Origin: Mytilus edulis | Lineage: Eukaryota | Direction: 5' to 3' | Assembly (NCBI RefSeq): GCF_963676685.1 | Contig: NC_092357.1 | Coordinates: forward strand, 9,362,001-9,426,000 | Length of the DNA: 64,000 nucleotides | Shown here: positions 1 to 64,000 of the stretch, piece after piece | Position numbering within the stretch: the stretch's first letter is position 1 | How the letters are laid out: the number at the start of each line of letters is the position of its first letter | Program-made: the position numbers and the translations under genes | Notes under the pieces: model-generated | What the model saw: the letters and a program-made list of their open reading frames with translations, nothing else | The model's database searches: none | Told to the model about the DNA's origin: nothing

Positions 1-402
1 TATTGGTCTTCTTCCTCGTTTGATATTGTTTAGAACATAGTCAAGTACCATGGGAAGATGTGAGAAATAAACTAGTAGTGATAATTAATTCTAAACGTGA
101 ATTAAAAACAGCCTATGACAAATTACAAAATTACGTCATAAAACGTAGATCTGACATATTTTACAAAAAACAGTTCATCAAGAGTCACTGACAAGGCTTG
201 TGTCGTTATGTAAGCAGTTACCTTATAGTGCGGGCAGACAAAACCTAATAATAAACGTGTGAAAAAGATAATAACATTTCGTCTCACACCGAATACCTAT
301 CCTAATACCATAGATAACTATTGATCTCTGGACCCACTCACGAATGCAATATACGTTTCAGAAAACTGTCTTTGAGTTTAATAATCAACAAAATGCTCAG
401 TC

Positions 403-689
403 CTGTTACATGACATTTCAGCCTAACGATACCTGTTACATATCATTTCAGTATAACAATACCTGTTACTTGACATTTAAGTATAACAATACCTGTCACA
501 TGAAATTTCAGTTTAACGATACCTGTCACTTGACATTTCAGTATAACAATATTACCTGTCAATTGAAATTTCAGTATAACAATACCTGTCACATGACATT
601 TCAGTATACCAATACCTGCTACATGAGATTTCAAATTAACGATACCTAGCTGTCACTTGACATTTCAGTATAACATTACCTGTCACTTG
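403..689. repeat. 30-bp satellite array (GTCACWTGACATTTCAGTATAACAATACCT)n, left part
   Basis: About 9 degenerate 30-bp units; source of the spurious TFQYNNTCH ORFs. Confidence 0.95.
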
Positions 690-1563
690 TAAATAAGAAC
701 AATGTCTATTTATTCACACATGTCTTTAATGTCGAACAATGACCACGGTCATCTGTATTGAAACATAAAACATTATTAGCAATAATAGGCACAGTTCAGA
801 CCATAGTTATAAGTAGCCAATGTACATAGGCAATTATAACCCTCTATCTCCCCTTAAGTTTTTGGTTCGTAATGTTCCATTAAAGGTGGCAAATACTTGT
901 ACACTGTAATATGCCTAGGAGACAGCGAACTGAAATCACAAATAACAATTAAAAAAGGTTTCATTTAGTCTTAAACAAAACACAGGACTGGTGTTGACAA
1001 TACTTTTACCTACCCCATTCAACATACCAGAAAACAAATGACCATGGAGGAGTGTTGGTGGTCGGCTGTGTTCCTTGGTTCTCAAGTGGCGTTTCTGTGA
1101 ATTCCAAACGACGGCGCTCAGGATGTGTGTTATCAACTCTAGGACTTTTGAATGAAGAAAGTCCTGTCTTGGGCGTTTCCAGAATATGAAGTTTTTGCTC
1201 GATAGGCAAATATTGTGAATCGGTGAATTCTGGTGTAGAGCTGTCCTTGGAGTCTGAAGTTGTCTGACCAAGTGGATAATTCTTTTCACGAGTAGAATCT
1301 TTAGGGGTTTCCATTAATGTATCAGAAGTCGGTTGTAGTACGTGTTTGGTGTTGAATGATGACGGGACAGGTACATTCTTATAACAAAGGACCGTGGTCA
1401 TAAATAAGAACAATGTCTATTTATTCACAGTGACACATGTCTTTAATGTCGAACAATGACCACGGTCATCTGTAATGAAACATAAAACATTATTAGCAAT
1501 AATAGGCACAGTTCAGTCCATAGTTATAAGTAGCAAATGTACATAGGCAATTATAACCCTCTA
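690..1563 (-). mobile_element. Miniature non-autonomous LTR-like element (TRIM-like) inserted in the satellite
   Basis: Direct repeats 690-846 and 1401-1563; ACTTG duplicated at 685-689 and 1564-1568; minus-strand purine tract AAGGGGAGA (855-847) abutting the 3' repeat; minus-strand AATAAA in each repeat (1425-1420, 714-709). Termini are TA..TA, not TG..CA. Confidence 0.7.
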
Positions 1564-3310
1564 ACTTGACATTTCAGTATAACAATATCTGTCACATGAC
1601 ATTTTAGTATAACAATATCTGTCACATGACATTTTAGTATAACAATATCTGTCACATGACATTTCAGTATAACAATACCTGTCACATGACATTTCAGTAT
1701 AACAATACCTGTCATTTGACATTTCAGTATAACAATACCTGTCACATGACATTTCAGTATAACAATACCTGTCACATGACATTTCAGTATAACAATACCT
1801 GTCATTTGACATTTCAGTATAACAATACCTGTCACATGACATTTCAGTATAACAATACCTGTCACATGACATTTCAGTATAACAATACCTGTCACATGAC
1901 ATTTCAGTATAACAATACCTGTCATTTGACATTTCAGTATAACAATACCTGTCATTTGACATTTCAGTTTAACGATACTTGTCACATGAAATTTTAGAAT
2001 AACGATACCTGTCACTTCGAATTTCAGTATACCAATACCTGTCACTTGACATTTCAGTTTAACAATACCTGTCACTTCACATTTCAGTATACCAATACCT
2101 GCTAATACCTGTCACTTCACATTTGAGTATAACAATTCCTGTTACATAACATTTCAGCATAGCAATACCTGTCACATGACATTTCAGTGTAACAATACCT
2201 GTCACATTATATTTCAGTTTTACAATACCTGTCACATGACATTTCAGTATAACAATACCTGTCACATGACATTTCAGTAAAACAATACCTGTAACATGAC
2301 ATTTCAGTTTAACGATACCTGTCACTTGACATTTCAGTATAACAATACCTTTCACATTACTTTTCAGTATAACAATACCTGTAACATGACATTTCAGTTT
2401 AACGATACTTGTCAATTGACATTTCAGTATAACAATACCTGTCACTTGACATTTAAGTATAACGATACCTGTCACTTGACATTTCAGAATAACAATACCT
2501 GTCACTTGACATTTCAGTATAACAATACCTGTCACTTGACATTTCAGTATAACAATACCTGTCACATGACATTTCAGTATAACAATACCTGCCACATTAC
2601 ATTTCAGTATAACAATACCTGTCACTTGACATTTAAGTATAACAATGCCTGCCACATTACATTTCAGTATAACGATACCTGTCACATGACATTTCAGTAT
2701 AACAATACCTGTCACATTACATTTCAGTATAACAATACCTATCACATTATATTTCAGTATAACAATACCTGTCACTTGACATTTCAGTATAACAATACCT
2801 GTCACTTGACATTTCAGTATAACAATACCTGTCACATTACATTTCAGTATAACAATACCTGTCACATGATATTTCAGTATAACAATACCTGTCATATTAC
2901 ATTTCAGTATAACGATACCTGTCACTTGACATTTCAGTATAACAATACCTGTCACATGACATTTCAGTATAACAATACCTGTCACATTACATTTCAGTAT
3001 AACAATACCTGTAACTTGAAATTTCAGTATAACAATACCTGTCACATGACATTTCAGTATAACAATACCTGTCACTTGACATTTCAGTATAACAATACCT
3101 GTCACATGACATTTCAGTATAACGATACCTGTCACATTACATTTCAGTATAAAAATACCTGTCACATTACATTTCAGTATAAAAATACCTGTCACATTAC
3201 ATTTCAGTATAACAATTCCTGTCACATGACATTTCAGTATAACAATACCTGTCACATGACATTTCAGTAAAACAATACCTGTCACATGACATTTCAGTAT
3301 AACAATACCT

Positions 3311-3701
3311 AGTAATAAAATAAAATTAACGGTACCAATTTTCTTGCACCAGATGCGCATTTCGACAATACATGTCTCTTCAGTGATGCTCGTGGCCAAA
3401 ATATTTGAAATCCAAAGCTTATATAAAAGATGAAGAGCTATAATCCAAAAGGTCCAAAAAGTATAGCCAAATCCGTGAAAGGAATCAGAGCTTTGCATGA
3501 GGGAATTACATTCCTTAATTTATAATAATTTCTATCATTTTGTAACAGTAAATTTTAATAACACAAAAAATCCGTATTTTCATGCCAGTACCGAAGTACT
3601 GGCTACTGGGGTGTTGATACCCTCGGGGACTAATTGTACACCAGAAGAGGCATCGACCCAGTGGTAGTAATAAAATTAACGGTACCAATTTTCTTGCACC
3701 A
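3311..3701 (-). mobile_element. Hammerhead retrozyme (350-nt monomer plus about 40 nt of terminal redundancy)
   Basis: TAAAATTAACGGTACCAATTTTCTTGCACCA occurs at 3321-3351 and 3671-3701 (period 350); contains a type I hammerhead; splits a satellite unit (AACAATACCT|GGTAAATGAC). Confidence 0.85.
3346..3389 (-). ncRNA. Type I hammerhead ribozyme
   Basis: Minus strand: GCAUCA-CUGAAGA-GACA(UGUAU)UGUC-GAAA-UGCGCA-UC-UGGUGC. Intact core, stem I and stem II, with a palindromic stem III. Confidence 0.9.
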
Positions 3702-4282
3702 GGTAAATGACATTTCAGTATAACAAAAACCTGGTTAATGACATTTCAGTATAACAATACCTGTCACATGACATTTCAATATAACAATACCTGTCACTTG
3801 ACATTTCAGAATAACAATACCTGTCACATGACATTTTAGTATAACAATACCTGTCACATTACATTTCAGTATAACAATACCTGTCACATGACATTTCAGT
3901 AAAACAATACCTGTCACATGACATTTTAGTATAACAATACCTGTCACATTACATTTCAGTATAACAATACCTGTCACATGACATTTCAGTAAAACAATAC
4001 CTGTCACATTACATTTCAGTATAACAAAAACCTGGTTAATGACATTTCAGTACAACAATACCTGTCACTTGACATTTTAGTATAACAATACCTGTCACAT
4101 GACATTATAGTAAAACAATACCTGTCACTTGACATTTCAGTATAAAAATTCCTGACACGTGTCTTCTCAGTATAACAATAGTTCAGGCACAAGATATTTC
4201 AGTAAACAATTCCTGTCACATCGAAAAACCAATTGTTGCTACCAGAATTTTCACATGTACCTTTTCTGATATATAGTCTTAT

Positions 4283-4463
4283 TAGTTTTCTCGTTAGAAT
4301 TGTTGAACATTGTCATTTCGGGGCGTTTTGAAGCTTACTATGCGGTATGGGCTTTGCTCATTGTTAAAGGCCGTAAGGCGACTTATATTTGTTAATTTCT
4401 GTGTCATTTGGTCTCTTCTGGAGAGTTGTCTCATGGGCAATCATACCACATCTTCTTTTTCAT
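4283..4463 (+). mobile_element. Retroposon family A, 3' fragment
   Basis: Matches 49570-49750; ends CAATCATACCACATCTTCTTTTT. Confidence 0.75.
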
Positions 4464-4807
4464 ATTAGATTAATAGTTTCAAGTTGATGCGAACACAGCT
4501 TGTTATTCAATTTACCGTAACAAACAAAATAAACCTATTTTGGACGGACGGACGGCAGCACAGGCCAGAAAACATTATGCCCACTACTGTAGGCGGGACA
4601 GAGAAATCCTAGTCACAAATGAAAGAATGACAAAAGAATGACTAATTCTATTTGAGACTGATATTCAGACGATCCACAATAACAACTATTCCAATTTCAA
4701 TGATTCAATAACAAAATATATGATAAGGACATCAACTGTCAAAGCTAGGCATTCAATATTTTTATAGACGAAAAATGAAAAAAGCGTTTCGTTTCGCTTC
4801 GCCATGT

Positions 4808-4839
<32 letters not shown>

Positions 4840-5089
4840 CGTTCTGTTTTTAAACAGAAAGTCACCTCTGACGCACACTTTGACTAGGGAGCTCTAATGT
4901 TCGGTGATTTTATATGCTGATCTAGGTTGTTTAACGTATTCGTTTTTATTTCTGTAGTTATTCGATTCACTTCGGTGTTGACATGTATATTAATTATATG
5001 GTTATTTTTATAAATTTACTGTTTGCAAAAGTATGAATTATTCTAAATACTAAGGAAATATATATATATATATATTTTTATCCCAGACA

Positions 5090-5293
5090 GATAAACTAAG
5101 CCGTATTTGGCACACTTTTTTGGAATTTTGGGTCATCAAAACTCTTTATCTTGTTTTGGGGCCAGTTGAAGCATGCCTCCGGGTGTGGGATTTTCTCGTT
5201 GTATTGAAGACTCATTGGTGGCTTCGGCTGTTTTCTGCTTTTTGGTAAGGTTGTTGTCGCTTTGACACATTCCCCATTTCCGATTAACATTTT
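5090..5293 (+). mobile_element. Retroposon family B fragment
   Basis: Similar to 62120-62258; tail GACACATTCCCCATTTCC. Confidence 0.7.
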
Positions 5294-5762
5294 AATGAGT
5301 ATTTATAAATATTTGATTGATTGTATATCTGACCTATATTAATTGTACACATTTCACATTATCGACACTAGTAATTATACCGTTTCGTACGGTTAAGTTC
5401 AACGAACAACAAATGCATTATAAATATGATAATATTTCTGAAATACCATCCAATAACGTAAGCATTGCCTTAATTAAGAAATATTCGAAACACTGTGTAT
5501 TTTGTGGAAGATCATATCCAACCAAGAAGAAAACTTATATATGGAAGTATTTGAAATCACTAATTAAATTGTCAGCTAGTTATTTAGATTGTACGTTTGA
5601 TTTTGAGATTTACAAAAAGTTTCTTTTATACGATTTAAAAATGATACGAGAAAATGCACACAAAAAAGTCTGATGCACGAATAACTGATCAGCTTCTGAG
5701 CACCTATAGGTTGTCCGTCTTTTAGTAAGGGAAAGGATTGCCGATTGATGTCTTATCAACAA

Positions 5763-5905
5763 ATTTTCAAGGCGGTGCCGGTATCTGATCATAGATTTGA
5801 TGATATCAAAATGTAAAGGAAATCTCCCAAGTTCTAAAAGAGTGGCAAGGTTTGTTGCTCTTTTCCCCACACCTAGTAGTGATTTACAAAATTTCATAAT
5901 AAATG
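5763..5905 (-). mobile_element. Non-LTR retrotransposon ORF2 C-terminal fragment
   Basis: KFCKSLLGVGKRATNLATLLELGRFPL..IIKSMIRYRHRL resembles the post-RT region (LGV..ELGR.PL) of invertebrate LINEs. Confidence 0.6.
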
Positions 5906-6120
5906 TTTTCTGTAAACATGGTAAATAAATACACTGCTGGTAATTTACGTGGTTTTTTTTCCCGTATTTTCCTGCTTTGAACCTCAACGTAAAATGAAAC
6001 AATTCATTTAGAGTTATTTCCCCTTGTATACAAACCATGATAACACTGTTGATAAGACACCAATCGGCAGTTAAAATTACTCGTGTGTCAACGACTTATT
6101 TGACTTATCAGGCAAAGACT

Positions 6121-9100
6121 ATGGCTACTGACGCTCGTCCAAAGGTATTTGTCACTAGGAGAGTGCCTGCACGAGGGATTGACCTACTTAAAGATAAGTT
6201 TGTGGTGTCCCAATGGGATAGAGAAGACCGGATTCCACCAGAGGAGCTACTCAGAGGTGTCAAAGGGGTAGACGCTTTGTTCTGTTTGTTGACAGATAAA
6301 ATTGATAAAGATGTTTTAGATGCGGCAGGTATGTGTGAATTTATTAGTAAAGAATCTAAAAAAATATAGCTCGGCATTCTGGTAAACTGACACGAAAACA
6401 ATATTCTGTAAAAATAACGAATTTTCGCAAACACAATATATTGCCGGTATAATATTTATCTTGAATACGTCAACATCATGAACATGGTAAATGTTTGATA
6501 AAGTTCTTCCTTGCGTAGACCGTCGTATTCAGATCGGAAGATCAATTATTAAAGATGATCTCTTCCGTAACAATCAGTCAAATGGAGACTATTTCCCAAA
6601 ACGAGTAACAATATAATTTCATAGTTCTAAAAATTAAAAAAAGTGTTTTGCTGAGTCTTTTTATCCAAAATGTAATGTAGCCTTGAAAGTTGTCATAAGC
6701 TTTTAACTTCTCAGTTTCTTGTTGTGTATTATTTGGATGCTTTCCATGCTTTTGAAAATCCGCCTTTGGTCTTATATATATTGGTCTTTATATATAAAGT
6801 TTCTTTATCTTTTAATTTAATTAATAAACATTTCCAGACAGTTCTTTCTCAAATTGTTCGTCAACATTTTTCTATAATTATTGAGTGTTAAGGTATAACA
6901 AGCGTTAGCCTTGAAAAGGCTATTCGACTCTTATCTGATGAAAACGGAAAGTGCTCTCGCTTTGTAGATTAATTCATTTACTAGAATAGCCACGTGCATC
7001 AATCAGCAAATTTTACTACACACGTGAGGTCACACAGTGGCGGATCCAGGGGGGGGGGGGGGGGGGGGGGTTCCGGGGGTGCGCACCCCCCCTTTATTTT
7101 TGCCGATCAATGCATTTGTATCGGGACATATGTTTTGCACCCCCCTGCACCCCCCCCCCCCCTTTGCCCTGGGTTAGCACCCCCCCCTTTCGAAAATTCC
7201 TGCATCCGCCCCTGTCACACGCTATGAATTATTATCGTTTAACGTTGTTTTTTTTTGTTTACTCCAGAAGATTCGACTATTTATAGATAAAGGTTACCTG
7301 TGTAAAATCTAATTGCTAAAATAGAGAGGACAAATCCGATACTCTACGGGATTGAAGGACATTTACTTGGTTTGGATTGTCCTAACCAATCAATAAACTT
7401 TGATTATTCACGTCTCGTAATATCTTCCAATCAGGAAGCAAGACTGAAAAATTCACGCACTATCTGTCCATCGTTCAATTCTTAATCTCGACTAGGAGTC
7501 GAGAACAAAAGATAAAAATAACAAATTCAGGTACAAACGAGATTCTCTGATTTTTTTGTGAAAATAGCCAATAATATATATTGTTCATTTCAGGTCCTCA
7601 ATTAAAGACAATTTGTACGATGTCGGTGGGATACGAACATATTGATATATCAGAATGTAAAAAAAGAAACATTCCGGTCGGCTTTACTCCGGATGTGTTG
7701 ACCAATGCGACAGCTGAACTGACCATGTCTTTGCTTTTAGCAACCTCAAGGAGATTAAAAGAAGGTAAGATATAAAAAAAAGAAGATGTGGTATGGTTGC
7801 CACTGAGACAACTCTCTACAAGAGACTAAATGACACAAAATTAACAACTATAGGTCACCTGTTAATGTTAATGTCACCTGTCATTTGGTGTTTCTAGAAC
7901 GGCCTTCAACAAAGAACAAAGCCCATACCACATAGTCAACTATAAAAGGCCCCAAAATGAAAAATGTAAAACAATTCAAACAAGAAAAGATGTTCGTATG
8001 TTTAGGGCCTATTTTGCATGTTAAGGGTATATTTTAACAGAAAAGAAGGAGGACATGGGACATCCATCCATGACACACAAAAAAAATCGGTACATGCACT
8101 ACAAGAACCAAACCGGTTTTCAGTTTAACACAGAAAACTCTATATAATATATACGGCTTACGAGATCATTTTTCGTTTCCGATTGTTAGTTTTCACTTTT
8201 TGGACGGTTTTTTGTCTATTTTGTTTGTTTGATAGATATGGGACCATTCACGTGTTGATACTTGATATTTTAGTCAATGTACTTTATTAACCCTTGCATA
8301 AATTTGGATTTAGTCTGGAAGTAAAATAAGAATGTGCATTGTACCAACACCGTTTCTTCGTGTACAGCCTTACTTTTAAACTAATGTTATACATAAATAT
8401 GACAGAATATAGGTTTGTTTAAGTACCACAGGCACTTGTCTCAGATTTTTCCCCCTATATATCTTAATGTTATATTAAGGTATATAGGAAAAAAAATCTG
8501 AGACAAGTGCCTGTGTTATAAAGTACTATGTAAGTGAAATTCTTGGATCAACAATTTAACCTGTATCAACTATGTAGAATATATAATCACACCGATCCTT
8601 CTGCAACATCATCAGTAGTCTACAATTAAAACACACCGATTTCGTCACTAATCTATCTTTACAGCAATGACAGCCGTAGAGGATGGTAGTTGGGGCACTT
8701 GGAATCCTATATGGATGCTAGGACATGGCTTAGATGGCGCAACTGTTGGCATTGTTGGACTAGGTCGAATCGGATTGGCTGTAGCAAAATGTCTCCTGCC
8801 ATTTGGTGTTTCTAGAATTGTTTATAGTGGAAACAGTCAGTCGAAGAATGAGCAGGAGGTTAATGCTGAATTTGTTTCTTTTGACTATTTGCTGGAACAT
8901 TCTGATTTCATTTTGGGATGCTGCTCTTTAACAGCAAATAACATGGGACTATTTAATGCGGAAGCTTTCAATAAAATGAAAACTTCAGCGATATTTGTCA
9001 ACACTAGTCGTGGAGGGTTAGTGAATCAAGATGATCTTTACAACGCTTTAAAAAGTGGTAAGATAGCCGGTGCTGGACTTGACGTGACAAATCCGGAACC

Positions 9101-9263
9101 ATTACCGACAGACAGTCCTTTATTAACATTAAGTAATTGTTTGGTTCTACCTCATATTGGTAGTGCGACAGAAAAGGCAAGGAGTGCAATGTCAGAATTA
9201 ACAGCTAGAAATATCATAGCTGTATTCGATAATAAAGAAATGCCTAGTAGGTTAAACATTTAA
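6121..9263 (+). CDS. GRHPR: Glyoxylate reductase/hydroxypyruvate reductase (D-2-hydroxyacid dehydrogenase family), 325 aa
   Basis: Exons 6121-6328, 7594-7764, 8665-9263; GT-AG, phases 1/1, 978 nt. Motifs [29 protein letters not shown] (NAD(P) binding), [20 protein letters not shown]. Possible upstream in-frame ATG at 6037. Confidence 0.95.
7035..7214. mobile_element. GC-rich MITE in GRHPR intron 1
   Basis: TIR CAGTGGCGGATCCAG / CTGCATCCGCCCCTG; TCACA on both sides; poly-G and poly-C tracts. Confidence 0.8.
7773..7988 (-). mobile_element. Retroposon family A, 3' fragment in GRHPR intron 2
   Basis: Reverse complement of the family A tail (AAGAAGATGTGGTATG..GAGACAAC). Confidence 0.75.
8427..8515. 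mobile_element. Palindromic mini-MITE (same family as 60740-60821)
   Basis: CACAGGCACTTGTCTCA...TGAGACAAGTGCCTGTG near-perfect hairpin. Confidence 0.85.
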
Positions 9264-10449
9264 TAAACAAGGATTTTGTATGTGAAACTAGTAGTGTCTC
9301 ATTGGCAGTCATCCTATATCGTCTTCTTTTAAATTGATTGTTGCTCGCCATGCAGTATTGTATCATCTTGTATGGATCGATACAATAGGCTGTCCTTGTA
9401 CTTGTGGTGTATGTATTTGCTACTTTTATGATGTTTTTTTTTCTGGTATCTGTTGGAGAGTTGTCACATCTTCTAACTTTAGTTTCCTTATATTTCTTAT
9501 TTACAGGTCGTAGCCTTGTGAGAGAGCATTATATTTCTCTAGATTTCGTATGTTGGATAGTTGCCTCATTGTCAAATAGATCACACTTCCCTAGTATTAA
9601 ATATAAATTTACGCTTTGTTTGACTTACATAGTCTTACTACAACATTATACAAAGGTTAACAGGATCATTTACAAGCAAGGATCCGTGTTAAAGACCGTA
9701 CATTGACTTATAATGGTTTACTTTTATAAATTGTGACTTGGATGGAGAGTTGTCTCATTGGCAGTCATACCACATCTTCTTATATCTATATACATACTGG
9801 GAATTCACTGACAAACTACTTTAAGAAATGTAAACTCAGAGGCCTGTTATGGTGACCAAAATAAATGAAACTTGTCGTTGAAGTCAAACACAGCATAAAT
9901 TCATCGCAATCTAGAACTTTACAATGCATCTTACATGGAGGTTACACGTCTAGTTGTTTTGAACAAAACTGACATTTTTTAGTGTTAATTAAATTAGTGT
10001 GAAGGCAAAGAGTTGTTGCTAGTTGCTACGGTTTTTACAGAGAGCCTGTCACTCTCTATACTCATTGGCAGATCCAATTTTTCTATAAGGGATGATCCAC
10101 TGACTGACCTAAAGGGGCGTGCTCCAGTCATGCTTCGGTGATTCCCTCAAAAAGGGGGGGCTGGACCCTCAGCCCACTGGAACCACCTATGATAATTTAC
10201 GACTACAAGAATCATCAGACAACAAGTCCCCATTCTGCCCGGACGTGGGTGCTTTCTTATACATCCCGCAAAACCAAACCGAAGCCCCATTCTAGTGACG
10301 GCTTTATTGCCGGTCGGCAAAATTATATTTTAAATATGGAATCGTTGCATCGTCTTAAAGTCTCTCATACAGACTGGGTTCGTCTGACCTCGAAGTCATT
10401 TCATAGATAAGTGTTCAACTTATCTTATGTATGTTGTTTGATGTATTTA

Positions 10450-11440
10450 TATACTTGTGTGAAACATCTAGATACATCGTGTGGTGTATCTATATACGTG
10501 TGCGAAGCATCTAGACGGTTGTGTGATGTATCTAGATATTTGTGTGAAGTATTTATATGGTTGTGTGATGTATCTTAGACAAGGTAAATGTGTGAATCTT
10601 CTTGATACGTGTGTGAAGCATGTAAATGGTTGTGTGATGTATCTAGATATGTGTGTGGTGTATCTAGATACTGGTGTGAAGCATCTAGATGGTTGTGTGA
10701 TGTATCTAGATACTGTTGTGAAGCATCAAAATGGTTGTGTGATGTATCTAGATACTGGTGTGAAGCATCTAGATGGTTGTGTGGTGTATCTAGATAATTA
10801 TGTGAATCTTCTTGATACGTGTGTGAAGCATGTAAATTGTTGTACGATGTATCTAGATACTTGTTCGAAGCATCTAGATGGTTATATGATGTATCCAGAT
10901 ATGTGTGTGATGTATCTAGATACTTGTGCGAAGCATCTAATGTATGGTTTTGCGGTGTATCTAATGAGGGCCCTCATGGGGTTTTTGATTATGTGATTAC
11001 TTGGCCGTTTTTTTAATGATTATTTGATTATTAAGCCAAATATTTCATGATTATTTGATTACCTAGGACTGTATTTTTAGTTTATGATTATTTGATTACT
11101 AAAGATAAGCAAATATTTAATGATTATGTGATTATATTGGCAAAAAAATGGTGATTATGTGATTACTAGGACCCCCCCATGAGGGGCCTCTCTAATTACT
11201 TGTACGAAGCATCTAGATACTTGTGTGAAGCATCTAGATGGTTGTTTGGTGTATCTAGTTACTTGTGTGAAGCATGATGTATATTGATACTTGAGTAAAG
11301 CATTTAGATGGTTGTGCGGTGTATCTAGATACTTGTGTAAAGCATTTAGATAGTTGTGTGGTTTATCTAGATACTTGTATAAAGCATCTAGATGGTTATG
11401 CAATGAATCTAGATACTTGTTCGAAGCATCTAGATATTCG
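10450..11440. repeat. Minisatellite, about 42-bp unit (two 21-bp halves, TGTATCTAGATACTTGTGTGAAGCATCTAGATGGTTGTGTGA)
   Basis: Repeated TCTAGA-containing units, interrupted by a MITE at 10966-11190. Confidence 0.9.
10966..11190. mobile_element. MITE with GAG..CTC termini and 6-bp TSD
   Basis: TIR GAGGGCCCTCATGGGG / CCCCATGAGGGGCCTC; TCTAAT at 10960-10965 and 11191-11196; internal (GATTATNT)n. Confidence 0.85.
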
Positions 11441-11454
11441 TGTAAAAGAAGAAG

Positions 11455-11598
11455 ATAAAATTGAGAATGGAAATGGGGAATGTGCCAAAGAGACAACAAC
11501 CCGACCATAGAAAAAAAAAAAAAAAAAAAAAACCAACAGCAGAAGGTTACCAACAGGTCTTCAATGTAGCGAAAAATTCCCGCACCCGGAGGCGTCCT
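11455..11598 (-). mobile_element. Retroposon family B, 3' fragment
   Basis: TAAAATTGAGAATGGAAATGGGGAATGTG is the reverse complement of the family B tail. Confidence 0.8.
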
Positions 11599-12830
11599 TA
11601 AGCTTTGGGTGTAAACTTTTTTAAATGAATTATTTCCATAAAACAATACATACAATATATGAGATAAAAAAAATTATGAAATCTGATTTTAAATGATTTG
11701 GCGATAGCTACATAAATATGCATCACATATGGAGAGAGGAGAGAGGTAGAAAAGGCAAGAGTCGGGAGATATTGTAAAAGACTATGTACAAATTGACCTC
11801 TAGTTGACCAAATATGAAGTTGTAAATCATTGTCAATATATTATATCTTATTGGATACGTATGTCAGGATAAACGAATATTAAAGTAAACAAACACTAAG
11901 TATGGTAATACCAGTACATTGTTTTCAACTTTCTATGCAAAACAAGCTGAATAATATGAAAAATAAATTAGAAAAGGTCAAGACCGTCTGTGACAATCGT
12001 CAACAATTTACTGCTGACTTTTAGTCATAATTTATATCGGTCATGACATTATTTAAATGATTCATTTAATTTTAAATTTCAAGTTTATAAATAAAATCTG
12101 AAGTCGTTGGAATATTGGAAAATGACCGGCGTATTTCTTTTTCGCTTGAATTTATCACATATCCTCTTTCATTTAAAATTCAAGATGATATCAAGGAATT
12201 GTGGTCAAAGAAATGATAGTGGTGGTTACAGAACGTACCCCCGTTTTTTGGCTGCCTATAAACTAAAAAACATCATGTATCAATTTTTAGCATCAGATCG
12301 TCGAATCTTTTTTACGCGTCACTCCGCTCAGCGGTATTATATTCAATCATCGGAATTTTCACCCCTTTCCAAAATATCTAGTTTGCTCATAAACGCGACG
12401 AGAGAAACTTGAAAATACTGATATTATTTTCTGATTTGGGCATTTTTACTTTTTACTTGTCTAAAATATTTTTTTTTAAATTTCTAATTTCATGTCTTGT
12501 GATAGATTAATAAAAAAGGGTGTTTTCAAATAAATATATCTCTAAAACGGGTGTTGCTAAACGGCGGAAACGGAAAACGGAACGGAAACGGAAACGGAAA
12601 GAAACTTTTTTATAGACCGAATTTAAGGGGGAAATAAAGAACTATAAAAATCAATAGATCTTGTCTTGCTTTTAATTTTTGCTATTAAAAGTTTTATCTA
12701 TTTACCATATATGTCAATATAACAGGCGAACATGCAAGTGAGAAAATTCGTCAAATAAGGTCGATAACTCCTGTAAGAAGTCATTTGACTGTTTTTACGT
12801 GAATGGACATTAGGCATAGCTCATCATTCT

Positions 12831-13190
12831 AATAAAATTGAGAATGAAAACGGGGATTATGTCAAAGAGGCAACAACCCTACCAAAGAGCAGACAACATC
12901 CGAAGGCCACCAATGAGTCTTCAACGCAGCGAGAAAATCCCGCACCCGAAAGTGGTATCAGCTGGCCCCTAAATAAAATTGTGTGCTAGTTCAGTGAAAA
13001 TGGGCATCACACTAAACTCCAGAAAATATAAATGAGATAAATTAAAAAAATATATAAAGACAGTCTGAAGACTAACAAAGGCCAATAGTTCCTGACTTGG
13101 GACAGGCTAGGGAATGTAGAATAAAGAAACATATATGAAGCATACACACAGTAAAACTCTTTTTAAAAGAAGTCCGAGTCCGATGTTAGT
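12831..13190 (-). mobile_element. Retroposon family B copy (nested)
   Basis: Similar to the reverse complement of about 61860-62258. Confidence 0.75.
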
Positions 13191-14041
13191 TTATACATGT
13201 TTTTTACATCAGGTTTTCGTTATTCATAGCGCCTCTTAATAGACAGCACTTGCATTGTATCCCTATGTTTTAATTTAACCCATGTCGGCTAACTTGTCTG
13301 ACAGGCAGGGTTATCCAACACAGTTTTTAAATTAGATACACCAATAGTAATTGTTGCAAAGTTTAACCAAAACTATCAGGCGACTCCCTTAAAGACATAT
13401 GTTCAATAACATTTGGCCCAGTAGTTTCAGAGACTGAGAAATTTTGTAAAAGTTAACCTTTAAAGACGAAACGAGACGACGAACGCCAAGCGACGAGAAA
13501 GCTCACTTAGTAGTGTCAGGTCAGATAAAAAAGAACTCTCGCAAAGTATACCACTAAAGACTAAAGCAGGTCTTAGAACCAACAGAAAACGACCATGACA
13601 GAGCAAAAACATTGAATGAACATTTCACTATAATTGTATCAATATAGAAGACATCAACTAAATATGTACCACTAAATAAACCGTTACATCCAAAATGGAA
13701 AGACATAATAAATTAAATATGGGCGAGAACACAATTAGAATATGGATTTAATACATAAAAAGTATGAGGGACAGAAGAAATAGGCCATAGAATGTAAAAA
13801 AAATAGACCTAAAAAATATGAAATGAATTAGCAGCTATCATATTATTATTCACCAATTTTTCCACAATCATCAATGCCAGCTTGATATCCGATGAATGGA
13901 CAACAGGAGACATTTGTGCATTTCCGCAAATTAAGTATCTCAAACATGCATTTTCTGCAAGATGCTGCAGCATATATATAGTATAGACCAACGTAATTGT
14001 GTTACCGTCTATAGCTTATTATAATATCATCAATGCTTTAC

Positions 14042-14495
14042 GTCTTAGATGCATGGTTCTTTTATTAGTTGTTATTGGCTTTGAAATATCTGTCAGTTAA
14101 CTGCGAGTACTCTCAAATCTGTACCGTCTAGTGTCTTATTGTTATTGTGATGTACAAGTACCCGACCACGTCCACTTGTATTTGTGTCCATCTGAGGAGT
14201 TACGCCTATTTGTATAGTAAATTCGTTCTTAAGTTGTAATGTTATACCACTGTCCCAGGTTAGGGGGAAGGTATGGATCCTGCTAACATGTTTAACCCAA
14301 CCACATTCTGTATGCATGGGCCTGTCCCAAGTCAGTAGCCTGTAATTCAGTGGTTCGAGTGTCGTTTGTTCTACATTTGTATGTTACATATTTATATTTA
14401 CTTCATTTTTTTGTACATAAATAAGGCCGTTAGTTTTCTCGTTTGAATTGTTTTACATTGTCATTTCTTTCGGGGCCTTTAACTGCTGACTATGC
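14042..14495 (+). mobile_element. Retroposon family A copy (nested, tail missing)
   Basis: Colinear with 49197-49630. Confidence 0.8.
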
Positions 14496-15738
14496 AAAAT
14501 TGAATTTTCAGAGAAGACTTCAGCGGCATAATATTTGAAGCAGCGTAGACAATTTGATTTTTCCATTTAGGCCACTTTTTGCATATCAATTCGTATTTAT
14601 TGATTTGAATTCTATGAGATATAATGTTTTTTCTATGGAAATACCTGAATACCAAACAGCAAACTTCAGTATTGCAAGGAGTTACTATACAAATCCTTGA
14701 GTATTGCAAAAGAGCGAGAAAGGCTTTGTGTAGTGAGAGATTTTGTCATTTTTTTTTCATAAAATTAAAGTATGTACAATTTTCTATTCTAGTTCCCTGG
14801 TTTCCATATTGGATTTTGTCCATACACCATTGTCCTATTAGGTTTCTTTCACGTTTTCTTTCCATTATACAAGAAAAGATACAACGAAAATCACCAATGC
14901 AGAATCATCTGACAACAAGATACACCACAACACTCATCTTGATTCACGGTAATGAAGAAAGAAAACAGAATAAAATAATGCAGAGGATTTCCCCAAAAGT
15001 TTATTACTTGACAACCTATTTATAGAATCGAGGCCAATGTCAATCTGTTTAGGCCTATATAGATTTTTTTTGTGTTGTTGGGTTGCTATCTTCTTGAAAT
15101 TGATCAAACCTTTTTTTAAAGAAACGTCGAACAGACTTTCCTGAATCGCATGAACGACGTACACATGACTTTAATATCAAATATTTCAAAAACATAGTCT
15201 CATCATCTCCTCGTAATTATTTTAATACTTTATGCTTTATAATCTTTTATTTTAAATTCATTCCTTTGGGTTACTTGTGAACATGTGTAATACTATATAA
15301 AACATATGCCTATGTAGATAAAAAAAAAAAAAAAACAATAATAAAATTCTGTTTCCGTTTTCCGTTTCCGTTCCGTTTTCCGTGTTCGCCGTTTAACACC
15401 CCTCTAAAACTGCATAACCGGTTTGTTATTTTAAACTATGATTAATCTGTGAATATTTATAATGTACAACAGTCGTTATATTCCGCCGATCTCCGTCTAA
15501 AAGGTCTCCGATTGCTCAAGCCCTCGATAGGATTTAGGCCGCTAGAGGGCGTAGAACTATTCGAGTTAATCGAAAACCTACTACAACCGTTTTTATATCA
15601 TTCGACTACCACACGATTTGCATGTAAAACAAAAAGTGCAATACACTTTACATGTTAATCAAAATCTAATCCTCAGAAAATGATATTTTACAAATCAGTG
15701 CTAATTTTTCTTGTCACGGCAGCTTCTCGAATAAGCAC

Positions 15739-16997
15739 TTTTTAGCTCACCTGGTCCGAAGTGCCAAGTGAGCTTTTCTCATCACTTTGCGTCCGTCGTC
15801 GTCGTCGTCTGTTAATTTTTACAAAAATCTTCTCCTCTGAAACTACTTTGTCAAATTTAACCAAACTTGGCCACAATCATCATTGGGGCATCTAGTTTAA
15901 AAAAAGTGTCCGGTGACCCGGCCAACCAACCAAGATGGCCGCCATGGCTAAAAATAGAACATAAGGGTAAAATGTAGATTTTGGCTTATATATCTCTGAA
16001 ACCAAAGCATTTATAGCAAATCTGACAGGAGTAAAATTGTTTATCAGATCAAGATCTATCTGCCCTGAAATTTTCAGTCAGATGAATTGGACAACCCGTT
16101 GTTGGGTTGTTTCCCCTGAATTGGTAATTTTAAGGAAATTTTGCTGTTTTGGGTTATTATCTTGAATATTATTATAGATAGAGATAAACTGTTAACAGCA
16201 ATAATGTTCAGCAAAGTAAAATTTACAAATAAGTCAACATGACCGAAATGGTCAGTTGATCCCTTTAGGAGTTATTGCCCTTTATAGTCAATTTTTAACC
16301 ATTTTTCGTAAATCTTAGTAATCTTTTACAAAAATCTTCTCCTCTGAAACTACTGGGCCAAATTAATCCAAACTTGGCCACAATCATCTTTGGGGTATCT
16401 AGTTTACAAAATGTGTCCGGTGACCCGGCCATCGAACCACGATGACCGCCACGGCTATAAATAGAACATAGGGGTAAAATGTAGTTTTTGGCTTATAACT
16501 CAAAAACCAAAGCATTTAGAGCAAATCTGACTGTGGTTAAATTGTTTATCAGGTCAATATCTATCTGCCCTAAAATTGTCAGATGAAATGGACAACCCGT
16601 TGTTAGGTTGCTGCCCCAGAATTTTTGTTGTTGTTATTATCATGAATATTATTATAGATGGAGATAAACTGTAAACAGCAATAATGTACAGCAAAGTAAG
16701 ACCCTAAAAATAAGTCAACATGACCAAAATGGTCAATTGACCCCTAAGGATTTATTGTCCTTTATAGTCAATTTTTAACAATTTTCATAAAATTTGTTTA
16801 TTTTTACTAACATTTTCCACTGAAACTACAGAGCCAAGTTCATTATAGATAGAGATAATTGTAAGCAGCAAGAATGTTCAGTACAAACACATCACCATCA
16901 CCAACACACAATTTTGTCATGAATCCATCTGCGTCCTTTGTTTAATATTCATATAGACCAAGGTGAGCGACACAGGCTCTTTAAAACCTCTAGTTTT
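15739..16997 (+). mobile_element. Helentron-associated non-autonomous element (HINE) with two internal units of about 508 bp
   Basis: 5' TTTAGCTCACCTG, short hairpin, (GTC)n microsatellite, internal repeats starting about 15820 and 16328, 3' AGGTGAGCGA, terminal T-run. Confidence 0.85.
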
Positions 16998-17188
16998 TTT
17001 TATTACAAACATTGTTTGATGCTGTTGGCACCAAATAAGATTAATAACTTTGTGAAGTTCAAACCGCGCAGTGCTAACCACCGCAGTTAGGTGTTTTGCT
17101 TCATTTGTGATGTATAGATACGAAGTTTGATTTTTTTATTTTTTTTTTAGCGTGGTTCGGTTTTTTAGATTGATAAATATTCCATAGG

Positions 17189-17263
17189 CATTCGGCAATC
17201 CTCGGTAGAATCCGCTACTCTCCTTCTGATGAGGGTACGGAATCGGCCGAGTTGAGACGAATG
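17189..17263. mobile_element. 75-bp hairpin micro-element with 10-bp TSD
   Basis: CATTCG...CGAATG termini; ATTCCATAGG at 17179-17188 and 17264-17273. Confidence 0.8.
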
Positions 17264-17627
17264 ATTCCATAGGCAGGTTATCCACCAGTCGTCGCTCACT
17301 TCCGGTATTTTCGGAACCTAAGTTCTTTGCACTTTTCGCAACATGACGACCTGTTGCTTTCAATTATTTACATGATTCCCGTTCTAACAAAACTGTTACA
17401 TTATAGTAAGTTTAATATCGTGTTTTTAGTGTACAGAAGAAGGCAGGAAAAAATACATGCCATTCTTTGCATGCTTAACAAAAATATTGCACGCAAAGTA
17501 ATGACAACTTACTGACCAATTCAAAAGGACTGATACGCACCCACCTTAACATGCTAAATGTTTGACCTTATCTATTTTACTGGCTGTGAAATGCAACAGC
17601 TGTTTATTTTGTCAAATACAAGATGTC

Positions 17628-17906
17628 ATTTTTATGCCCCATTTATGGACATTATGTTTTCTGGTATGTGTGTCCGCTCGTTTGTTCGTCCGTGCGTCCG
17701 TACGTCCGTCCCGCTTCAGGTTAAAGTTTTTGATCGAGGTAGTTTTTGTTGAAGTTGAAGTCCAATCAACTTGAAACTTAGTAAACATGTTACCCATATG
17801 ATATTTTTAATTTCAATGCCGAGTTTATCCCATTTTCACGGTTCATTGGACATAGAAAATGATAGTGCGGATGGGGCATCCGTGTACTTCGGGCATATTC
17901 TTGTTT
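17628..17906 (+). mobile_element. Short HINE-like element
   Basis: 5' TTTTATGCCCCAT, (GTCC)n-like microsatellite, 3' ATGGGGCAT and T-run; related fragments at about 32985-33170 and 4540-4590. Confidence 0.75.
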
Positions 17907-18343
17907 CGTTATTTTAAAACATAAATTTCGCTAGTTTTTCGAAACTGGGTCGCAACTAAACGTAGTTTCAGAACCGTAGTTGCAGACTTGTGTTGTAAAA
18001 AAATATACAACCATCATCTTTATCCTATGTCTGTATTATACACAAAATAAAATTTAAAAAATGCATTGTGCTAAACAAGTTTACAATGTAAAACATACTT
18101 CATGTTATATATACGAAAATAAGATAATAATAAATGTTTCATTCACATTCACAAGCAGTCCCCTATTAATAAATGTTGATTTATATTCACGTATGTATTA
18201 AAAGTAAGTTTTATCAAACATTGACCTGGCCTGTTTCCAGGATACACCTGTGAGCTTAGCTTTTTGGTGCAAGCTTCGTATTTTTTTATATTTTAGAATT
18301 TGTCACATTATAAATAAAGGATGATGTACGTGAGACAACTACC

Positions 18344-18419
18344 CATTCGTCTCAACTCGGCCGATTCCATACCCTCATCTAAGAAGAGTAGCAGATTCTG
18401 TACCGAGGATTGCCGAATG
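18344..18419. mobile_element. Second, inverted copy of the 75-bp micro-element
   Basis: Near reverse complement of 17189-17263; degenerate TSD ACAACTACC / AAAACTATC. Confidence 0.8.
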
Positions 18420-19392
18420 AAAACTATCCACAGATTTCAAATGATGCGTAGGGCCGTAACTAACAAAATGTTTTATATGGTCAGGATATGCTCGCTGTAT
18501 TGAAGACCCATTTGTAGTCTTCCGCTGTTTTCTGCACTTTCGTCGGGTTGTTGTCTCTGACAATTTCCCTTTAGTCATCCTCAATTATAAACATATGTGT
18601 AAAAGGCGGCATTATGATAGGCTGGAGTTTGAGGCCAGCTAAGTACCTAAATGCTGAGCCGTTTTTCGTGCTTTGTTATGCAATTCCTGTTTGGTGTGAG
18701 CCAAGGCTTCGTGTTGAAGACCGTACTTTGACCTACTAGTATTATGGTTTACTTTTTACACATTTTGACTTGGACGGAGGGTTGTCTCATTGGCACTTAT
18801 AACACATCTTTTTATATCTATCTTCACGGTTTCAGCTGCTGCATTCGCCCTATTACAGTTGACGTGCGCCTTCAGATTTAAGCGGTTTGTTTATCATTAT
18901 TCCATACCAATTCAGTAGCGATTGTACTAGTATTTGCCCTATAAAACCGACAGATTTCATAAAGCAGCAGTCTTTAAATAAGAAGTGAGCTTTTACAAAT
19001 ACACATGTATCATTTTATGTGGTTCTTTTGTCTATAGCTAATTTCATATTAGTTTTCCATAAATAGGAGACAACCGGCATTGTTCCGTCACATAATTTAC
19101 GGTACTAAAAGTCATAGTCTTATGATGAGATAACCTTATAATACCGTATTTAGTCCGAGTAAAAAGGCACGACATGAACAATGTTAAACAATTAAAACGA
19201 ATAACAAACGGACAATTTAGAAGAAACAAAATTACAAGTTCATAGATATGTGATGTAATAATTTTGTGTCAGAAAAAGCACAAACGTGTGCAAACACTTC
19301 AAGGTTTCGTCAGATTATATACATAATGTAAATATTTTATAATGGTGTCCGAACTGTTTGGCATTCGAAAAGAATTTAAACAGCTTAAGCTA

Positions 19393-20562
19393 GGCCGTGT
19401 TCACATTGACTCGGACCTAATCTCGGTGTTGTGTTAGTGTAACTCACACATAAACTAAACATAATTACGTTCCCATTGATAAAATTCAATGTTTACATGT
19501 AGTTTAAATCATGTTTTTCTACATGCAGTCCATAGCCGATGTAGGCCTTGTGTAGGTTAAGTGTACACAAAACTAGGCATTCGTAACTTTAATTTCCCCA
19601 TGTATATTTAAAAAAGATACAATTTTTATATAAAATTGATACTTATAACACTTATTACCAAAGTTCTTTACAGAAATATTTGTCTAAACTTGCTATACTT
19701 ATTTGTTATAAAAACACTTTACGTAGCCTTGTATTAACCCCTAATCAAGACTCATCCATCATCATTGCCGAACACATAATTCATTTGAAAAAAGGTCTTC
19801 CCGAATCGATTGAACGTACACACTGACAGAAATATTTGCCACTGGGTTTATACTCAAACAACGATTCACTCATAAATGTATTACTGAAAATGGTGAGTTT
19901 AATTGTGTGTAGTATCTCAGATCCGTTAAAATACAATTAGAAATAAAAAAAAAAAAAAACATTACCCCTCCCTTTGCCAAATACTCCTTGGAGAAAAAAT
20001 ATCATTTGAAACAAACAGAGATAAGCACGCTCATTGCGAGCCTATGTTTTGAATGCGTAATCGAGACATCTTCAAACTACTGCAAATCATCCAAATTGAC
20101 TTTCTGAAAGTAGCAACCACTTTACTTTAAAAAAAAAGGGGGGGATGTTCTGAGTCAGATTTTTTTCTCTCGCGAAAGTTTATAATTAGTTTTTTTTTTC
20201 GATGGTACCAATTCAATATTTAACACTATAATGTATGGGGGGACTTTGGATTCAGAATATTTGTTCTTTCTAATCATCTGAATAACCCGATTTTTTTAAA
20301 TCAAATTGTGGAAAAATCCATCCCCCCCTTTTTTTTAAACGTTAAATGGTCGTTCCCTAACTGCTAAAAAAGTTGTTCGAAAATTTGAATTCGGTTCTAC
20401 AAAAAAAATGCACATTTAAATGACATATAGTTTACAAGTGTGAACAAATCTAATGTACAGGTAGCTAAACAAGGTGTATAGATGTGAACAAATTTAATGT
20501 GAAACTAGTGTACATTACATTAAACATGTTTACTGCACACGGCGTTTGGTGTGAACACGGCC
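19393..20562. mobile_element. PIF/Harbinger-like non-autonomous element
   Basis: TIR GGCCGTGTTCACA / TGTGAACACGGCC; 3-bp TSD CTA. Confidence 0.75.
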
Positions 20563-22137
20563 CTACTCGCATGCAGCGACTTTAAAATCTTGTTTCTCGG
20601 GGATCGTTTTCAGTTTTGAGATGGTCCCTTAAAACAGATCGTTAATCCCAAAGTCGGATGTTATACTGTATACATTAAATATAGTAACATAAACAACATT
20701 AATATATTAGTCAGGTGTTGATGCAATATGTCTAATAATCGTGACATAATAGATAAAACACATACTATTCTAGTCATTGTAACTCGCTGATTTATAGTGT
20801 TGACCTAAATTCAGAAGTCGACTGGCATACATTTAAAGGAGCAACCATTAAATTTCAGGGGGGAGGAAGGGTATGTTTTGTTCGTCTTAGTCATATCCCC
20901 CCCCCCCCCCCCCCGCCATTAAATTATTTTCCAAAATTTAAAGCTATAAGGTATTTGGAAAATCTGGATCCTGAATATTTCTTTTTGTCATATGCTTGTA
21001 CAAAATATCTTCTTCTTATTATTGATTCAATATTTATCCATTTAAAATATCCCTGAAACCCCTCGCTGTTATTACATTATTCCAATGAGGCACCATCATT
21101 CATTACCATAGAGTATTCATCATGTAAACAAAGATTCATAAAAGAAAACAATTTTTTTAAATATTCATATTTATTTCTATAACAGTACAATTAAACAATT
21201 GACAGCAATGGATGGTTGTCATATTTAGTCTCATTGTCAATTATACCCCATCTCAATAGTGTTATACAAACATGATTCTAAAACAAATCCCATTTGCACT
21301 GAAAATTTGTTGAGTCAATCTTACTTAAAAAGACAGTTTATAATGCATGAAAGTTTAGAATATTTCTTAACGTATCATTAATTTACATTTTAGCGTATTT
21401 TATTTTGAAAATTCCAATTTGATGAAAAACTCGAGTAAGTAAGGAATGCGCATAGCGCGCGCATTACTGACTAAATTGCATTTGTTTTCGGAACAATATA
21501 TACATACTAGTACACTGTATATGGGGAAATGGGCATAGCGCGAAATTCATTATTGGCTCCTTAAAATTCAGTTGTTTTCGGAAAAATATACATAAAGATA
21601 CCATATTTGTGAAAATGCGAAAAGCTCGTAACTGACAAAATTAAAGTTGTTTTCGGAACACAATATGTGCTAGTATATGTGATTTTTATGTAGTTTTTAA
21701 AGTTAAATTTGGAATATTTTATGAGCAAGTACCTTCCAAAAATATGCTAACCAAATGAAAATAATTTATAAGACGTCAAACATTTGTAGATTCTAAAACG
21801 AATCTGTTTAAAAGTGCTTGAATTACTTTTTTTTCTTTTTTTTTTATAAAAAAAACCCAATATAATTAAAAAATCTTACGTCTCTCGATAATCCGTGTTC
21901 AGTGTGAACAAACGATTTGAAACTACATAGACTGACACACTATAATATAGGTATAAAAAGGGAAATCTTTTGTAGAAGCTTAAAATTGCTTAGATGTATA
22001 TAAATACCAAAGTATTCAAGGAATTCTCATATTAATGATCCGATATATAAATTATCCTATAAAACTACTGTAACACATGCTTTGAGCATTTTTTTTCTCA
22101 CTATAACAGCAAGTCAAAGTTTTTCTGTAAGACTTTT

Positions 22138-23007
22138 CTACCATTTTAGCTTTCCCGGAACATATTTCTCCACAAGTTTTGTGTAATAAGGCACCAACTC
22201 CTCTAGCGGAGGAATATCTGGAGTTTTGGAATACAGATCAAATTTATTGAACTCGTTCACCCATTTCATCATTTCCAAGTCCTTGTTGTCGCACAGATAT
22301 TTGTAAGCACCGGAAGTGTGCCAGGGATAAAATGAATGAAACCGGATGCAGTATAAGGCTTCCTCTGGAAGATGGCAAGTATTTTCGGGAGCTTTCAGAA
22401 CACGGTAAAGATATTCATCGTGACCCCAAGACATGTAAACGTTTGTCAAACCGCAGTTTTCTTCGTAGATTCCTAGTTTCGTGTTGGTTTTCTCATTTTG
22501 TAAATCGGGATTGTCTTTAAAAAGTTCGGCGTCAAACACGATCGATTTATCGGGACGGCAGCCGACTGGAAAAGTATCTCCAACGGTCGAAAATTGTGGT
22601 TCACCCCACAGCGCCATTACTTTTCCAACATCATGGATCAAACCTGTAACTTGGAACCATTCGTTGTTAGGGTGTTTCTGTCGGATACCCTGGGCCGTTT
22701 GGAATGCGTGGACGGAATTCGGTACATCGACATCGGGGTCGCTCTCATCCATAAAATTGTTCAACATGTTTAGCGCTTCCATAATGCTCATCTCGCCATG
22801 GTTGAATTTGCACCAATATTCATTTTTCTTTTTCACATAATCCAGGGTCTGGGTAGTGTGCATTGCTCTATATGTATTGATCACTCTTTCGGGTGATGTG
22901 TGGATATCGAACGTACGGTAGTCATCTTTGTCTTTATATTCTGGACGGTATTCTGACGGATCTTCAAGAGACACCGAGCCTGGAAGTACGACTTGAGCGT
23001 TCGACAT
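22138..23007 (-). CDS. MIOX: Myo-inositol oxygenase, 289 aa, intronless CDS
   Basis: Motifs DESDPD, HAFQTA, GLIHDVGK, GDTFPVGC, SWGHDEYLY, RFHSFYPWH, FNKFDLYSK; di-iron His/Asp ligands present. Confidence 0.96.
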   Translation of the reverse strand: MSNAQVVLPGSVSLEDPSEYRPEYKDKDDYRTFDIHTSPERVINTYRAMHTTQTLDYVKKKNEYWCKFNHGEMSIMEALNMLNNFMDESDPDVDVPNSVHAFQTAQGIRQKHPNNEWFQVTGLIHDVGKVMALWGEPQFSTVGDTFPVGCRPDKSIVFDAELFKDNPDLQNEKTNTKLGIYEENCGLTNVYMSWGHDEYLYRVLKAPENTCHLPEEALYCIRFHSFYPWHTSGAYKYLCDNKDLEMMKWVNEFNKFDLYSKTPDIPPLEELVPYYTKLVEKYVPGKLKW

Positions 23008-23204
23008 GATCGTAGCATATGATTGTATTGAATGATCTATAGTCTACCTATGTATATAGTTTCAATTGATACTATACAATAAATCCGGTTAGAACCGCTT
23101 ACATTTTTAATACCTGTATAATCGTATAGTCTATTCCAAATAAGTTTGTTTTGGTGTCAAGGGATGTTCTCAAAACGTAATTTTTTTTGGTGATGGGAGT
23201 ACGT

Positions 23205-23211
23205 ATTTATA
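23205..23211 (-). promoter_or_regulatory. Candidate TATA box (TATAAAT) for MIOX
   Basis: About 200 nt upstream of the ATG on the minus strand; motif match only. Confidence 0.3.
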
Positions 23212-25246
23212 CGTGGTTGTTGATGTTTTACGTTTTAACTGCAGGAGGGGCCGGTTGTGTAGCCTGGTCGGAAAATGTCTTAAGTGCAGTTTTACAATTG
23301 ATTAAATAAAAAAAAAAATGAGAAGACAAATGGGGAATATGTCACAAAGAGACAACACTGAACTCGACCAAAGAGCACACAGCATGCAACTATTTGCAGA
23401 AAATCGTCTTTCGCCGTTAATACAGATAATGATGATATAAGCAGTAAATGTAGAAACATTTGTAATCATATATATTATTGCGATTGTTGGACTAACACGG
23501 AGAGCGATCGAAGTGTAGAAGTATACTAATTAACACCATGAAGCCATTAAATTGGATGTCCTGCTTTTTAATATCACATGTGCTTTTCGAACGAACAAAA
23601 TTAAAGGATATTGCTTAAGACTCCCTTCTCGTGCAATTATTGAAATCTATCATGTTGCAAAACATTACATCATGGAGTAACTTAAATCAGATAAACCCCA
23701 AAAGGGCTAACACCCTAAGGGTGTATTAATATACTTACATTTCGTCTTACATAGAGAAATTTATCAATACGATTACCTTAATTTTTTAGATTAAATTTGA
23801 TTTAAGTCGGTTTCGTAATCTTTTGGCCATAAGATAATTTTAAACGTCTTCTTTAAAAGGATTTTAACAAAAATTCATGTAAAACAAATACTTCATATCA
23901 AAAGTTTTCTAGTTATTTTAAGAGTTGTTCAGGTGGCAGAAACCATGCAGTTATTTTACAATAAATCTTTAGAATTTCATGGATTAACCGATTTGTGATT
24001 AAATTTTCTTGAAAAATATATACAAATAAAATGTATGGTTTCAAGTGTTTAAGATGTGCGCGTACTTTAATATGTTAATATATAGAAAAATTTTTAAATC
24101 TATAAATTCATTGCTAATAAGGCAAAAAAAATTATGCTCTTATATAAATCTTATCCTCACCTGCAGAATCCTCCTAATAGCAGAAAAGAATTTTAGGCAA
24201 AATTTCAAGAGATAAATTATATTCAATGAATAAGAGCTTTGTTCTGATCCTATCCTTACCATCAAAATCTCAAGACAGTTTTGTTAACAAAAATTAATTT
24301 CCCCCTCACTTTGACTTTATGCCGTCAAGTGAGGAGACCACAATTTTTCATGACTTCTGATTGGACTCATACCACATCTTCTTATATCTCAATATTAAAG
24401 ATTCTACAATTCAGGTTAATGGTGGTTTTCCAGGCGCTTATTTCCGAAAAAAAATACCCCTATAACGTGATGTAACCTAAATGGAATATTAAGGTATATT
24501 AATTATTGTTAAAAGAAAATAGAGACAAGTGCCTGTGGGTGCTTGCTACTATCGGTTTTATTCCGTCATTACTATATCTGTTTGACTCGTTTTTGTTTGA
24601 ATACTACTACTTGCAGAGACTGGTTTAGGGGGAGTATGCATGATATACGTTTTACATGATTTTACTCCTGCATAGGTTTGTGCCTCCTCTCTTTTCAAAA
24701 TCCTAGTTCTGCAGATGACTGTAATACATTCAAAATTAGAAACATGTAACATAAAGTTATAAAATTTGACCGCTAGTTCAAGTTTAGATAATACTATCAA
24801 ACTGACCTATCAAGCTGTTCCAAATATTGACACGTCTGGTGAAAAACGTGATGGTTCGAAACTCGGGGCAATAGGGACAATAGTCTTGGTATCAATCAAG
24901 CCTTTAATGATGATTTATTTATGGTTCCGGACAGATTATACATGCTTTAAATCAGATTAAAAATGCTGTAAAAATAACAAAATAGCAACACGGCAAGATG
25001 AACAATAAGTCTGAAACTTATATCAGAACATAGGGGTCCTTGCTGTTGGGTGTGAACCAAGGCTCGCGTTAAAGGCCGTACTGTGACAAATAATGGTTTA
25101 CTTTTACGAATTGCGACTTGGATGAAGAGTTGCCCCGTATGCCCTTATACCACATCTTCTTATTTATATATAAATGTTGTTTTTATATTAGAAAATTGGA
25201 CAAGAAGCAATCAGCCAGTTGTTAATAATTAAAGTCTCACTGTTTG

Positions 25247-25420
25247 TCCCTTCCGGAGCACCCGAGATCACCCGCGGGTTTTGTTTAGTTATTGTTGCCC
25301 AGTTTTTTATGCTGTGTTTTGTGTACTATAGTTTCCGTCTTTTCTTCGTTTTTCTTTCGTTTGCTACGGCAATGTCAGTTTGCTTTCGCCATATGAGTTT
25401 GAATATCCCTTTGGTATCTT
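25247..25420 (+). mobile_element. Degenerate copy of the Penelope-like element 3' tail
   Basis: CCCTTCCGGAGCACC.GAGATCACCC..CCCTTTGGTATCTT matches 39313-39490; further copies at 25747-25820 and 46555-46715 (-). Confidence 0.7.
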
Positions 25421-25888
25421 ACGCTATACCAGTGCCTTTAATAGCTTACTAAACGGTTTAGGATTTGCTTGCTGTTAAAGAGCATACGGAGATCGATAAT
25501 TGTTCACATCTCTTTTTATGGAAAAAGAAGATGCGGTATGATTGCCAATGAGACAACTCTTCACAAAGGACCAAATGACGCAGAAATTAACAACCATCGG
25601 TCATCAAACGGCCTTCAACAAAGACCATACCGCATAATTAGCTATTAAAGGCCAATTCAAATGAGAAAACTATCAGCCTAGTTTATGTACAAATTAATGA
25701 ACGAGACAAAAACTGAATTACGGGCTTCAGCATGCCTTGGGACATGACATGTGGAGCAGGATCTGCTAACCCTTCCGGTTGGAGCTTCTGAGATCACCCC
25801 CAGTTTTTGGTGGGTTCGTCTTCTCGACACCAATATCAAGTTTGTCAAACCTGCATTTAATGTAATGACTCTTGGGCATTTATATATA

Positions 25889-26129
25889 AGGGAACAACCA
25901 TTTAACTTAATGGGGTATGGGTTTTTGTTCGAGTCAATAAAGTTTAACATTTTTATTTAATTTTTCAACGCTTTCAGTCATTTTTTTTTTTAATATTTAA
26001 CACTATAAGGTATGGGGGAATAGAGTCCAGATTATTTTTATGGTCACCCACATGATCAGATTTTTTTCTTCGTGAAATTGGGAATCAGAATACTATAGTA
26101 CCCCCTTTGAAGTTAAATGGTCGTTTTCT
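25889..26129. mobile_element. MITE with AGGGAACAACCATTTAACTT TIRs
   Basis: Inverse end AAGTTAAATGGTCGTTTTCT; related pieces at about 20130-20360 and 20835-21060. Confidence 0.65.
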
Positions 26130-26617
26130 AAGCTTTTTCTAGATCCAGAAAGACAACTGAGCATTTAAATGAATAAAACAAATTTAAATATTTTTCTTGT
26201 TATTCTAATAATTGGACTTAGTTTTTGGCATTTTCCCTTCAATTTACGCTTTAACTTCAACAGTAGCAAAAGTAGGCTAGACACACGGTTCAGTTTTTTT
26301 CTTCTATATTAAACAGAAATAGACTTGCAGAATAAGTCTACTTATCCATCTCTTAAAACATCCACATTATTCGATGCCTAATGGTGCACCAAGTTTAAAA
26401 TAAAACTGGAAGCTCTATTGAGCCTGAACTAGTCACCTGTGTGTATCTTATACAAATGGTAAAGCAATACAGCTCATCAGAGCAAACTTAATAATAAAAC
26501 AGATGGTAAATATTACCTGTTAACAATTTCCTATTGTGTTTCAATGTCACCTATAATGTATATATATATATATGTATTTTGAATAAAAGCTCTAGAGCTT
26601 TATGTTGTATTGCTATA

Positions 26618-26797
26618 TAAAATTGAGAATGGAAATGGGGAAGATGTTAAAGAGACAATCCAACCAAAGAGCAGAAAACAGCTGAATGCCACCAATGGGT
26701 CAACACAGTGAGGAAATCCAGCACCCGGAGGTGGTCCTCAGCTGGCCCCTAAATAACAAATTTTGTACTAGTTTAGTGAACATGGACATCATACTAA
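26618..26797 (-). mobile_element. Retroposon family B, 3' fragment
   Basis: Same tail as 11455 and 12831. Confidence 0.75.
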
Positions 26798-27036
26798 ATA
26801 TATGTATACCCGACTTTAAATAAATCTATAATGCTTATACTTTTTACGTCTTCTGGAATCTATCTCAAATTACTGAAAGTACCCATACTTCTTACAGACA
26901 TTCACATGAGCACTACTGTCTAATTTCGTTTATAATTCATTCATTGGTTGAAGAGAAAAATATTGAAGTGTTTTGAATCAACGAATTTTGTTCTCGTCCC
27001 AGAAGCCATATTCAATAATTGGACTTTAAACCAACC

Positions 27037-27752
27037 GGCGCGGGACGTTTGCGCTTTTTCAGAGGACATTTAATTTTGAGCTTTTATTTTTGGACACTTG
27101 CGCTTCAAATCATAGGACATTTGCGCCTTTTACATAGGACATTTGCGCTTTTGCAATATTTTGTTTTTATAACTATCCTCCTCTTTTGTCCGAGCTTGGG
27201 ACCGGCAGGTTTGACCTGGTAGAGTTAAAAGTTTAAAAATCATCGCATAGTAGCACATTTTTTAGCACATTGATATTTGTTAAAAAGTTTATACATACAG
27301 CTAAAACTAGTAAAAGAAAACATTGTAAAGACATGAAAACACGTACAGTCATCACAGGTTAGTTTTCGCTTGATATCTGAAGCCCAAGAACTGATTTTTT
27401 TTAGCTCTTATCTGTTCTGAATGGTATTTCGCACATATTTCAAATAAATAATCATGTTTCACAATTCTGGGGTGCCTGTTCATCAATATTATAACAAATC
27501 GTAATGTATTTCGCCGCTTTTTGTTAAATGATGCTCTTCAAAAAAGATTTTTTTTTAACAGAATGCATGAGTGAGTAGAACTGTCTGCACCATTTGTCGT
27601 AATAATGACAAATATAACTTAAATTCATCTACGTAATAATATTACTTCTCATTAAAATAACAGATAGACGACTAATAATACAGGTGATTCAAAATTTAAA
27701 GCGCAAATGTCCTATCATTTTAAAGGTAAAAAAGCGCAAACGTCCTGTGCCC
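27037..27752. mobile_element. Non-autonomous TIR element with subterminal GGACATTTGCGC repeats
   Basis: GGCGCGGGACGTTTGCGCTTTT / AAAAGCGCAAACGTCCTGTGCC; no clear TSD. Confidence 0.65.
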
Positions 27753-27849
27753 AAAGCTCGAGGCCCAAACACTTGGGAGATACCTTTTGAAAAACATTTC
27801 TGCATTGTTTACAATTGATTTCATTTGTTATAAAAGGAATAACAACATG

Positions 27850-28289
27850 ATATCATTAAGTCATGCTAAATTGCTGCAATCTTCACAATTTTAGCAATCT
27901 AGTTAAATTTTAGACGGTTTCAGTCTTAACTGAAAGTGGCCACATTTGCATTCATTCTTAATATTGAAATGTAGGTTGTATTTGATGATAATACATAACA
28001 TATATAAAGGTTGATGATGAACACGGATGCTGCCACTTTCATTTTTGACAAAAACCATTTGATAAGTGACATTTTTTGGCATATTTGATAGATTTTTCAC
28101 ATTAAGCTTGGATCGGAGCGTCTTCAATGACTAAATCAGTTAAAATCTTTCACATAAACTAATTGAATCAACTGAAATAGACACTTAAATGTTTATAGAC
28201 CAGCGGTAGAATCAGAAAAAAATTAATAAGTGTTTAAAAAGTGTCCAAAATCTTTTGAGGACAAAATCGGCCCTTACCAGACCTCTTTC
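27850..28289 (-). mobile_element. Partial copy of the Kolobok-like MITE at 48222
   Basis: Reverse-complement similarity to about 48222-48630. Confidence 0.75.
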
Positions 28290-28319
28290 AATTACTTCTC
28301 GATGTTACATTAGAAAAAT

Positions 28320-30012
28320 CAAAAGGGAGATTACATCAATAGATATAAACAATTCACCAGAGTTTCATGAGAATTGCTGAAAGCATTTTTGAGTTATTGT
28401 CTGAAAACTGGAAAATGCCCCCGTTTTTAATGAATAAAACCCCATAACTTAGATATGTAAAATCATAAATTTATAAAATTCTAAAAGGAGCTTACATCAA
28501 TAGATGGAAACAGGTCACCAAAATTTCTTGCTAGTTGGTGAAAGCATTCTTGCGTTATTGTCTGAAAACTGGGAAAAAAACCCCTTTTTTATGAATACAA
28601 GAGAGCACACACTGAAATGTCTCGCCTTCTTTACTAATCATTGATATTATGTTGATAGTCCTAAGTATAAAGCTTTATTACAACGGTACATAAACTTAAC
28701 ATTAACCAAGATAGCTAAACAAAGACCAATGAACCATGAAAATGAGGTCAAGGTCAGATGAACCATGCCAGGCAGACATGTACAGCTAACAAAGCTTTCA
28801 TACAACAAATATAGTTGACCTATTACTTATAGTTTAAGAAAAATAGACCAAAACGCAAAAACTTAACACTGTGCAATGAACCGTGCAATTGAGGTCATGG
28901 TCAAATAAAACCTGCGGGACTGACATATAGATCATAATATATTTCCATACACCAAATATAGTTGCCCTTTGGCATATTATATTAGATAAAAAGACCAAAA
29001 CTTAAAAACTTAACATTGACCACTGAACCATGAAAATGAGGTCAAGGTCAGATGACATCTGCCTGCTAGACATGAACACCTTACAATCATTCCATACAAC
29101 AAATATAGTAGACCTATTGCATAAAGTATGAGAAAAACAGACCAAAACACAAAAACTTAACTATAACCACTGAACCATGCAAATGAGGTCAAGGTCAGAT
29201 GACACCTGCCAGTTGGACATGTACACCTTCCAGTCCTTCCATACACCAAATATACTAGCCCTATTGCTTATAGCATCTGAGATATGGACTTGACCACCAA
29301 AACTTAACCTTGTTCACTGATCCATGAAATGAGGTCGAGGTCAAGTGAAAACTGTCTGACGGACATGAGGACCTTGCAAGGTATGCACATACCAAATATA
29401 GTTATCCTATTACTTATAATAAGAGAGAATTCAACATTACAAAAATTCTTAACTTTTTTTCCAAGTGGTCACTGAACCATGAAAATGAGGTCAAGGACAT
29501 TGGACATGTGACTGACGGAAACTTCGTAACATGAGGCATCTATATACAAAGTATGAAGCATCCAGGTCTTTCACCTTCTAAAATATAAACCTTTTAAAAA
29601 GTTAGCTAACGCCGCCGCCAAATCACTATCCCTATGTTGAGTTTTCTGCAACAAAGTTGCAGGCTCGACAAAAAGCTTCTATTAACTCAGAATTTATAAA
29701 AATAGAAAGGGAGCTCATGTCAATAAATATAATTAATTCACCAAAATTTCTTGCAAGTTGCTGAAAGCATTCTTCGATTTATTGTCCCAAAACTGGAAAA
29801 TCCCCTTTTTTTAAAATGAATAAAACCCACAACTGGGGAACATAAAACCTAAAATTTGGAAAAAATTAAAATGAAATCACGCCAATAGATATAAACAATT
29901 CACCAAACTTTTATACAAATTGGTTAAAGTGTTTTAGAGAAAATGTCCGACATGTTGACAACAGATGGACATACAGACAACCATAACACGTCCTGTAAAC
30001 AGGCTTATAAAA
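28320..30012 (-). mobile_element. HINE with internal repeats of about 160-170 bp, split by a nested HINE
   Basis: Units containing ATAGATATAAACAATTCACCA / CTGAAAACTGGAAAA at about 28340, 28500, 29725 and 29885; end with GGAC/AGAC-like repeat and TATAAAA. Confidence 0.7.
28597..29674 (-). mobile_element. Nested HINE carrying about 6 tandem units of about 147 bp
   Basis: TGAACCATGAAAATGAGGTCAAGG at about 28731, 28877, 29024, 29171, 29319 and 29473; (GCC)n and end TTGCAGGCTCGACAAAA. Confidence 0.8.
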
Positions 30013-32848
30013 CATGTAAAAAGTAATGTTTGTTGATGATTCAAAGTAACAACGCTTGGACAGGACTTTGTCAGAAAACTTTTGTTTCCTTCTGCTGGAT
30101 TCAAATGTAACAGTACAAGAAGGACACTAGATGCCAAATAGTAGGGGAAAAAAGAGTGTTTGATGTTGATCAGACTGTTAGAAACATTTTTTTTAAAGAA
30201 TAGTACAACTTTGAAGAAGCAACTAAGTAACTTTTGACTGTCGGTGAGTAGACCAGAATAGTTTCAAACTATAAAACTGCTTTTATAAACACTTCTATGA
30301 CTCATATTAGTATTAAGCTAAGTGCTTGAATCAAAGGCAAAACGAACCTAGTTCCAACAGATATTAAATGACTATGTAAGTAATTCACATTAGGGCATAA
30401 AATTATAAGAATTTCAAGACTTTTGTCAGGATTTATATTTTTTGGGGGAGTATCAACAGTATTCTCCAATCAAGCTTGTACAAGTTATCAGGGTAGAGTG
30501 GTAACAGTGCATTCCAATGTTCCAGATTCTTTCAGTTACCTGCCTATATAACTCTTATTCATTTCAACTTTCATCCCGAAATCTTGCGCACCAACAATGC
30601 TATTTTTGCGATGGACAAAAGATCAAATCATGATTTTAAAAGCTTAAAAGAAAGATATATTATTTTTTTCACAATTTTTATTACCATAATAAACAATGAC
30701 AGATATTATAATTCTGTAGGAAACAAATGTTTGGTGGTTAAAGTTCAAATGGTCCTAAATTTTAGAATTTACAAAAAAAAAAAAAAATTAAACCAAGGGG
30801 AGATAACAACTATATAAACTTAACCAAATGTAAATAAAATATTCACCACAAAATATTTGTCCTCAAAACTATAATATAAAACAAAATGATTGGCAAAGCA
30901 AACAATGATTATATAATTATATACTCTTGTATTAAACAGAGGAACTTAAAATATGAAAAGAAAAACATTTAACAATTAGGCCATGCAAAATTAACCTTCA
31001 GTTTCTCACTTACAGTTATAACTCGTTCAACAAGGCAGGAGAACTGGATGCTTTTCATTCCTTGATTTCAAATGATAATGAAACAAAAATCAGTTAATCC
31101 ATAATTTGCTCATATATCAGATAAGATTGATATAAATGTACAAAAGAAATTAAAAGTTGATTTGATGGCCTTACTTATATAAAGATACACTTAACATTCA
31201 AAAGCAATACATGTAGTTTAATATCAGGAATTAAAATTCTTCAAGCAGATATGGTAAATCATTTTTTTTTACTCAACATGCAACTTAAATATATTTGTTT
31301 TTTAATACATACAATTACCAATACCTTTCTTAACAATGTATTATAAAAAAAAAAGTTTCAAACAAATGCTTTTCCAATTTTCAAACCTGAACTGAAAAAC
31401 ATACCCTGACAATATCAAACATATTTTTGATTCTAAATATCAAATTGTTCACTTATTTTTCTTCTGAATAAATGATTATTAACATATGAAACCAGAACCC
31501 ACTCGAGATAGTACAATTTTTTTCTTACAGTAAAAACAGTGAGATATTCCAAAACCAATTGTTCTATAATAGTTTATGACAATTCCTTCAACGTTTACAA
31601 ATAATATGGAGTAAAAATTTCATGCGTAGATCAATGATCATTTTAATACTTTAAAAAGTTTCCATTCACAAAAAAAAAACTTTATTTAACTGTCATTTAC
31701 AAATCATAGCAGTAAAAAGAAAAAGTTTGACTACAAATTAAAAAAAAATTCTGAAAATCAAACCCATCTAGTCTTTAAGAAACCTAAAATTTTTACAATC
31801 AATCAATGAGCCGAAAAATAAGTAATTCTACATTTAACCTTCCAGCATGTTATAATTTTCAACATATTTGGTTCAAATTAAGTCTAAGACCAGCAGACTA
31901 TACTCCTTAAACTATCACATAAGATTTCTAATTACTTGTTGGTATATTTCAATACTGTATTCTATCACTTTTACAGCCTTGTGTTTCTCAGATATCAACA
32001 TTTATAAATTATCTTTTTACTACAATCATTAATACTGAATTTATCTGATTGCAGAAGATGGCAATATTCCATGGCTTTTTATACTTTACTATCTGTATGT
32101 TGAAAAATAAACAAATAAATAAATATAAGATTTTAATAAGTGCTTTATTACAATTTACTTCCAATTTTATGCAATTTAAAAAATATTAAGCATCAGTTGT
32201 TAATAAAGAACTGTGGCAAAAATAATGGTTGATTGTATTTTACCAATGAACCTTCAAGAAATATACAAGGTTTTCAATTAGACAATATAAAAATTGGTGA
32301 TTTAAAGAAAATACCCATGATGCAGCATGCAATCATGAGCACAAAAACTATCAAATAAATCTTTTAGTTTAGCATTTCTATGGATTAGTAATAGAAACAA
32401 GACTTGAATATTGTAGAATTTCTTTCTTTAATTCAATAAACCAAATTGTCATGTTAAAATCTAAGTTTTATTTTTCTTCAGAATTTGTTAGCACTGCTAG
32501 AAACCTTTTATAAATAGCTGTGTCCATTACCAATGATGTGCCTTGATTTTGGGGTATCAATATCTTGCAGATAATTAATTATTTCTTTGTGTTTATAGCC
32601 CAGCTAGATGAAGCATTAACGTTGAATTAGATGTTTCTGTTTGGGTAAATACAAAATTCTCAAAAAATTAACTTTGACAGAATTTCAAATGTACAAAATA
32701 AGCAAAGTATCACAACATATGAAATCAAAAAGGAAGTTTAATAGTTTATTTTTTTTGGATTTTCTCTGCATCCTTCCAATAAAGATGTCAGATGTCATTA
32801 AGAAAATAAAGTTCTTCAATCTTGTCCATTAATCTGTTTCTGTTTAAT

Positions 32849-35800
32849 TTACTCCTTCTTTTTTTCCTGTAAAGAGAAAAAATAATCACTCGTTAAATTT
32901 GAATTGAAATTGTAGAGTTCTATAAAAACACAGCAGATTGAGAGAAGAATTCAGATTCTCAACTATTGGTGGATGTCAAGTACTTATTGTGCCCCACATA
33001 GGGCCTTATGATTTTCAGTCCATCCCGACTCGGATTCTTAAAGTGTTTGGTTAAGGTAGTTTTTGATGAAGTTGAAGGCCAATCAACTTGATACTTAGTA
33101 CACATATTCCCTATGATATGATCTTTCTTAATAGGAGTTTTGACCCCCAATTTCACAGTCCACTGAAAATAGTCATAGTTGTTCACTCTCATAAATATCA
33201 TTCAATTTCATGTGGTCCTAAGTAACAACCCAATATTTTGTTCAGTTAAGTATTGTAAAGGACTCATAGCCGATTTTTTAATAATAAGTCTAAGTTGTCT
33301 AACGGCATTAACAGCGTTTTATCAGTTTTAATTCTTTGGTCAAAGAACATTTTGAAATCTTTGAAAACATGATAGGCCACAAAATAAATCCATGAAACTG
33401 TGTCACTAAAATATTACTGCTATAACTCTATGCACAAAAGCGGTAATTAAACCTAAACAATTTTGAATCTATCTAGTGATGTCAGTCTTTGCCAAACTGT
33501 AATAGGGTTTGTCTAACCGCAAAAGAAATTTGAAATTAATTGCTATATATTAAACCAAAAAATCCATTAAAATTCTGTCTGACCGAACGATATTTTGTCG
33601 GACATTTTGTCAAACAGACAGAGTTTGGGATACACTGTGATGTAAGACATTATCTTTTTGAACTGGCTAATTATTTTACTAACTTACCTTTTTGCCTAAG
33701 ATGATCATCAGTTTACGGAAGATGTTGATGAAGTCCAGGAACAAATCCACACTATGCCTGCAATAACAATAGGTTTAGAAATGTTATTTGATTTTACTTA
33801 CCATGCTTACAAAATGTTTAGAAATATTATTTGCAGTTCATTATCTTTTTAAAATTTAACAATGTATGTAATTTTGACCCAATGATTGATGGATTGTTGC
33901 TTGCTTAACATTTAGGATGAATATTCTGATCTTTCATCAGTTACTGTACTTTCAATATGATTTTATATGTAACACTATATGTCTACAGTCTTTATCTTAA
34001 GTGTGTATTGTTTTTTATTCATCTTCATTGGCTATATTTACCGTCAAATCCACATGTCTTAGGATGCCATTTTGAAATGCTCCAATTCTCAATGGCTCCA
34101 TTAATACAATATAATCTTAAATTTAACTGAAGTAACCTCAAAAATGCTGTTTCAATCAGTTTTAACCCTTTTCCATGGATATTTTTTTTTTAAAATACTT
34201 GATTCGCATAGGATTATTAAAAAAAAAATCAAAAAATCATCAGGTTTAAAGTATTGATGCATTGCGAAAAACGATTATTTCAACAATGAAATCCCAGTCA
34301 AAGATTCTCATGAATATCCTTTTTTTATATAAGATACAAATTTTTTAAGTCTGATAAAGTTTTTTCGTAGGTGAGACGTTTCAACTGAGTCACTACACAG
34401 GCATTAAAAGGAGTCATTATGGAGTAAAGGGCCAAAAGGCGTCATTATGGAGTAAAGGGCCAAAAGGCGTCATTATGGAGAAAAGGGTTTACCCTGATCT
34501 GAATCATACCAAATAAATAAACTTTCTTGTCATTTTTTTCATTTGTATGACAATACAGTTGTATGTTTTGCCATGATGTTTTTGCACAAAATCATTCATG
34601 ACATTTTACAGAATTTTATTTCATTTTCAAATAATACATTATTAAAAGCAATTATGTACAATTTTCTTTTGTAATGCTTTTGTGACTTTCTAATTGGCAA
34701 CAGAAAGTTTTCAACTAGTAACTTCAGTACTGGTAATCCATTAAGTTTATGTAGTGGTGCACTGATTATCTGAACCATCCATTAATTGGTTAATCTTGGT
34801 TACTTGGTTCGTTGATTGGTTTGAAGTGTGTACTGATTTCTATTTTGGCCTATATAGTACTGAGCCTCGAGGTCTGTTTTAATATACATGATACCAAGGG
34901 AAGGCATATACCTACATCTCAAATGTACTTTACATACATTTCACAGGGCCTTCCCTGGATATCATGCACATTGTAAGTGTAAATTGACAGATGTTAGAAA
35001 CATTGTTTGTTCTTTTTAAATAAGATTTTAATTAAATAATAATTTACCAGATAAAGTCATCGTCTCCATTACGTTTTTTCTCAACAATAAGTTGTGTGTC
35101 GTACAGGACAAAGGCACAGAAAATCAATAATCCAGCATGGAGGTATAACTAAAAATAGAAAAAAACCAAGATAAAATCTACAAATATGACTATTGGATAA
35201 TTGTACAGCATAATTCCAATATAACTTGTTTTTAATCTGTAATTTTTTACATCTATTTTCAAGTTTTGCCAAGGCTTTCAAGGTCTTACACAACACCTGC
35301 ACATGGAGATGTATTTTAAAATTTCAACCAGAATCTAAACAAAATTTGTGGTACAATGAGAGGTAAATATAATGTCCGACTCCCATTATAACATGTATAA
35401 ATGTTTAATACATGTACAAAATGTACATGCATGACATGTAGAAGTACTTATCTAAATACAGTCATAATATCAATTTCTGTGTCATTTTGGTCTTTTTGTA
35501 ATTGTAAATTTTACCACATCTTCTAAGCCACCAATTCCCTCTAGTAACATGGCAAGATTTGAGTAAATTATTGATATAACTACTAAGACAATTCAGACAA
35601 AGCAGCCCCGTGATAACATGTTAAGATCTGAGTAAATTATTGATATAACAAACTTACATCCCAAATCATCTGAGACACTGAACCCCCTCATAACATGGTA
35701 AGATCTGAGTAAATTATTGATATAACAAACTTACATCCCAAATCATCTGAGACACTGAACCCCCTCATAACATGGTAAGATCTGAGTAAATTATTGATAT

Positions 35801-38800
35801 AACAAAATTACATCCCAAATCATCTGAGACACTGAACCCCCTCATAACATGTTAAGATCTGAGTAAATTATTGATATAACAAACTTACATCCCAAATCAT
35901 CTGAGACACTGAACCCCCTCATAACATGGTAAGATCTGAGTAAATTATTGATATAACAAACTTACATCCCAAATCATCTGAGACACTGAACCCCCTCATA
36001 ACATGGTAAGATCTGAGTAAATTATTGATATAACAAACTTACATCCCAAATCATCTGAGACACTGAACCCCCTCATAACATGGTAAGATCTTAGTAAATT
36101 ATTGATATAACAAACTTACATCCCAAATCATCTGAGACTGGAAGAAAATGTTCATGAATCCCAACAGCATCAACCAACTAAGTCCAGACATCAGAAACCC
36201 TGAAAAATACAGTTTCACGCTCACTATGATTATCTGAACATACAGTGATTTTAAATGCACTTCATATAACATATTTAATTAAATTTCTCTAAATAAAATG
36301 CAAACTATTGCAAGTTCATAGGAGTTTTCTTTCTTTTTTAACTACCTGCGAGTAAAGTTTGACAGCAATATTTGTTGAAATTATTCGCTGATGTATGTAT
36401 CGTCATGATCATGTACATCATTGAACATGTGTATGATGTGTATGGACAATGTGAATGCAATTTACAATTACACATTATTACATGTATGACTTCTAGATCT
36501 AGAGTGGGTGTCTAATAAAGTTAAGATATTATATACAGAAAAGCTAAACACATTTATGCCTTATAAGATTTCTTTGCATTTTTGTTTTCAACAAATGATC
36601 AAATCTTTTCATCTAAATTATCTGTAAACCAACAACTTTCCAAATGTATCTTCAGACTTAAATGCTAACAGAATATCTGTACTTACCACCCATGTATAAA
36701 AAGGTTCTATCTGTGTTGTATAATGCAGCCAAAGAAAAACTGACAAAAATCACAGTAGTGGCCATAAAGGCTGTTGCTATTATGCTGAAAATAAAACATA
36801 AACAATATTAATATTAATATCAAGATGAGGTGAACTCATGTGCGATTCTTTATAATGGATTTACTGGTAATCATATGAAAACTTAAATTATTTTTTAATC
36901 TGGTGGATTCAATGGCTGACTATTAAAGCAGTGTGAGTTTAGGTCATTGTTGAAGGAGATACTGTGACATAAGTTGTCTCATTGGATGTCATCAATGACT
37001 TACAATGAACATTGTTAGTGACCTAAGGTTGCTTACATGAACATCAATAGATTTTAGAGGATATTTGTCTCATTCAGTGTTCTCCCCAGAATTTTCAAAT
37101 AACAACTTGGAAATTAACATTGCACTGGTTTTCCAAAAAAATATACTACCATGGACCCTATATATATTCTATAATAACATCATCCAAGATAGCACCAGGG
37201 TACGATGGTGCTTGAAGGCCCTGGGGAGAACACTGTGACATTGGAAGTCATATTACATCTCTCTATTTTTATACTAAGTTGTTTAACTGTAACATGCTGG
37301 TCAAATAGGCTAAAGTCTGAAGGAAGACATTTCATCCGTGTTAGATGGTTTTTCTGACCTTGAGCAGATCAATCTTTGCTCCTACTTCTCTTTGCCTAAG
37401 GGAGAACCAGCAAATGCTAATTTTAAAGTCTTTTACTTTGACCAGCTAGGAATTGAACAAACAACCTTCTACACATGTACAATGTACATGTGCACAATTT
37501 GTCACATGTACAAAATGTACTTAATTCAACCTTAAAAATTACTTAAACCATTATAACAGCAAAATTATAATTCTTATGCAATTAAACATGTACATGTAAC
37601 CATTGTAACACCAATTTTGATTGCAGAGGTCTTTCATTGATCATTTTGATACTAGGTTGATAGTCAAGTTATTGACAACAACATGGCACAATTGCAGTCA
37701 CTGTACATGGTTTATTTTACAGTATACTCATGTACTCAAAATGATTACATTTGTAATTTTGAAAATTTTAAGGATTGCATTAGAAATGAAATTTCACTAC
37801 TGTAGCAAAATAGTTGCCACTGCCAATAATTGGTAAATTTAGATTTGACAGGCTCTGCCTCATGTCTACAGTAAAATGGCATTAATAACTGCCAAATCCC
37901 TGATTGATAGTAGCAACTCTTCTAATACTGTACTGTTATTTTTAAACAACATAACGATGTACATTTATTATTCTAACCTGGGATCAATGTCTATAACCCA
38001 ATCCATGACTGGACCAAGTGACATTCCACTGAAAAAAGTAAAACCTGTAAAGATGGCCATTCTCTTCATCTGTGTCTCTTTTGAGTGATGTGTCATTGCC
38101 AACCATATCATTAGTCCAATGGAGGCTATCGAGGTGAGGAAACTGTGCTGCAAGTAGTAATGAAAAATATAATCTCATGTACATGTATGATGTGTGAGTG
38201 CCAACAGATGCGTACAAAATGGTCAGTCTTGAAACAGGAGCCTAAAACTACATTGTACAAAATGTTGTATGTCCTACTGGTTTTGCTAATTGCTAATTAC
38301 TGAAGGTCATTAAATTTATAGTTGCCAACTTCTACTGATGAGAATACTGTTAAGTATTCCACATTCCAAACTAAAAGACAAATTGAAAGAGTTGATATTA
38401 CTTTGCTTCATAAAAAAGAATGGCCAACGTAGATACAAGTATCTTGTCTTAGGGAGGGATAAATCCTACTTTGTAAAGAATCACTCTGATTCAAACAAAA
38501 AATTCTCTGAAACTGATATTATCAAGATGCTTGATTTCTTGATTGACAACATATTTGTTACGTTCGGAGGACGTGTTTTTCAACAGACTGTCGGCATTCC
38601 AATGGGAACAAACTGTGCCCCTCTACTCGCCGACTTGTTTCTTTATTATTATGAGGCTGACTTCATGCAGGAACTTCTTAGGAAGAAAGATAAGAAGTTA
38701 GCAATATCCTTTAACTCTACTTTCCGCTATATAGATGATGTTCTTTCACTAAACAATTCAAAATTTGGTGACTATGTGGAACGCATCTATCCAATCGAAC

Positions 38801-40982
38801 TAGAGATAAAGGATACTACAGATACAGTTAAGTCGGCTTCATATCTTGACTTACATCTAGAAATTGACAATGAGGGTCGGTTGAAAACAAAACTTTACGA
38901 CAAAAGAGATGATTTCAGCTTTCCAATTGTGAACTTTCCATTTCTAAGTAGCAACATTCCAGCAGCACCTGCATACGGGGTATATATCTCCCAATTGATA
39001 CGATATTCCCGTGCTTGCATTTCCTATCATGATTTTCTTGATAGAGGTTTGCTGCTCACAAGGAAGCTATTAAACCAAGAGTTCCAAATGGTGAAGTTGA
39101 AATCATCCCTTCGTAAATTTTACGGACGCCATCACGAGTTGGTTGACCGTTATGGAATAACAGTTTCACAAATGATATCAGATATGTTCCTTACGTCGTA
39201 ACTACAATCCCCTTCCCTTTCATGAATATGACCTACCGAATTAGACTATTTACCGGATTTGTAATCACTTAAGCAACACGACGGGTGCCACATGTGGAGC
39301 AGGATCTGCTTACCCTTCCGGAGCACCTGAGATCACCCCTAGTTTTTGGTGGGGTTCGTGTTGTTTATTCTTTAGTTTTCTATGTTGTGTCGTGTGTACT
39401 ATTGTTTTTCTGTTTGTCTTTTTTATTTTTAGCCATGGCGTTGTCAGTTTGTTTTAGATTTATGAGTTTGACTGTCCCTTTGGTATCTTTCGTCCCTCTT
39501 TTATATGATAAATTTACAATTTCAAATTCACAAACAGACATGAGAGGTTATACAGCAGCATGTATTCATATTGTGACTCATGGTCATGATTACTAATAAG
39601 GCCATTAAACTTTACTCTCTTCAAATGTTCCTAGAAAAAGGATACCTACCCTCATAAGACCAGTAAACAGGTGGACATAGGCACCTACACCAGCAGCTAT
39701 CATGGCTATAGATAGAGTTCCATAAACTTTCTTCAAATGCTCCTGTACATTTCTTTCTCTGAAGAAATTATGAAAGAAATATTTAACATGTTTAAAGGAA
39801 CATTGTTTCAACCTCTGACTATATTAAATTTATTTATGTCATGTTCAAATGTACATTTTACATGTACATTATGTATGCGAGATAAAAACCAGTGTCTGTT
39901 AGAAATGCATGTGAAAATTTAAAGAGATATATATGTTTATCTTGTTGCTGATAACATCACAAATTGCATCCATTAAATGACAGTCTTTCACATAGAATGA
40001 AATGTTCTTAACCAGACATTGTTGTAAACTTGGTAAACATGTAGCAAACATGTTGAAAATACATTTGTTTTAAAAGTCAATAAAACATGAAAAATGGAAG
40101 TAGCATCTTTTCAAGAAAATAAAAAAAAAGATGCTAGTGTACATGTAGATTGATGCCCTCTAAATTAAAATCAGCACCTCTCAACTGTATGGATTATATC
40201 AAGCATACATTTAACTCAAGTGTTTGTTTGTTTCATCATCTTGGACTTATCAAAATTCAGTTTAACCTCGAAAAACAACCACAGAAAGAAGGTGTTAGTG
40301 GTACACAATTTATTTAGAGGCCAGATTAGGATTATCTGTGGATGCAGGATTTTTTCACTGCATTGAAGACTAATGGTGGACTTCGGCTGTTGTCTTCTAT
40401 TTGACATATTACCCATTTCCAATCTCAATTTTATACAATACAGTAGTCAGTAGATCTATGCAAGTTTTTTATTTTTTGAAACATAACATGCATTTGAATT
40501 TTATATACCTAGGGCTAGGACAGTCTAGAAGATGCATTCATAAACAAATTTGCTGATGCACAGGTTTCTCTGCAATCAGTAGTAACAGAACATAGGAAGG
40601 CGTCCCAGAAAAAAATTAAAAATAGACTTGCCAGACGTCATAATTATTTGGACTATAACAGATGGTGTCGGTGTTAATTTCTTCAGAACCAAAATACTAT
40701 TATAAAAAAAACACGTTTCAACCCGTCTTCAAAAAATAACTTCTGAGCCTTTGAAATTTTTGTCACTTCAATTAAGTTTAAAAATAGCATCCTCATAGAC
40801 ATACGCAAAAAACAAGTTTTACTTTCGTTTTTAGAAATTGAAATTATATAATTGTACATGTCAGTTGTGTAAGGAGTTAAATGGGATACATATTTGTTTT
40901 TGTTCAGTTTAACTTACATATGGTCAAATTTAAATAGAGCTGCCGGCAAAAATTCATCATTTCTTCTTCTTGTGCTTGTCAT
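32849..40982 (-). CDS. TMBIM6: Bax inhibitor 1 (TMBIM family), 236 aa, 8 coding exons
   Basis: Exons 40982-40918, 39758-39650, 38147-37978, 36784-36687, 36199-36120, 35148-35048, 33757-33688, 32866-32849; all GT-AG and phase-consistent, 711 nt. Motifs HLKKVY, GAYVH, LYDTQLIVEK, WHSVDLFLDFINIFRKLM, basic C-terminus KKEKKKE. Confidence 0.96.
34166..34487. mobile_element. piggyBac-like MITE in BI-1 intron 6
   Basis: TTAA|CCCTTTTCCAT ... ATGGAGAAAAGGG|TTTA; right end triplicated as 28-bp units. Confidence 0.55.
35545..36138. repeat. 77-bp tandem array overlapping the BI-1 exon 5 3' end and splice donor
   Basis: CTTACATCCCAAATCATCTGAGAC at 35653, 35730, 35807 (ATTAC variant), 35884, 35961, 36038 and 36115, plus degenerate partial units. 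Confidence 0.95.
37075..37235. mobile_element. MITE with CAGTGTTCTCCCCAG TIRs (hAT-like)
   Basis: Perfect 15-bp TIRs; TSD not clean. Confidence 0.75.
38353..39503 (+). mobile_element. 5'-truncated Penelope-like retroelement (RT C-terminal half plus 3' UTR), antisense in BI-1 intron 2
   Basis: ORF to 39201 with SIPH, GIPMGTNCAPLLADLFL, FRYIDD, YLDL, KLYDKRDDF, GVYISQLIRY; no C-terminal GIY-YIG domain. Confidence 0.85.
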
Positions 40983-41442
40983 GTTGTCTTTTAAATTAAT
41001 GACGTCTGGAGATTTCCAATTTCAAGATGTCGGTTAATAATATCGCTTCTATCACTGCAAATTATTTCTAACCGCTTACAACATTGAAATACAACTGGAA
41101 AACAATATGTGTAAAAGTATTCACAATTGATAAAAACGTTTGCGTTGATGATTTTTTTTATTCGAAAATAATAGTTTACAACCAACAATTATAAAAGGAG
41201 AGAAATAAATAAACACTACAAAGCCAAGTAATCCAATCAGAAATCGACACACGAATCACGTGAATTTTATTCATCAGGGACGTTCTCGAAATTCAATATG
41301 TTTCTGGTTACCCCGAAACGTTTCATCATTAAGGATTTTCGTCGAATCTAGTTTTAAAAAGTCTTTTTGTTGTTAATGTCACAATATCGCAAACAGAAAT
41401 AACAAAAATAGCCAATTACAAAATAACCGAGACAACAATTAT

Positions 41443-41714
41443 GAGAGGGAGGACAGGGGTAAGGGAGACAGGGAGAAAGAGGGTAGGAGAAAGGAGAAAG
41501 GGGGTGGGAGAAAGGAGAAAGGGGGTAGGAGAAAGGAGAGGAAGGCTGGGAGAAAGGAGAAAAAATAAAATATCTCTCCTTTTAAATTTTTTTCTAATAT
41601 TTCAAGAAAAAATATCTCAAAAGGAGATGTTTTATTCTAATGGGAGAAAGGAGAACGGTGGTAGGAGAAAGGAGAAGAGGGGTGGGAGAAGGGTACCCCC
41701 CTGTCCTCCCCCTC
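41443..41714. mobile_element. MITE with GAG..CTC termini and 6-bp TSD, upstream of BI-1
   Basis: TIR GAGAGGGAGGACAGGGG / CCCCTGTCCTCCCCCTC; AATTAT at 41437-41442 and 41715-41720; internal (GGAGAAA)n. Confidence 0.85.
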
Positions 41715-42129
41715 AATTATAACTCACTTAATTTCTAGAGACTCATCATTTTTTTACCTGTGAAAAGGGGGAAAGGGGAGGTGGGGGGGGGGGGAGAGAG
41801 ATGCTGGTCATTTTTAAATCAAACCTATAAAATTTCTTGACCCAACTACAATATTTCACTTATTTGATTTGACCCCCCAAGTATAAACATTTAAAAAAAA
41901 TTGACAACCCCCTATTTACCGGTATTTCAATAAAAACGTACTTTCTTGTCCCAGCCACTTTAAAAAAAAAATGTGTTTGATTTTTGCAAGTATTTTTTTG
42001 TGCTGTCAGTACATTGAATCCGATTTAACATTTTTAAGCAAAGAAGCAGTTTATTTTTTAGAGGGATTGATAAGATATTGATTCCTGAATGGTCCAAAAC
42101 AACCAAAATGACATGTACCTAGACCGCCT

Positions 42130-43079
42130 CCCAGATAGCAATACTTTGTTGGGCCAACATTGGTGATTGGTTGGCACAGTTGGTAAATAGTTGGCGTTGG
42201 CAGCACAACAAGAAACCGACGTTGGCCCAACAAAACTCAGCCAACAGTTATTTTGACACTATTGGCCCCTTGTTGGCCCAACAAAACTCAGCCAACAGTT
42301 ATTTTGACTCTATTGGCCCCTTGTTGGCCCAACGACTTTCCACCAACTGTCATTTTGGTGTTATTGGCCCAATGTTGGCCCAACATTTTCTTACCAACTG
42401 TTATTTGTACGTATTATACCACAGATTTTTTTTAATTTTTTTTAGATATTATTTCAAAGTGCAAACCAAAAAATGTGCTCCTCATTCTCTTTATCTAATA
42501 TTTTCAAATCCGTGTAGTCATTTAAATGTATTTATCTTAATGATTGAATAATTTTATGCACAAACAAAAAATACTTAAAACCAGCCCCAAAAAACAAATA
42601 AAATTTGAATATAGTTTCTGCAAGTTGTTAAAATAATCAACTGAACTCAGTTGCTCATTTGACACGAGTGTAATATCACACTCTCCACATGACAGCCGAG
42701 ATTGACTTGCCAATATAATATACATTACATGCTAGAGATAAATATTTCATAATACATAACATAAAATGCATGAAAGACATGTTTGCCATACTGAAGCCAT
42801 CGTTGGCATACTGCTGTTCGACCAACATTGGTCCAACATAATTTTAAAACAAGACGACGTTGGTAGACTGTTGGCAAAAAGTTGACATTGTTGGCAGATT
42901 GTTGGCAAATAGTTAACCTTGTTGGCATACTGATGTTGGGCCAACAAAGACCCAACATGTTGGGCCAACTGAAGGCCGATGAGCAAAATGACGTTGGCCC
43001 AACATAGTTTTCCAACATTGGCCCAACAATGTTGCCAACAGAATGCCAATGTTGGCCCAACACATGTTTGCTATCTGGG
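42130..43079. mobile_element. CMC/EnSpm-like non-autonomous transposon
   Basis: TIR CCCAGATAGCAA / TTGCTATCTGGG; 2-bp TSD CT; many subterminal GTTGGCCCAAC repeats at both ends. Confidence 0.85.
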
Positions 43080-43239
43080 CTGTCCAACATTCATACTCGT
43101 TGTATGCATATCGTAAAGAAATGTGGAAATAAATATTTTTTTTACTTAATTTAAGTTCTTTAATAATTCAAAAGTATGTTTAGAGCCAACATATTTTATT
43201 AAACAGAGGATTTATAATTTCAGAAGGTGTGTCCCTGAC

Positions 43240-44160
43240 AAAATGTCCACTACGAAACGAAGTCATTAACATTTAAGAATTGAATGCTGCTTTTTGTAAA
43301 TTTATTGGGGTGTAAAAGCGTTGACCGAAGTACATTTTGTATGAAGCGCGGAAGCGCTTCATACTAAAAATGTGCGCACGGTCAACGCTTTTACAACCCT
43401 ATAAAGTTACAAAAAGAAGCATTCAATACTTATAATTACATTTTTTTCAGCTAGAATCATGAAAACACGATTTTTATCAAGTTTTCTTTTAATTTACCTG
43501 TGCACTTTATTGTGGGACCTCGTGTCATCATGAATGATAAATGTTATTGTCTAATACAATTGTTTCAGGAATAGCACGAGATGTGCAGTTGGCCAATCAG
43601 AATAACGTATTATAATGAAACATACATCTAATGTAATTATTTGCTAGTAAACAGTTTTATAAAATCAATGTATTTTTTGTTTGCAAGAGATTTAAACATT
43701 AGCAGAAGTGATGCTTTTATAACGGCAATAAAATTGATGGTAAGAAAAATTGAGCACATTAAATGGACCAGAGTGATACCGTATTTTTGTTAATGTCCAC
43801 TACGAAACTGGTAAAAATGCTTTTATGAATATAATCAGTTTTGTTACTATTGAAATTTAGGGATTGTTGGGGAAAAATAAAACATGTGAATATGTCACCT
43901 ACGAAACGGTCACCTGCGAAACAAGTATGGGAGAAAAACGTTTCGTAGTGGACACTACCACTACCATGCAGTCTTTTTTTACTCTTTTTTTTTCAATCAT
44001 ATTCGTGCAAAACAAATAACAAGGGTTAGATTCATGCAATTTTTATTATGTTTTTATTAACATAGAATAGAGTTGATGTCAACTAGGAAACTTTTTGTCC
44101 ACTACGAAACGGTTTTGTCAACTACGGAACGCATCAAAATGTCCACTACGTAACATGAGT
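43240..44160. repeat. Dispersed TGTCCACTACGAAAC repeats (subterminal repeats of a DNA-transposon remnant)
   Basis: Copies at about 43244, 43795, 43894, 43941 (inverted), 44096 and 44140. Confidence 0.55.
43274..43640. mobile_element. Element with a foldback hairpin of about 160 bp followed by an ATAATTACAT..ATGTAATTAT-bounded segment
   Basis: Hairpin 43274-43432 with apex GCGC-GGAA-GCGC; short inverted repeats at 43432-43441 and 43631-43640. Confidence 0.65.
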
Positions 44161-47100
44161 TGTACCTTCATATGTGAAGTACTGTCTAATCTTTATCGAT
44201 AAAAAAGATTCTCCAATTCAGAAAAAAATGAGATTTTTCTAGTATATAAAGTAAACAAACTGGAATGACTATAGGAAAGAATCAAGAATACAGACTACTG
44301 GTATCCTTTTCAAACCAAATGATTATGAAGAGCCTGCATGTTGTAACAACACTAGTTGACATATGACTTCGCATTCTTATTTAATTTTTAACGTTTTTAT
44401 ACTGATATTTTCATTATTTTTTTTAATGCGAAGTGTGGCACATTGATAGCAATTTTTTTTTTATCAGAACAGTAAATAGAAATAATAAATAATGCTCCCG
44501 ATGTCATATATTATAGGACTTATTACCCACATACTCATTAAATAAGTAACTAGTGACATAATTATTTCTGTTACTTGAAGCAAATTCTATTTCTGTAGAT
44601 TTACACAATAGCATAATATTGTTATACTATTTTTATTTCACCTTGAAGATTAGACAAATAGGGATACTCCTTTGATTTTTTATTTCATGTCAGTCAGGTC
44701 GCTTTATATGAAACTTGAAACCACTTCTCTGCCATATTGATATTTTATAACAACTCTGCTCATGACCCATATAATTGAGATTCATTCTTTAACCGTATAT
44801 CATAGTAAACTAGTTTTTTATTTTGCACTAACCCACCATCTTTCATGTCAAATTTATGTCTCCATTTAAGTTTATGCCATTGAACCATTATGGTATTAAA
44901 CACAATTCCAAGTAATTATGCTGTTATAGTAGGTCACCATATATTACACTTGTGTGGCATTCCAGTTATTGAAATTTGTGTCAGATTAGAACAATGAACT
45001 AGACCTTTATAAATGGATCTCATAATTTAGTATGGCGCCATAGTATGCGACCCCTGCCCAGTAAGAAAAATGAACAAACTTGAAAGGATACATGTCAAGC
45101 GAAAAAATTTATCACCAGAGATTACAAGTCAAGAGAGGATAGATACGTCTCCAAAATGCTTGCCAAACTGGAACTACAACAAGATCTCCAGACAAGGACG
45201 AACAATGCGTTGAAGCCAAAGTTAGTATTTATGTAAAAAGTAGTTGAGGAGCTATTCACGCTATTGAACCAGGCGAATTCCTCAAAAAGCATGTCCGAAG
45301 AGAACCATAACTGCCGAGAAATTCAAAGAATACCACGCAACAATTATTGTTGAAAAGCAAGTAAAGAATAACTCTAACTGTGAGTGTATTGACATTCCGC
45401 ATCAAGTAAAACACCGTAAAATATTCAAACTCATCCTTTGTAAGACAGTGATCTCGTCGAATCAGCTGGACGACACTGCTGTGCACGCATCAAACGTAGA
45501 GAGCTTTAAATCTGTTCTCACGCCCCGCCAATACATCGGCGGCGCTCTCTCAAAACGTTGTATTAAAGCCAGCATCGATATCAACAATTTATTCACATGT
45601 CACACAGATACAGTCTGTTACAGACTCTGCTGCTGTAACTTTGTAAACAAAGATTGAGTCGGGCCCAGTCTGCGTCGTTAAACACTAGCCCGATGCCCCA
45701 GACTAGTATTACATTTTATGATACTGTCTTATGATCATAAGCAAGCTTCTGTCCAAGTTTGGTAGAAATCCAGTATAGTTTAAGAAGGTCATTAAAATTT
45801 CAAAAACTTTTACCACAAAGTGAACATTTGTGGCCGACCACGACGACGCACGGAATGTTGATCAATGTTGGATCGCTATGTCTCGCTTTTTCGACTAAAG
45901 TCGGAAGGCTCGATTAAAATGAAGTCAATAATTTGGCCATCACCCCAATTCTATATATCAATGTTGAGGGACACCAATACTCTCATTTAAAAACACTGAC
46001 AACATATCACTGACTGGACGAAGCAATGTTAGAACTGTTACTTTCGTGACTTTGAAATGCACGAAAATAACGCTTTATAAATTTCGTGCAATCAAAGTTT
46101 CCGGTATGAACTTAATCCAAAACTGTCTAAACAGAAGTACACATATATAATATATATAAGACAAAACTATAACATCGATTTATTTGTATAACATCCTCAA
46201 CATTACAGAAATTTTAACTGGCAAATCTAGATGCGGCATTCAACTTTGGAATTTCCAAAATGGCTGCCGTTACCTTGGAAACACGGCAAAAATATCAAAA
46301 TGCTCAAAACTTCGTGAAACTTTACAAAAATGTTAAACATCATTCATAGATGTGGCATTTGACTTTTGAATTTTCAAAATGGCCGCCGTTGCCATGGAAA
46401 CAGCAGAAAAGTACAACCTAACGCTATGAAAACCAACAGAAATATCTGTTGTCATGCATATATCTGCATTCCCTGATGGAAAACTTCGAAATACAAACTG
46501 TAACTTCCAATTTTATTGACCGAAATATACAGATACAACAATGATCATATTTAACTGACAACGCCCTGGCTAAAAATAAAAAGACAAACAGACAAATAAT
46601 AGTACTTTGACACAACATGGAAAACTAAAGACTATAAGCAACACGAACCCCACCAAAACCTGGGGGGGGGGGTGATCTCAGGTGCTCCGGAAGGGTGCGC
46701 AGATCCTGCACCATATGTGATACCCATCGTGATGATTATGGTATATTACAACAACAATATAAATGATACTTTACAATTTTTATTAGAATTTTCAAAATAC
46801 ATTCAGCAATAACAGAGTTAACAATTTTATTTGATTTAAATTTTATCTAACATCGACTTCAGAATTTCATCGTTGTTAAGTTTATATCCAGCATTGTTCA
46901 CTAACAGCTTTTGATGTTTAGTCTTAGTTTCTATTTCAGCAGCTGATATAACCTACAATGACATGCAAACCACATATAAAGTAATCGAATCATCCAATAG
47001 TGAATCTCTTGTAAATTTCAATTTCTTTGAAAAGTGAATTCTGGAAAGTTCAATATTACTAGCTATTAAGTTATAATTTGTGACATTTGTTTTCCATTCC

Positions 47101-47404
47101 TTTGATGTGTTTGATATTTTGATTTTGCCATTTGATAATGGACTGCTCATTTTGCAATTTTCTAGAAGTTCGGTATTTTTGTGATTGCACTATTTAGAAT
47201 TACGCACCTAGTTTTTAAGATTGTCATTGTTTTTTATGTTTTGTGCAGTCTGTCGTTAATATAAGATGTTCATTGTTAATCTGCGGTTAACATGTTGTAC
47301 TGACTATATGATTTTTGTGCATTTCCATAAGGTTAGTGATCTTGCGTTTGTTTGTGCTGTATTTCTATCACGTAGTGTTTAAATTTCAGCGATATTTTTG
47401 AACA

Positions 47405-47686
47405 TTGCCTTATAAGCGGGAGGTTTGGCTAGCCATAACATCAGGTTCAGCCCACCATTTTTTTCTTAAAATGTCTTGTACAAAGTCAGGGATATGGCAA
47501 TTGCTATCAAATAGTTCGTTTGTATGTGTGTTGGCGGGTTTTTTTTGTTGCACTTCAGTATTTCTTTTGTTCCTTTGTTTTCCTCTTATAGATGATGCAT
47601 TTCCCTCTGTTTCAGTTTGTAACCCTGATTGTTTCTCTCAAGCAATTTATGGCCTTTGAACAGCGGTATACTACAGCTGCCTTTAT
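47405..47686 (+). mobile_element. Retroposon family C copy
   Basis: Tail GAACAGCGGTATACTAC..GCCTTTAT; other copies at 52960-53189 (+), 54379-54625 (-) and 58258-58507 (+). Confidence 0.8.
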
Positions 47687-48221
47687 CGAGCTACTTAGAA
47701 TAATTTGATATTTATATATATTATGACTGATGTTAGATTTTGAAGGCGACCAAGAAACGTTATTCTGATCAACGCACCCAGTATGTAGGTTCCCAAAGTT
47801 ATTAGCTTTTCCTTGATTTGTATTTCTTAAGACAGCTTTAATTTTAATGACTATGTGTGTGTTTGGTTTGTCTAGTATCAATACACCAAATATTACATTT
47901 GAAAACATTTGCTTCTTATAATGAGCTTTTAGCAAGTATGTGCCCCGTTAACGTACCTGCTCCCACTCAGTTTTAGAATCCCCTATTTATAATATTTTAC
48001 TCTCTTTTGTCTTTTCTGAATCGATTGACGAAATTTAAATATCGGTAAAGTACTGTTGTCTTGAAAATTCTACCATTAAATTGTATTAAGAATTTTGATG
48101 ACGATCTATGTAATATATAATGTATGTAACGAAGAAGAAGATTATAACCATTTTTTTTTAATTTCTTGTCGATTTTTAGAAAATAATTGGAAAAGTATTT
48201 ATGAGTTAATGAAAAAATCAA

Positions 48222-48756
48222 AGGAGTAGGTCCGGTGAGGTTTATCTAACGAAAGATTTTGAACACATTTTAAACACTTAAGTGTCTATTTCAATTGATT
48301 CAATTAGTTTATGTGAAAGATTTGAACTGATTCAGTCATTAAAAAACGCTCCGATTCAAGCTTAGATATGAAAAATCTATCAAATATGCCAAAACACGTC
48401 ACTTTTCAGATATATTTTGTCAAAAATGAATGTGTCCGCATCCGTGTTCATCCTAAATTTTTATATATGTTATGTATTATCATCAAATGCAACTTGCATT
48501 TCAATATTATGAATGAACACGAATGCGGCCACTTTCATTTCAGACGGAAACCGTCTAAAATTTAACTACAACATGTACAATGCTAAAATTGTGAAGATTT
48601 CAGTAATTCAGCATGACTTAATGATGCTAGTACCCGATATATGTGCATTGTATTGTCAAAAACAGCCCATATTTATGTATTAAGATTACATTTTCACAAT
48701 TTTGTAAAACTGCTATAATTTGGGGGCCAAAAATGGGTCATACTGAACCTACTCCT
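48222..48756. mobile_element. Kolobok-like MITE
   Basis: TCAA|AGGAGTAGGTCCGGT ... ACTGAACCTACTCCT|TTAA. Confidence 0.75.
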
Positions 48757-49194
48757 TTAAATTTTAGAGAATCATTAAAACAATAAGTCTTTAAATATAA
48801 AATTTTTGTCAAAAAATATTATGGACTGAATTATTTCCTAACAATCTTAGGTTTTTCTATATACAAATCATAATATGTATCTAATCAGAAATTTACAAAG
48901 GTAAATGTTTATAAAATATTTGTTCATGAATACATTAAAAGATATAACGAAAACAGAACAATGAAATTTAATCCATTACTGAAATCACTAAAAAGAAGTT
49001 TAGATGATTGAATAGAATATATAAAACATAATGCATTAAAAATTGTATTTCAAGAAATTTAAACATATTATTATAATATATACATATAAACCAGCAGCTG
49101 ATTACTAACCTGGGTAATCAGTGGAATATAACTGAACGATCAAGAAAAGTTTGGTTTATTGGTTTAACCATATGGATGTGTACGGATTGATAGT

Positions 49195-49750
49195 TTAGTC
49201 TTAGATGCATGATTTTTTATTAGTTGTTAGTGGCTTTAAACTAGTTGTCAGATAACTGCGAGTACTCTCAGATCTGTTCATTGTGTCTTGTTGTGTCGGG
49301 ATGTATAAGTACCCGGCCACGTCCACTTGTATTTTTGTCCATCTGATGAGTTAAGCCCTTTTCAACTAATTTTTATAGTTCTTTCTTATATTGTACTGTT
49401 ATACCACTGTCCCAGGTTAGGGGGAGGGTTGGGATCCCACTAACATGTTTAACCCCGCCAGATTATTTATGTATGTGCCTGTCCCAAGTCAGGAGCCTGT
49501 CATTCAGTGGTTGTCGTTTGTTTATGTTACATATTTGTTTTTCGTTAATTTTTTTACATAAATAAGGCCGTTAGTTTTCTCGTTTGAATTGTTTAACATT
49601 GTTTTATCGGGCCTTTTATAGCTGACTATGCGGTATGGGCTTTGCTCATTGTTGAAGGCCGTACGGTGACCTATAGCTGTTAATGTCTGTGTCATTTTGT
49701 CTTTTGTGGATAGTTGTCTCATTGGCAATCATACCACATCTTCTTTTATA
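49195..49750 (+). mobile_element. Retroposon family A, longest copy (about 555 bp)
   Basis: Many shorter copies share its 3' end (4283, 7773, 25521, 56555; variant tails at about 9683, 18688 and 25043). Confidence 0.8.
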
Positions 49751-50047
49751 TATAACAATGTAACAAGCATATCTGGTGAATAAATATATAATGTTGTTAA
49801 AAAATATTTTTTTGAAGCGACCGTCGTTCAACATGTTCAAGTGAGAGCTTTAGCTAGCTTTAAAACCAGGTTTAATCCACCATTTTCTACATAAGAAAAA
49901 TGCCTGTACCATGTAAGGATTATGACAGTTCTAATCCTTTCGTCTAGTGTTTGAGCTTTTAATTTTTGCCATTTGATTAAGGATTTTCGTTTTATAATAT
50001 TCCTCGGAGTTCGTTATTTTTGTTATGTTACTTTTTGCATTGCCATT

Positions 50048-53000
50048 TCAAACAGGAAAACAAACCATTTCAAAGAATACTACTACCTTATAAGTCAGTA
50101 ATCGAAGGAACTCATCTGACCCAATTTCAAATCTGGCCATTATTCTGACATCGGTTCCTGCGTACCCTGTTGTAACAAGTCCTTCCCATATGTGTTTGCT
50201 TGTTTCTTCGAGGTGCGTCCATCCTTTACAGGATACTGCCGCAACGTCTACAGAATTAGGTATTTCAATAGAAAAATAAATATCTGTTTTGGCTGACAGT
50301 ATTCCGGATTTTGGAGAAAATACGCCAATATTATTGGTGCGTTCAGGACAAAGTTCTGGATATGGAGACCATCGTAAAGAAGGGTTAGTAACGGATAATA
50401 AACCATTATACAAACATTTTGAATCAGTTTCTCCCGCACCAGAAAATAATGATAATAAATATTCTCCTATTCTAGGCAGATTTAAGCGAATGATAACTAA
50501 AGACGCGTTATACGTAATGAAAACATGTCGAATCATGTTATGGAAACATGACGTAATTATGTGAAGACGTGGCTCAATATGACCGCCATTATAATTTTCC
50601 AGACGTAAAGTTACCTCCCCTGAATTTGTGCTTTTAATGATTCCGTTAACACAGTCTGTAAACCTGATTCTTTCTCGTCGGCCGTCTTTCGTTATCCCAA
50701 GTTTACCATCTTCAACAAGTGGAGGCATGCAATTACATGATGGTTCATTAAGGAAATTAATAAGATACGAACACACTGATGCATTATGGGATAATAATAT
50801 CGTCTCCCTTTTTAAAATATTGAATAAGATAAGACCTTGAAATGGGCTGCTTATCCGGTATGTTATTGAATCTGTGTCATACCAGTAGAAAACAAAACGT
50901 CTTGATATCAGTTCATCGGAAGTAGATATAGTGTCGATACTGAAGTCATACATGTAGTCATCTTTTGTACGTTTGAACTTGATAAGTACTGAACTATCCG
51001 ATGTTGTTATTTCTGAATCTCTGTGAGAAAGTGGAACAAGACCACAAATACTTGTATCAATTCCAGGTCCCCATTCAAAACGCAAAACATTTCTCGGAAA
51101 TCCGGAAACATCCTTACTATCGAGTTTGTTGTTGTTGTCGTAAGATGCCATGATGTCATAACAGCATACCATAACATATATACTAGAGGATTCTGTATCC
51201 ATGGCGTATACTTTAAGCACCCCATTCTGTGCTGTATTTAACCTGACCGCTGTTTCGCATTTGTCAACATCGGTATCGACAAACGTCCAGGATTTCTCAG
51301 GCGTGTCGAGACAATCACCACCATAAGAACAAAATCGTGCTGCAAATTGTATTTTCTTGTTAGATGGAAAAGATATTTTAAAAGTTTTCAAATTATTTGA
51401 TGTCATATCTACGTGAAAAGTGTGAGATGTTTTCAATGTCAGTTTAAGTTCATAAAAGAAGGGTGTAAGGAAAATCATATTTTGCCATTCTTCATAGGTA
51501 ACTGGTCTCCATAGCAGTTGCCAATAAGATTTGTGTGGAAAACAGTAATACACAAATTCAACTGGATTTACCAAAAAATGTTTGTCCATTTGTTTACGGT
51601 AAAGAAAATCTACGGTATTTATTTTTCTGTATGAAGAACCAATCATAATACAGTTTTTAGACTCCCACAATTTCTTGTCTTCTGGATGAGGGTCGATCAT
51701 CATCCATCTGTTTTCATATAACACAGCTAGCCACTGACTCTCAACTGACCAATCAACTTTTTTCTCTTTCGGAATAGTTCGTACATATCCATGAACCGTC
51801 ATACAAGGTATACTAACAACGCTGGAATGAATATAATTATATATTATTATAGCACTGTTATTCCTTAATTTACGAGCACACGTGCAGTATCATCCACCAT
51901 TTTCTACATAGGCAAAGAATAAGACTTACAATTCTGACAAGGGGCCCAACCTGCCACAATATGAAAATGAACATTGGGCATTTTTATCAAAATTTTAGGG
52001 GCCCAACCAAAATTTCAAAATTGGCTACTGGGCCCCTGCTGAATTAAGAAAATTCCAAATGTACCAAGTCAGGAATATGACAGTTTTTTCCATTCATTTG
52101 ATGTGTTCTTTCTTTTGATTTAGCCATTTTTTAAGAGTCTTTCCGATTGGACATTCCCTTGGAGTTTGATATATTTTGATATTTTACGTTGTTCTTCTTG
52201 TAACGCTGAACACAGCTAGTTAAAAATAGTTAGTTTTGACAGTCAAATCATAAGTTGACAAGGACAACAATTCAAATGCATAACAGTTAATCCTATTGCG
52301 ATGCAATATAGTTCACTGATGTTTAAACACATATTTGAGATATCTCGGGAACGTTAACGTTGTTGCCAATTACTCCAATTGCCAACCGTGGAATGGATGC
52401 GTCGCTGTGTAAACAACAGACTGCGAAAGTCAAATCTACGTTTTACTTTGGTCACGCTTAAAATGCAAAACATTTATCTACTATAAAACAGTAGATATCT
52501 TCACCGTATTGCTCAGTGTATGGCTACTGGTATCGCAGATAGCTTTTGTTTTATGTGTCGCTGCGTGTTGTATCAATTCAAGTGCATGGCAACAGAAGAA
52601 TCTTCATTTTTACTCTAAGATCAGCAGGTTGATATACAATATAGATAATCTCTAAAGGTTGCATTTCTGTAAATATCGGCAACACAATGTCCCATAGGAG
52701 CTCCTTTTACGGCTAAAACTGTACCATTTTTACTATGAAGTTTTGAAAAAAAATATATGTAAGAAAACTTCGTATCTTATTAGGATTTATTACTTTTTTT
52801 AATTCGAGCGTCACTGATGAGTCTTTTTTAAACGAAACGCGCGTCTGGCGTAAATACAAAATTTAATCCTGGTACCTATGATGAGTCTATTCATGTTCAC
52901 TCCCATTGTTTTCAAACGTCAAAATATAGAGATGTGCGGCATATTTTCAACGTTTAGCCTTGGCATGTCATTAAACCAGGTTCAACCCACCATTTCTTTT

Positions 53001-56000
53001 TCTTAAAATGTCCTGTACCAAGTCAGGAATATGGCAGTTGTTATCAAATAGTTCTATTCTATGTGTGTTGGCATTTTTATTTGATGCACTTCGGGTGTTC
53101 CTTTGTTTTCCTCTCATAGTTTCCCTGATTTGTTATTTCTAAATCGATTTATGAGTTTTGAACACCAGTATACTACTGTTGCCTTTATTGTTATGCCCCG
53201 AACTTCTAAGAGTTTAAACCTAAACTTAAGTTATGTACTACCCGTACAAGTTTTCCACATATTTCAGTTTGACCGCTATGCATATGTATATTTAATTTAC
53301 TTTTAACATTACCAAGTTATGTCCCTACGAGATGAAACATGGAGATCATATCTGGGAACCAGTATGTTAACAAAATTAAAATTCTATGAAGATTATATAT
53401 CTCCCCAAAAGAGGCACTGTTTGTGAAGCAGCTGTATTTACAAAGTGGAACCTACATGGTCTTTCTCTTTACCTTTTTGCTAAGTGTAACGCTACTGGCA
53501 ACGCAGATGGCATTTTTGTTTGTGTCGACTCGGTCATTGACAAAAATACCGCTACATTTTGATATGTCAATACAATTTGCAAAAGAATAATTTGTATTAC
53601 ATCTTGGCCAACTAAAATACAATACTAAATAGCGTTTTTATTATCTTTTTGCTCCATGTAATGCTACTGATATTGCAGAAGTTCTAGTATTATCGAAGTG
53701 GCCAATGATGTATACTCGACGTCTAGATCTGTTGATATTTATAGTTTCAATGATACATTAAAGGGTTCGTATATAAATCAAAAATGTGTTTTATATTTAC
53801 CTGCAAAAATAATGAAATATCTCCACATATATATCGGTTTCTTCATCTCTCGTATTTATACCAAGATGTTTAGCATCGTTTTCTAGCAGTTCCTTAGAAG
53901 TGAATGACGTGACAACATCGAAGATCAATCGAAGTTTGTCGTAAGATGTAACTTCCTGTTTTAAACGGCTTTCGAAATTGGCAAGTGGTATACTCGAACA
54001 CATCTATAACAAGAACATGCACATGAGAAGATATACATTAAAAAATAATACAATGTAATCAATCTGATTATGAGTGCCTTCTCTTATACATGAACTCATC
54101 ACAGATACCAGTTAGGATAAAAAAAAAGTTAATAGGCCAACTAAATTCCGAAGTTAAATTGAATTGACCACAGCGATATTCATCTGTATTTCGGTATGAT
54201 ATTTATAACCGCTCGTGTACTTCATATGTAATTTTCAAGCTGACAGTATGGTAGATATTAAACATACGGTAACCATAGATGTGAAGTTAAAATTCTCACG
54301 GTTCATGATTAAGATTTATGATGGGAATGGGACACTTTACTTATCAAGTATGAATTTTATAAAAAGATTAGTATTAAGAAATAAAGGCAACAGAAGTATA
54401 CCGATGTTCAAAAGTCATGAATCGATTGAGAGAAAATATATCCGGGTTACAAACCAAAACCGAGCGAAACACGTCAACTATAAGAGGAAAACAAAGGAAC
54501 AACAGGAACACCGATGTATAGAAAAACAAACGCCAACACACATAAAACGAACTATTTGATAACAACTGCCATATTCCTGACTTGGTACAGGACGTTTTAA
54601 GAAAATGGTGTGATGAACCTGGTTGAATGAAAACATGTGATGAAGACAACGGTTTGTTGACCGCGTTTTTGTGCAAATCCCTTATCAGATGGCAAAATCA
54701 AAAGCTCAAACACATTAAACGAATGGATAATAATTGTCATATTTCTGACTTGGAACATTCTCTTATATTTCTTATTTTTCTTCGATACATTCTCTCTAGA
54801 CGCGGATGAATCCTTGATCTATTTTCAGTGTCCCGATTCAACTAATGGTTGTGTTAATGTTTACTTCAAACCAATGGAAATAAGTTGTTACAATTTTACT
54901 TACATGTACCTTTGATCCATTGGTATGATGATCGCAACTTAAATCCCAACGATATGGTATTGGCATTGGCATTCCATCATTAAATCGAGGAACATCAGAA
55001 TCCTTTCTTCCCATGATGGTATTTTGTGCTGACTCTAACACATTTGGAAAAGGATGGAGAAGAAACAAATCCTTCTGTATCAAAGGTTTATATTTCTCAA
55101 ATGCAACTGGTATCAAATGTTCGTCAAAAGTTGATATTAAAACATGTTTTTCGTCTTTGTCTTTGTTTGAAATGCCATTTAGGTCATTCGATTCAGTACG
55201 TTGATCTTCTAAGCTAATTACATCATTTTGCAACATATCGTTCTCGCTGTCAGTTATCACATTATTTTGTGTCTGACCGTCTGCAGTGCATTGGTCACGT
55301 GTCATTGTAGTTGAAAATGGCGGGATGTTAGCAATGCCCTCTACGTTTGAAATCTCGCTACAATCTTCTTGTATATCGACTGCATTACTGAATTGAGAAT
55401 GTGAGGAGAGTCTTTCCGCTTCAACATCTGTTTCATTTTCAGGAGGATGACCTTTTAGTCCTTGGACACTAACTTCACGTGCTGTTCTGTCATTTAGGTT
55501 GTTTGTTTCTTTGTCTTGCAATTTTGCACGTTCAATTGAAGAAATTGAGTTTGTTCTGTCACACAAAGTAATAGGCTGAAAGGATAAAAAAGTGTTAGTT
55601 TACCGTTTTACAACCATGCTTGCTCAATGTCAGGTGAAATATGTCATTACAATCGTTTGGTTCCCGATTAACATACGTGGTTTACAACCGTGTTTACTCT
55701 CTGTCAGATCAAGGTACAATTTAGACGAAACCTCAAATAAGATCGAGATATAGTTTGGCAAGGTATTTATAACAAACCAGGACTGCCGTTTAGTTCCTGT
55801 CATTGCATTTTATTCATTTCTTTAAGAAAATGTCACCAAGGTCAGGACAATATTTACTGTGTATGTGAGCTGGTGATTAAATCTTTCTTTTAGATAACCT
55901 GTCAGATATCTTCCTTTGATTTTTTATACTATTACAATGATTATATACACAATATCTTATTTGGTTTATATATATACTATCAAGTTCAAAATAAGATATC

Positions 56001-57289
56001 TTTGTAGATACTGTATGAGTTGTCCAAGGACAGTGGTACAATGGTTTTAGTTAAAGGTGACTTTTAGTCCGTAGCTTTTATAAAAAGCATGCCCAGAATT
56101 CAGAAGAAAAAAAATACAAAGTTAAATATTTAAGGACAATCATTTGTGATCCATAGGGGTTGGAAATGAATATTTTGATCTGGTAGGAACTAAGAATAAA
56201 TCATGTCCAAGCCAGGATAAACATGAATGATTTGTTCAACCAAATCCAGATAATAACTGTGTGTAAACTGTGTTAAAGTGAAAATAAATAAATAAAACAT
56301 GATGACTAGCACCATGTAAATTAATCTATCACGTCCGAAATTAAATCCGTAGCAATTAAAAAAATAAAATATTATTTATGCTTACAAGTTTAAGTGTTTT
56401 ATTTTGAAACTGGGATTTTTTTGCAAGCAAATGTCCTGGGTACCTGAATAGTACATTTCTGTTTATTTGAACTTTTCCATGAACATTTTTATATAATATA
56501 ATTATAATATAATTTATATTATGAATTAGTAGTGTAAATAAAAAAAAAATAAGAAGATCTGGCAAATATGATTGTCAAATGCGACAACTCTTCATCAGAG
56601 ACCAACTGACTTATAGGTTAACATCTATATGTCAACGTACAGCCGTACAACAATGAGACGAACCCATCCGCATAGTCAGCTAAAAAAGGGCCCAAAATGA
56701 CGAATGTGAAACAATTCAAACGAGAAAACTAACGTTATGAATTATGTACAAAACAATGAAAGAAATACAAATATGATATTAGGCAAAACAACGACAACCA
56801 CTGGGTAACAGGCTCATGACTAGGGACATGTTTGAATACTAGTAAAACTGTAGTCAAAAACTATTCTCCTTACAATTTATAATCTGCTTTGATACATGAA
56901 TTCCTTTGTGAAAACAATACTTATTTCGAAATAAAGTGAAAGTTAAAGCTTATATATATATATGATATAACTTTCTTCTACAAAAACGACAATTGAAATT
57001 TCTAGTACCGTAGGTCCTTGCCTTTTAGAAACGGCCATGCAGTTAAACAAGTTATTAAGGTTTCTATCCCACATTAAAATCGTCTTACCTTAGAAGCAAT
57101 GTTATAAAGTTCAAGATTACTATTACAGTTTATAACTATGATTTCATCGGCATCGTCAAAAACAGTACACTCATCGGTGGTATTTGTTGCATCATCAGAT
57201 TTATGCTCCGTAATATCAGTTGACAAATGGTTAGACAAACGAGTCTCGCCGAACTTATGCTGCTTAGATTTACTTGTTGCGCTCCCCAT
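50048..57289 (-). CDS. Hillarin/kyphoscoliosis peptidase (KY)-like protein with an inactive transglutaminase-like domain and KY-type beta repeats, about 947 aa
   Basis: Exons 57289-57089, 55575-54910, 54003-53801, 51821-50048; GT-AG and phase-consistent. Motifs YVEIFHYFCS..IPCMTVHGYVR, QWLAV..WMMIDP, HFLVNPVEF..CFP..WQLL.RPVT.EEW, EWGP..GLVPLSH, LPRIGEYLLSLF. The last exon may instead splice at 50087 to an unidentified short terminal exon. Confidence 0.8.
52808..52851 (+). ncRNA. Type I hammerhead ribozyme (fragment of a second retrozyme/PLE family), antisense in a KY-like gene intron
   Basis: GCGUCA-CUGAUGA-GUC(UUUUUUA)AAC-GAAA-CGCGCG-UC-UGGCGU; stem II has one mismatch. Confidence 0.8.
56555..56828 (-). 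mobile_element. Retroposon family A, 3' half
   Basis: Reverse complement of about 49480-49750. Confidence 0.75.
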
Positions 57290-59379
57290 TCTTCCTTATC
57301 TAAGATGAACTGGTATCGCAAGACACATGCTGATTAGTTTGACTAGTTACACCTCTCATTCTTATCTATTCATCCTTTTCATTACATCACTTCATTTTCC
57401 AGCTGATATTTTAAAAATAGACCCAAGAATGGACCTATGCACTTTTTTACATCCACTTAACACATTACTTTTTTTTCTGGGAAAAATAACTTTCCAACAA
57501 TGTATAACTTTAGAACTCATTTCTCATAATAGCAGAAAATTATATTCTAATTAGTTAAACATTATAAAGAACAAAAGACATTAATAGCGTCCAATTATTA
57601 GTCACAACTACATTATGGTTAATTATAAAAGCTATAACACCAAACTAGTACCATGTTCACATAGTTTAAATTGTAATAAAACAGTGATAATGATCGTCAG
57701 GTTGCATGGTATTGTTTTACAGATGTATTATGATGTTAAATGAACTTAAAGGAGGTCTAGTGGAAAGAACGTGGTCTTAAAGGGGGTCTATAGGAAAGGA
57801 CATTAACTTTATGTAAAACAAAAAGGAGATGGGATAAGACTATTATCCGCCAATGTTAAAAAATGTAAAAATTAAAAGCAAACGTACATACGGCCTGCAA
57901 CAATGAGAAAGACATATACCGCTATTCAAGGCCCCGACATGATACCATTATGTTAATTTAGATATGAACTGAACGTTGGTCTGAACGTGGGTCTATTTGA
58001 AGTAACTATTGTCCAAGAAATGTGTTGTGATGTCGATGACTGGATTGACTGTTGGTTACTACTTTCAACACTTTGCTAATATCATGGAGGTAGGGTTGTT
58101 ATTACATGGTGGAGGAAGCAGAAGTGCCCGACGATAACCAGAACCAGATTGGAGTCGAACATACCTGCCACGTGCAGGGTTCGAGCTGACAGACTAGCCT
58201 ATTTTAGTTGTACAATGTAGAAATAACAGCTCCCAGTAACAGCTGAGGAAGTATATACAGGTTCAACTCACCATTTGTTTCTTAAAACATTTTTAAAATG
58301 TCTTGTACCAAGTCAGGAAAATTGCCAATGTTATGTTATAGTTCGTTTCTTGGTGTGTTACATTTTAATGGTGTGTTGCTGTTGTGTCGTAGTTCTCCTC
58401 TTATATTTGATGTGTTTCCCTAAGTTTTAGTTTGTAACCTGGCGGATTTGTTTTTTTTCTCAATCGATTTATGAATTTCGAACAGCGGTATACTACTTTT
58501 GCCTTCATGTAGCAATACTCAGGCAATTATTTTTGCTTTCATTCCGGAATGGTGTGAAAAGTGTTTAGGTTAAACCATCTTTGTATGTCATATCTACTCT
58601 TTTTTGTGTTAGTTGTGTCTATTGACGATGTAACAGTGTCGAATGATTAATTCAAATTATTTAAAGAACCAATTATTGTCAAATGATTTTTTTTTATCAG
58701 ATATGTCTTAAACTATAAATACGAATAATAATAAATCGTTTAAATAATGCCGTCATACAACCTGTGTGAATCAAAAGGTTTAAGTGTCAAGGTCAAATCT
58801 AGTAGAAATTGTTACCATTGCCAACAAACAAATAGATTTTGATTAAGTTTGTCTATTGCGGTTCTGACAATAGATCATTTAACTAGGACTTGAGAACTAT
58901 AACCAGTTAATAAAGATGAAGGTTGATTAACACGTTTGACGTGAAGCTGATACACAAAAATATAAGCATATACACCATATCAATTCTCGATAATGGTGGT
59001 TACATACACATGTACTAACAATATGATGCAATAGCCGTCAATTTCATTTAATTCACCCCGAATAAGGTTCTAATTTTTCTTGACGTCGTTCAGACAACTT
59101 TGCCAACTCTAATGTTGGTCGCTGTACTTAACTGCACCATAACAGAGAAACAAGTATTACCGAAAATTAAACATGGAGTAATCAGATGTGTAATACTATA
59201 CACCTGGAATAAAGTATTGCAACACTTCCATTGAAAACAGTGTAAAATGACGTGATTGTAGAATGTGTACAATTTGGGTTTTACCAAATACATTTAATCC
59301 GTTATGTTTTAAAATTGAATTCATGGTATTAACTTTCTATTCATTTTCTGTATCAGATGTTCAGTTTACTGTAAAAATT

Positions 59380-60040
59380 TGTAAGGGTTCCGCGGAACCC
59401 AGTGTCGCGCCTACTTTTGCTGTAAATCACAGGCTCAACAAAAATGAGGATAAAAATCAATAAAAATATTTCTATTGATGCTATCTTTTGAGTGTAAGAA
59501 GCTTCTGTCCAAGTTTGGTAAAAATCACGGATAGTTTATGAATATTTTTAAATGTTTTAAAAACTTTATCTGCAGACTGTATGTAATGTTAACTGGAAGA
59601 AAAACTAAGTCCATTTGCAAGTAAAATACAGATACACAGGTAAAAAGTATTAACAAAATTTCCTTCTAGATACTAGCTTTTGATCATAAACAAGCTTCTG
59701 CCCAAGTTTGGTTCTGTTTAAAAAAAGTATAAGAAAGTTATTGAATTTTTAAAAATATTAACCATAGAGTGAATGTGTTGTTTCATGGCAGAAAATCTAA
59801 GTCCATTTAAAAGTAAAATACGGAAAAAATGGATTTATTTTTTTACAAAATTAACTTCTGGAAACTATCTTTTAATCATTAACAAGCTTGTGTCCAAGTT
59901 TGGTACAAACCCAGGATAGTTTAAGAAAGTTATAAAAATTTCAAAAACTTTAACCACAGAGTGAATATTTGTGGACGACTACGACGACGACGACGCCGAC
60001 GGAATGTAGGATCGCTTAGTCTCGCTTTTTCGACTAAAGT
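59380..60040 (-). mobile_element. HINE with three internal units of about 193 bp
   Basis: AAGCTTCTGTCCAAGTTTGG at about 59499, 59692 and 59884; (GAC)n microsatellite; terminal hairpin GGGTTCCGCGGAACCC; fragment at about 45715-45918. Confidence 0.8.
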
Positions 60041-60739
60041 AAAATGTCGGTATATAGACAATAACTTTTTCAGTACAGCTGTATTGATGCGTCTCGTTAG
60101 TCTTAATTTTGCCTGAAAGGTAAGTTAATAACACAAATTAAAATTTAAACCATAAAGGGATTAAAAGTATTTGGTTAAACACAAATTGTACACATTCTAT
60201 AATCCTGTCAATCACATTGTTTTACATGGAAGTGTTGCAATATTTTTATCCAGGTGTATATATTCTTATACAGTATATCTCTTTGTGATAAGAGTTAGTA
60301 AAATATTTTTACTAATTCATGTAATTTATAATATGAATATATTGCTGTGAACGTTTTTGGTGAATGCAAATAATAAGCTAATTGAAATCCCTGAACCCAG
60401 TGCAGTCATATGCATGTTAAACTACTAGTAATTGGGGATTGTAATTTCAGAAAGAACCCAAGGGAGATCACAATCAAGAAAAGATAACTATGGAAAAATG
60501 AAAATCCTTTGTACAATTAAAGTGAACTATCAGTGGATAATGATACCTTTATTTTAAATCCATGTTTTAGGTAACATATTATTCATGAAGCTCTTAGTTT
60601 AGGAATCGTTCTTTAAATCTTTCACTTTGGCTGTACTTGATCATGAATTTTTAGTAAAGATAACAAACTAGACTATTGATGTTCAGTCACTTTTGTATCT
60701 AGTATATTAACATCCATTTGCTTGTTTTACTATTGAAAC

Positions 60740-60821
60740 CACAGGCACTTGTCTCAAAAAAAAATTCCTATATACCTTAATTAAGGTATATAGGAATTTT
60801 TTTTTGAGACAAGTGCCTGTG
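60740..60821. mobile_element. 82-bp palindromic mini-MITE with 8-bp TSD (hAT-like)
   Basis: Essentially perfect palindrome centred on TTAATTAA; ATTGAAAC at 60732-60739 and 60822-60829. Confidence 0.9.
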
Positions 60822-61784
60822 ATTGAAACTATAAATGTTATACAGTTTGTTCCGAGTATTTTACAAAATTGTGTCGTTATAAAAAATCGATATTGTGTAT
60901 GATTTATAATCAGGAATGGAATGTCTTTAAAGAATTACAGTCATTCAATAGTTGCCAACTTTGAGCATTCATTCAGCTTACCATAGTTTATAATCACTTG
61001 TGGGTATCTAATTTGCAAATGAAGAACGGAAATGGAGAAAATATGTCAAAGAGACAACAACCCGACCTAAGACCGGAAAACAGCAAAGGCACTGGCTACG
61101 GGCCGATTACATGGAAATGTAACAATAATAAAATAATTATTGTTACATTGGAGACCATTTGCTGGAATACAGGGAACTGATTCATTATGAATGTAACAAT
61201 AATATGTTTGTCTACGGTTACATTGCCTTATTAAAGAATACAATGTACACTAGATTTATTAAACTTTAACTTCTGTAGTTTTGTTGATTAAATTGTGTTG
61301 AAGACTCTTTGGTAGCCTTGGACTGTTTTCTGGTCTTTTGTTGGTGTGTTTTCTCTTTGACACATTCCCAATTTCCATTCATATTTCATCAACCCAGTAG
61401 CAGTATTGTTAAACAAGAATGCCAGCATTACCATACTTAACATACAGCCATTCTAAAGTCACAGTTTCAGAAAACAAGTAGGTGTGAGATGACTGCTAAT
61501 ATAAAATAAGATATGAAAGGAGTGTGAAAGAGACAAGTCTTTTTTTAGAGTCCAATTGACATGGATTTAAGATCATTTAACACATCTGGAATGAGGAAGT
61601 AGGTGTCTGCTCACACTGCTGGTCACTGTCAAACTACTGACCAAATATGAAGTCATTGTTTAGTAGTACCCAAGAAAATGTGAAGGAAACATAATTTAGA
61701 TGACCCGACAGACATATAGCAGTATGCAATCTAGTCCCCATTCCTAGATTAGAGGTAACAAGATCCTGAAATTAATTCTAAACA

Positions 61785-62258
61785 CTGTCAGTTAACTGCT
61801 AGTAGTCTGTTGTTATTTATGTATTATTGTTATTTTGTTTATTTTCTTTGGTTACATCTTCTGACATCAGACTCGGACTTCTCTTGAACTGAATTTTAAT
61901 GTGCGTATTGTTATGCGTTTACTTTTCTACATTGGTTAGAGGTATAGGGGGAGGGTTGAGATCTCACAAACATGTTTAATCTCGCCGCATTTTTGCGCCT
62001 GTCCCAAGTCAGGAGCCTCTGGCCTTTGTTAGTCTTGTATTATTTTAATTTTAGTTTCTTGTGTACAATTTGGAAATTAGTATGGCGTTCATTATCACTG
62101 GACTAGTCTATATTTGTTTAAGGGCCAGCTGAAGGACGCCTCCGGGTGCGGGAATTTCTTGCTACATTGAAGACCTGTTGGTGACCCTCTGCTGTTGTTT
62201 TTTATTTGGTCGGGTTGTTGTCTCTTTGACACATTCCCCATTTCCATTCTCAATTTTA
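61785..62258 (+). mobile_element. Retroposon family B, longest copy (about 470 bp)
   Basis: Tail GTCTCTTTGACACATTCCCCATTTCCATTCTCAATTTTA shared with at least 6 truncated copies in this window. Confidence 0.8.
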
Positions 62259-64000
62259 CTATCTGCACATTTTTATAAGAATTGATAGTACTCATGATGC
62301 CCCTCCCCCTTTTTATAACCAAGATCACTCAGGTGAAATAAAAACAAAAAAACTATATACAAGCACAGCACTGTTTACTAGAATAATATCACATCAAGTT
62401 TCTGAATTTTTCATATTGCATCTGTCAAAAAATCACAAACCCCAAAAATTGATATGTGGTGACAGCCACATATAAACTGTACACAATAAATATTATTGGA
62501 GGTGTCTCAGCTTCACCAGAAAATATTCTCACTACTACTTATAAGGATAAATGGCTGAATAGGGTTTTGAGCCAAGACATCATGATTTAGGAATAATTAC
62601 ATTTAATTTTCATGTTAAGTTAAAGAAATACTTATAAAAATTAAAAAAAAAATGTCATTGAATAACTGTTGTTGACTTTCAAGATAAACTTTTGATTTGT
62701 TAACTGATGTAAAAATTCGAATTTGTGGCATTTGTTTTAGTAAATTTACAAAACACATGGACTAAATTAACAAAATGAAGATGGGAGAAAAAGATTGATT
62801 GATTAATGAAATATGAACTAAATTGAGCATTATACTTCAATACTGTCATGTAGAGAAAAATTCTTCAATAATTTTCACCGTAATTTAAAGTTAAATTACA
62901 TTTATTATCTGATATTGCACTCTAGCATTAACTTCACAATATTAAAGAAATTATATTTTAATGAGTTATTATTATAATTATTAAAAAAAAAAATCAATCA
63001 ATTATTGAATTAAATCATTTATAAATTACACATCAGAATAAATCTTAAGCAATTCATCCACCCTATAACTCTGTTATTGTTTAAATTAAAGGAAAAATTT
63101 GGTAAAGAAAAATGTCCACCCTAAAACTCTATTATTTGGTCGGGTGAAAGATCAAATTTGTAAATTACCAGTAACAATGACATTGTGGCACATGACATGT
63201 CACATGACAAACATTGTAATAAAAGAACCCTTTCTGGTGAAGCTAGGATATGTCATATCAACATCTGTCCATACTCAAAGTTTGTCTTTTGTAACAGTGA
63301 TAAAAGATAATTGAGAAGTTTACACTATTAATTATTACAGTCATCAAGGACAATTTTATATATCTATTACAAATATTAACTCTGATATTGTTAACCAATA
63401 AACTTGCTTCATAAATTCCGAATTAGAATTAAAAGTTAATCCTTTAATCGCATCATGACATAATTATGAGAACAGGAGCAATTAACAAATTTAATTTTAA
63501 TTAGATTGATACTTTTCAAAATTATTCTCTTTTTTTCGGGTGCAATATTTAAAATAAAAATTCAACGATTTGTTTAACATTGACATAAAATATCATATCA
63601 TGTATAATCTATAAATTCTGGCTTAACTATTCTCCTTTTTTTTAAACTGTAATTTCAGAATCTAGATTTCCCTGCTTGTGTTTGCATTGGCGAATAGCAT
63701 GATTATTTATATCTGTACAATATGTACAATAAATTAAAATTTATGGATTATGATTGGCTAAATACACAATATTTAGTAATAGTCTTGGCCAATCAAAATG
63801 ATTTTGTGCAAGTGTTTAAATAAATAAGAAATTAATAGAATTTAGCTTATGTAATGAGTTATGTTGGAGATAAGCCCTTGAAACTAAATGCTTGTATTGT
63901 ATAAACTCTCGTATTATTTTTAGTTCTAACATGAGGAAAGAAAAAGGTTTTGGCAGCCCATTTATAGGTAGTTCCCACCTTTTGTCCTCTCAACTTTCCA

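Follow-up and report, generated by a model that had tools for sequence, protein, structure and literature searches.

The 874-bp insert and its parent family

The window, the whole 64,000-nucleotide stretch of DNA analysed here, contains 30-bp satellite arrays at 402 to 686, 1567 to 3310 and 3707 to 4221, and an 874-bp insert (690 to 1563) lies within one satellite unit. The insert is flanked by ACTTG on the left (685 to 689) and on the right (1564 to 1568), and this is a true 5-bp target site duplication (TSD) because the surrounding 30-bp unit supplies the empty site. The 5' LTR (1401 to 1563, minus strand, 163 bp), delimited by repeat alignment and family comparison, has TA at its start and end. 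The 3' LTR (690 to 846, minus strand, 157 bp) also ends in TA and is 95.5% identical to the LTR of the full-length copy L031. Three substitutions and one 6-nt gap separate the two LTRs, and each holds an AATAAA. The one at 1420 to 1425 (minus strand) lies 19 nt from the end of its LTR and is predicted to act as a poly(A) signal; the other is at 714 to 709. A polypurine tract adjoins the 3' LTR (847 to 855, minus strand), and a tract ending in GGAGA precedes the 3' LTR throughout the clade. The earlier note had outlined the insert, its 157- and 163-bp repeats, the duplication, the purine tract and AATAAA, and each of these was confirmed in place. Its statement that the 11 nt past the 5' LTR are the exact complement of 1467 to 1457 and do not start with TGG also held.

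Inside the LTR lies a splice acceptor (1470 to 1497, minus strand) made up of an AG at 1471 to 1470, a U-rich tract and a candidate branch point at 1497 to 1492; host exons are joined exactly here in L040, in the window copy and in a contig from the public run X17. The 13 nt directly past the acceptor (1457 to 1469, minus strand) form the self-primer site, identified as complementary to the PBS by sequence, folding and clade comparison.

The rest of the insert is a patchwork. Next to the 5' LTR is the 11-nt primer-site sequence (PBS; 1390 to 1400, minus strand), complementary to the LTR site, with an LTR-matching base at position 10 that is absent in copies continuing into gag. The 3' end of pol follows (1046 to 1390, minus strand), a tail past the integrase core that is 93% identical to L031 at parent positions 4665-5009 and includes the end of its 1640-codon frame; the match stops at 1046. 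Then come a second, partial primer copy (1038 to 1045, minus strand) and a captured exon of 127 nt (911 to 1037, plus strand), antisense to the element and 94% identical to its source repeat. Read on the plus strand, the exon is followed by ATGACCAT, which equals the first 8 nt past the LTR acceptor with one G>A change. BLAST to L031 identified the remainder as the 3' untranslated end of the parent, from element position 5171 (856 to 920, minus strand), and where it overlaps the captured exon the two have about 10 nt of microhomology in common. Compared with L031, the window copy consists of positions 1-166, 4665-5009 and 5171-5403.

The autonomous gag-pol partner sought by the earlier note exists as a 5.4-kb LTR family (family A). 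Searching the 1.37-Gb assembly with the element gave at least 51 DNA matches, and 40 of 72 candidates were scored. Family A comprises nine two-LTR copies and three solo LTRs, all with the proposed TA..TA termini and with different 5-bp duplications; the longer copies measure 4.5-6.0 kb, and LTR pairs range from about 90 to 100% identity. In L031 a single frame of 1640 codons encodes RT, RNase H and integrase, arranged as in Gypsy elements (Pfam), and the RT motif is CVDD. The order in the parent family is gag, protease, RT, RNase H, integrase, with the protease placed by a DTG motif (P0001 has no protease Pfam match), and the best solved-structure match of the polyprotein is Ty3 Gag-Pol (E 9.8e-38). 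In the RT search, family A matched at 94-100%, degraded relatives at about 80% and family C at 63-66%, followed by matches at no more than 35% apart from short fragments. Family B loci (L051-L053 and L062; RT 77-84%) have no LTR pair and so permit no primer-site comparison. Family C is recent, since several of its copies have identical LTRs and frames of 1,590-1,640 codons.

The earlier note had read the insert as a TRIM. Its dimensions agree with that class, as it is shorter than 1 kb and has terminal direct repeats within 100-250 bp, a polypurine tract and a TSD. In place of a tRNA-complementary PBS it has the complement of its own LTR, with no TGG. A TRIM family that amplifies independently and has a structure of its own is conceivable insofar as a copy of under 1 kb with two LTRs, a primer site, a purine tract and a TSD could in principle be mobilised in trans. 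However, the window junctions are unique among at least 51 matches and 17 LTR-bearing junctions (lower bounds), and the interior is a pol remnant plus a captured exon, so we consider such a family very unlikely. No other copy was found with the window junctions among these matches, and the insert is therefore a one-off derivative, a deletion and capture product of an autonomous family. Compared by description, the bivalve TRIMs reported in PMC6934838 are likewise short two-repeat elements of a bivalve-like genome with no canonical PBS. In the account consulted, however, they form multi-copy families and no mechanism is proposed for them, whereas the window copy is a single derivative of an autonomous family.

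How distinctive is the wider clade? We found 2,289 homologous proteins at E <= 1e-30, some of which may be Gypsy proteins from further afield, and the named close homologues come from scallop, mussel, snail, sea urchin and anemones. A quick RT-RNase H tree, which held clade members and 18 Gypsy controls from the same genome and no named reference elements, placed 27 clade members on one branch (100%), far from the controls, with an unsure root. Motif searches for clade members in two published supplements gave none. No chromodomain was present in 11 of 11 full-length polyproteins or in the precomputed domains of the 120 homologues listed, and the zinc knuckles and integrase tail have what we take to be a Mag-like look. 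The clade is large, yet it would escape filters that ask for TG..CA ends and a tRNA PBS.

The termini of the parent family are TA..TA rather than TG..CA, as established by TSD and self-alignment. AtRE1 is a plant Copia element. This Arabidopsis element has TA..TA termini as well, and as described it shares only these terminal dinucleotides with the clade (bioRxiv 10.1101/137141). Identity with Troyka or Kuafuorterviruses was rejected because the ends, TSD length and RT motif differ. As portrayed in PMC12440569 and PMC11673190, those lineages are similar in being LTR elements of aquatic animals, 5-6 kb long, with non-canonical ends and RT motif, but they have CG..CG ends, a 3-bp TSD and IADD, VADD or LADD, whereas the elements studied here have TA..TA, a 5-bp TSD and CVDD.

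Primer sites and their complements in the LTR

The match between PBS and LTR extends well beyond the window. From 110 loci, 32 elements were bounded by a TSD under a filter that asked for TA ends, and self-alignments made without that filter show the same TA..TA ends. In 28 of the 32, the 9-16 nt past the LTR complement a stretch of the same element's LTR that lies 47-73 nt short of the LTR's end; the four bounded elements without a match are attributed to mutation or wrong bounds. The PBS begins directly past the LTR's terminal TA. A metagenome set of 80 loci (20 without upstream sequence and 4 without TATG) left 56 that could be scored, and 36 of these reach a self-match of at least 9 nt while 20 do not, compared with 0 of 226 control TATG sites in pol. 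Control Gypsy families were drawn from the same genome as 20 loci; an RT match was lacking in 2, an LTR pair in 5 and a resolved TSD in 5. Of the 8 bounded elements that remain, 7 have TGG no more than 2 nt from the LTR, and self-matches reach at most 7 nt.

We compared 27 distinct primer sites, picked for matching at least 9 nt. Each pairs with its own LTR over 9-17 nt, while cross-family pairing occurs in only 6 of 702 pairs, all between near-identical sites. The earlier note had cautioned that its LTR site is a near-palindrome, which would make such complementarity easier to obtain. That caveat is fair for the window family and fails for the clade, since same-sense matches span only 2-7 nt across the 27 sites and palindromy is therefore not the cause of the complementarity. 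Co-variation, which the note had suggested looking for, is seen as single-base changes common to LTR site and PBS in L078/L089 and L120/L124. The paired stretch ends in CA, followed by U/T, in 27 of 27 sites. With a T after each of the 27 LTR sites, the duplex could gain one pair with the LTR's last A, and the cut may follow CA or CAU.

Within the window, the 11-mer occurs three times, once in each LTR and once at the PBS, whereas shuffles predict 0.27 and reach 2 at most. The region from the LTR end to the PBS folds with z = -3.69, and 0 of 200 shuffles were equally stable. As judged from sequence, self-priming is strongly supported across the clade, which carries the proposal beyond the single copy from which it was first made, and the primer is very likely self-derived. 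The competing view is that a tRNA or tRNA half primes, that the LTR match is a structural hairpin and that captured exons arise via template switching or repair. Half-tRNA priming does exist in Copia lineages, according to the part of PMC6317226 consulted. Against this, none of the 27 primer sites starts with TGG, and each tracks its own LTR rather than a fixed RNA. The window has no tRNA genes; a genome-wide tRNA search returned 62 matches that are near-identical tandem copies from three places only, and it is unfit as a full tRNA screen.

Junctions between LTR and PBS reveal a further regularity. Among 17 such junctions in family A, position 10 of the PBS mismatches the LTR site in all 11 that continue into gag, and this mismatch is the genomic state of the family. 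In the 6 junctions that do not enter gag, position 10 follows the LTR site; 5 of these are independent, with L041/L042 taken once and L040 bearing a 1-nt deletion (0/11 vs 5/5, Fisher p = 2.3e-4). L045, which the junction pattern missed, likewise follows the LTR site. The 11-nt match of the window copy thus differs from the family's genomic PBS, which matches over 9 nt; the most plausible reading is that it was copied from the primer. Family C has 18 junctions, of which 12 lead into gag after a match of 10-11 nt (the second base is mutated in one of them); in the other 6 the match extends to exactly 15 or 10 nt before giving way to foreign sequence. These end points fall at a YAG that follows a tract rich in pyrimidines. 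Aberrant junctions make up about one third of the total (6 of 18 in family C and 6 of 17 in family A).

Host exons at the LTR splice acceptor

What lies beyond the primer copy? In 7 of 12 independent aberrant insertions, the window copy included, the primer copy reaches exactly to the acceptor and is followed by one or more host exons in antisense. By tally, 7 of the 12 were traced exactly to a splice donor, 1 nearly so (L041/L042, with 4 extra bases at the joint) and none to a non-donor. For the other 4 (L045, L049, L307 and L251), no source of the captured piece was found elsewhere. L040 holds four exons of one C3 gene, antisense and joined without introns, each flanked by AG..GT in the genome; the last ends before GTAAAT there and adjoins the first base past the LTR acceptor. 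It is one of two multi-exon intron-less captures, the other being the two exons of L246. The captures in L246, L253, L239 and L245 are 99-100% identical to unique loci on other contigs (exon 1 of L246, 93%), and that in L238 is 84-86% identical to paralogues. The source loci of all five end at GTAAGT, GTAAGG or GTATGG. The L253 exon (G000:C1:39872314-39872402) may resemble the start of a copine.

The exon in the window copy (911 to 1037) has its source in a multi-copy repeat (L207-L211, e.g. G000:C7:59782700-59792600) that is young and at least 7 kb long, and a GTAAGA donor stands at its end in 5 of 5 source loci read. The exon has an ATG at its start and the donor at its end. Copies of the repeat are 92-99% alike and contain no open frame of 150 codons.

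Calculated from window base counts, the chance of such donor ends is 2.5e-8 for three family-A ends and 1.2e-5 for the five of family C once GTA is taken as given. In family C the donor's GTA recurs at the joint, so template switching could contribute, but positions +4 and +5 agree with a donor as well. At the X17 joint there are no shared letters. This 57-nt contig consists of 27 nt of a host exon ending before GTAAGT and 30 nt of LTR from base 95; it is the uncleaved exon-LTR form, from a source that is not on record as RNA. The public runs all consist of contigs and none is on record as RNA; four of them compared with the whole element gave nothing at the acceptor except one X16 contig ending 7 nt upstream, and contig breaks at 5567/5596 in X5 and X6 are a weak hint.

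These captures are unlike the products of ordinary sense-strand transduction, because they lie in antisense, have been spliced and directly adjoin the complement of the bases past the acceptor. The same properties tell against priming by a tRNA or tRNA half, which is largely refuted and in our view extremely unlikely. Two other sources of the joined sequence were rejected. Spliced-leader RNA as the splice partner does not fit, as the joined exons all differ; nor, for families A and C, does an intron within the LTR, as the traced upstream partners are foreign. We conclude that spliced chimeras of host exon and element very probably do prime.

The chimera could also act in trans, if host exons were trans-spliced, or if gene-trap transcripts of solo LTRs or intronic copies annealed to the PBS of a co-packaged RNA. 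At 6 of 6 source loci checked in this assembly (50-124 kb each), no element lies downstream, where simple splicing in cis would call for one in the donor individual, and these loci include the sources of three very young captures at 99-100% identity. Solo LTRs of family A, moreover, keep both acceptor and primer site. However, intronic sense copies would be gene traps and presumably rare alleles, so absence from one assembly is expected under splicing in cis too, and the primer site and PBS fold well in cis. We consider a primer in trans improbable.

Tf1-type self-priming is a further alternative. Here the element would have its own initiator at the CAG, its capped 5' end would pair with the PBS, and splicing would be incidental, yielding just aberrant copies. 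Fifteen related families (a subset of L074-L150) have a 13-16-nt match that mostly starts from or beside the A of a YCAGTT-like motif, with a loop of 67-74 nt and often a GCATGC-type motif upstream; the match in L139 starts at an A without an AG there. The captures, moreover, all sit in aberrant or defective copies and may represent a side route. Families A and C speak against this reading, since their extended primer copies stop at the acceptor and not at the A of CAG, and the bases beyond vary from copy to copy. Of 9 acceptor-type families, 8 show no PBS match extending across the AG. Family C has only 39 nt upstream of its acceptor, and TACTAAT, a pyrimidine tract and CAG take up this space. 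A one-third share of aberrant junctions is also high for a side reaction. For families A and C we hold an initiator of this kind to be doubtful, and we lean slightly towards splicing as the usual source of the primer.

The 15 initiator-like families form one branch (SH-aLRT 96). It is nested among acceptor-type families in what looks like a switch from one type to the other. A strict YTRAY branch-point motif is absent in several acceptor-type families, and the AG is missing from its expected position in L092, L094 and L104.

A model for priming and its precedents

The usual expectation is that an LTR element has its promoter in U3 and is primed by a tRNA or, within the Tf1 group, by the 5' end of its own transcript. 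We read the 874-bp insert as one copy, in rearranged form, of the 5.4-kb gag-pol family, and consider it likely that RNA spliced to host exons, instead of a tRNA, primes reverse transcription in that family. In the first step, which the captured sequences record directly, host exons are joined to LTR base 95, directly past the acceptor AG. The next 9-13 nt, complementary to the PBS, would then pair with it. By analogy with Tf1, RNase H would cut past the paired stretch and release a primer of one or more host exons plus 10-15 element bases. This primer would remain on the minus strand (that of Tf1 is reportedly not removed), and plus-strand synthesis from the purine tract would copy first the LTR and next the primer. 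Any such overshoot would be trimmed or ignored in normal copies, which would keep the genomic PBS.

The aberrant copies would arise when synthesis enters the exons and the unpaired end jumps to a wrong place, often by microhomology. The product would be an LTR, a primer copy, antisense exons and a 3' remnant, which is the form seen at roughly one in three of the LTR-PBS junctions identified. Three jumps would account for the window copy: from the primer to pol, back to primer and exon, and then to the 3' end. The Tf1 analogy drawn by the earlier note thus survives with regard to self-priming. The transcript start it expected near 1467 would need revision, as the element part of the priming RNA would begin at 1469, after the acceptor, with host exons upstream.

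The closest precedent is Tf1/sushi. As far as described in PMC7175516, PMC4600332 and PMC6317226, Tf1/Tf2 of Schizosaccharomyces pombe, Tj1 and Tf1/sushi elements likewise have no tRNA PBS, have a post-LTR sequence that complements their own LTR and follow the Gypsy order. The Tf1 RNase H cut is placed between transcript bases 11 and 12, freeing the primer (PMC7175516, in the part available). Self-priming had already been predicted for Tf1/sushi, Tcn1 and plant TAR elements, by the account in PMC6317226. The clade differs in its TA..TA ends, against TG..CA in the Tf1 group, in its CVDD motif and in its 11 polyproteins free of a chromodomain. In families A and C, furthermore, the primer sequence follows a splice acceptor and carries host exons, unlike in Tf1. 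By analogy the clade would work like Tf1, which does not amount to membership in the Tf1 group.

A second precedent is SVA-F1, which gained MAST2 sequence by splicing and, like the elements described here, acquired a host exon in its RNA via an acceptor in the element (PMC3287187, as far as consulted). SVA-F1 is a non-LTR element and carries a sense exon as cargo in that description (PMC3287187), whereas here the exons are antisense, come from many independent events and probably belong to primers. Our literature search, with Repbase, GyDB, subscription journals, the original Tf1 papers and Troyka data outside it and possibly holding one, found no description of the clade or of host-exon priming. 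Priming by RNA spliced to host exons is the best-supported new addition.

The U3/R border of these elements acts as a splice acceptor, and host exons come to sit on what is probably the primer. Should this prove the usual route, it would constitute a new mode of LTR-element expression and priming and a new way to capture exons in antisense, via the primer. The aberrant copies are in addition genomic fossils of the primer, whose equivalent in Tf1 took bench work to obtain. In the broadest reading, a widespread marine-invertebrate lineage exchanged its LTR promoter for a 3' splice site, came to be expressed as a natural gene trap through cis- or trans-splicing and to prime on the host-exon chimera, routinely scattered host 5' exons in antisense and, in a nested subgroup, returned to Tf1-like initiator priming. 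We give this scenario an even chance.

Several individual copies illustrate the variety of products. In L049 (303-537), an LTR is followed by a 13-nt primer copy, 38 foreign nt and the LTR's first 26 nt inverted, with a 5-bp duplication on both sides; by its sequence, this aberrant copy was integrated with two U3 ends. L245 of family C (G000:C6, near 30150295), 414 bp long with an identical LTR pair and a 5-bp duplication, is another one-off that resembles a TRIM and owes its form to exon capture. L041/L042 and L216 represent one 235-bp aberrant insertion, later duplicated on C11, for which a paralogous empty site exists. The window itself contains further tandem repeats at 10433-11420, 28724-29343, 35613-36138 and 41463-42406, with units of 21/42, 147, 77 and 51 bp, respectively.

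Follow-up and report, generated by a model that had tools for sequence, protein, structure and literature searches.

The retrozyme insert and its host satellite

The DNA analysed here (the window) is a 64,000-nt stretch of the Mytilus edulis genome (NC_092357.1, positions 9,362,001–9,426,000). A 30-bp satellite (1567–4221) is interrupted in register by a 391-bp insert on the minus strand (3311–3701); according to TRF, the satellite runs from 1567 to 3310 before the insert and resumes at 3707–4221. The insert is a retrozyme insertion of 1.1 monomers, 97–98% identical to its best genomic copies. Read on the minus strand, it comprises one 350-nt monomer (3352–3701; +1 to +350, counted from the predicted cleavage site of its hammerhead) and a second round of 41 nt: 33 nt (3351–3319, +1 to +33) lead up to the point where copies of the family end, and a further 8 nt (3318–3311) repeat template positions +29 to +36, resulting in a 5-nt duplication. 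This confirms the sequence-only reading of the locus, which had described a minus-strand insert with a 350-nt monomer, a type I hammerhead and a second round of about 40 nt. The only open frame of at least 150 amino acids across the insert is satellite read-through.

The insert had also been said to start exactly at the cleavage site and to lack a target site duplication (TSD). Its end does coincide with the cleavage site within 1 nt, but this boundary is ambiguous by one base, since 3702 fits the satellite and hammerhead C17 alike. As for the TSD, two readings keep the 30-bp register. Without a duplication, one change from a unit variant present twice in the array is needed, whereas a 4-nt duplication (3312–3315 and 3703–3706, with the insert at 3316–3702) requires two; absence of a TSD is the more parsimonious reading. 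The satellite target resembles template positions +32 to +37 at five of six bases. The 8-nt repeat may reflect a first reverse transcriptase (RT) start at +36/37 and re-priming at the usual UU register, which would produce the 5-nt duplication; locus L115 has a similar reiteration.

Elsewhere in the window are an uninterrupted 301-aa frame matching myo-inositol oxygenase (22138–23043, minus strand; PF05153, E 1e-107), a 2-hydroxyacid dehydrogenase NAD-binding frame (8652–9263, plus strand), a 613-aa KY-like Ig-domain frame (50048–51889, minus strand) and further tandem arrays at 10434–11443 (21-bp period), 28718–29343 (147 bp), 35606–36138 (77 bp) and 59495–59966 (192 bp).

A type I hammerhead in a dispersed and transcribed family

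The type I hammerhead of the insert (3346–3389, minus strand) has a 2-bp helix III with a palindromic loop. The predicted cleavage site lies between 3352, the last base of its core (CUGAAGA..GAAA..AUC), and 3351. The Rfam search suggested with the sequence-only reading gave no hammerhead call in the insert, either at the gathering score or at E ≤ 10, but the core is complete by inspection and its helices covary. In the window as a whole nothing reached the gathering score, and only chance matches were obtained at the insert and at the Naiad hairpin described below. The hammerhead is not formed in minimum-energy folds of the monomer. Across three families of this genome the three helices are paired in 93.9% of cells, with one double-sided change each (reached by 0 of 500 shuffles for cells and by 196 of 500 for the number of pairs).

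In the genome, the 32-nt hammerhead core has 3,336 exact matches. The family consists of dispersed, low-GC repeats, arranged head-to-tail at 350-bp spacing in arrays of up to ~10 units, and has neither LTR nor ORF. Judged by these features, together with the complete type I core and transcription of the family, the insert is a metazoan non-LTR retrozyme, as had been proposed. Such elements are known from Mytilus galloprovincialis, where they form ~350–390-bp low-GC tandem repeats with a type I hammerhead (about 5,000 copies, two ribozyme families), where self-cleavage and abundant circular RNA have been demonstrated, and where Penelope-like elements (PLEs) have been proposed as helpers (Cervera and de la Peña 2020, PMC7229834). 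The class is thus published and this family probably is too; the accessible part of that work contains no map of insertion ends and does not say to which clade the helper belongs. A sister family has 3,596 exact cores and a unit of ~365 nt.

Transcription was analysed in raw RNA reads from other animals, which bear the species label of a genome holding the family. Between 602 and 1,841 reads per run belonged to the family. Sense reads were in excess in two of four runs, and in three runs 120, 80 and 9 reads covered head-to-tail joints. These joint reads fit circles and linear multimers alike. Where the window copy differs from the family, the reads carry the majority alleles, its private alleles being nearly absent.

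Hammerhead copies with a different tail were also sought; the 52 rows obtained resemble decayed retrozymes. A third hammerhead family (L219:185–610, L199, L226, L229) combines a near-identical core with a tail of ~410 nt that ends at (TA)n, as Neptune PLEs do; its flanks are covered by 218–305 reads per RNA run, and it is possibly a Neptune-mobilised counterpart.

Retrozyme copies share a fixed 3' end

The ends of retrozyme copies were mapped in two sets. An unbiased set was drawn from the first 100 listed cores (62 of 67 clusters, giving 63 blocks; blocks without an exact core, including one at L036 that starts at 350, fall outside it), and a second set from 39 other top BLAST loci (40 blocks). 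The 3' end lies at +32 to +42 in 62 of the 63 unbiased blocks, 45 of them at +32 to +34 and mostly at +33/34, and in 39 of the 40 top-hit blocks. The two deviating blocks are each part of an interrupted array. The sister family behaves likewise: 28 of 30 rows have their 3' end at the homologous point, and the remaining two represent a single array that was shortened by the aligner. It is this fixed 3' end that is the informative junction of the family. No report of it was found in the literature searched, a body from which subscription papers, Repbase and two supplements were absent.

Junction sequences were compared at 100 junctions (3 of the 103 blocks were dropped). The base after +33 is A in 69 of 100, and beyond it agreement with the template falls to background. 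Duplications starting from the terminal TT (+32) measure at least 4 nt in 27 of 100 junctions (7.3 in shuffled pairs) and at least 5 nt in 17 of 100 (2.8 in shuffled pairs). A clear duplication is present at only about one-third of the loci (best match of at least 5 nt in 32 of 100, 10 expected).

In the RNA, mixed flanks at +33/34 occur in reads of all four runs, and no pile of molecule ends was seen at +33 in these runs.

5' ends are scattered and copy lengths continuous

For 5' ends, a genome-wide pattern covering monomer positions 329 to +12 gave 211 rows, the first 100 of which were tallied by eye. After 37 of these had been left out as indel variants, internal deletions or duplicates, 63 true ends remained; re-checking 30 rows by script revealed a few disagreements of 3–13 nt. 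The ends are flat over the interval, the 4-nt cleavage window holding 10 of 63 against 7.4 expected (p = 0.20). In the unbiased set only 1 of the 63 blocks has its 5' end within 348 to +1. Copy lengths point the same way. Among 60 lengths (two duplicates removed, one interrupted array merged) the truncation hazard is 0.0031 per nt in the first and second round alike. Given flat 5' ends and equal hazards, the coincidence with the cleavage site at the window locus is most likely chance, one draw from a random distribution. The sequence-only reading had regarded this start as meaningful and had named randomly distributed genomic 5' ends as the result that would speak against it; such a distribution is what was found, and that part of the reading is not supported.

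An alternative in which the start would retain its meaning is that the template was a linear multimer cleaved by the hammerhead, the 5' end of the window copy being RT run-off at the cleaved end. Besides the proximity of the insert end to the cleavage site (within 1 nt), it could draw on several inserts of 33–37 nt that begin at +1 and on RNA ends at +1, which on one reference appeared in two of three raw-read runs (16 of depth 58 and 18 of 49) and on a permuted reference were below threshold in all four runs. Narrower patterns also gave 34 raw matches at the cleavage window and 16 at a neighbouring one (26 and 12 without indel variants and apparent duplicates), where a rough estimate of pattern efficiency predicts a ratio of about 1.5, so that a mild excess at the cleavage window is possible. 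Against run-off stand the flat histogram and the constant hazard, the fact that only 1 of 24 unbiased copies of at least 384 nt ends at the cleavage window, and the small number of 33-nt inserts, which linear monomers should give in bulk. We regard run-off as unlikely.

Retrozyme loci span 0.1 to ~10 units, with lengths that are continuous and geometric through two rounds. Past two rounds the hazard declines to 0.0018 and then to 0 of 5. In all 10 of 10 arrays analysed, the units share 1–16 variants and show 0–0.7 other differences per unit. Near-identical units and a falling hazard would both be expected if long arrays grew after insertion by unequal exchange rather than by rolling-circle copying, the model of a 2026 preprint. 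The continuous geometric lengths speak against this; in addition, unequal exchange is inapplicable to the 1.1-mer of the window and leaves the fixed 3' end unexplained. We find it doubtful as the source of the long arrays. Identity within arrays could also stem from later amplification or from assembly polishing.

At several loci whose 5' end falls in the cleavage window (L131, L140, L152, L160 and the window copy), the insert reads as a duplication followed by C and UGGUGC and so extends one base past the junction; such inserts are too few for a stall to be called. An apparent 5' hotspot at query position 301 in the BLAST listing was an artefact of that listing and disappeared once the loci were retrieved.

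Naiad elements carry the sequence behind the fixed end

PLEs of the genome were surveyed through their GIY-YIG domains (150 of 858 candidates scored, 50 stretches examined). The elements it yielded were for the most part of Neptune type, with (TA)n at the end, and included one Naiad; within this sample no element of the Penelope/Poseidon clade was recognised. Genomic copies of this Naiad stop at the pLTR end, and what follows that end is homologous to the retrozyme from +34 onwards (alignment score 58.5, against a maximum of 42 in 2,000 shuffles). A protein search then gave three Naiad families (A, B and C), and in all three a hairpin motif lies behind the 3' end, just before the start codon. 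The Neptune-type PLEs of this sample were considered as helpers and rejected: their ends are in (TA)n, their 5'UTRs show no such match, and the sole hairpin match is weak, covering 29 nt antisense inside an ORF. Another hairpin-bearing helper besides Naiad may exist.

Naiad C forms a tandem unit of 3.37 kb (3,370 bp) without a hammerhead core; canonical hammerheads are absent from the Naiads. Its 995-aa ORF contains, in order, an N-terminal GIY-YIG, CxC, GxKF/Y and DKA motifs and a C-terminal RT, and a pLTR tandem is present. By these features family C belongs to the Naiad PLEs; Pfam matches to RVT_1 (E 8e-5) and GIY-YIG (E 0.03) both fall below the cut-off. Families A and C resemble the Naiads described by Craig et al. 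(2021, PMC8557442) in the N-terminal GIY-YIG, CxC, GxKY and DKA motifs, pLTR tandems and 5' truncation; by eye, family A is similar to Naiad_Mgal. Naiad C has 8,279 exact matches to its 3' end in the genome and intact open frames of ~1,000 residues. One of its copies, 5'-truncated, is found in the window (38352–39504, plus strand; 99.7% identical to the 3,370-bp unit over 1,153 bp), with an RT ORF at 38314–39201, and represents the likely helper family. An older 3'UTR fragment related to Naiad C (85% over 188 bp) occupies 46553–46738 on the minus strand.

The only strong match between the monomer and the Naiad C unit joins +32 to +100 with the last 2 and first 67 nt of the unit (84%, E 5.5e-17), whereas over the 40 nt before the RT start only 19 of 43 columns agree. 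Insertion signatures are alike as well. The base after the Naiad C 3' end is A in 24 of 29 cases and TT-led duplications of at least 4 nt occur in 7 of 28 (1.7 expected), so that retrozyme and Naiad C share a TT|A end and short TT-led duplications.

Within the window insert the shared segment is at 3602–3668 (minus strand, +34 to +100), directly behind the fixed 3' end; 56 of 68 nt are identical to Naiad C, and the segment folds and covaries as described below. We predict that it is a signal for RT recruitment. The presence of a fixed 3' end before a hairpin common to the Naiads suggests that Naiad RT copies retrozyme RNA. The earlier proposal of a probable Penelope-like RT is thereby supported, and narrowed to Naiad by the in-register hairpin and the matching end signatures.

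Of the 54 Naiad consensus sequences in PMC8557442, 12 begin with the hairpin core (8 from bivalves, 3 from hemichordates and 1 from a fish) in a search by exact 8–10-mers, which more divergent versions would escape. The hairpin pattern matched no viral contig; the 7 metagenome contigs that it did match are retrozyme-like or Naiad-like and add no new hosts.

Within the 3'UTR and pLTR of Naiad B and a relative (L332:630–863 and 5185–5418; L347, L348) lies a decayed stretch that resembles a retrozyme; its hammerhead is broken, and it is 69–71% identical to the sister family over 230–245 nt. This stretch is either a retrozyme capture or a trace of retrozyme origin.

The shared segment folds into a conserved hairpin

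Retrozyme and Naiad versions adopt the same long hairpin fold (z −2.2 to −3.5). In a circular fold of the monomer the hairpin forms and +32 to +34 are mostly unpaired (0.6–0.74). Covariation was assessed in 15 sequences, only the two outer helices being counted because both rows of Naiad A are wrongly aligned at the inner stem. These helices are 97% paired and 7 of 12 pairs change on both sides, a number reached by 0 of 500 shuffles and compared with 0–2 in slid controls, although the significance is overstated because the rows are related (few independent lineages) and the structure was derived from the same sequences. When Naiad A is left out, double-sided changes affect 8 of 23 pairs. Independent support is provided by the 12 published consensus sequences, whose outer stems differ yet still pair (by eye).

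The window monomer differs from the family majority by six substitutions. Four of these six private changes sit in the hairpin and weaken its fold (z only −1.05); chance, RT error in a structured region and assembly error are all possible causes. The Naiad A hairpin (L232:4412–4507, minus strand) has an extra side hairpin of ~23 nt where the second and inner stems join, and published Naiad-1_Skow apparently has a side hairpin at the same place (by eye).

Two other roles for the hairpin were weighed. It might serve transcription or RNA stability, for example as an internal promoter element, having been inherited from Naiad while another RT does the copying: the internal promoter of Penelope overlaps its 5'UTR (PMC8557442), and the decayed stretch in the Naiad B 3'UTR (71% over 245 nt) indicates that sequence has moved between the two kinds of element. 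Against such a role, two retrozyme and three Naiad families all have 3' ends whose register with the hairpin is exact, end signatures are alike, and compensatory pairing points to a role at the RNA level; we consider it quite improbable. Alternatively, the RNA might be cut immediately 5' of the hairpin, which would act as a processing signal or be an unknown ribozyme itself, so that the RT would start at a true RNA 3' end in the manner of LINEs. HDV-like ribozymes cleave at their own 5' edge. The hairpin mirrors that position, and the Naiads do without canonical hammerheads, but it has no Rfam match and folds as a simple hairpin. Moreover, molecule ends do not pile up at +33 in the RNA reads, some copies (the window insert included) carry template bases past +33, and array-internal units are uncut. 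Such cutting is in our view very improbable.

DISCUSSION

The insert is a 5'-truncated copy of a retrozyme whose family has a fixed 3' end directly before a hairpin shared with Naiad, and was likely made by a Naiad RT-endonuclease starting internally at that point on an RNA that was probably circular. Tandem retrozyme copies are transcribed, as the RNA runs document at the level of the family, and the hammerhead would excise monomers that are ligated into circles, by analogy with the published retrozymes of M. galloprovincialis. A Naiad protein would then bind the hairpin (+34 to +100), and its endonuclease would nick AT-rich DNA at TT(A), so that the 3' AA of the primer could pair with U32–U33 and synthesis proceed upstream; we infer nicking and priming at this position from the fixed end, the A that follows it and the TT-led duplications. 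After 33 nt the RT would pass the hammerhead junction and continue, dropping off at ~0.3% per nt, a rate that would account for random 5' ends and for loci of 0.1 to ~10 units. As the hairpin would be copied only when the RT goes most of the way round, short copies would be devoid of it.

All inserts longer than 33 nt crossed the cleavage junction, which implies a template intact there. The earlier proposal of a template longer than one monomer is supported. The lack of run-off at +1 and the near-identical units within arrays would best fit a circular template; an uncleaved multimer, or later amplification of arrays, is possible.

Internal initiation has a precedent in a Poseidon PLE, PAc of Anolis. 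In vitro, its RT starts internally in an AC-rich stem-loop region and requires RNA 3' of the start, the element cuts AT-rich DNA at ATT, and hammerhead cleavage is dispensable (Frangieh et al. 2024, PMC11167929). As described in the accessible text, PAc differs from the mussel retrozyme in being autonomous, in its C-terminal endonuclease and in having two start sites with a tail, 85–92 nt past the cut; a linear template was tested. A link between retrozymes and PLEs has been drawn by Li, Clavereau and Pollet (2026, bioRxiv 10.64898/2026.07.22.740005), who conclude from homology to hammerhead-bearing pLTRs in Xenopus that non-LTR retrozymes depend on or derive from PLEs. The accessible text of that preprint is centred on vertebrates and mentions neither mussels nor an initiation site or stem. 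In the mussel, by contrast, what is shared is sequence beyond the pLTR end, and the closest partner unit, that of Naiad C, lacks a hammerhead core. Neither a conserved 5' hairpin nor a non-autonomous Naiad partner is named in the accessible text of Craig et al. (PMC8557442), although the hairpin can be seen in the consensus file. The general PLE–retrozyme link is already made in the preprint. In the literature searched, we came across neither a Naiad 5' hairpin nor a role for Naiad as retrozyme helper; subscription papers, Repbase and the supplements of PMC7229834 and of the 2026 preprint lay beyond this search, and these two supplements may bear on novelty and on whether the family is identical to the published one.

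Which retrotransposon copies animal retrozymes, and what it recognises, was an open question; according to the accessible part of a 2020 review, retrozyme repeats show no conserved motif that points to a helper (PMC7761336). The fixed 3' end and the in-register hairpin now name a candidate protein (Naiad C) and a candidate signal of 67 nt. They also suggest that internal initiation, so far described for one Poseidon element, extends to the permuted Naiad clade. In a broader view, which we favour by a narrow measure, Naiads of bivalves, hemichordates and a fish would carry an undescribed hairpin of ~65 nt that sets the RT start just upstream, much as telomerase-like RTs are positioned on their template. 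Mussel retrozymes would then be RNA circles in which this signal, once captured, is combined with a hammerhead, and a retrotransposon without hammerheads would roll them into the genome. The hairpin would thus act as a portable tag by which a circular RNA becomes a substrate for target-primed integration. The proposed start would explain how a circle, which has no 3' end, can template target-primed reverse transcription.
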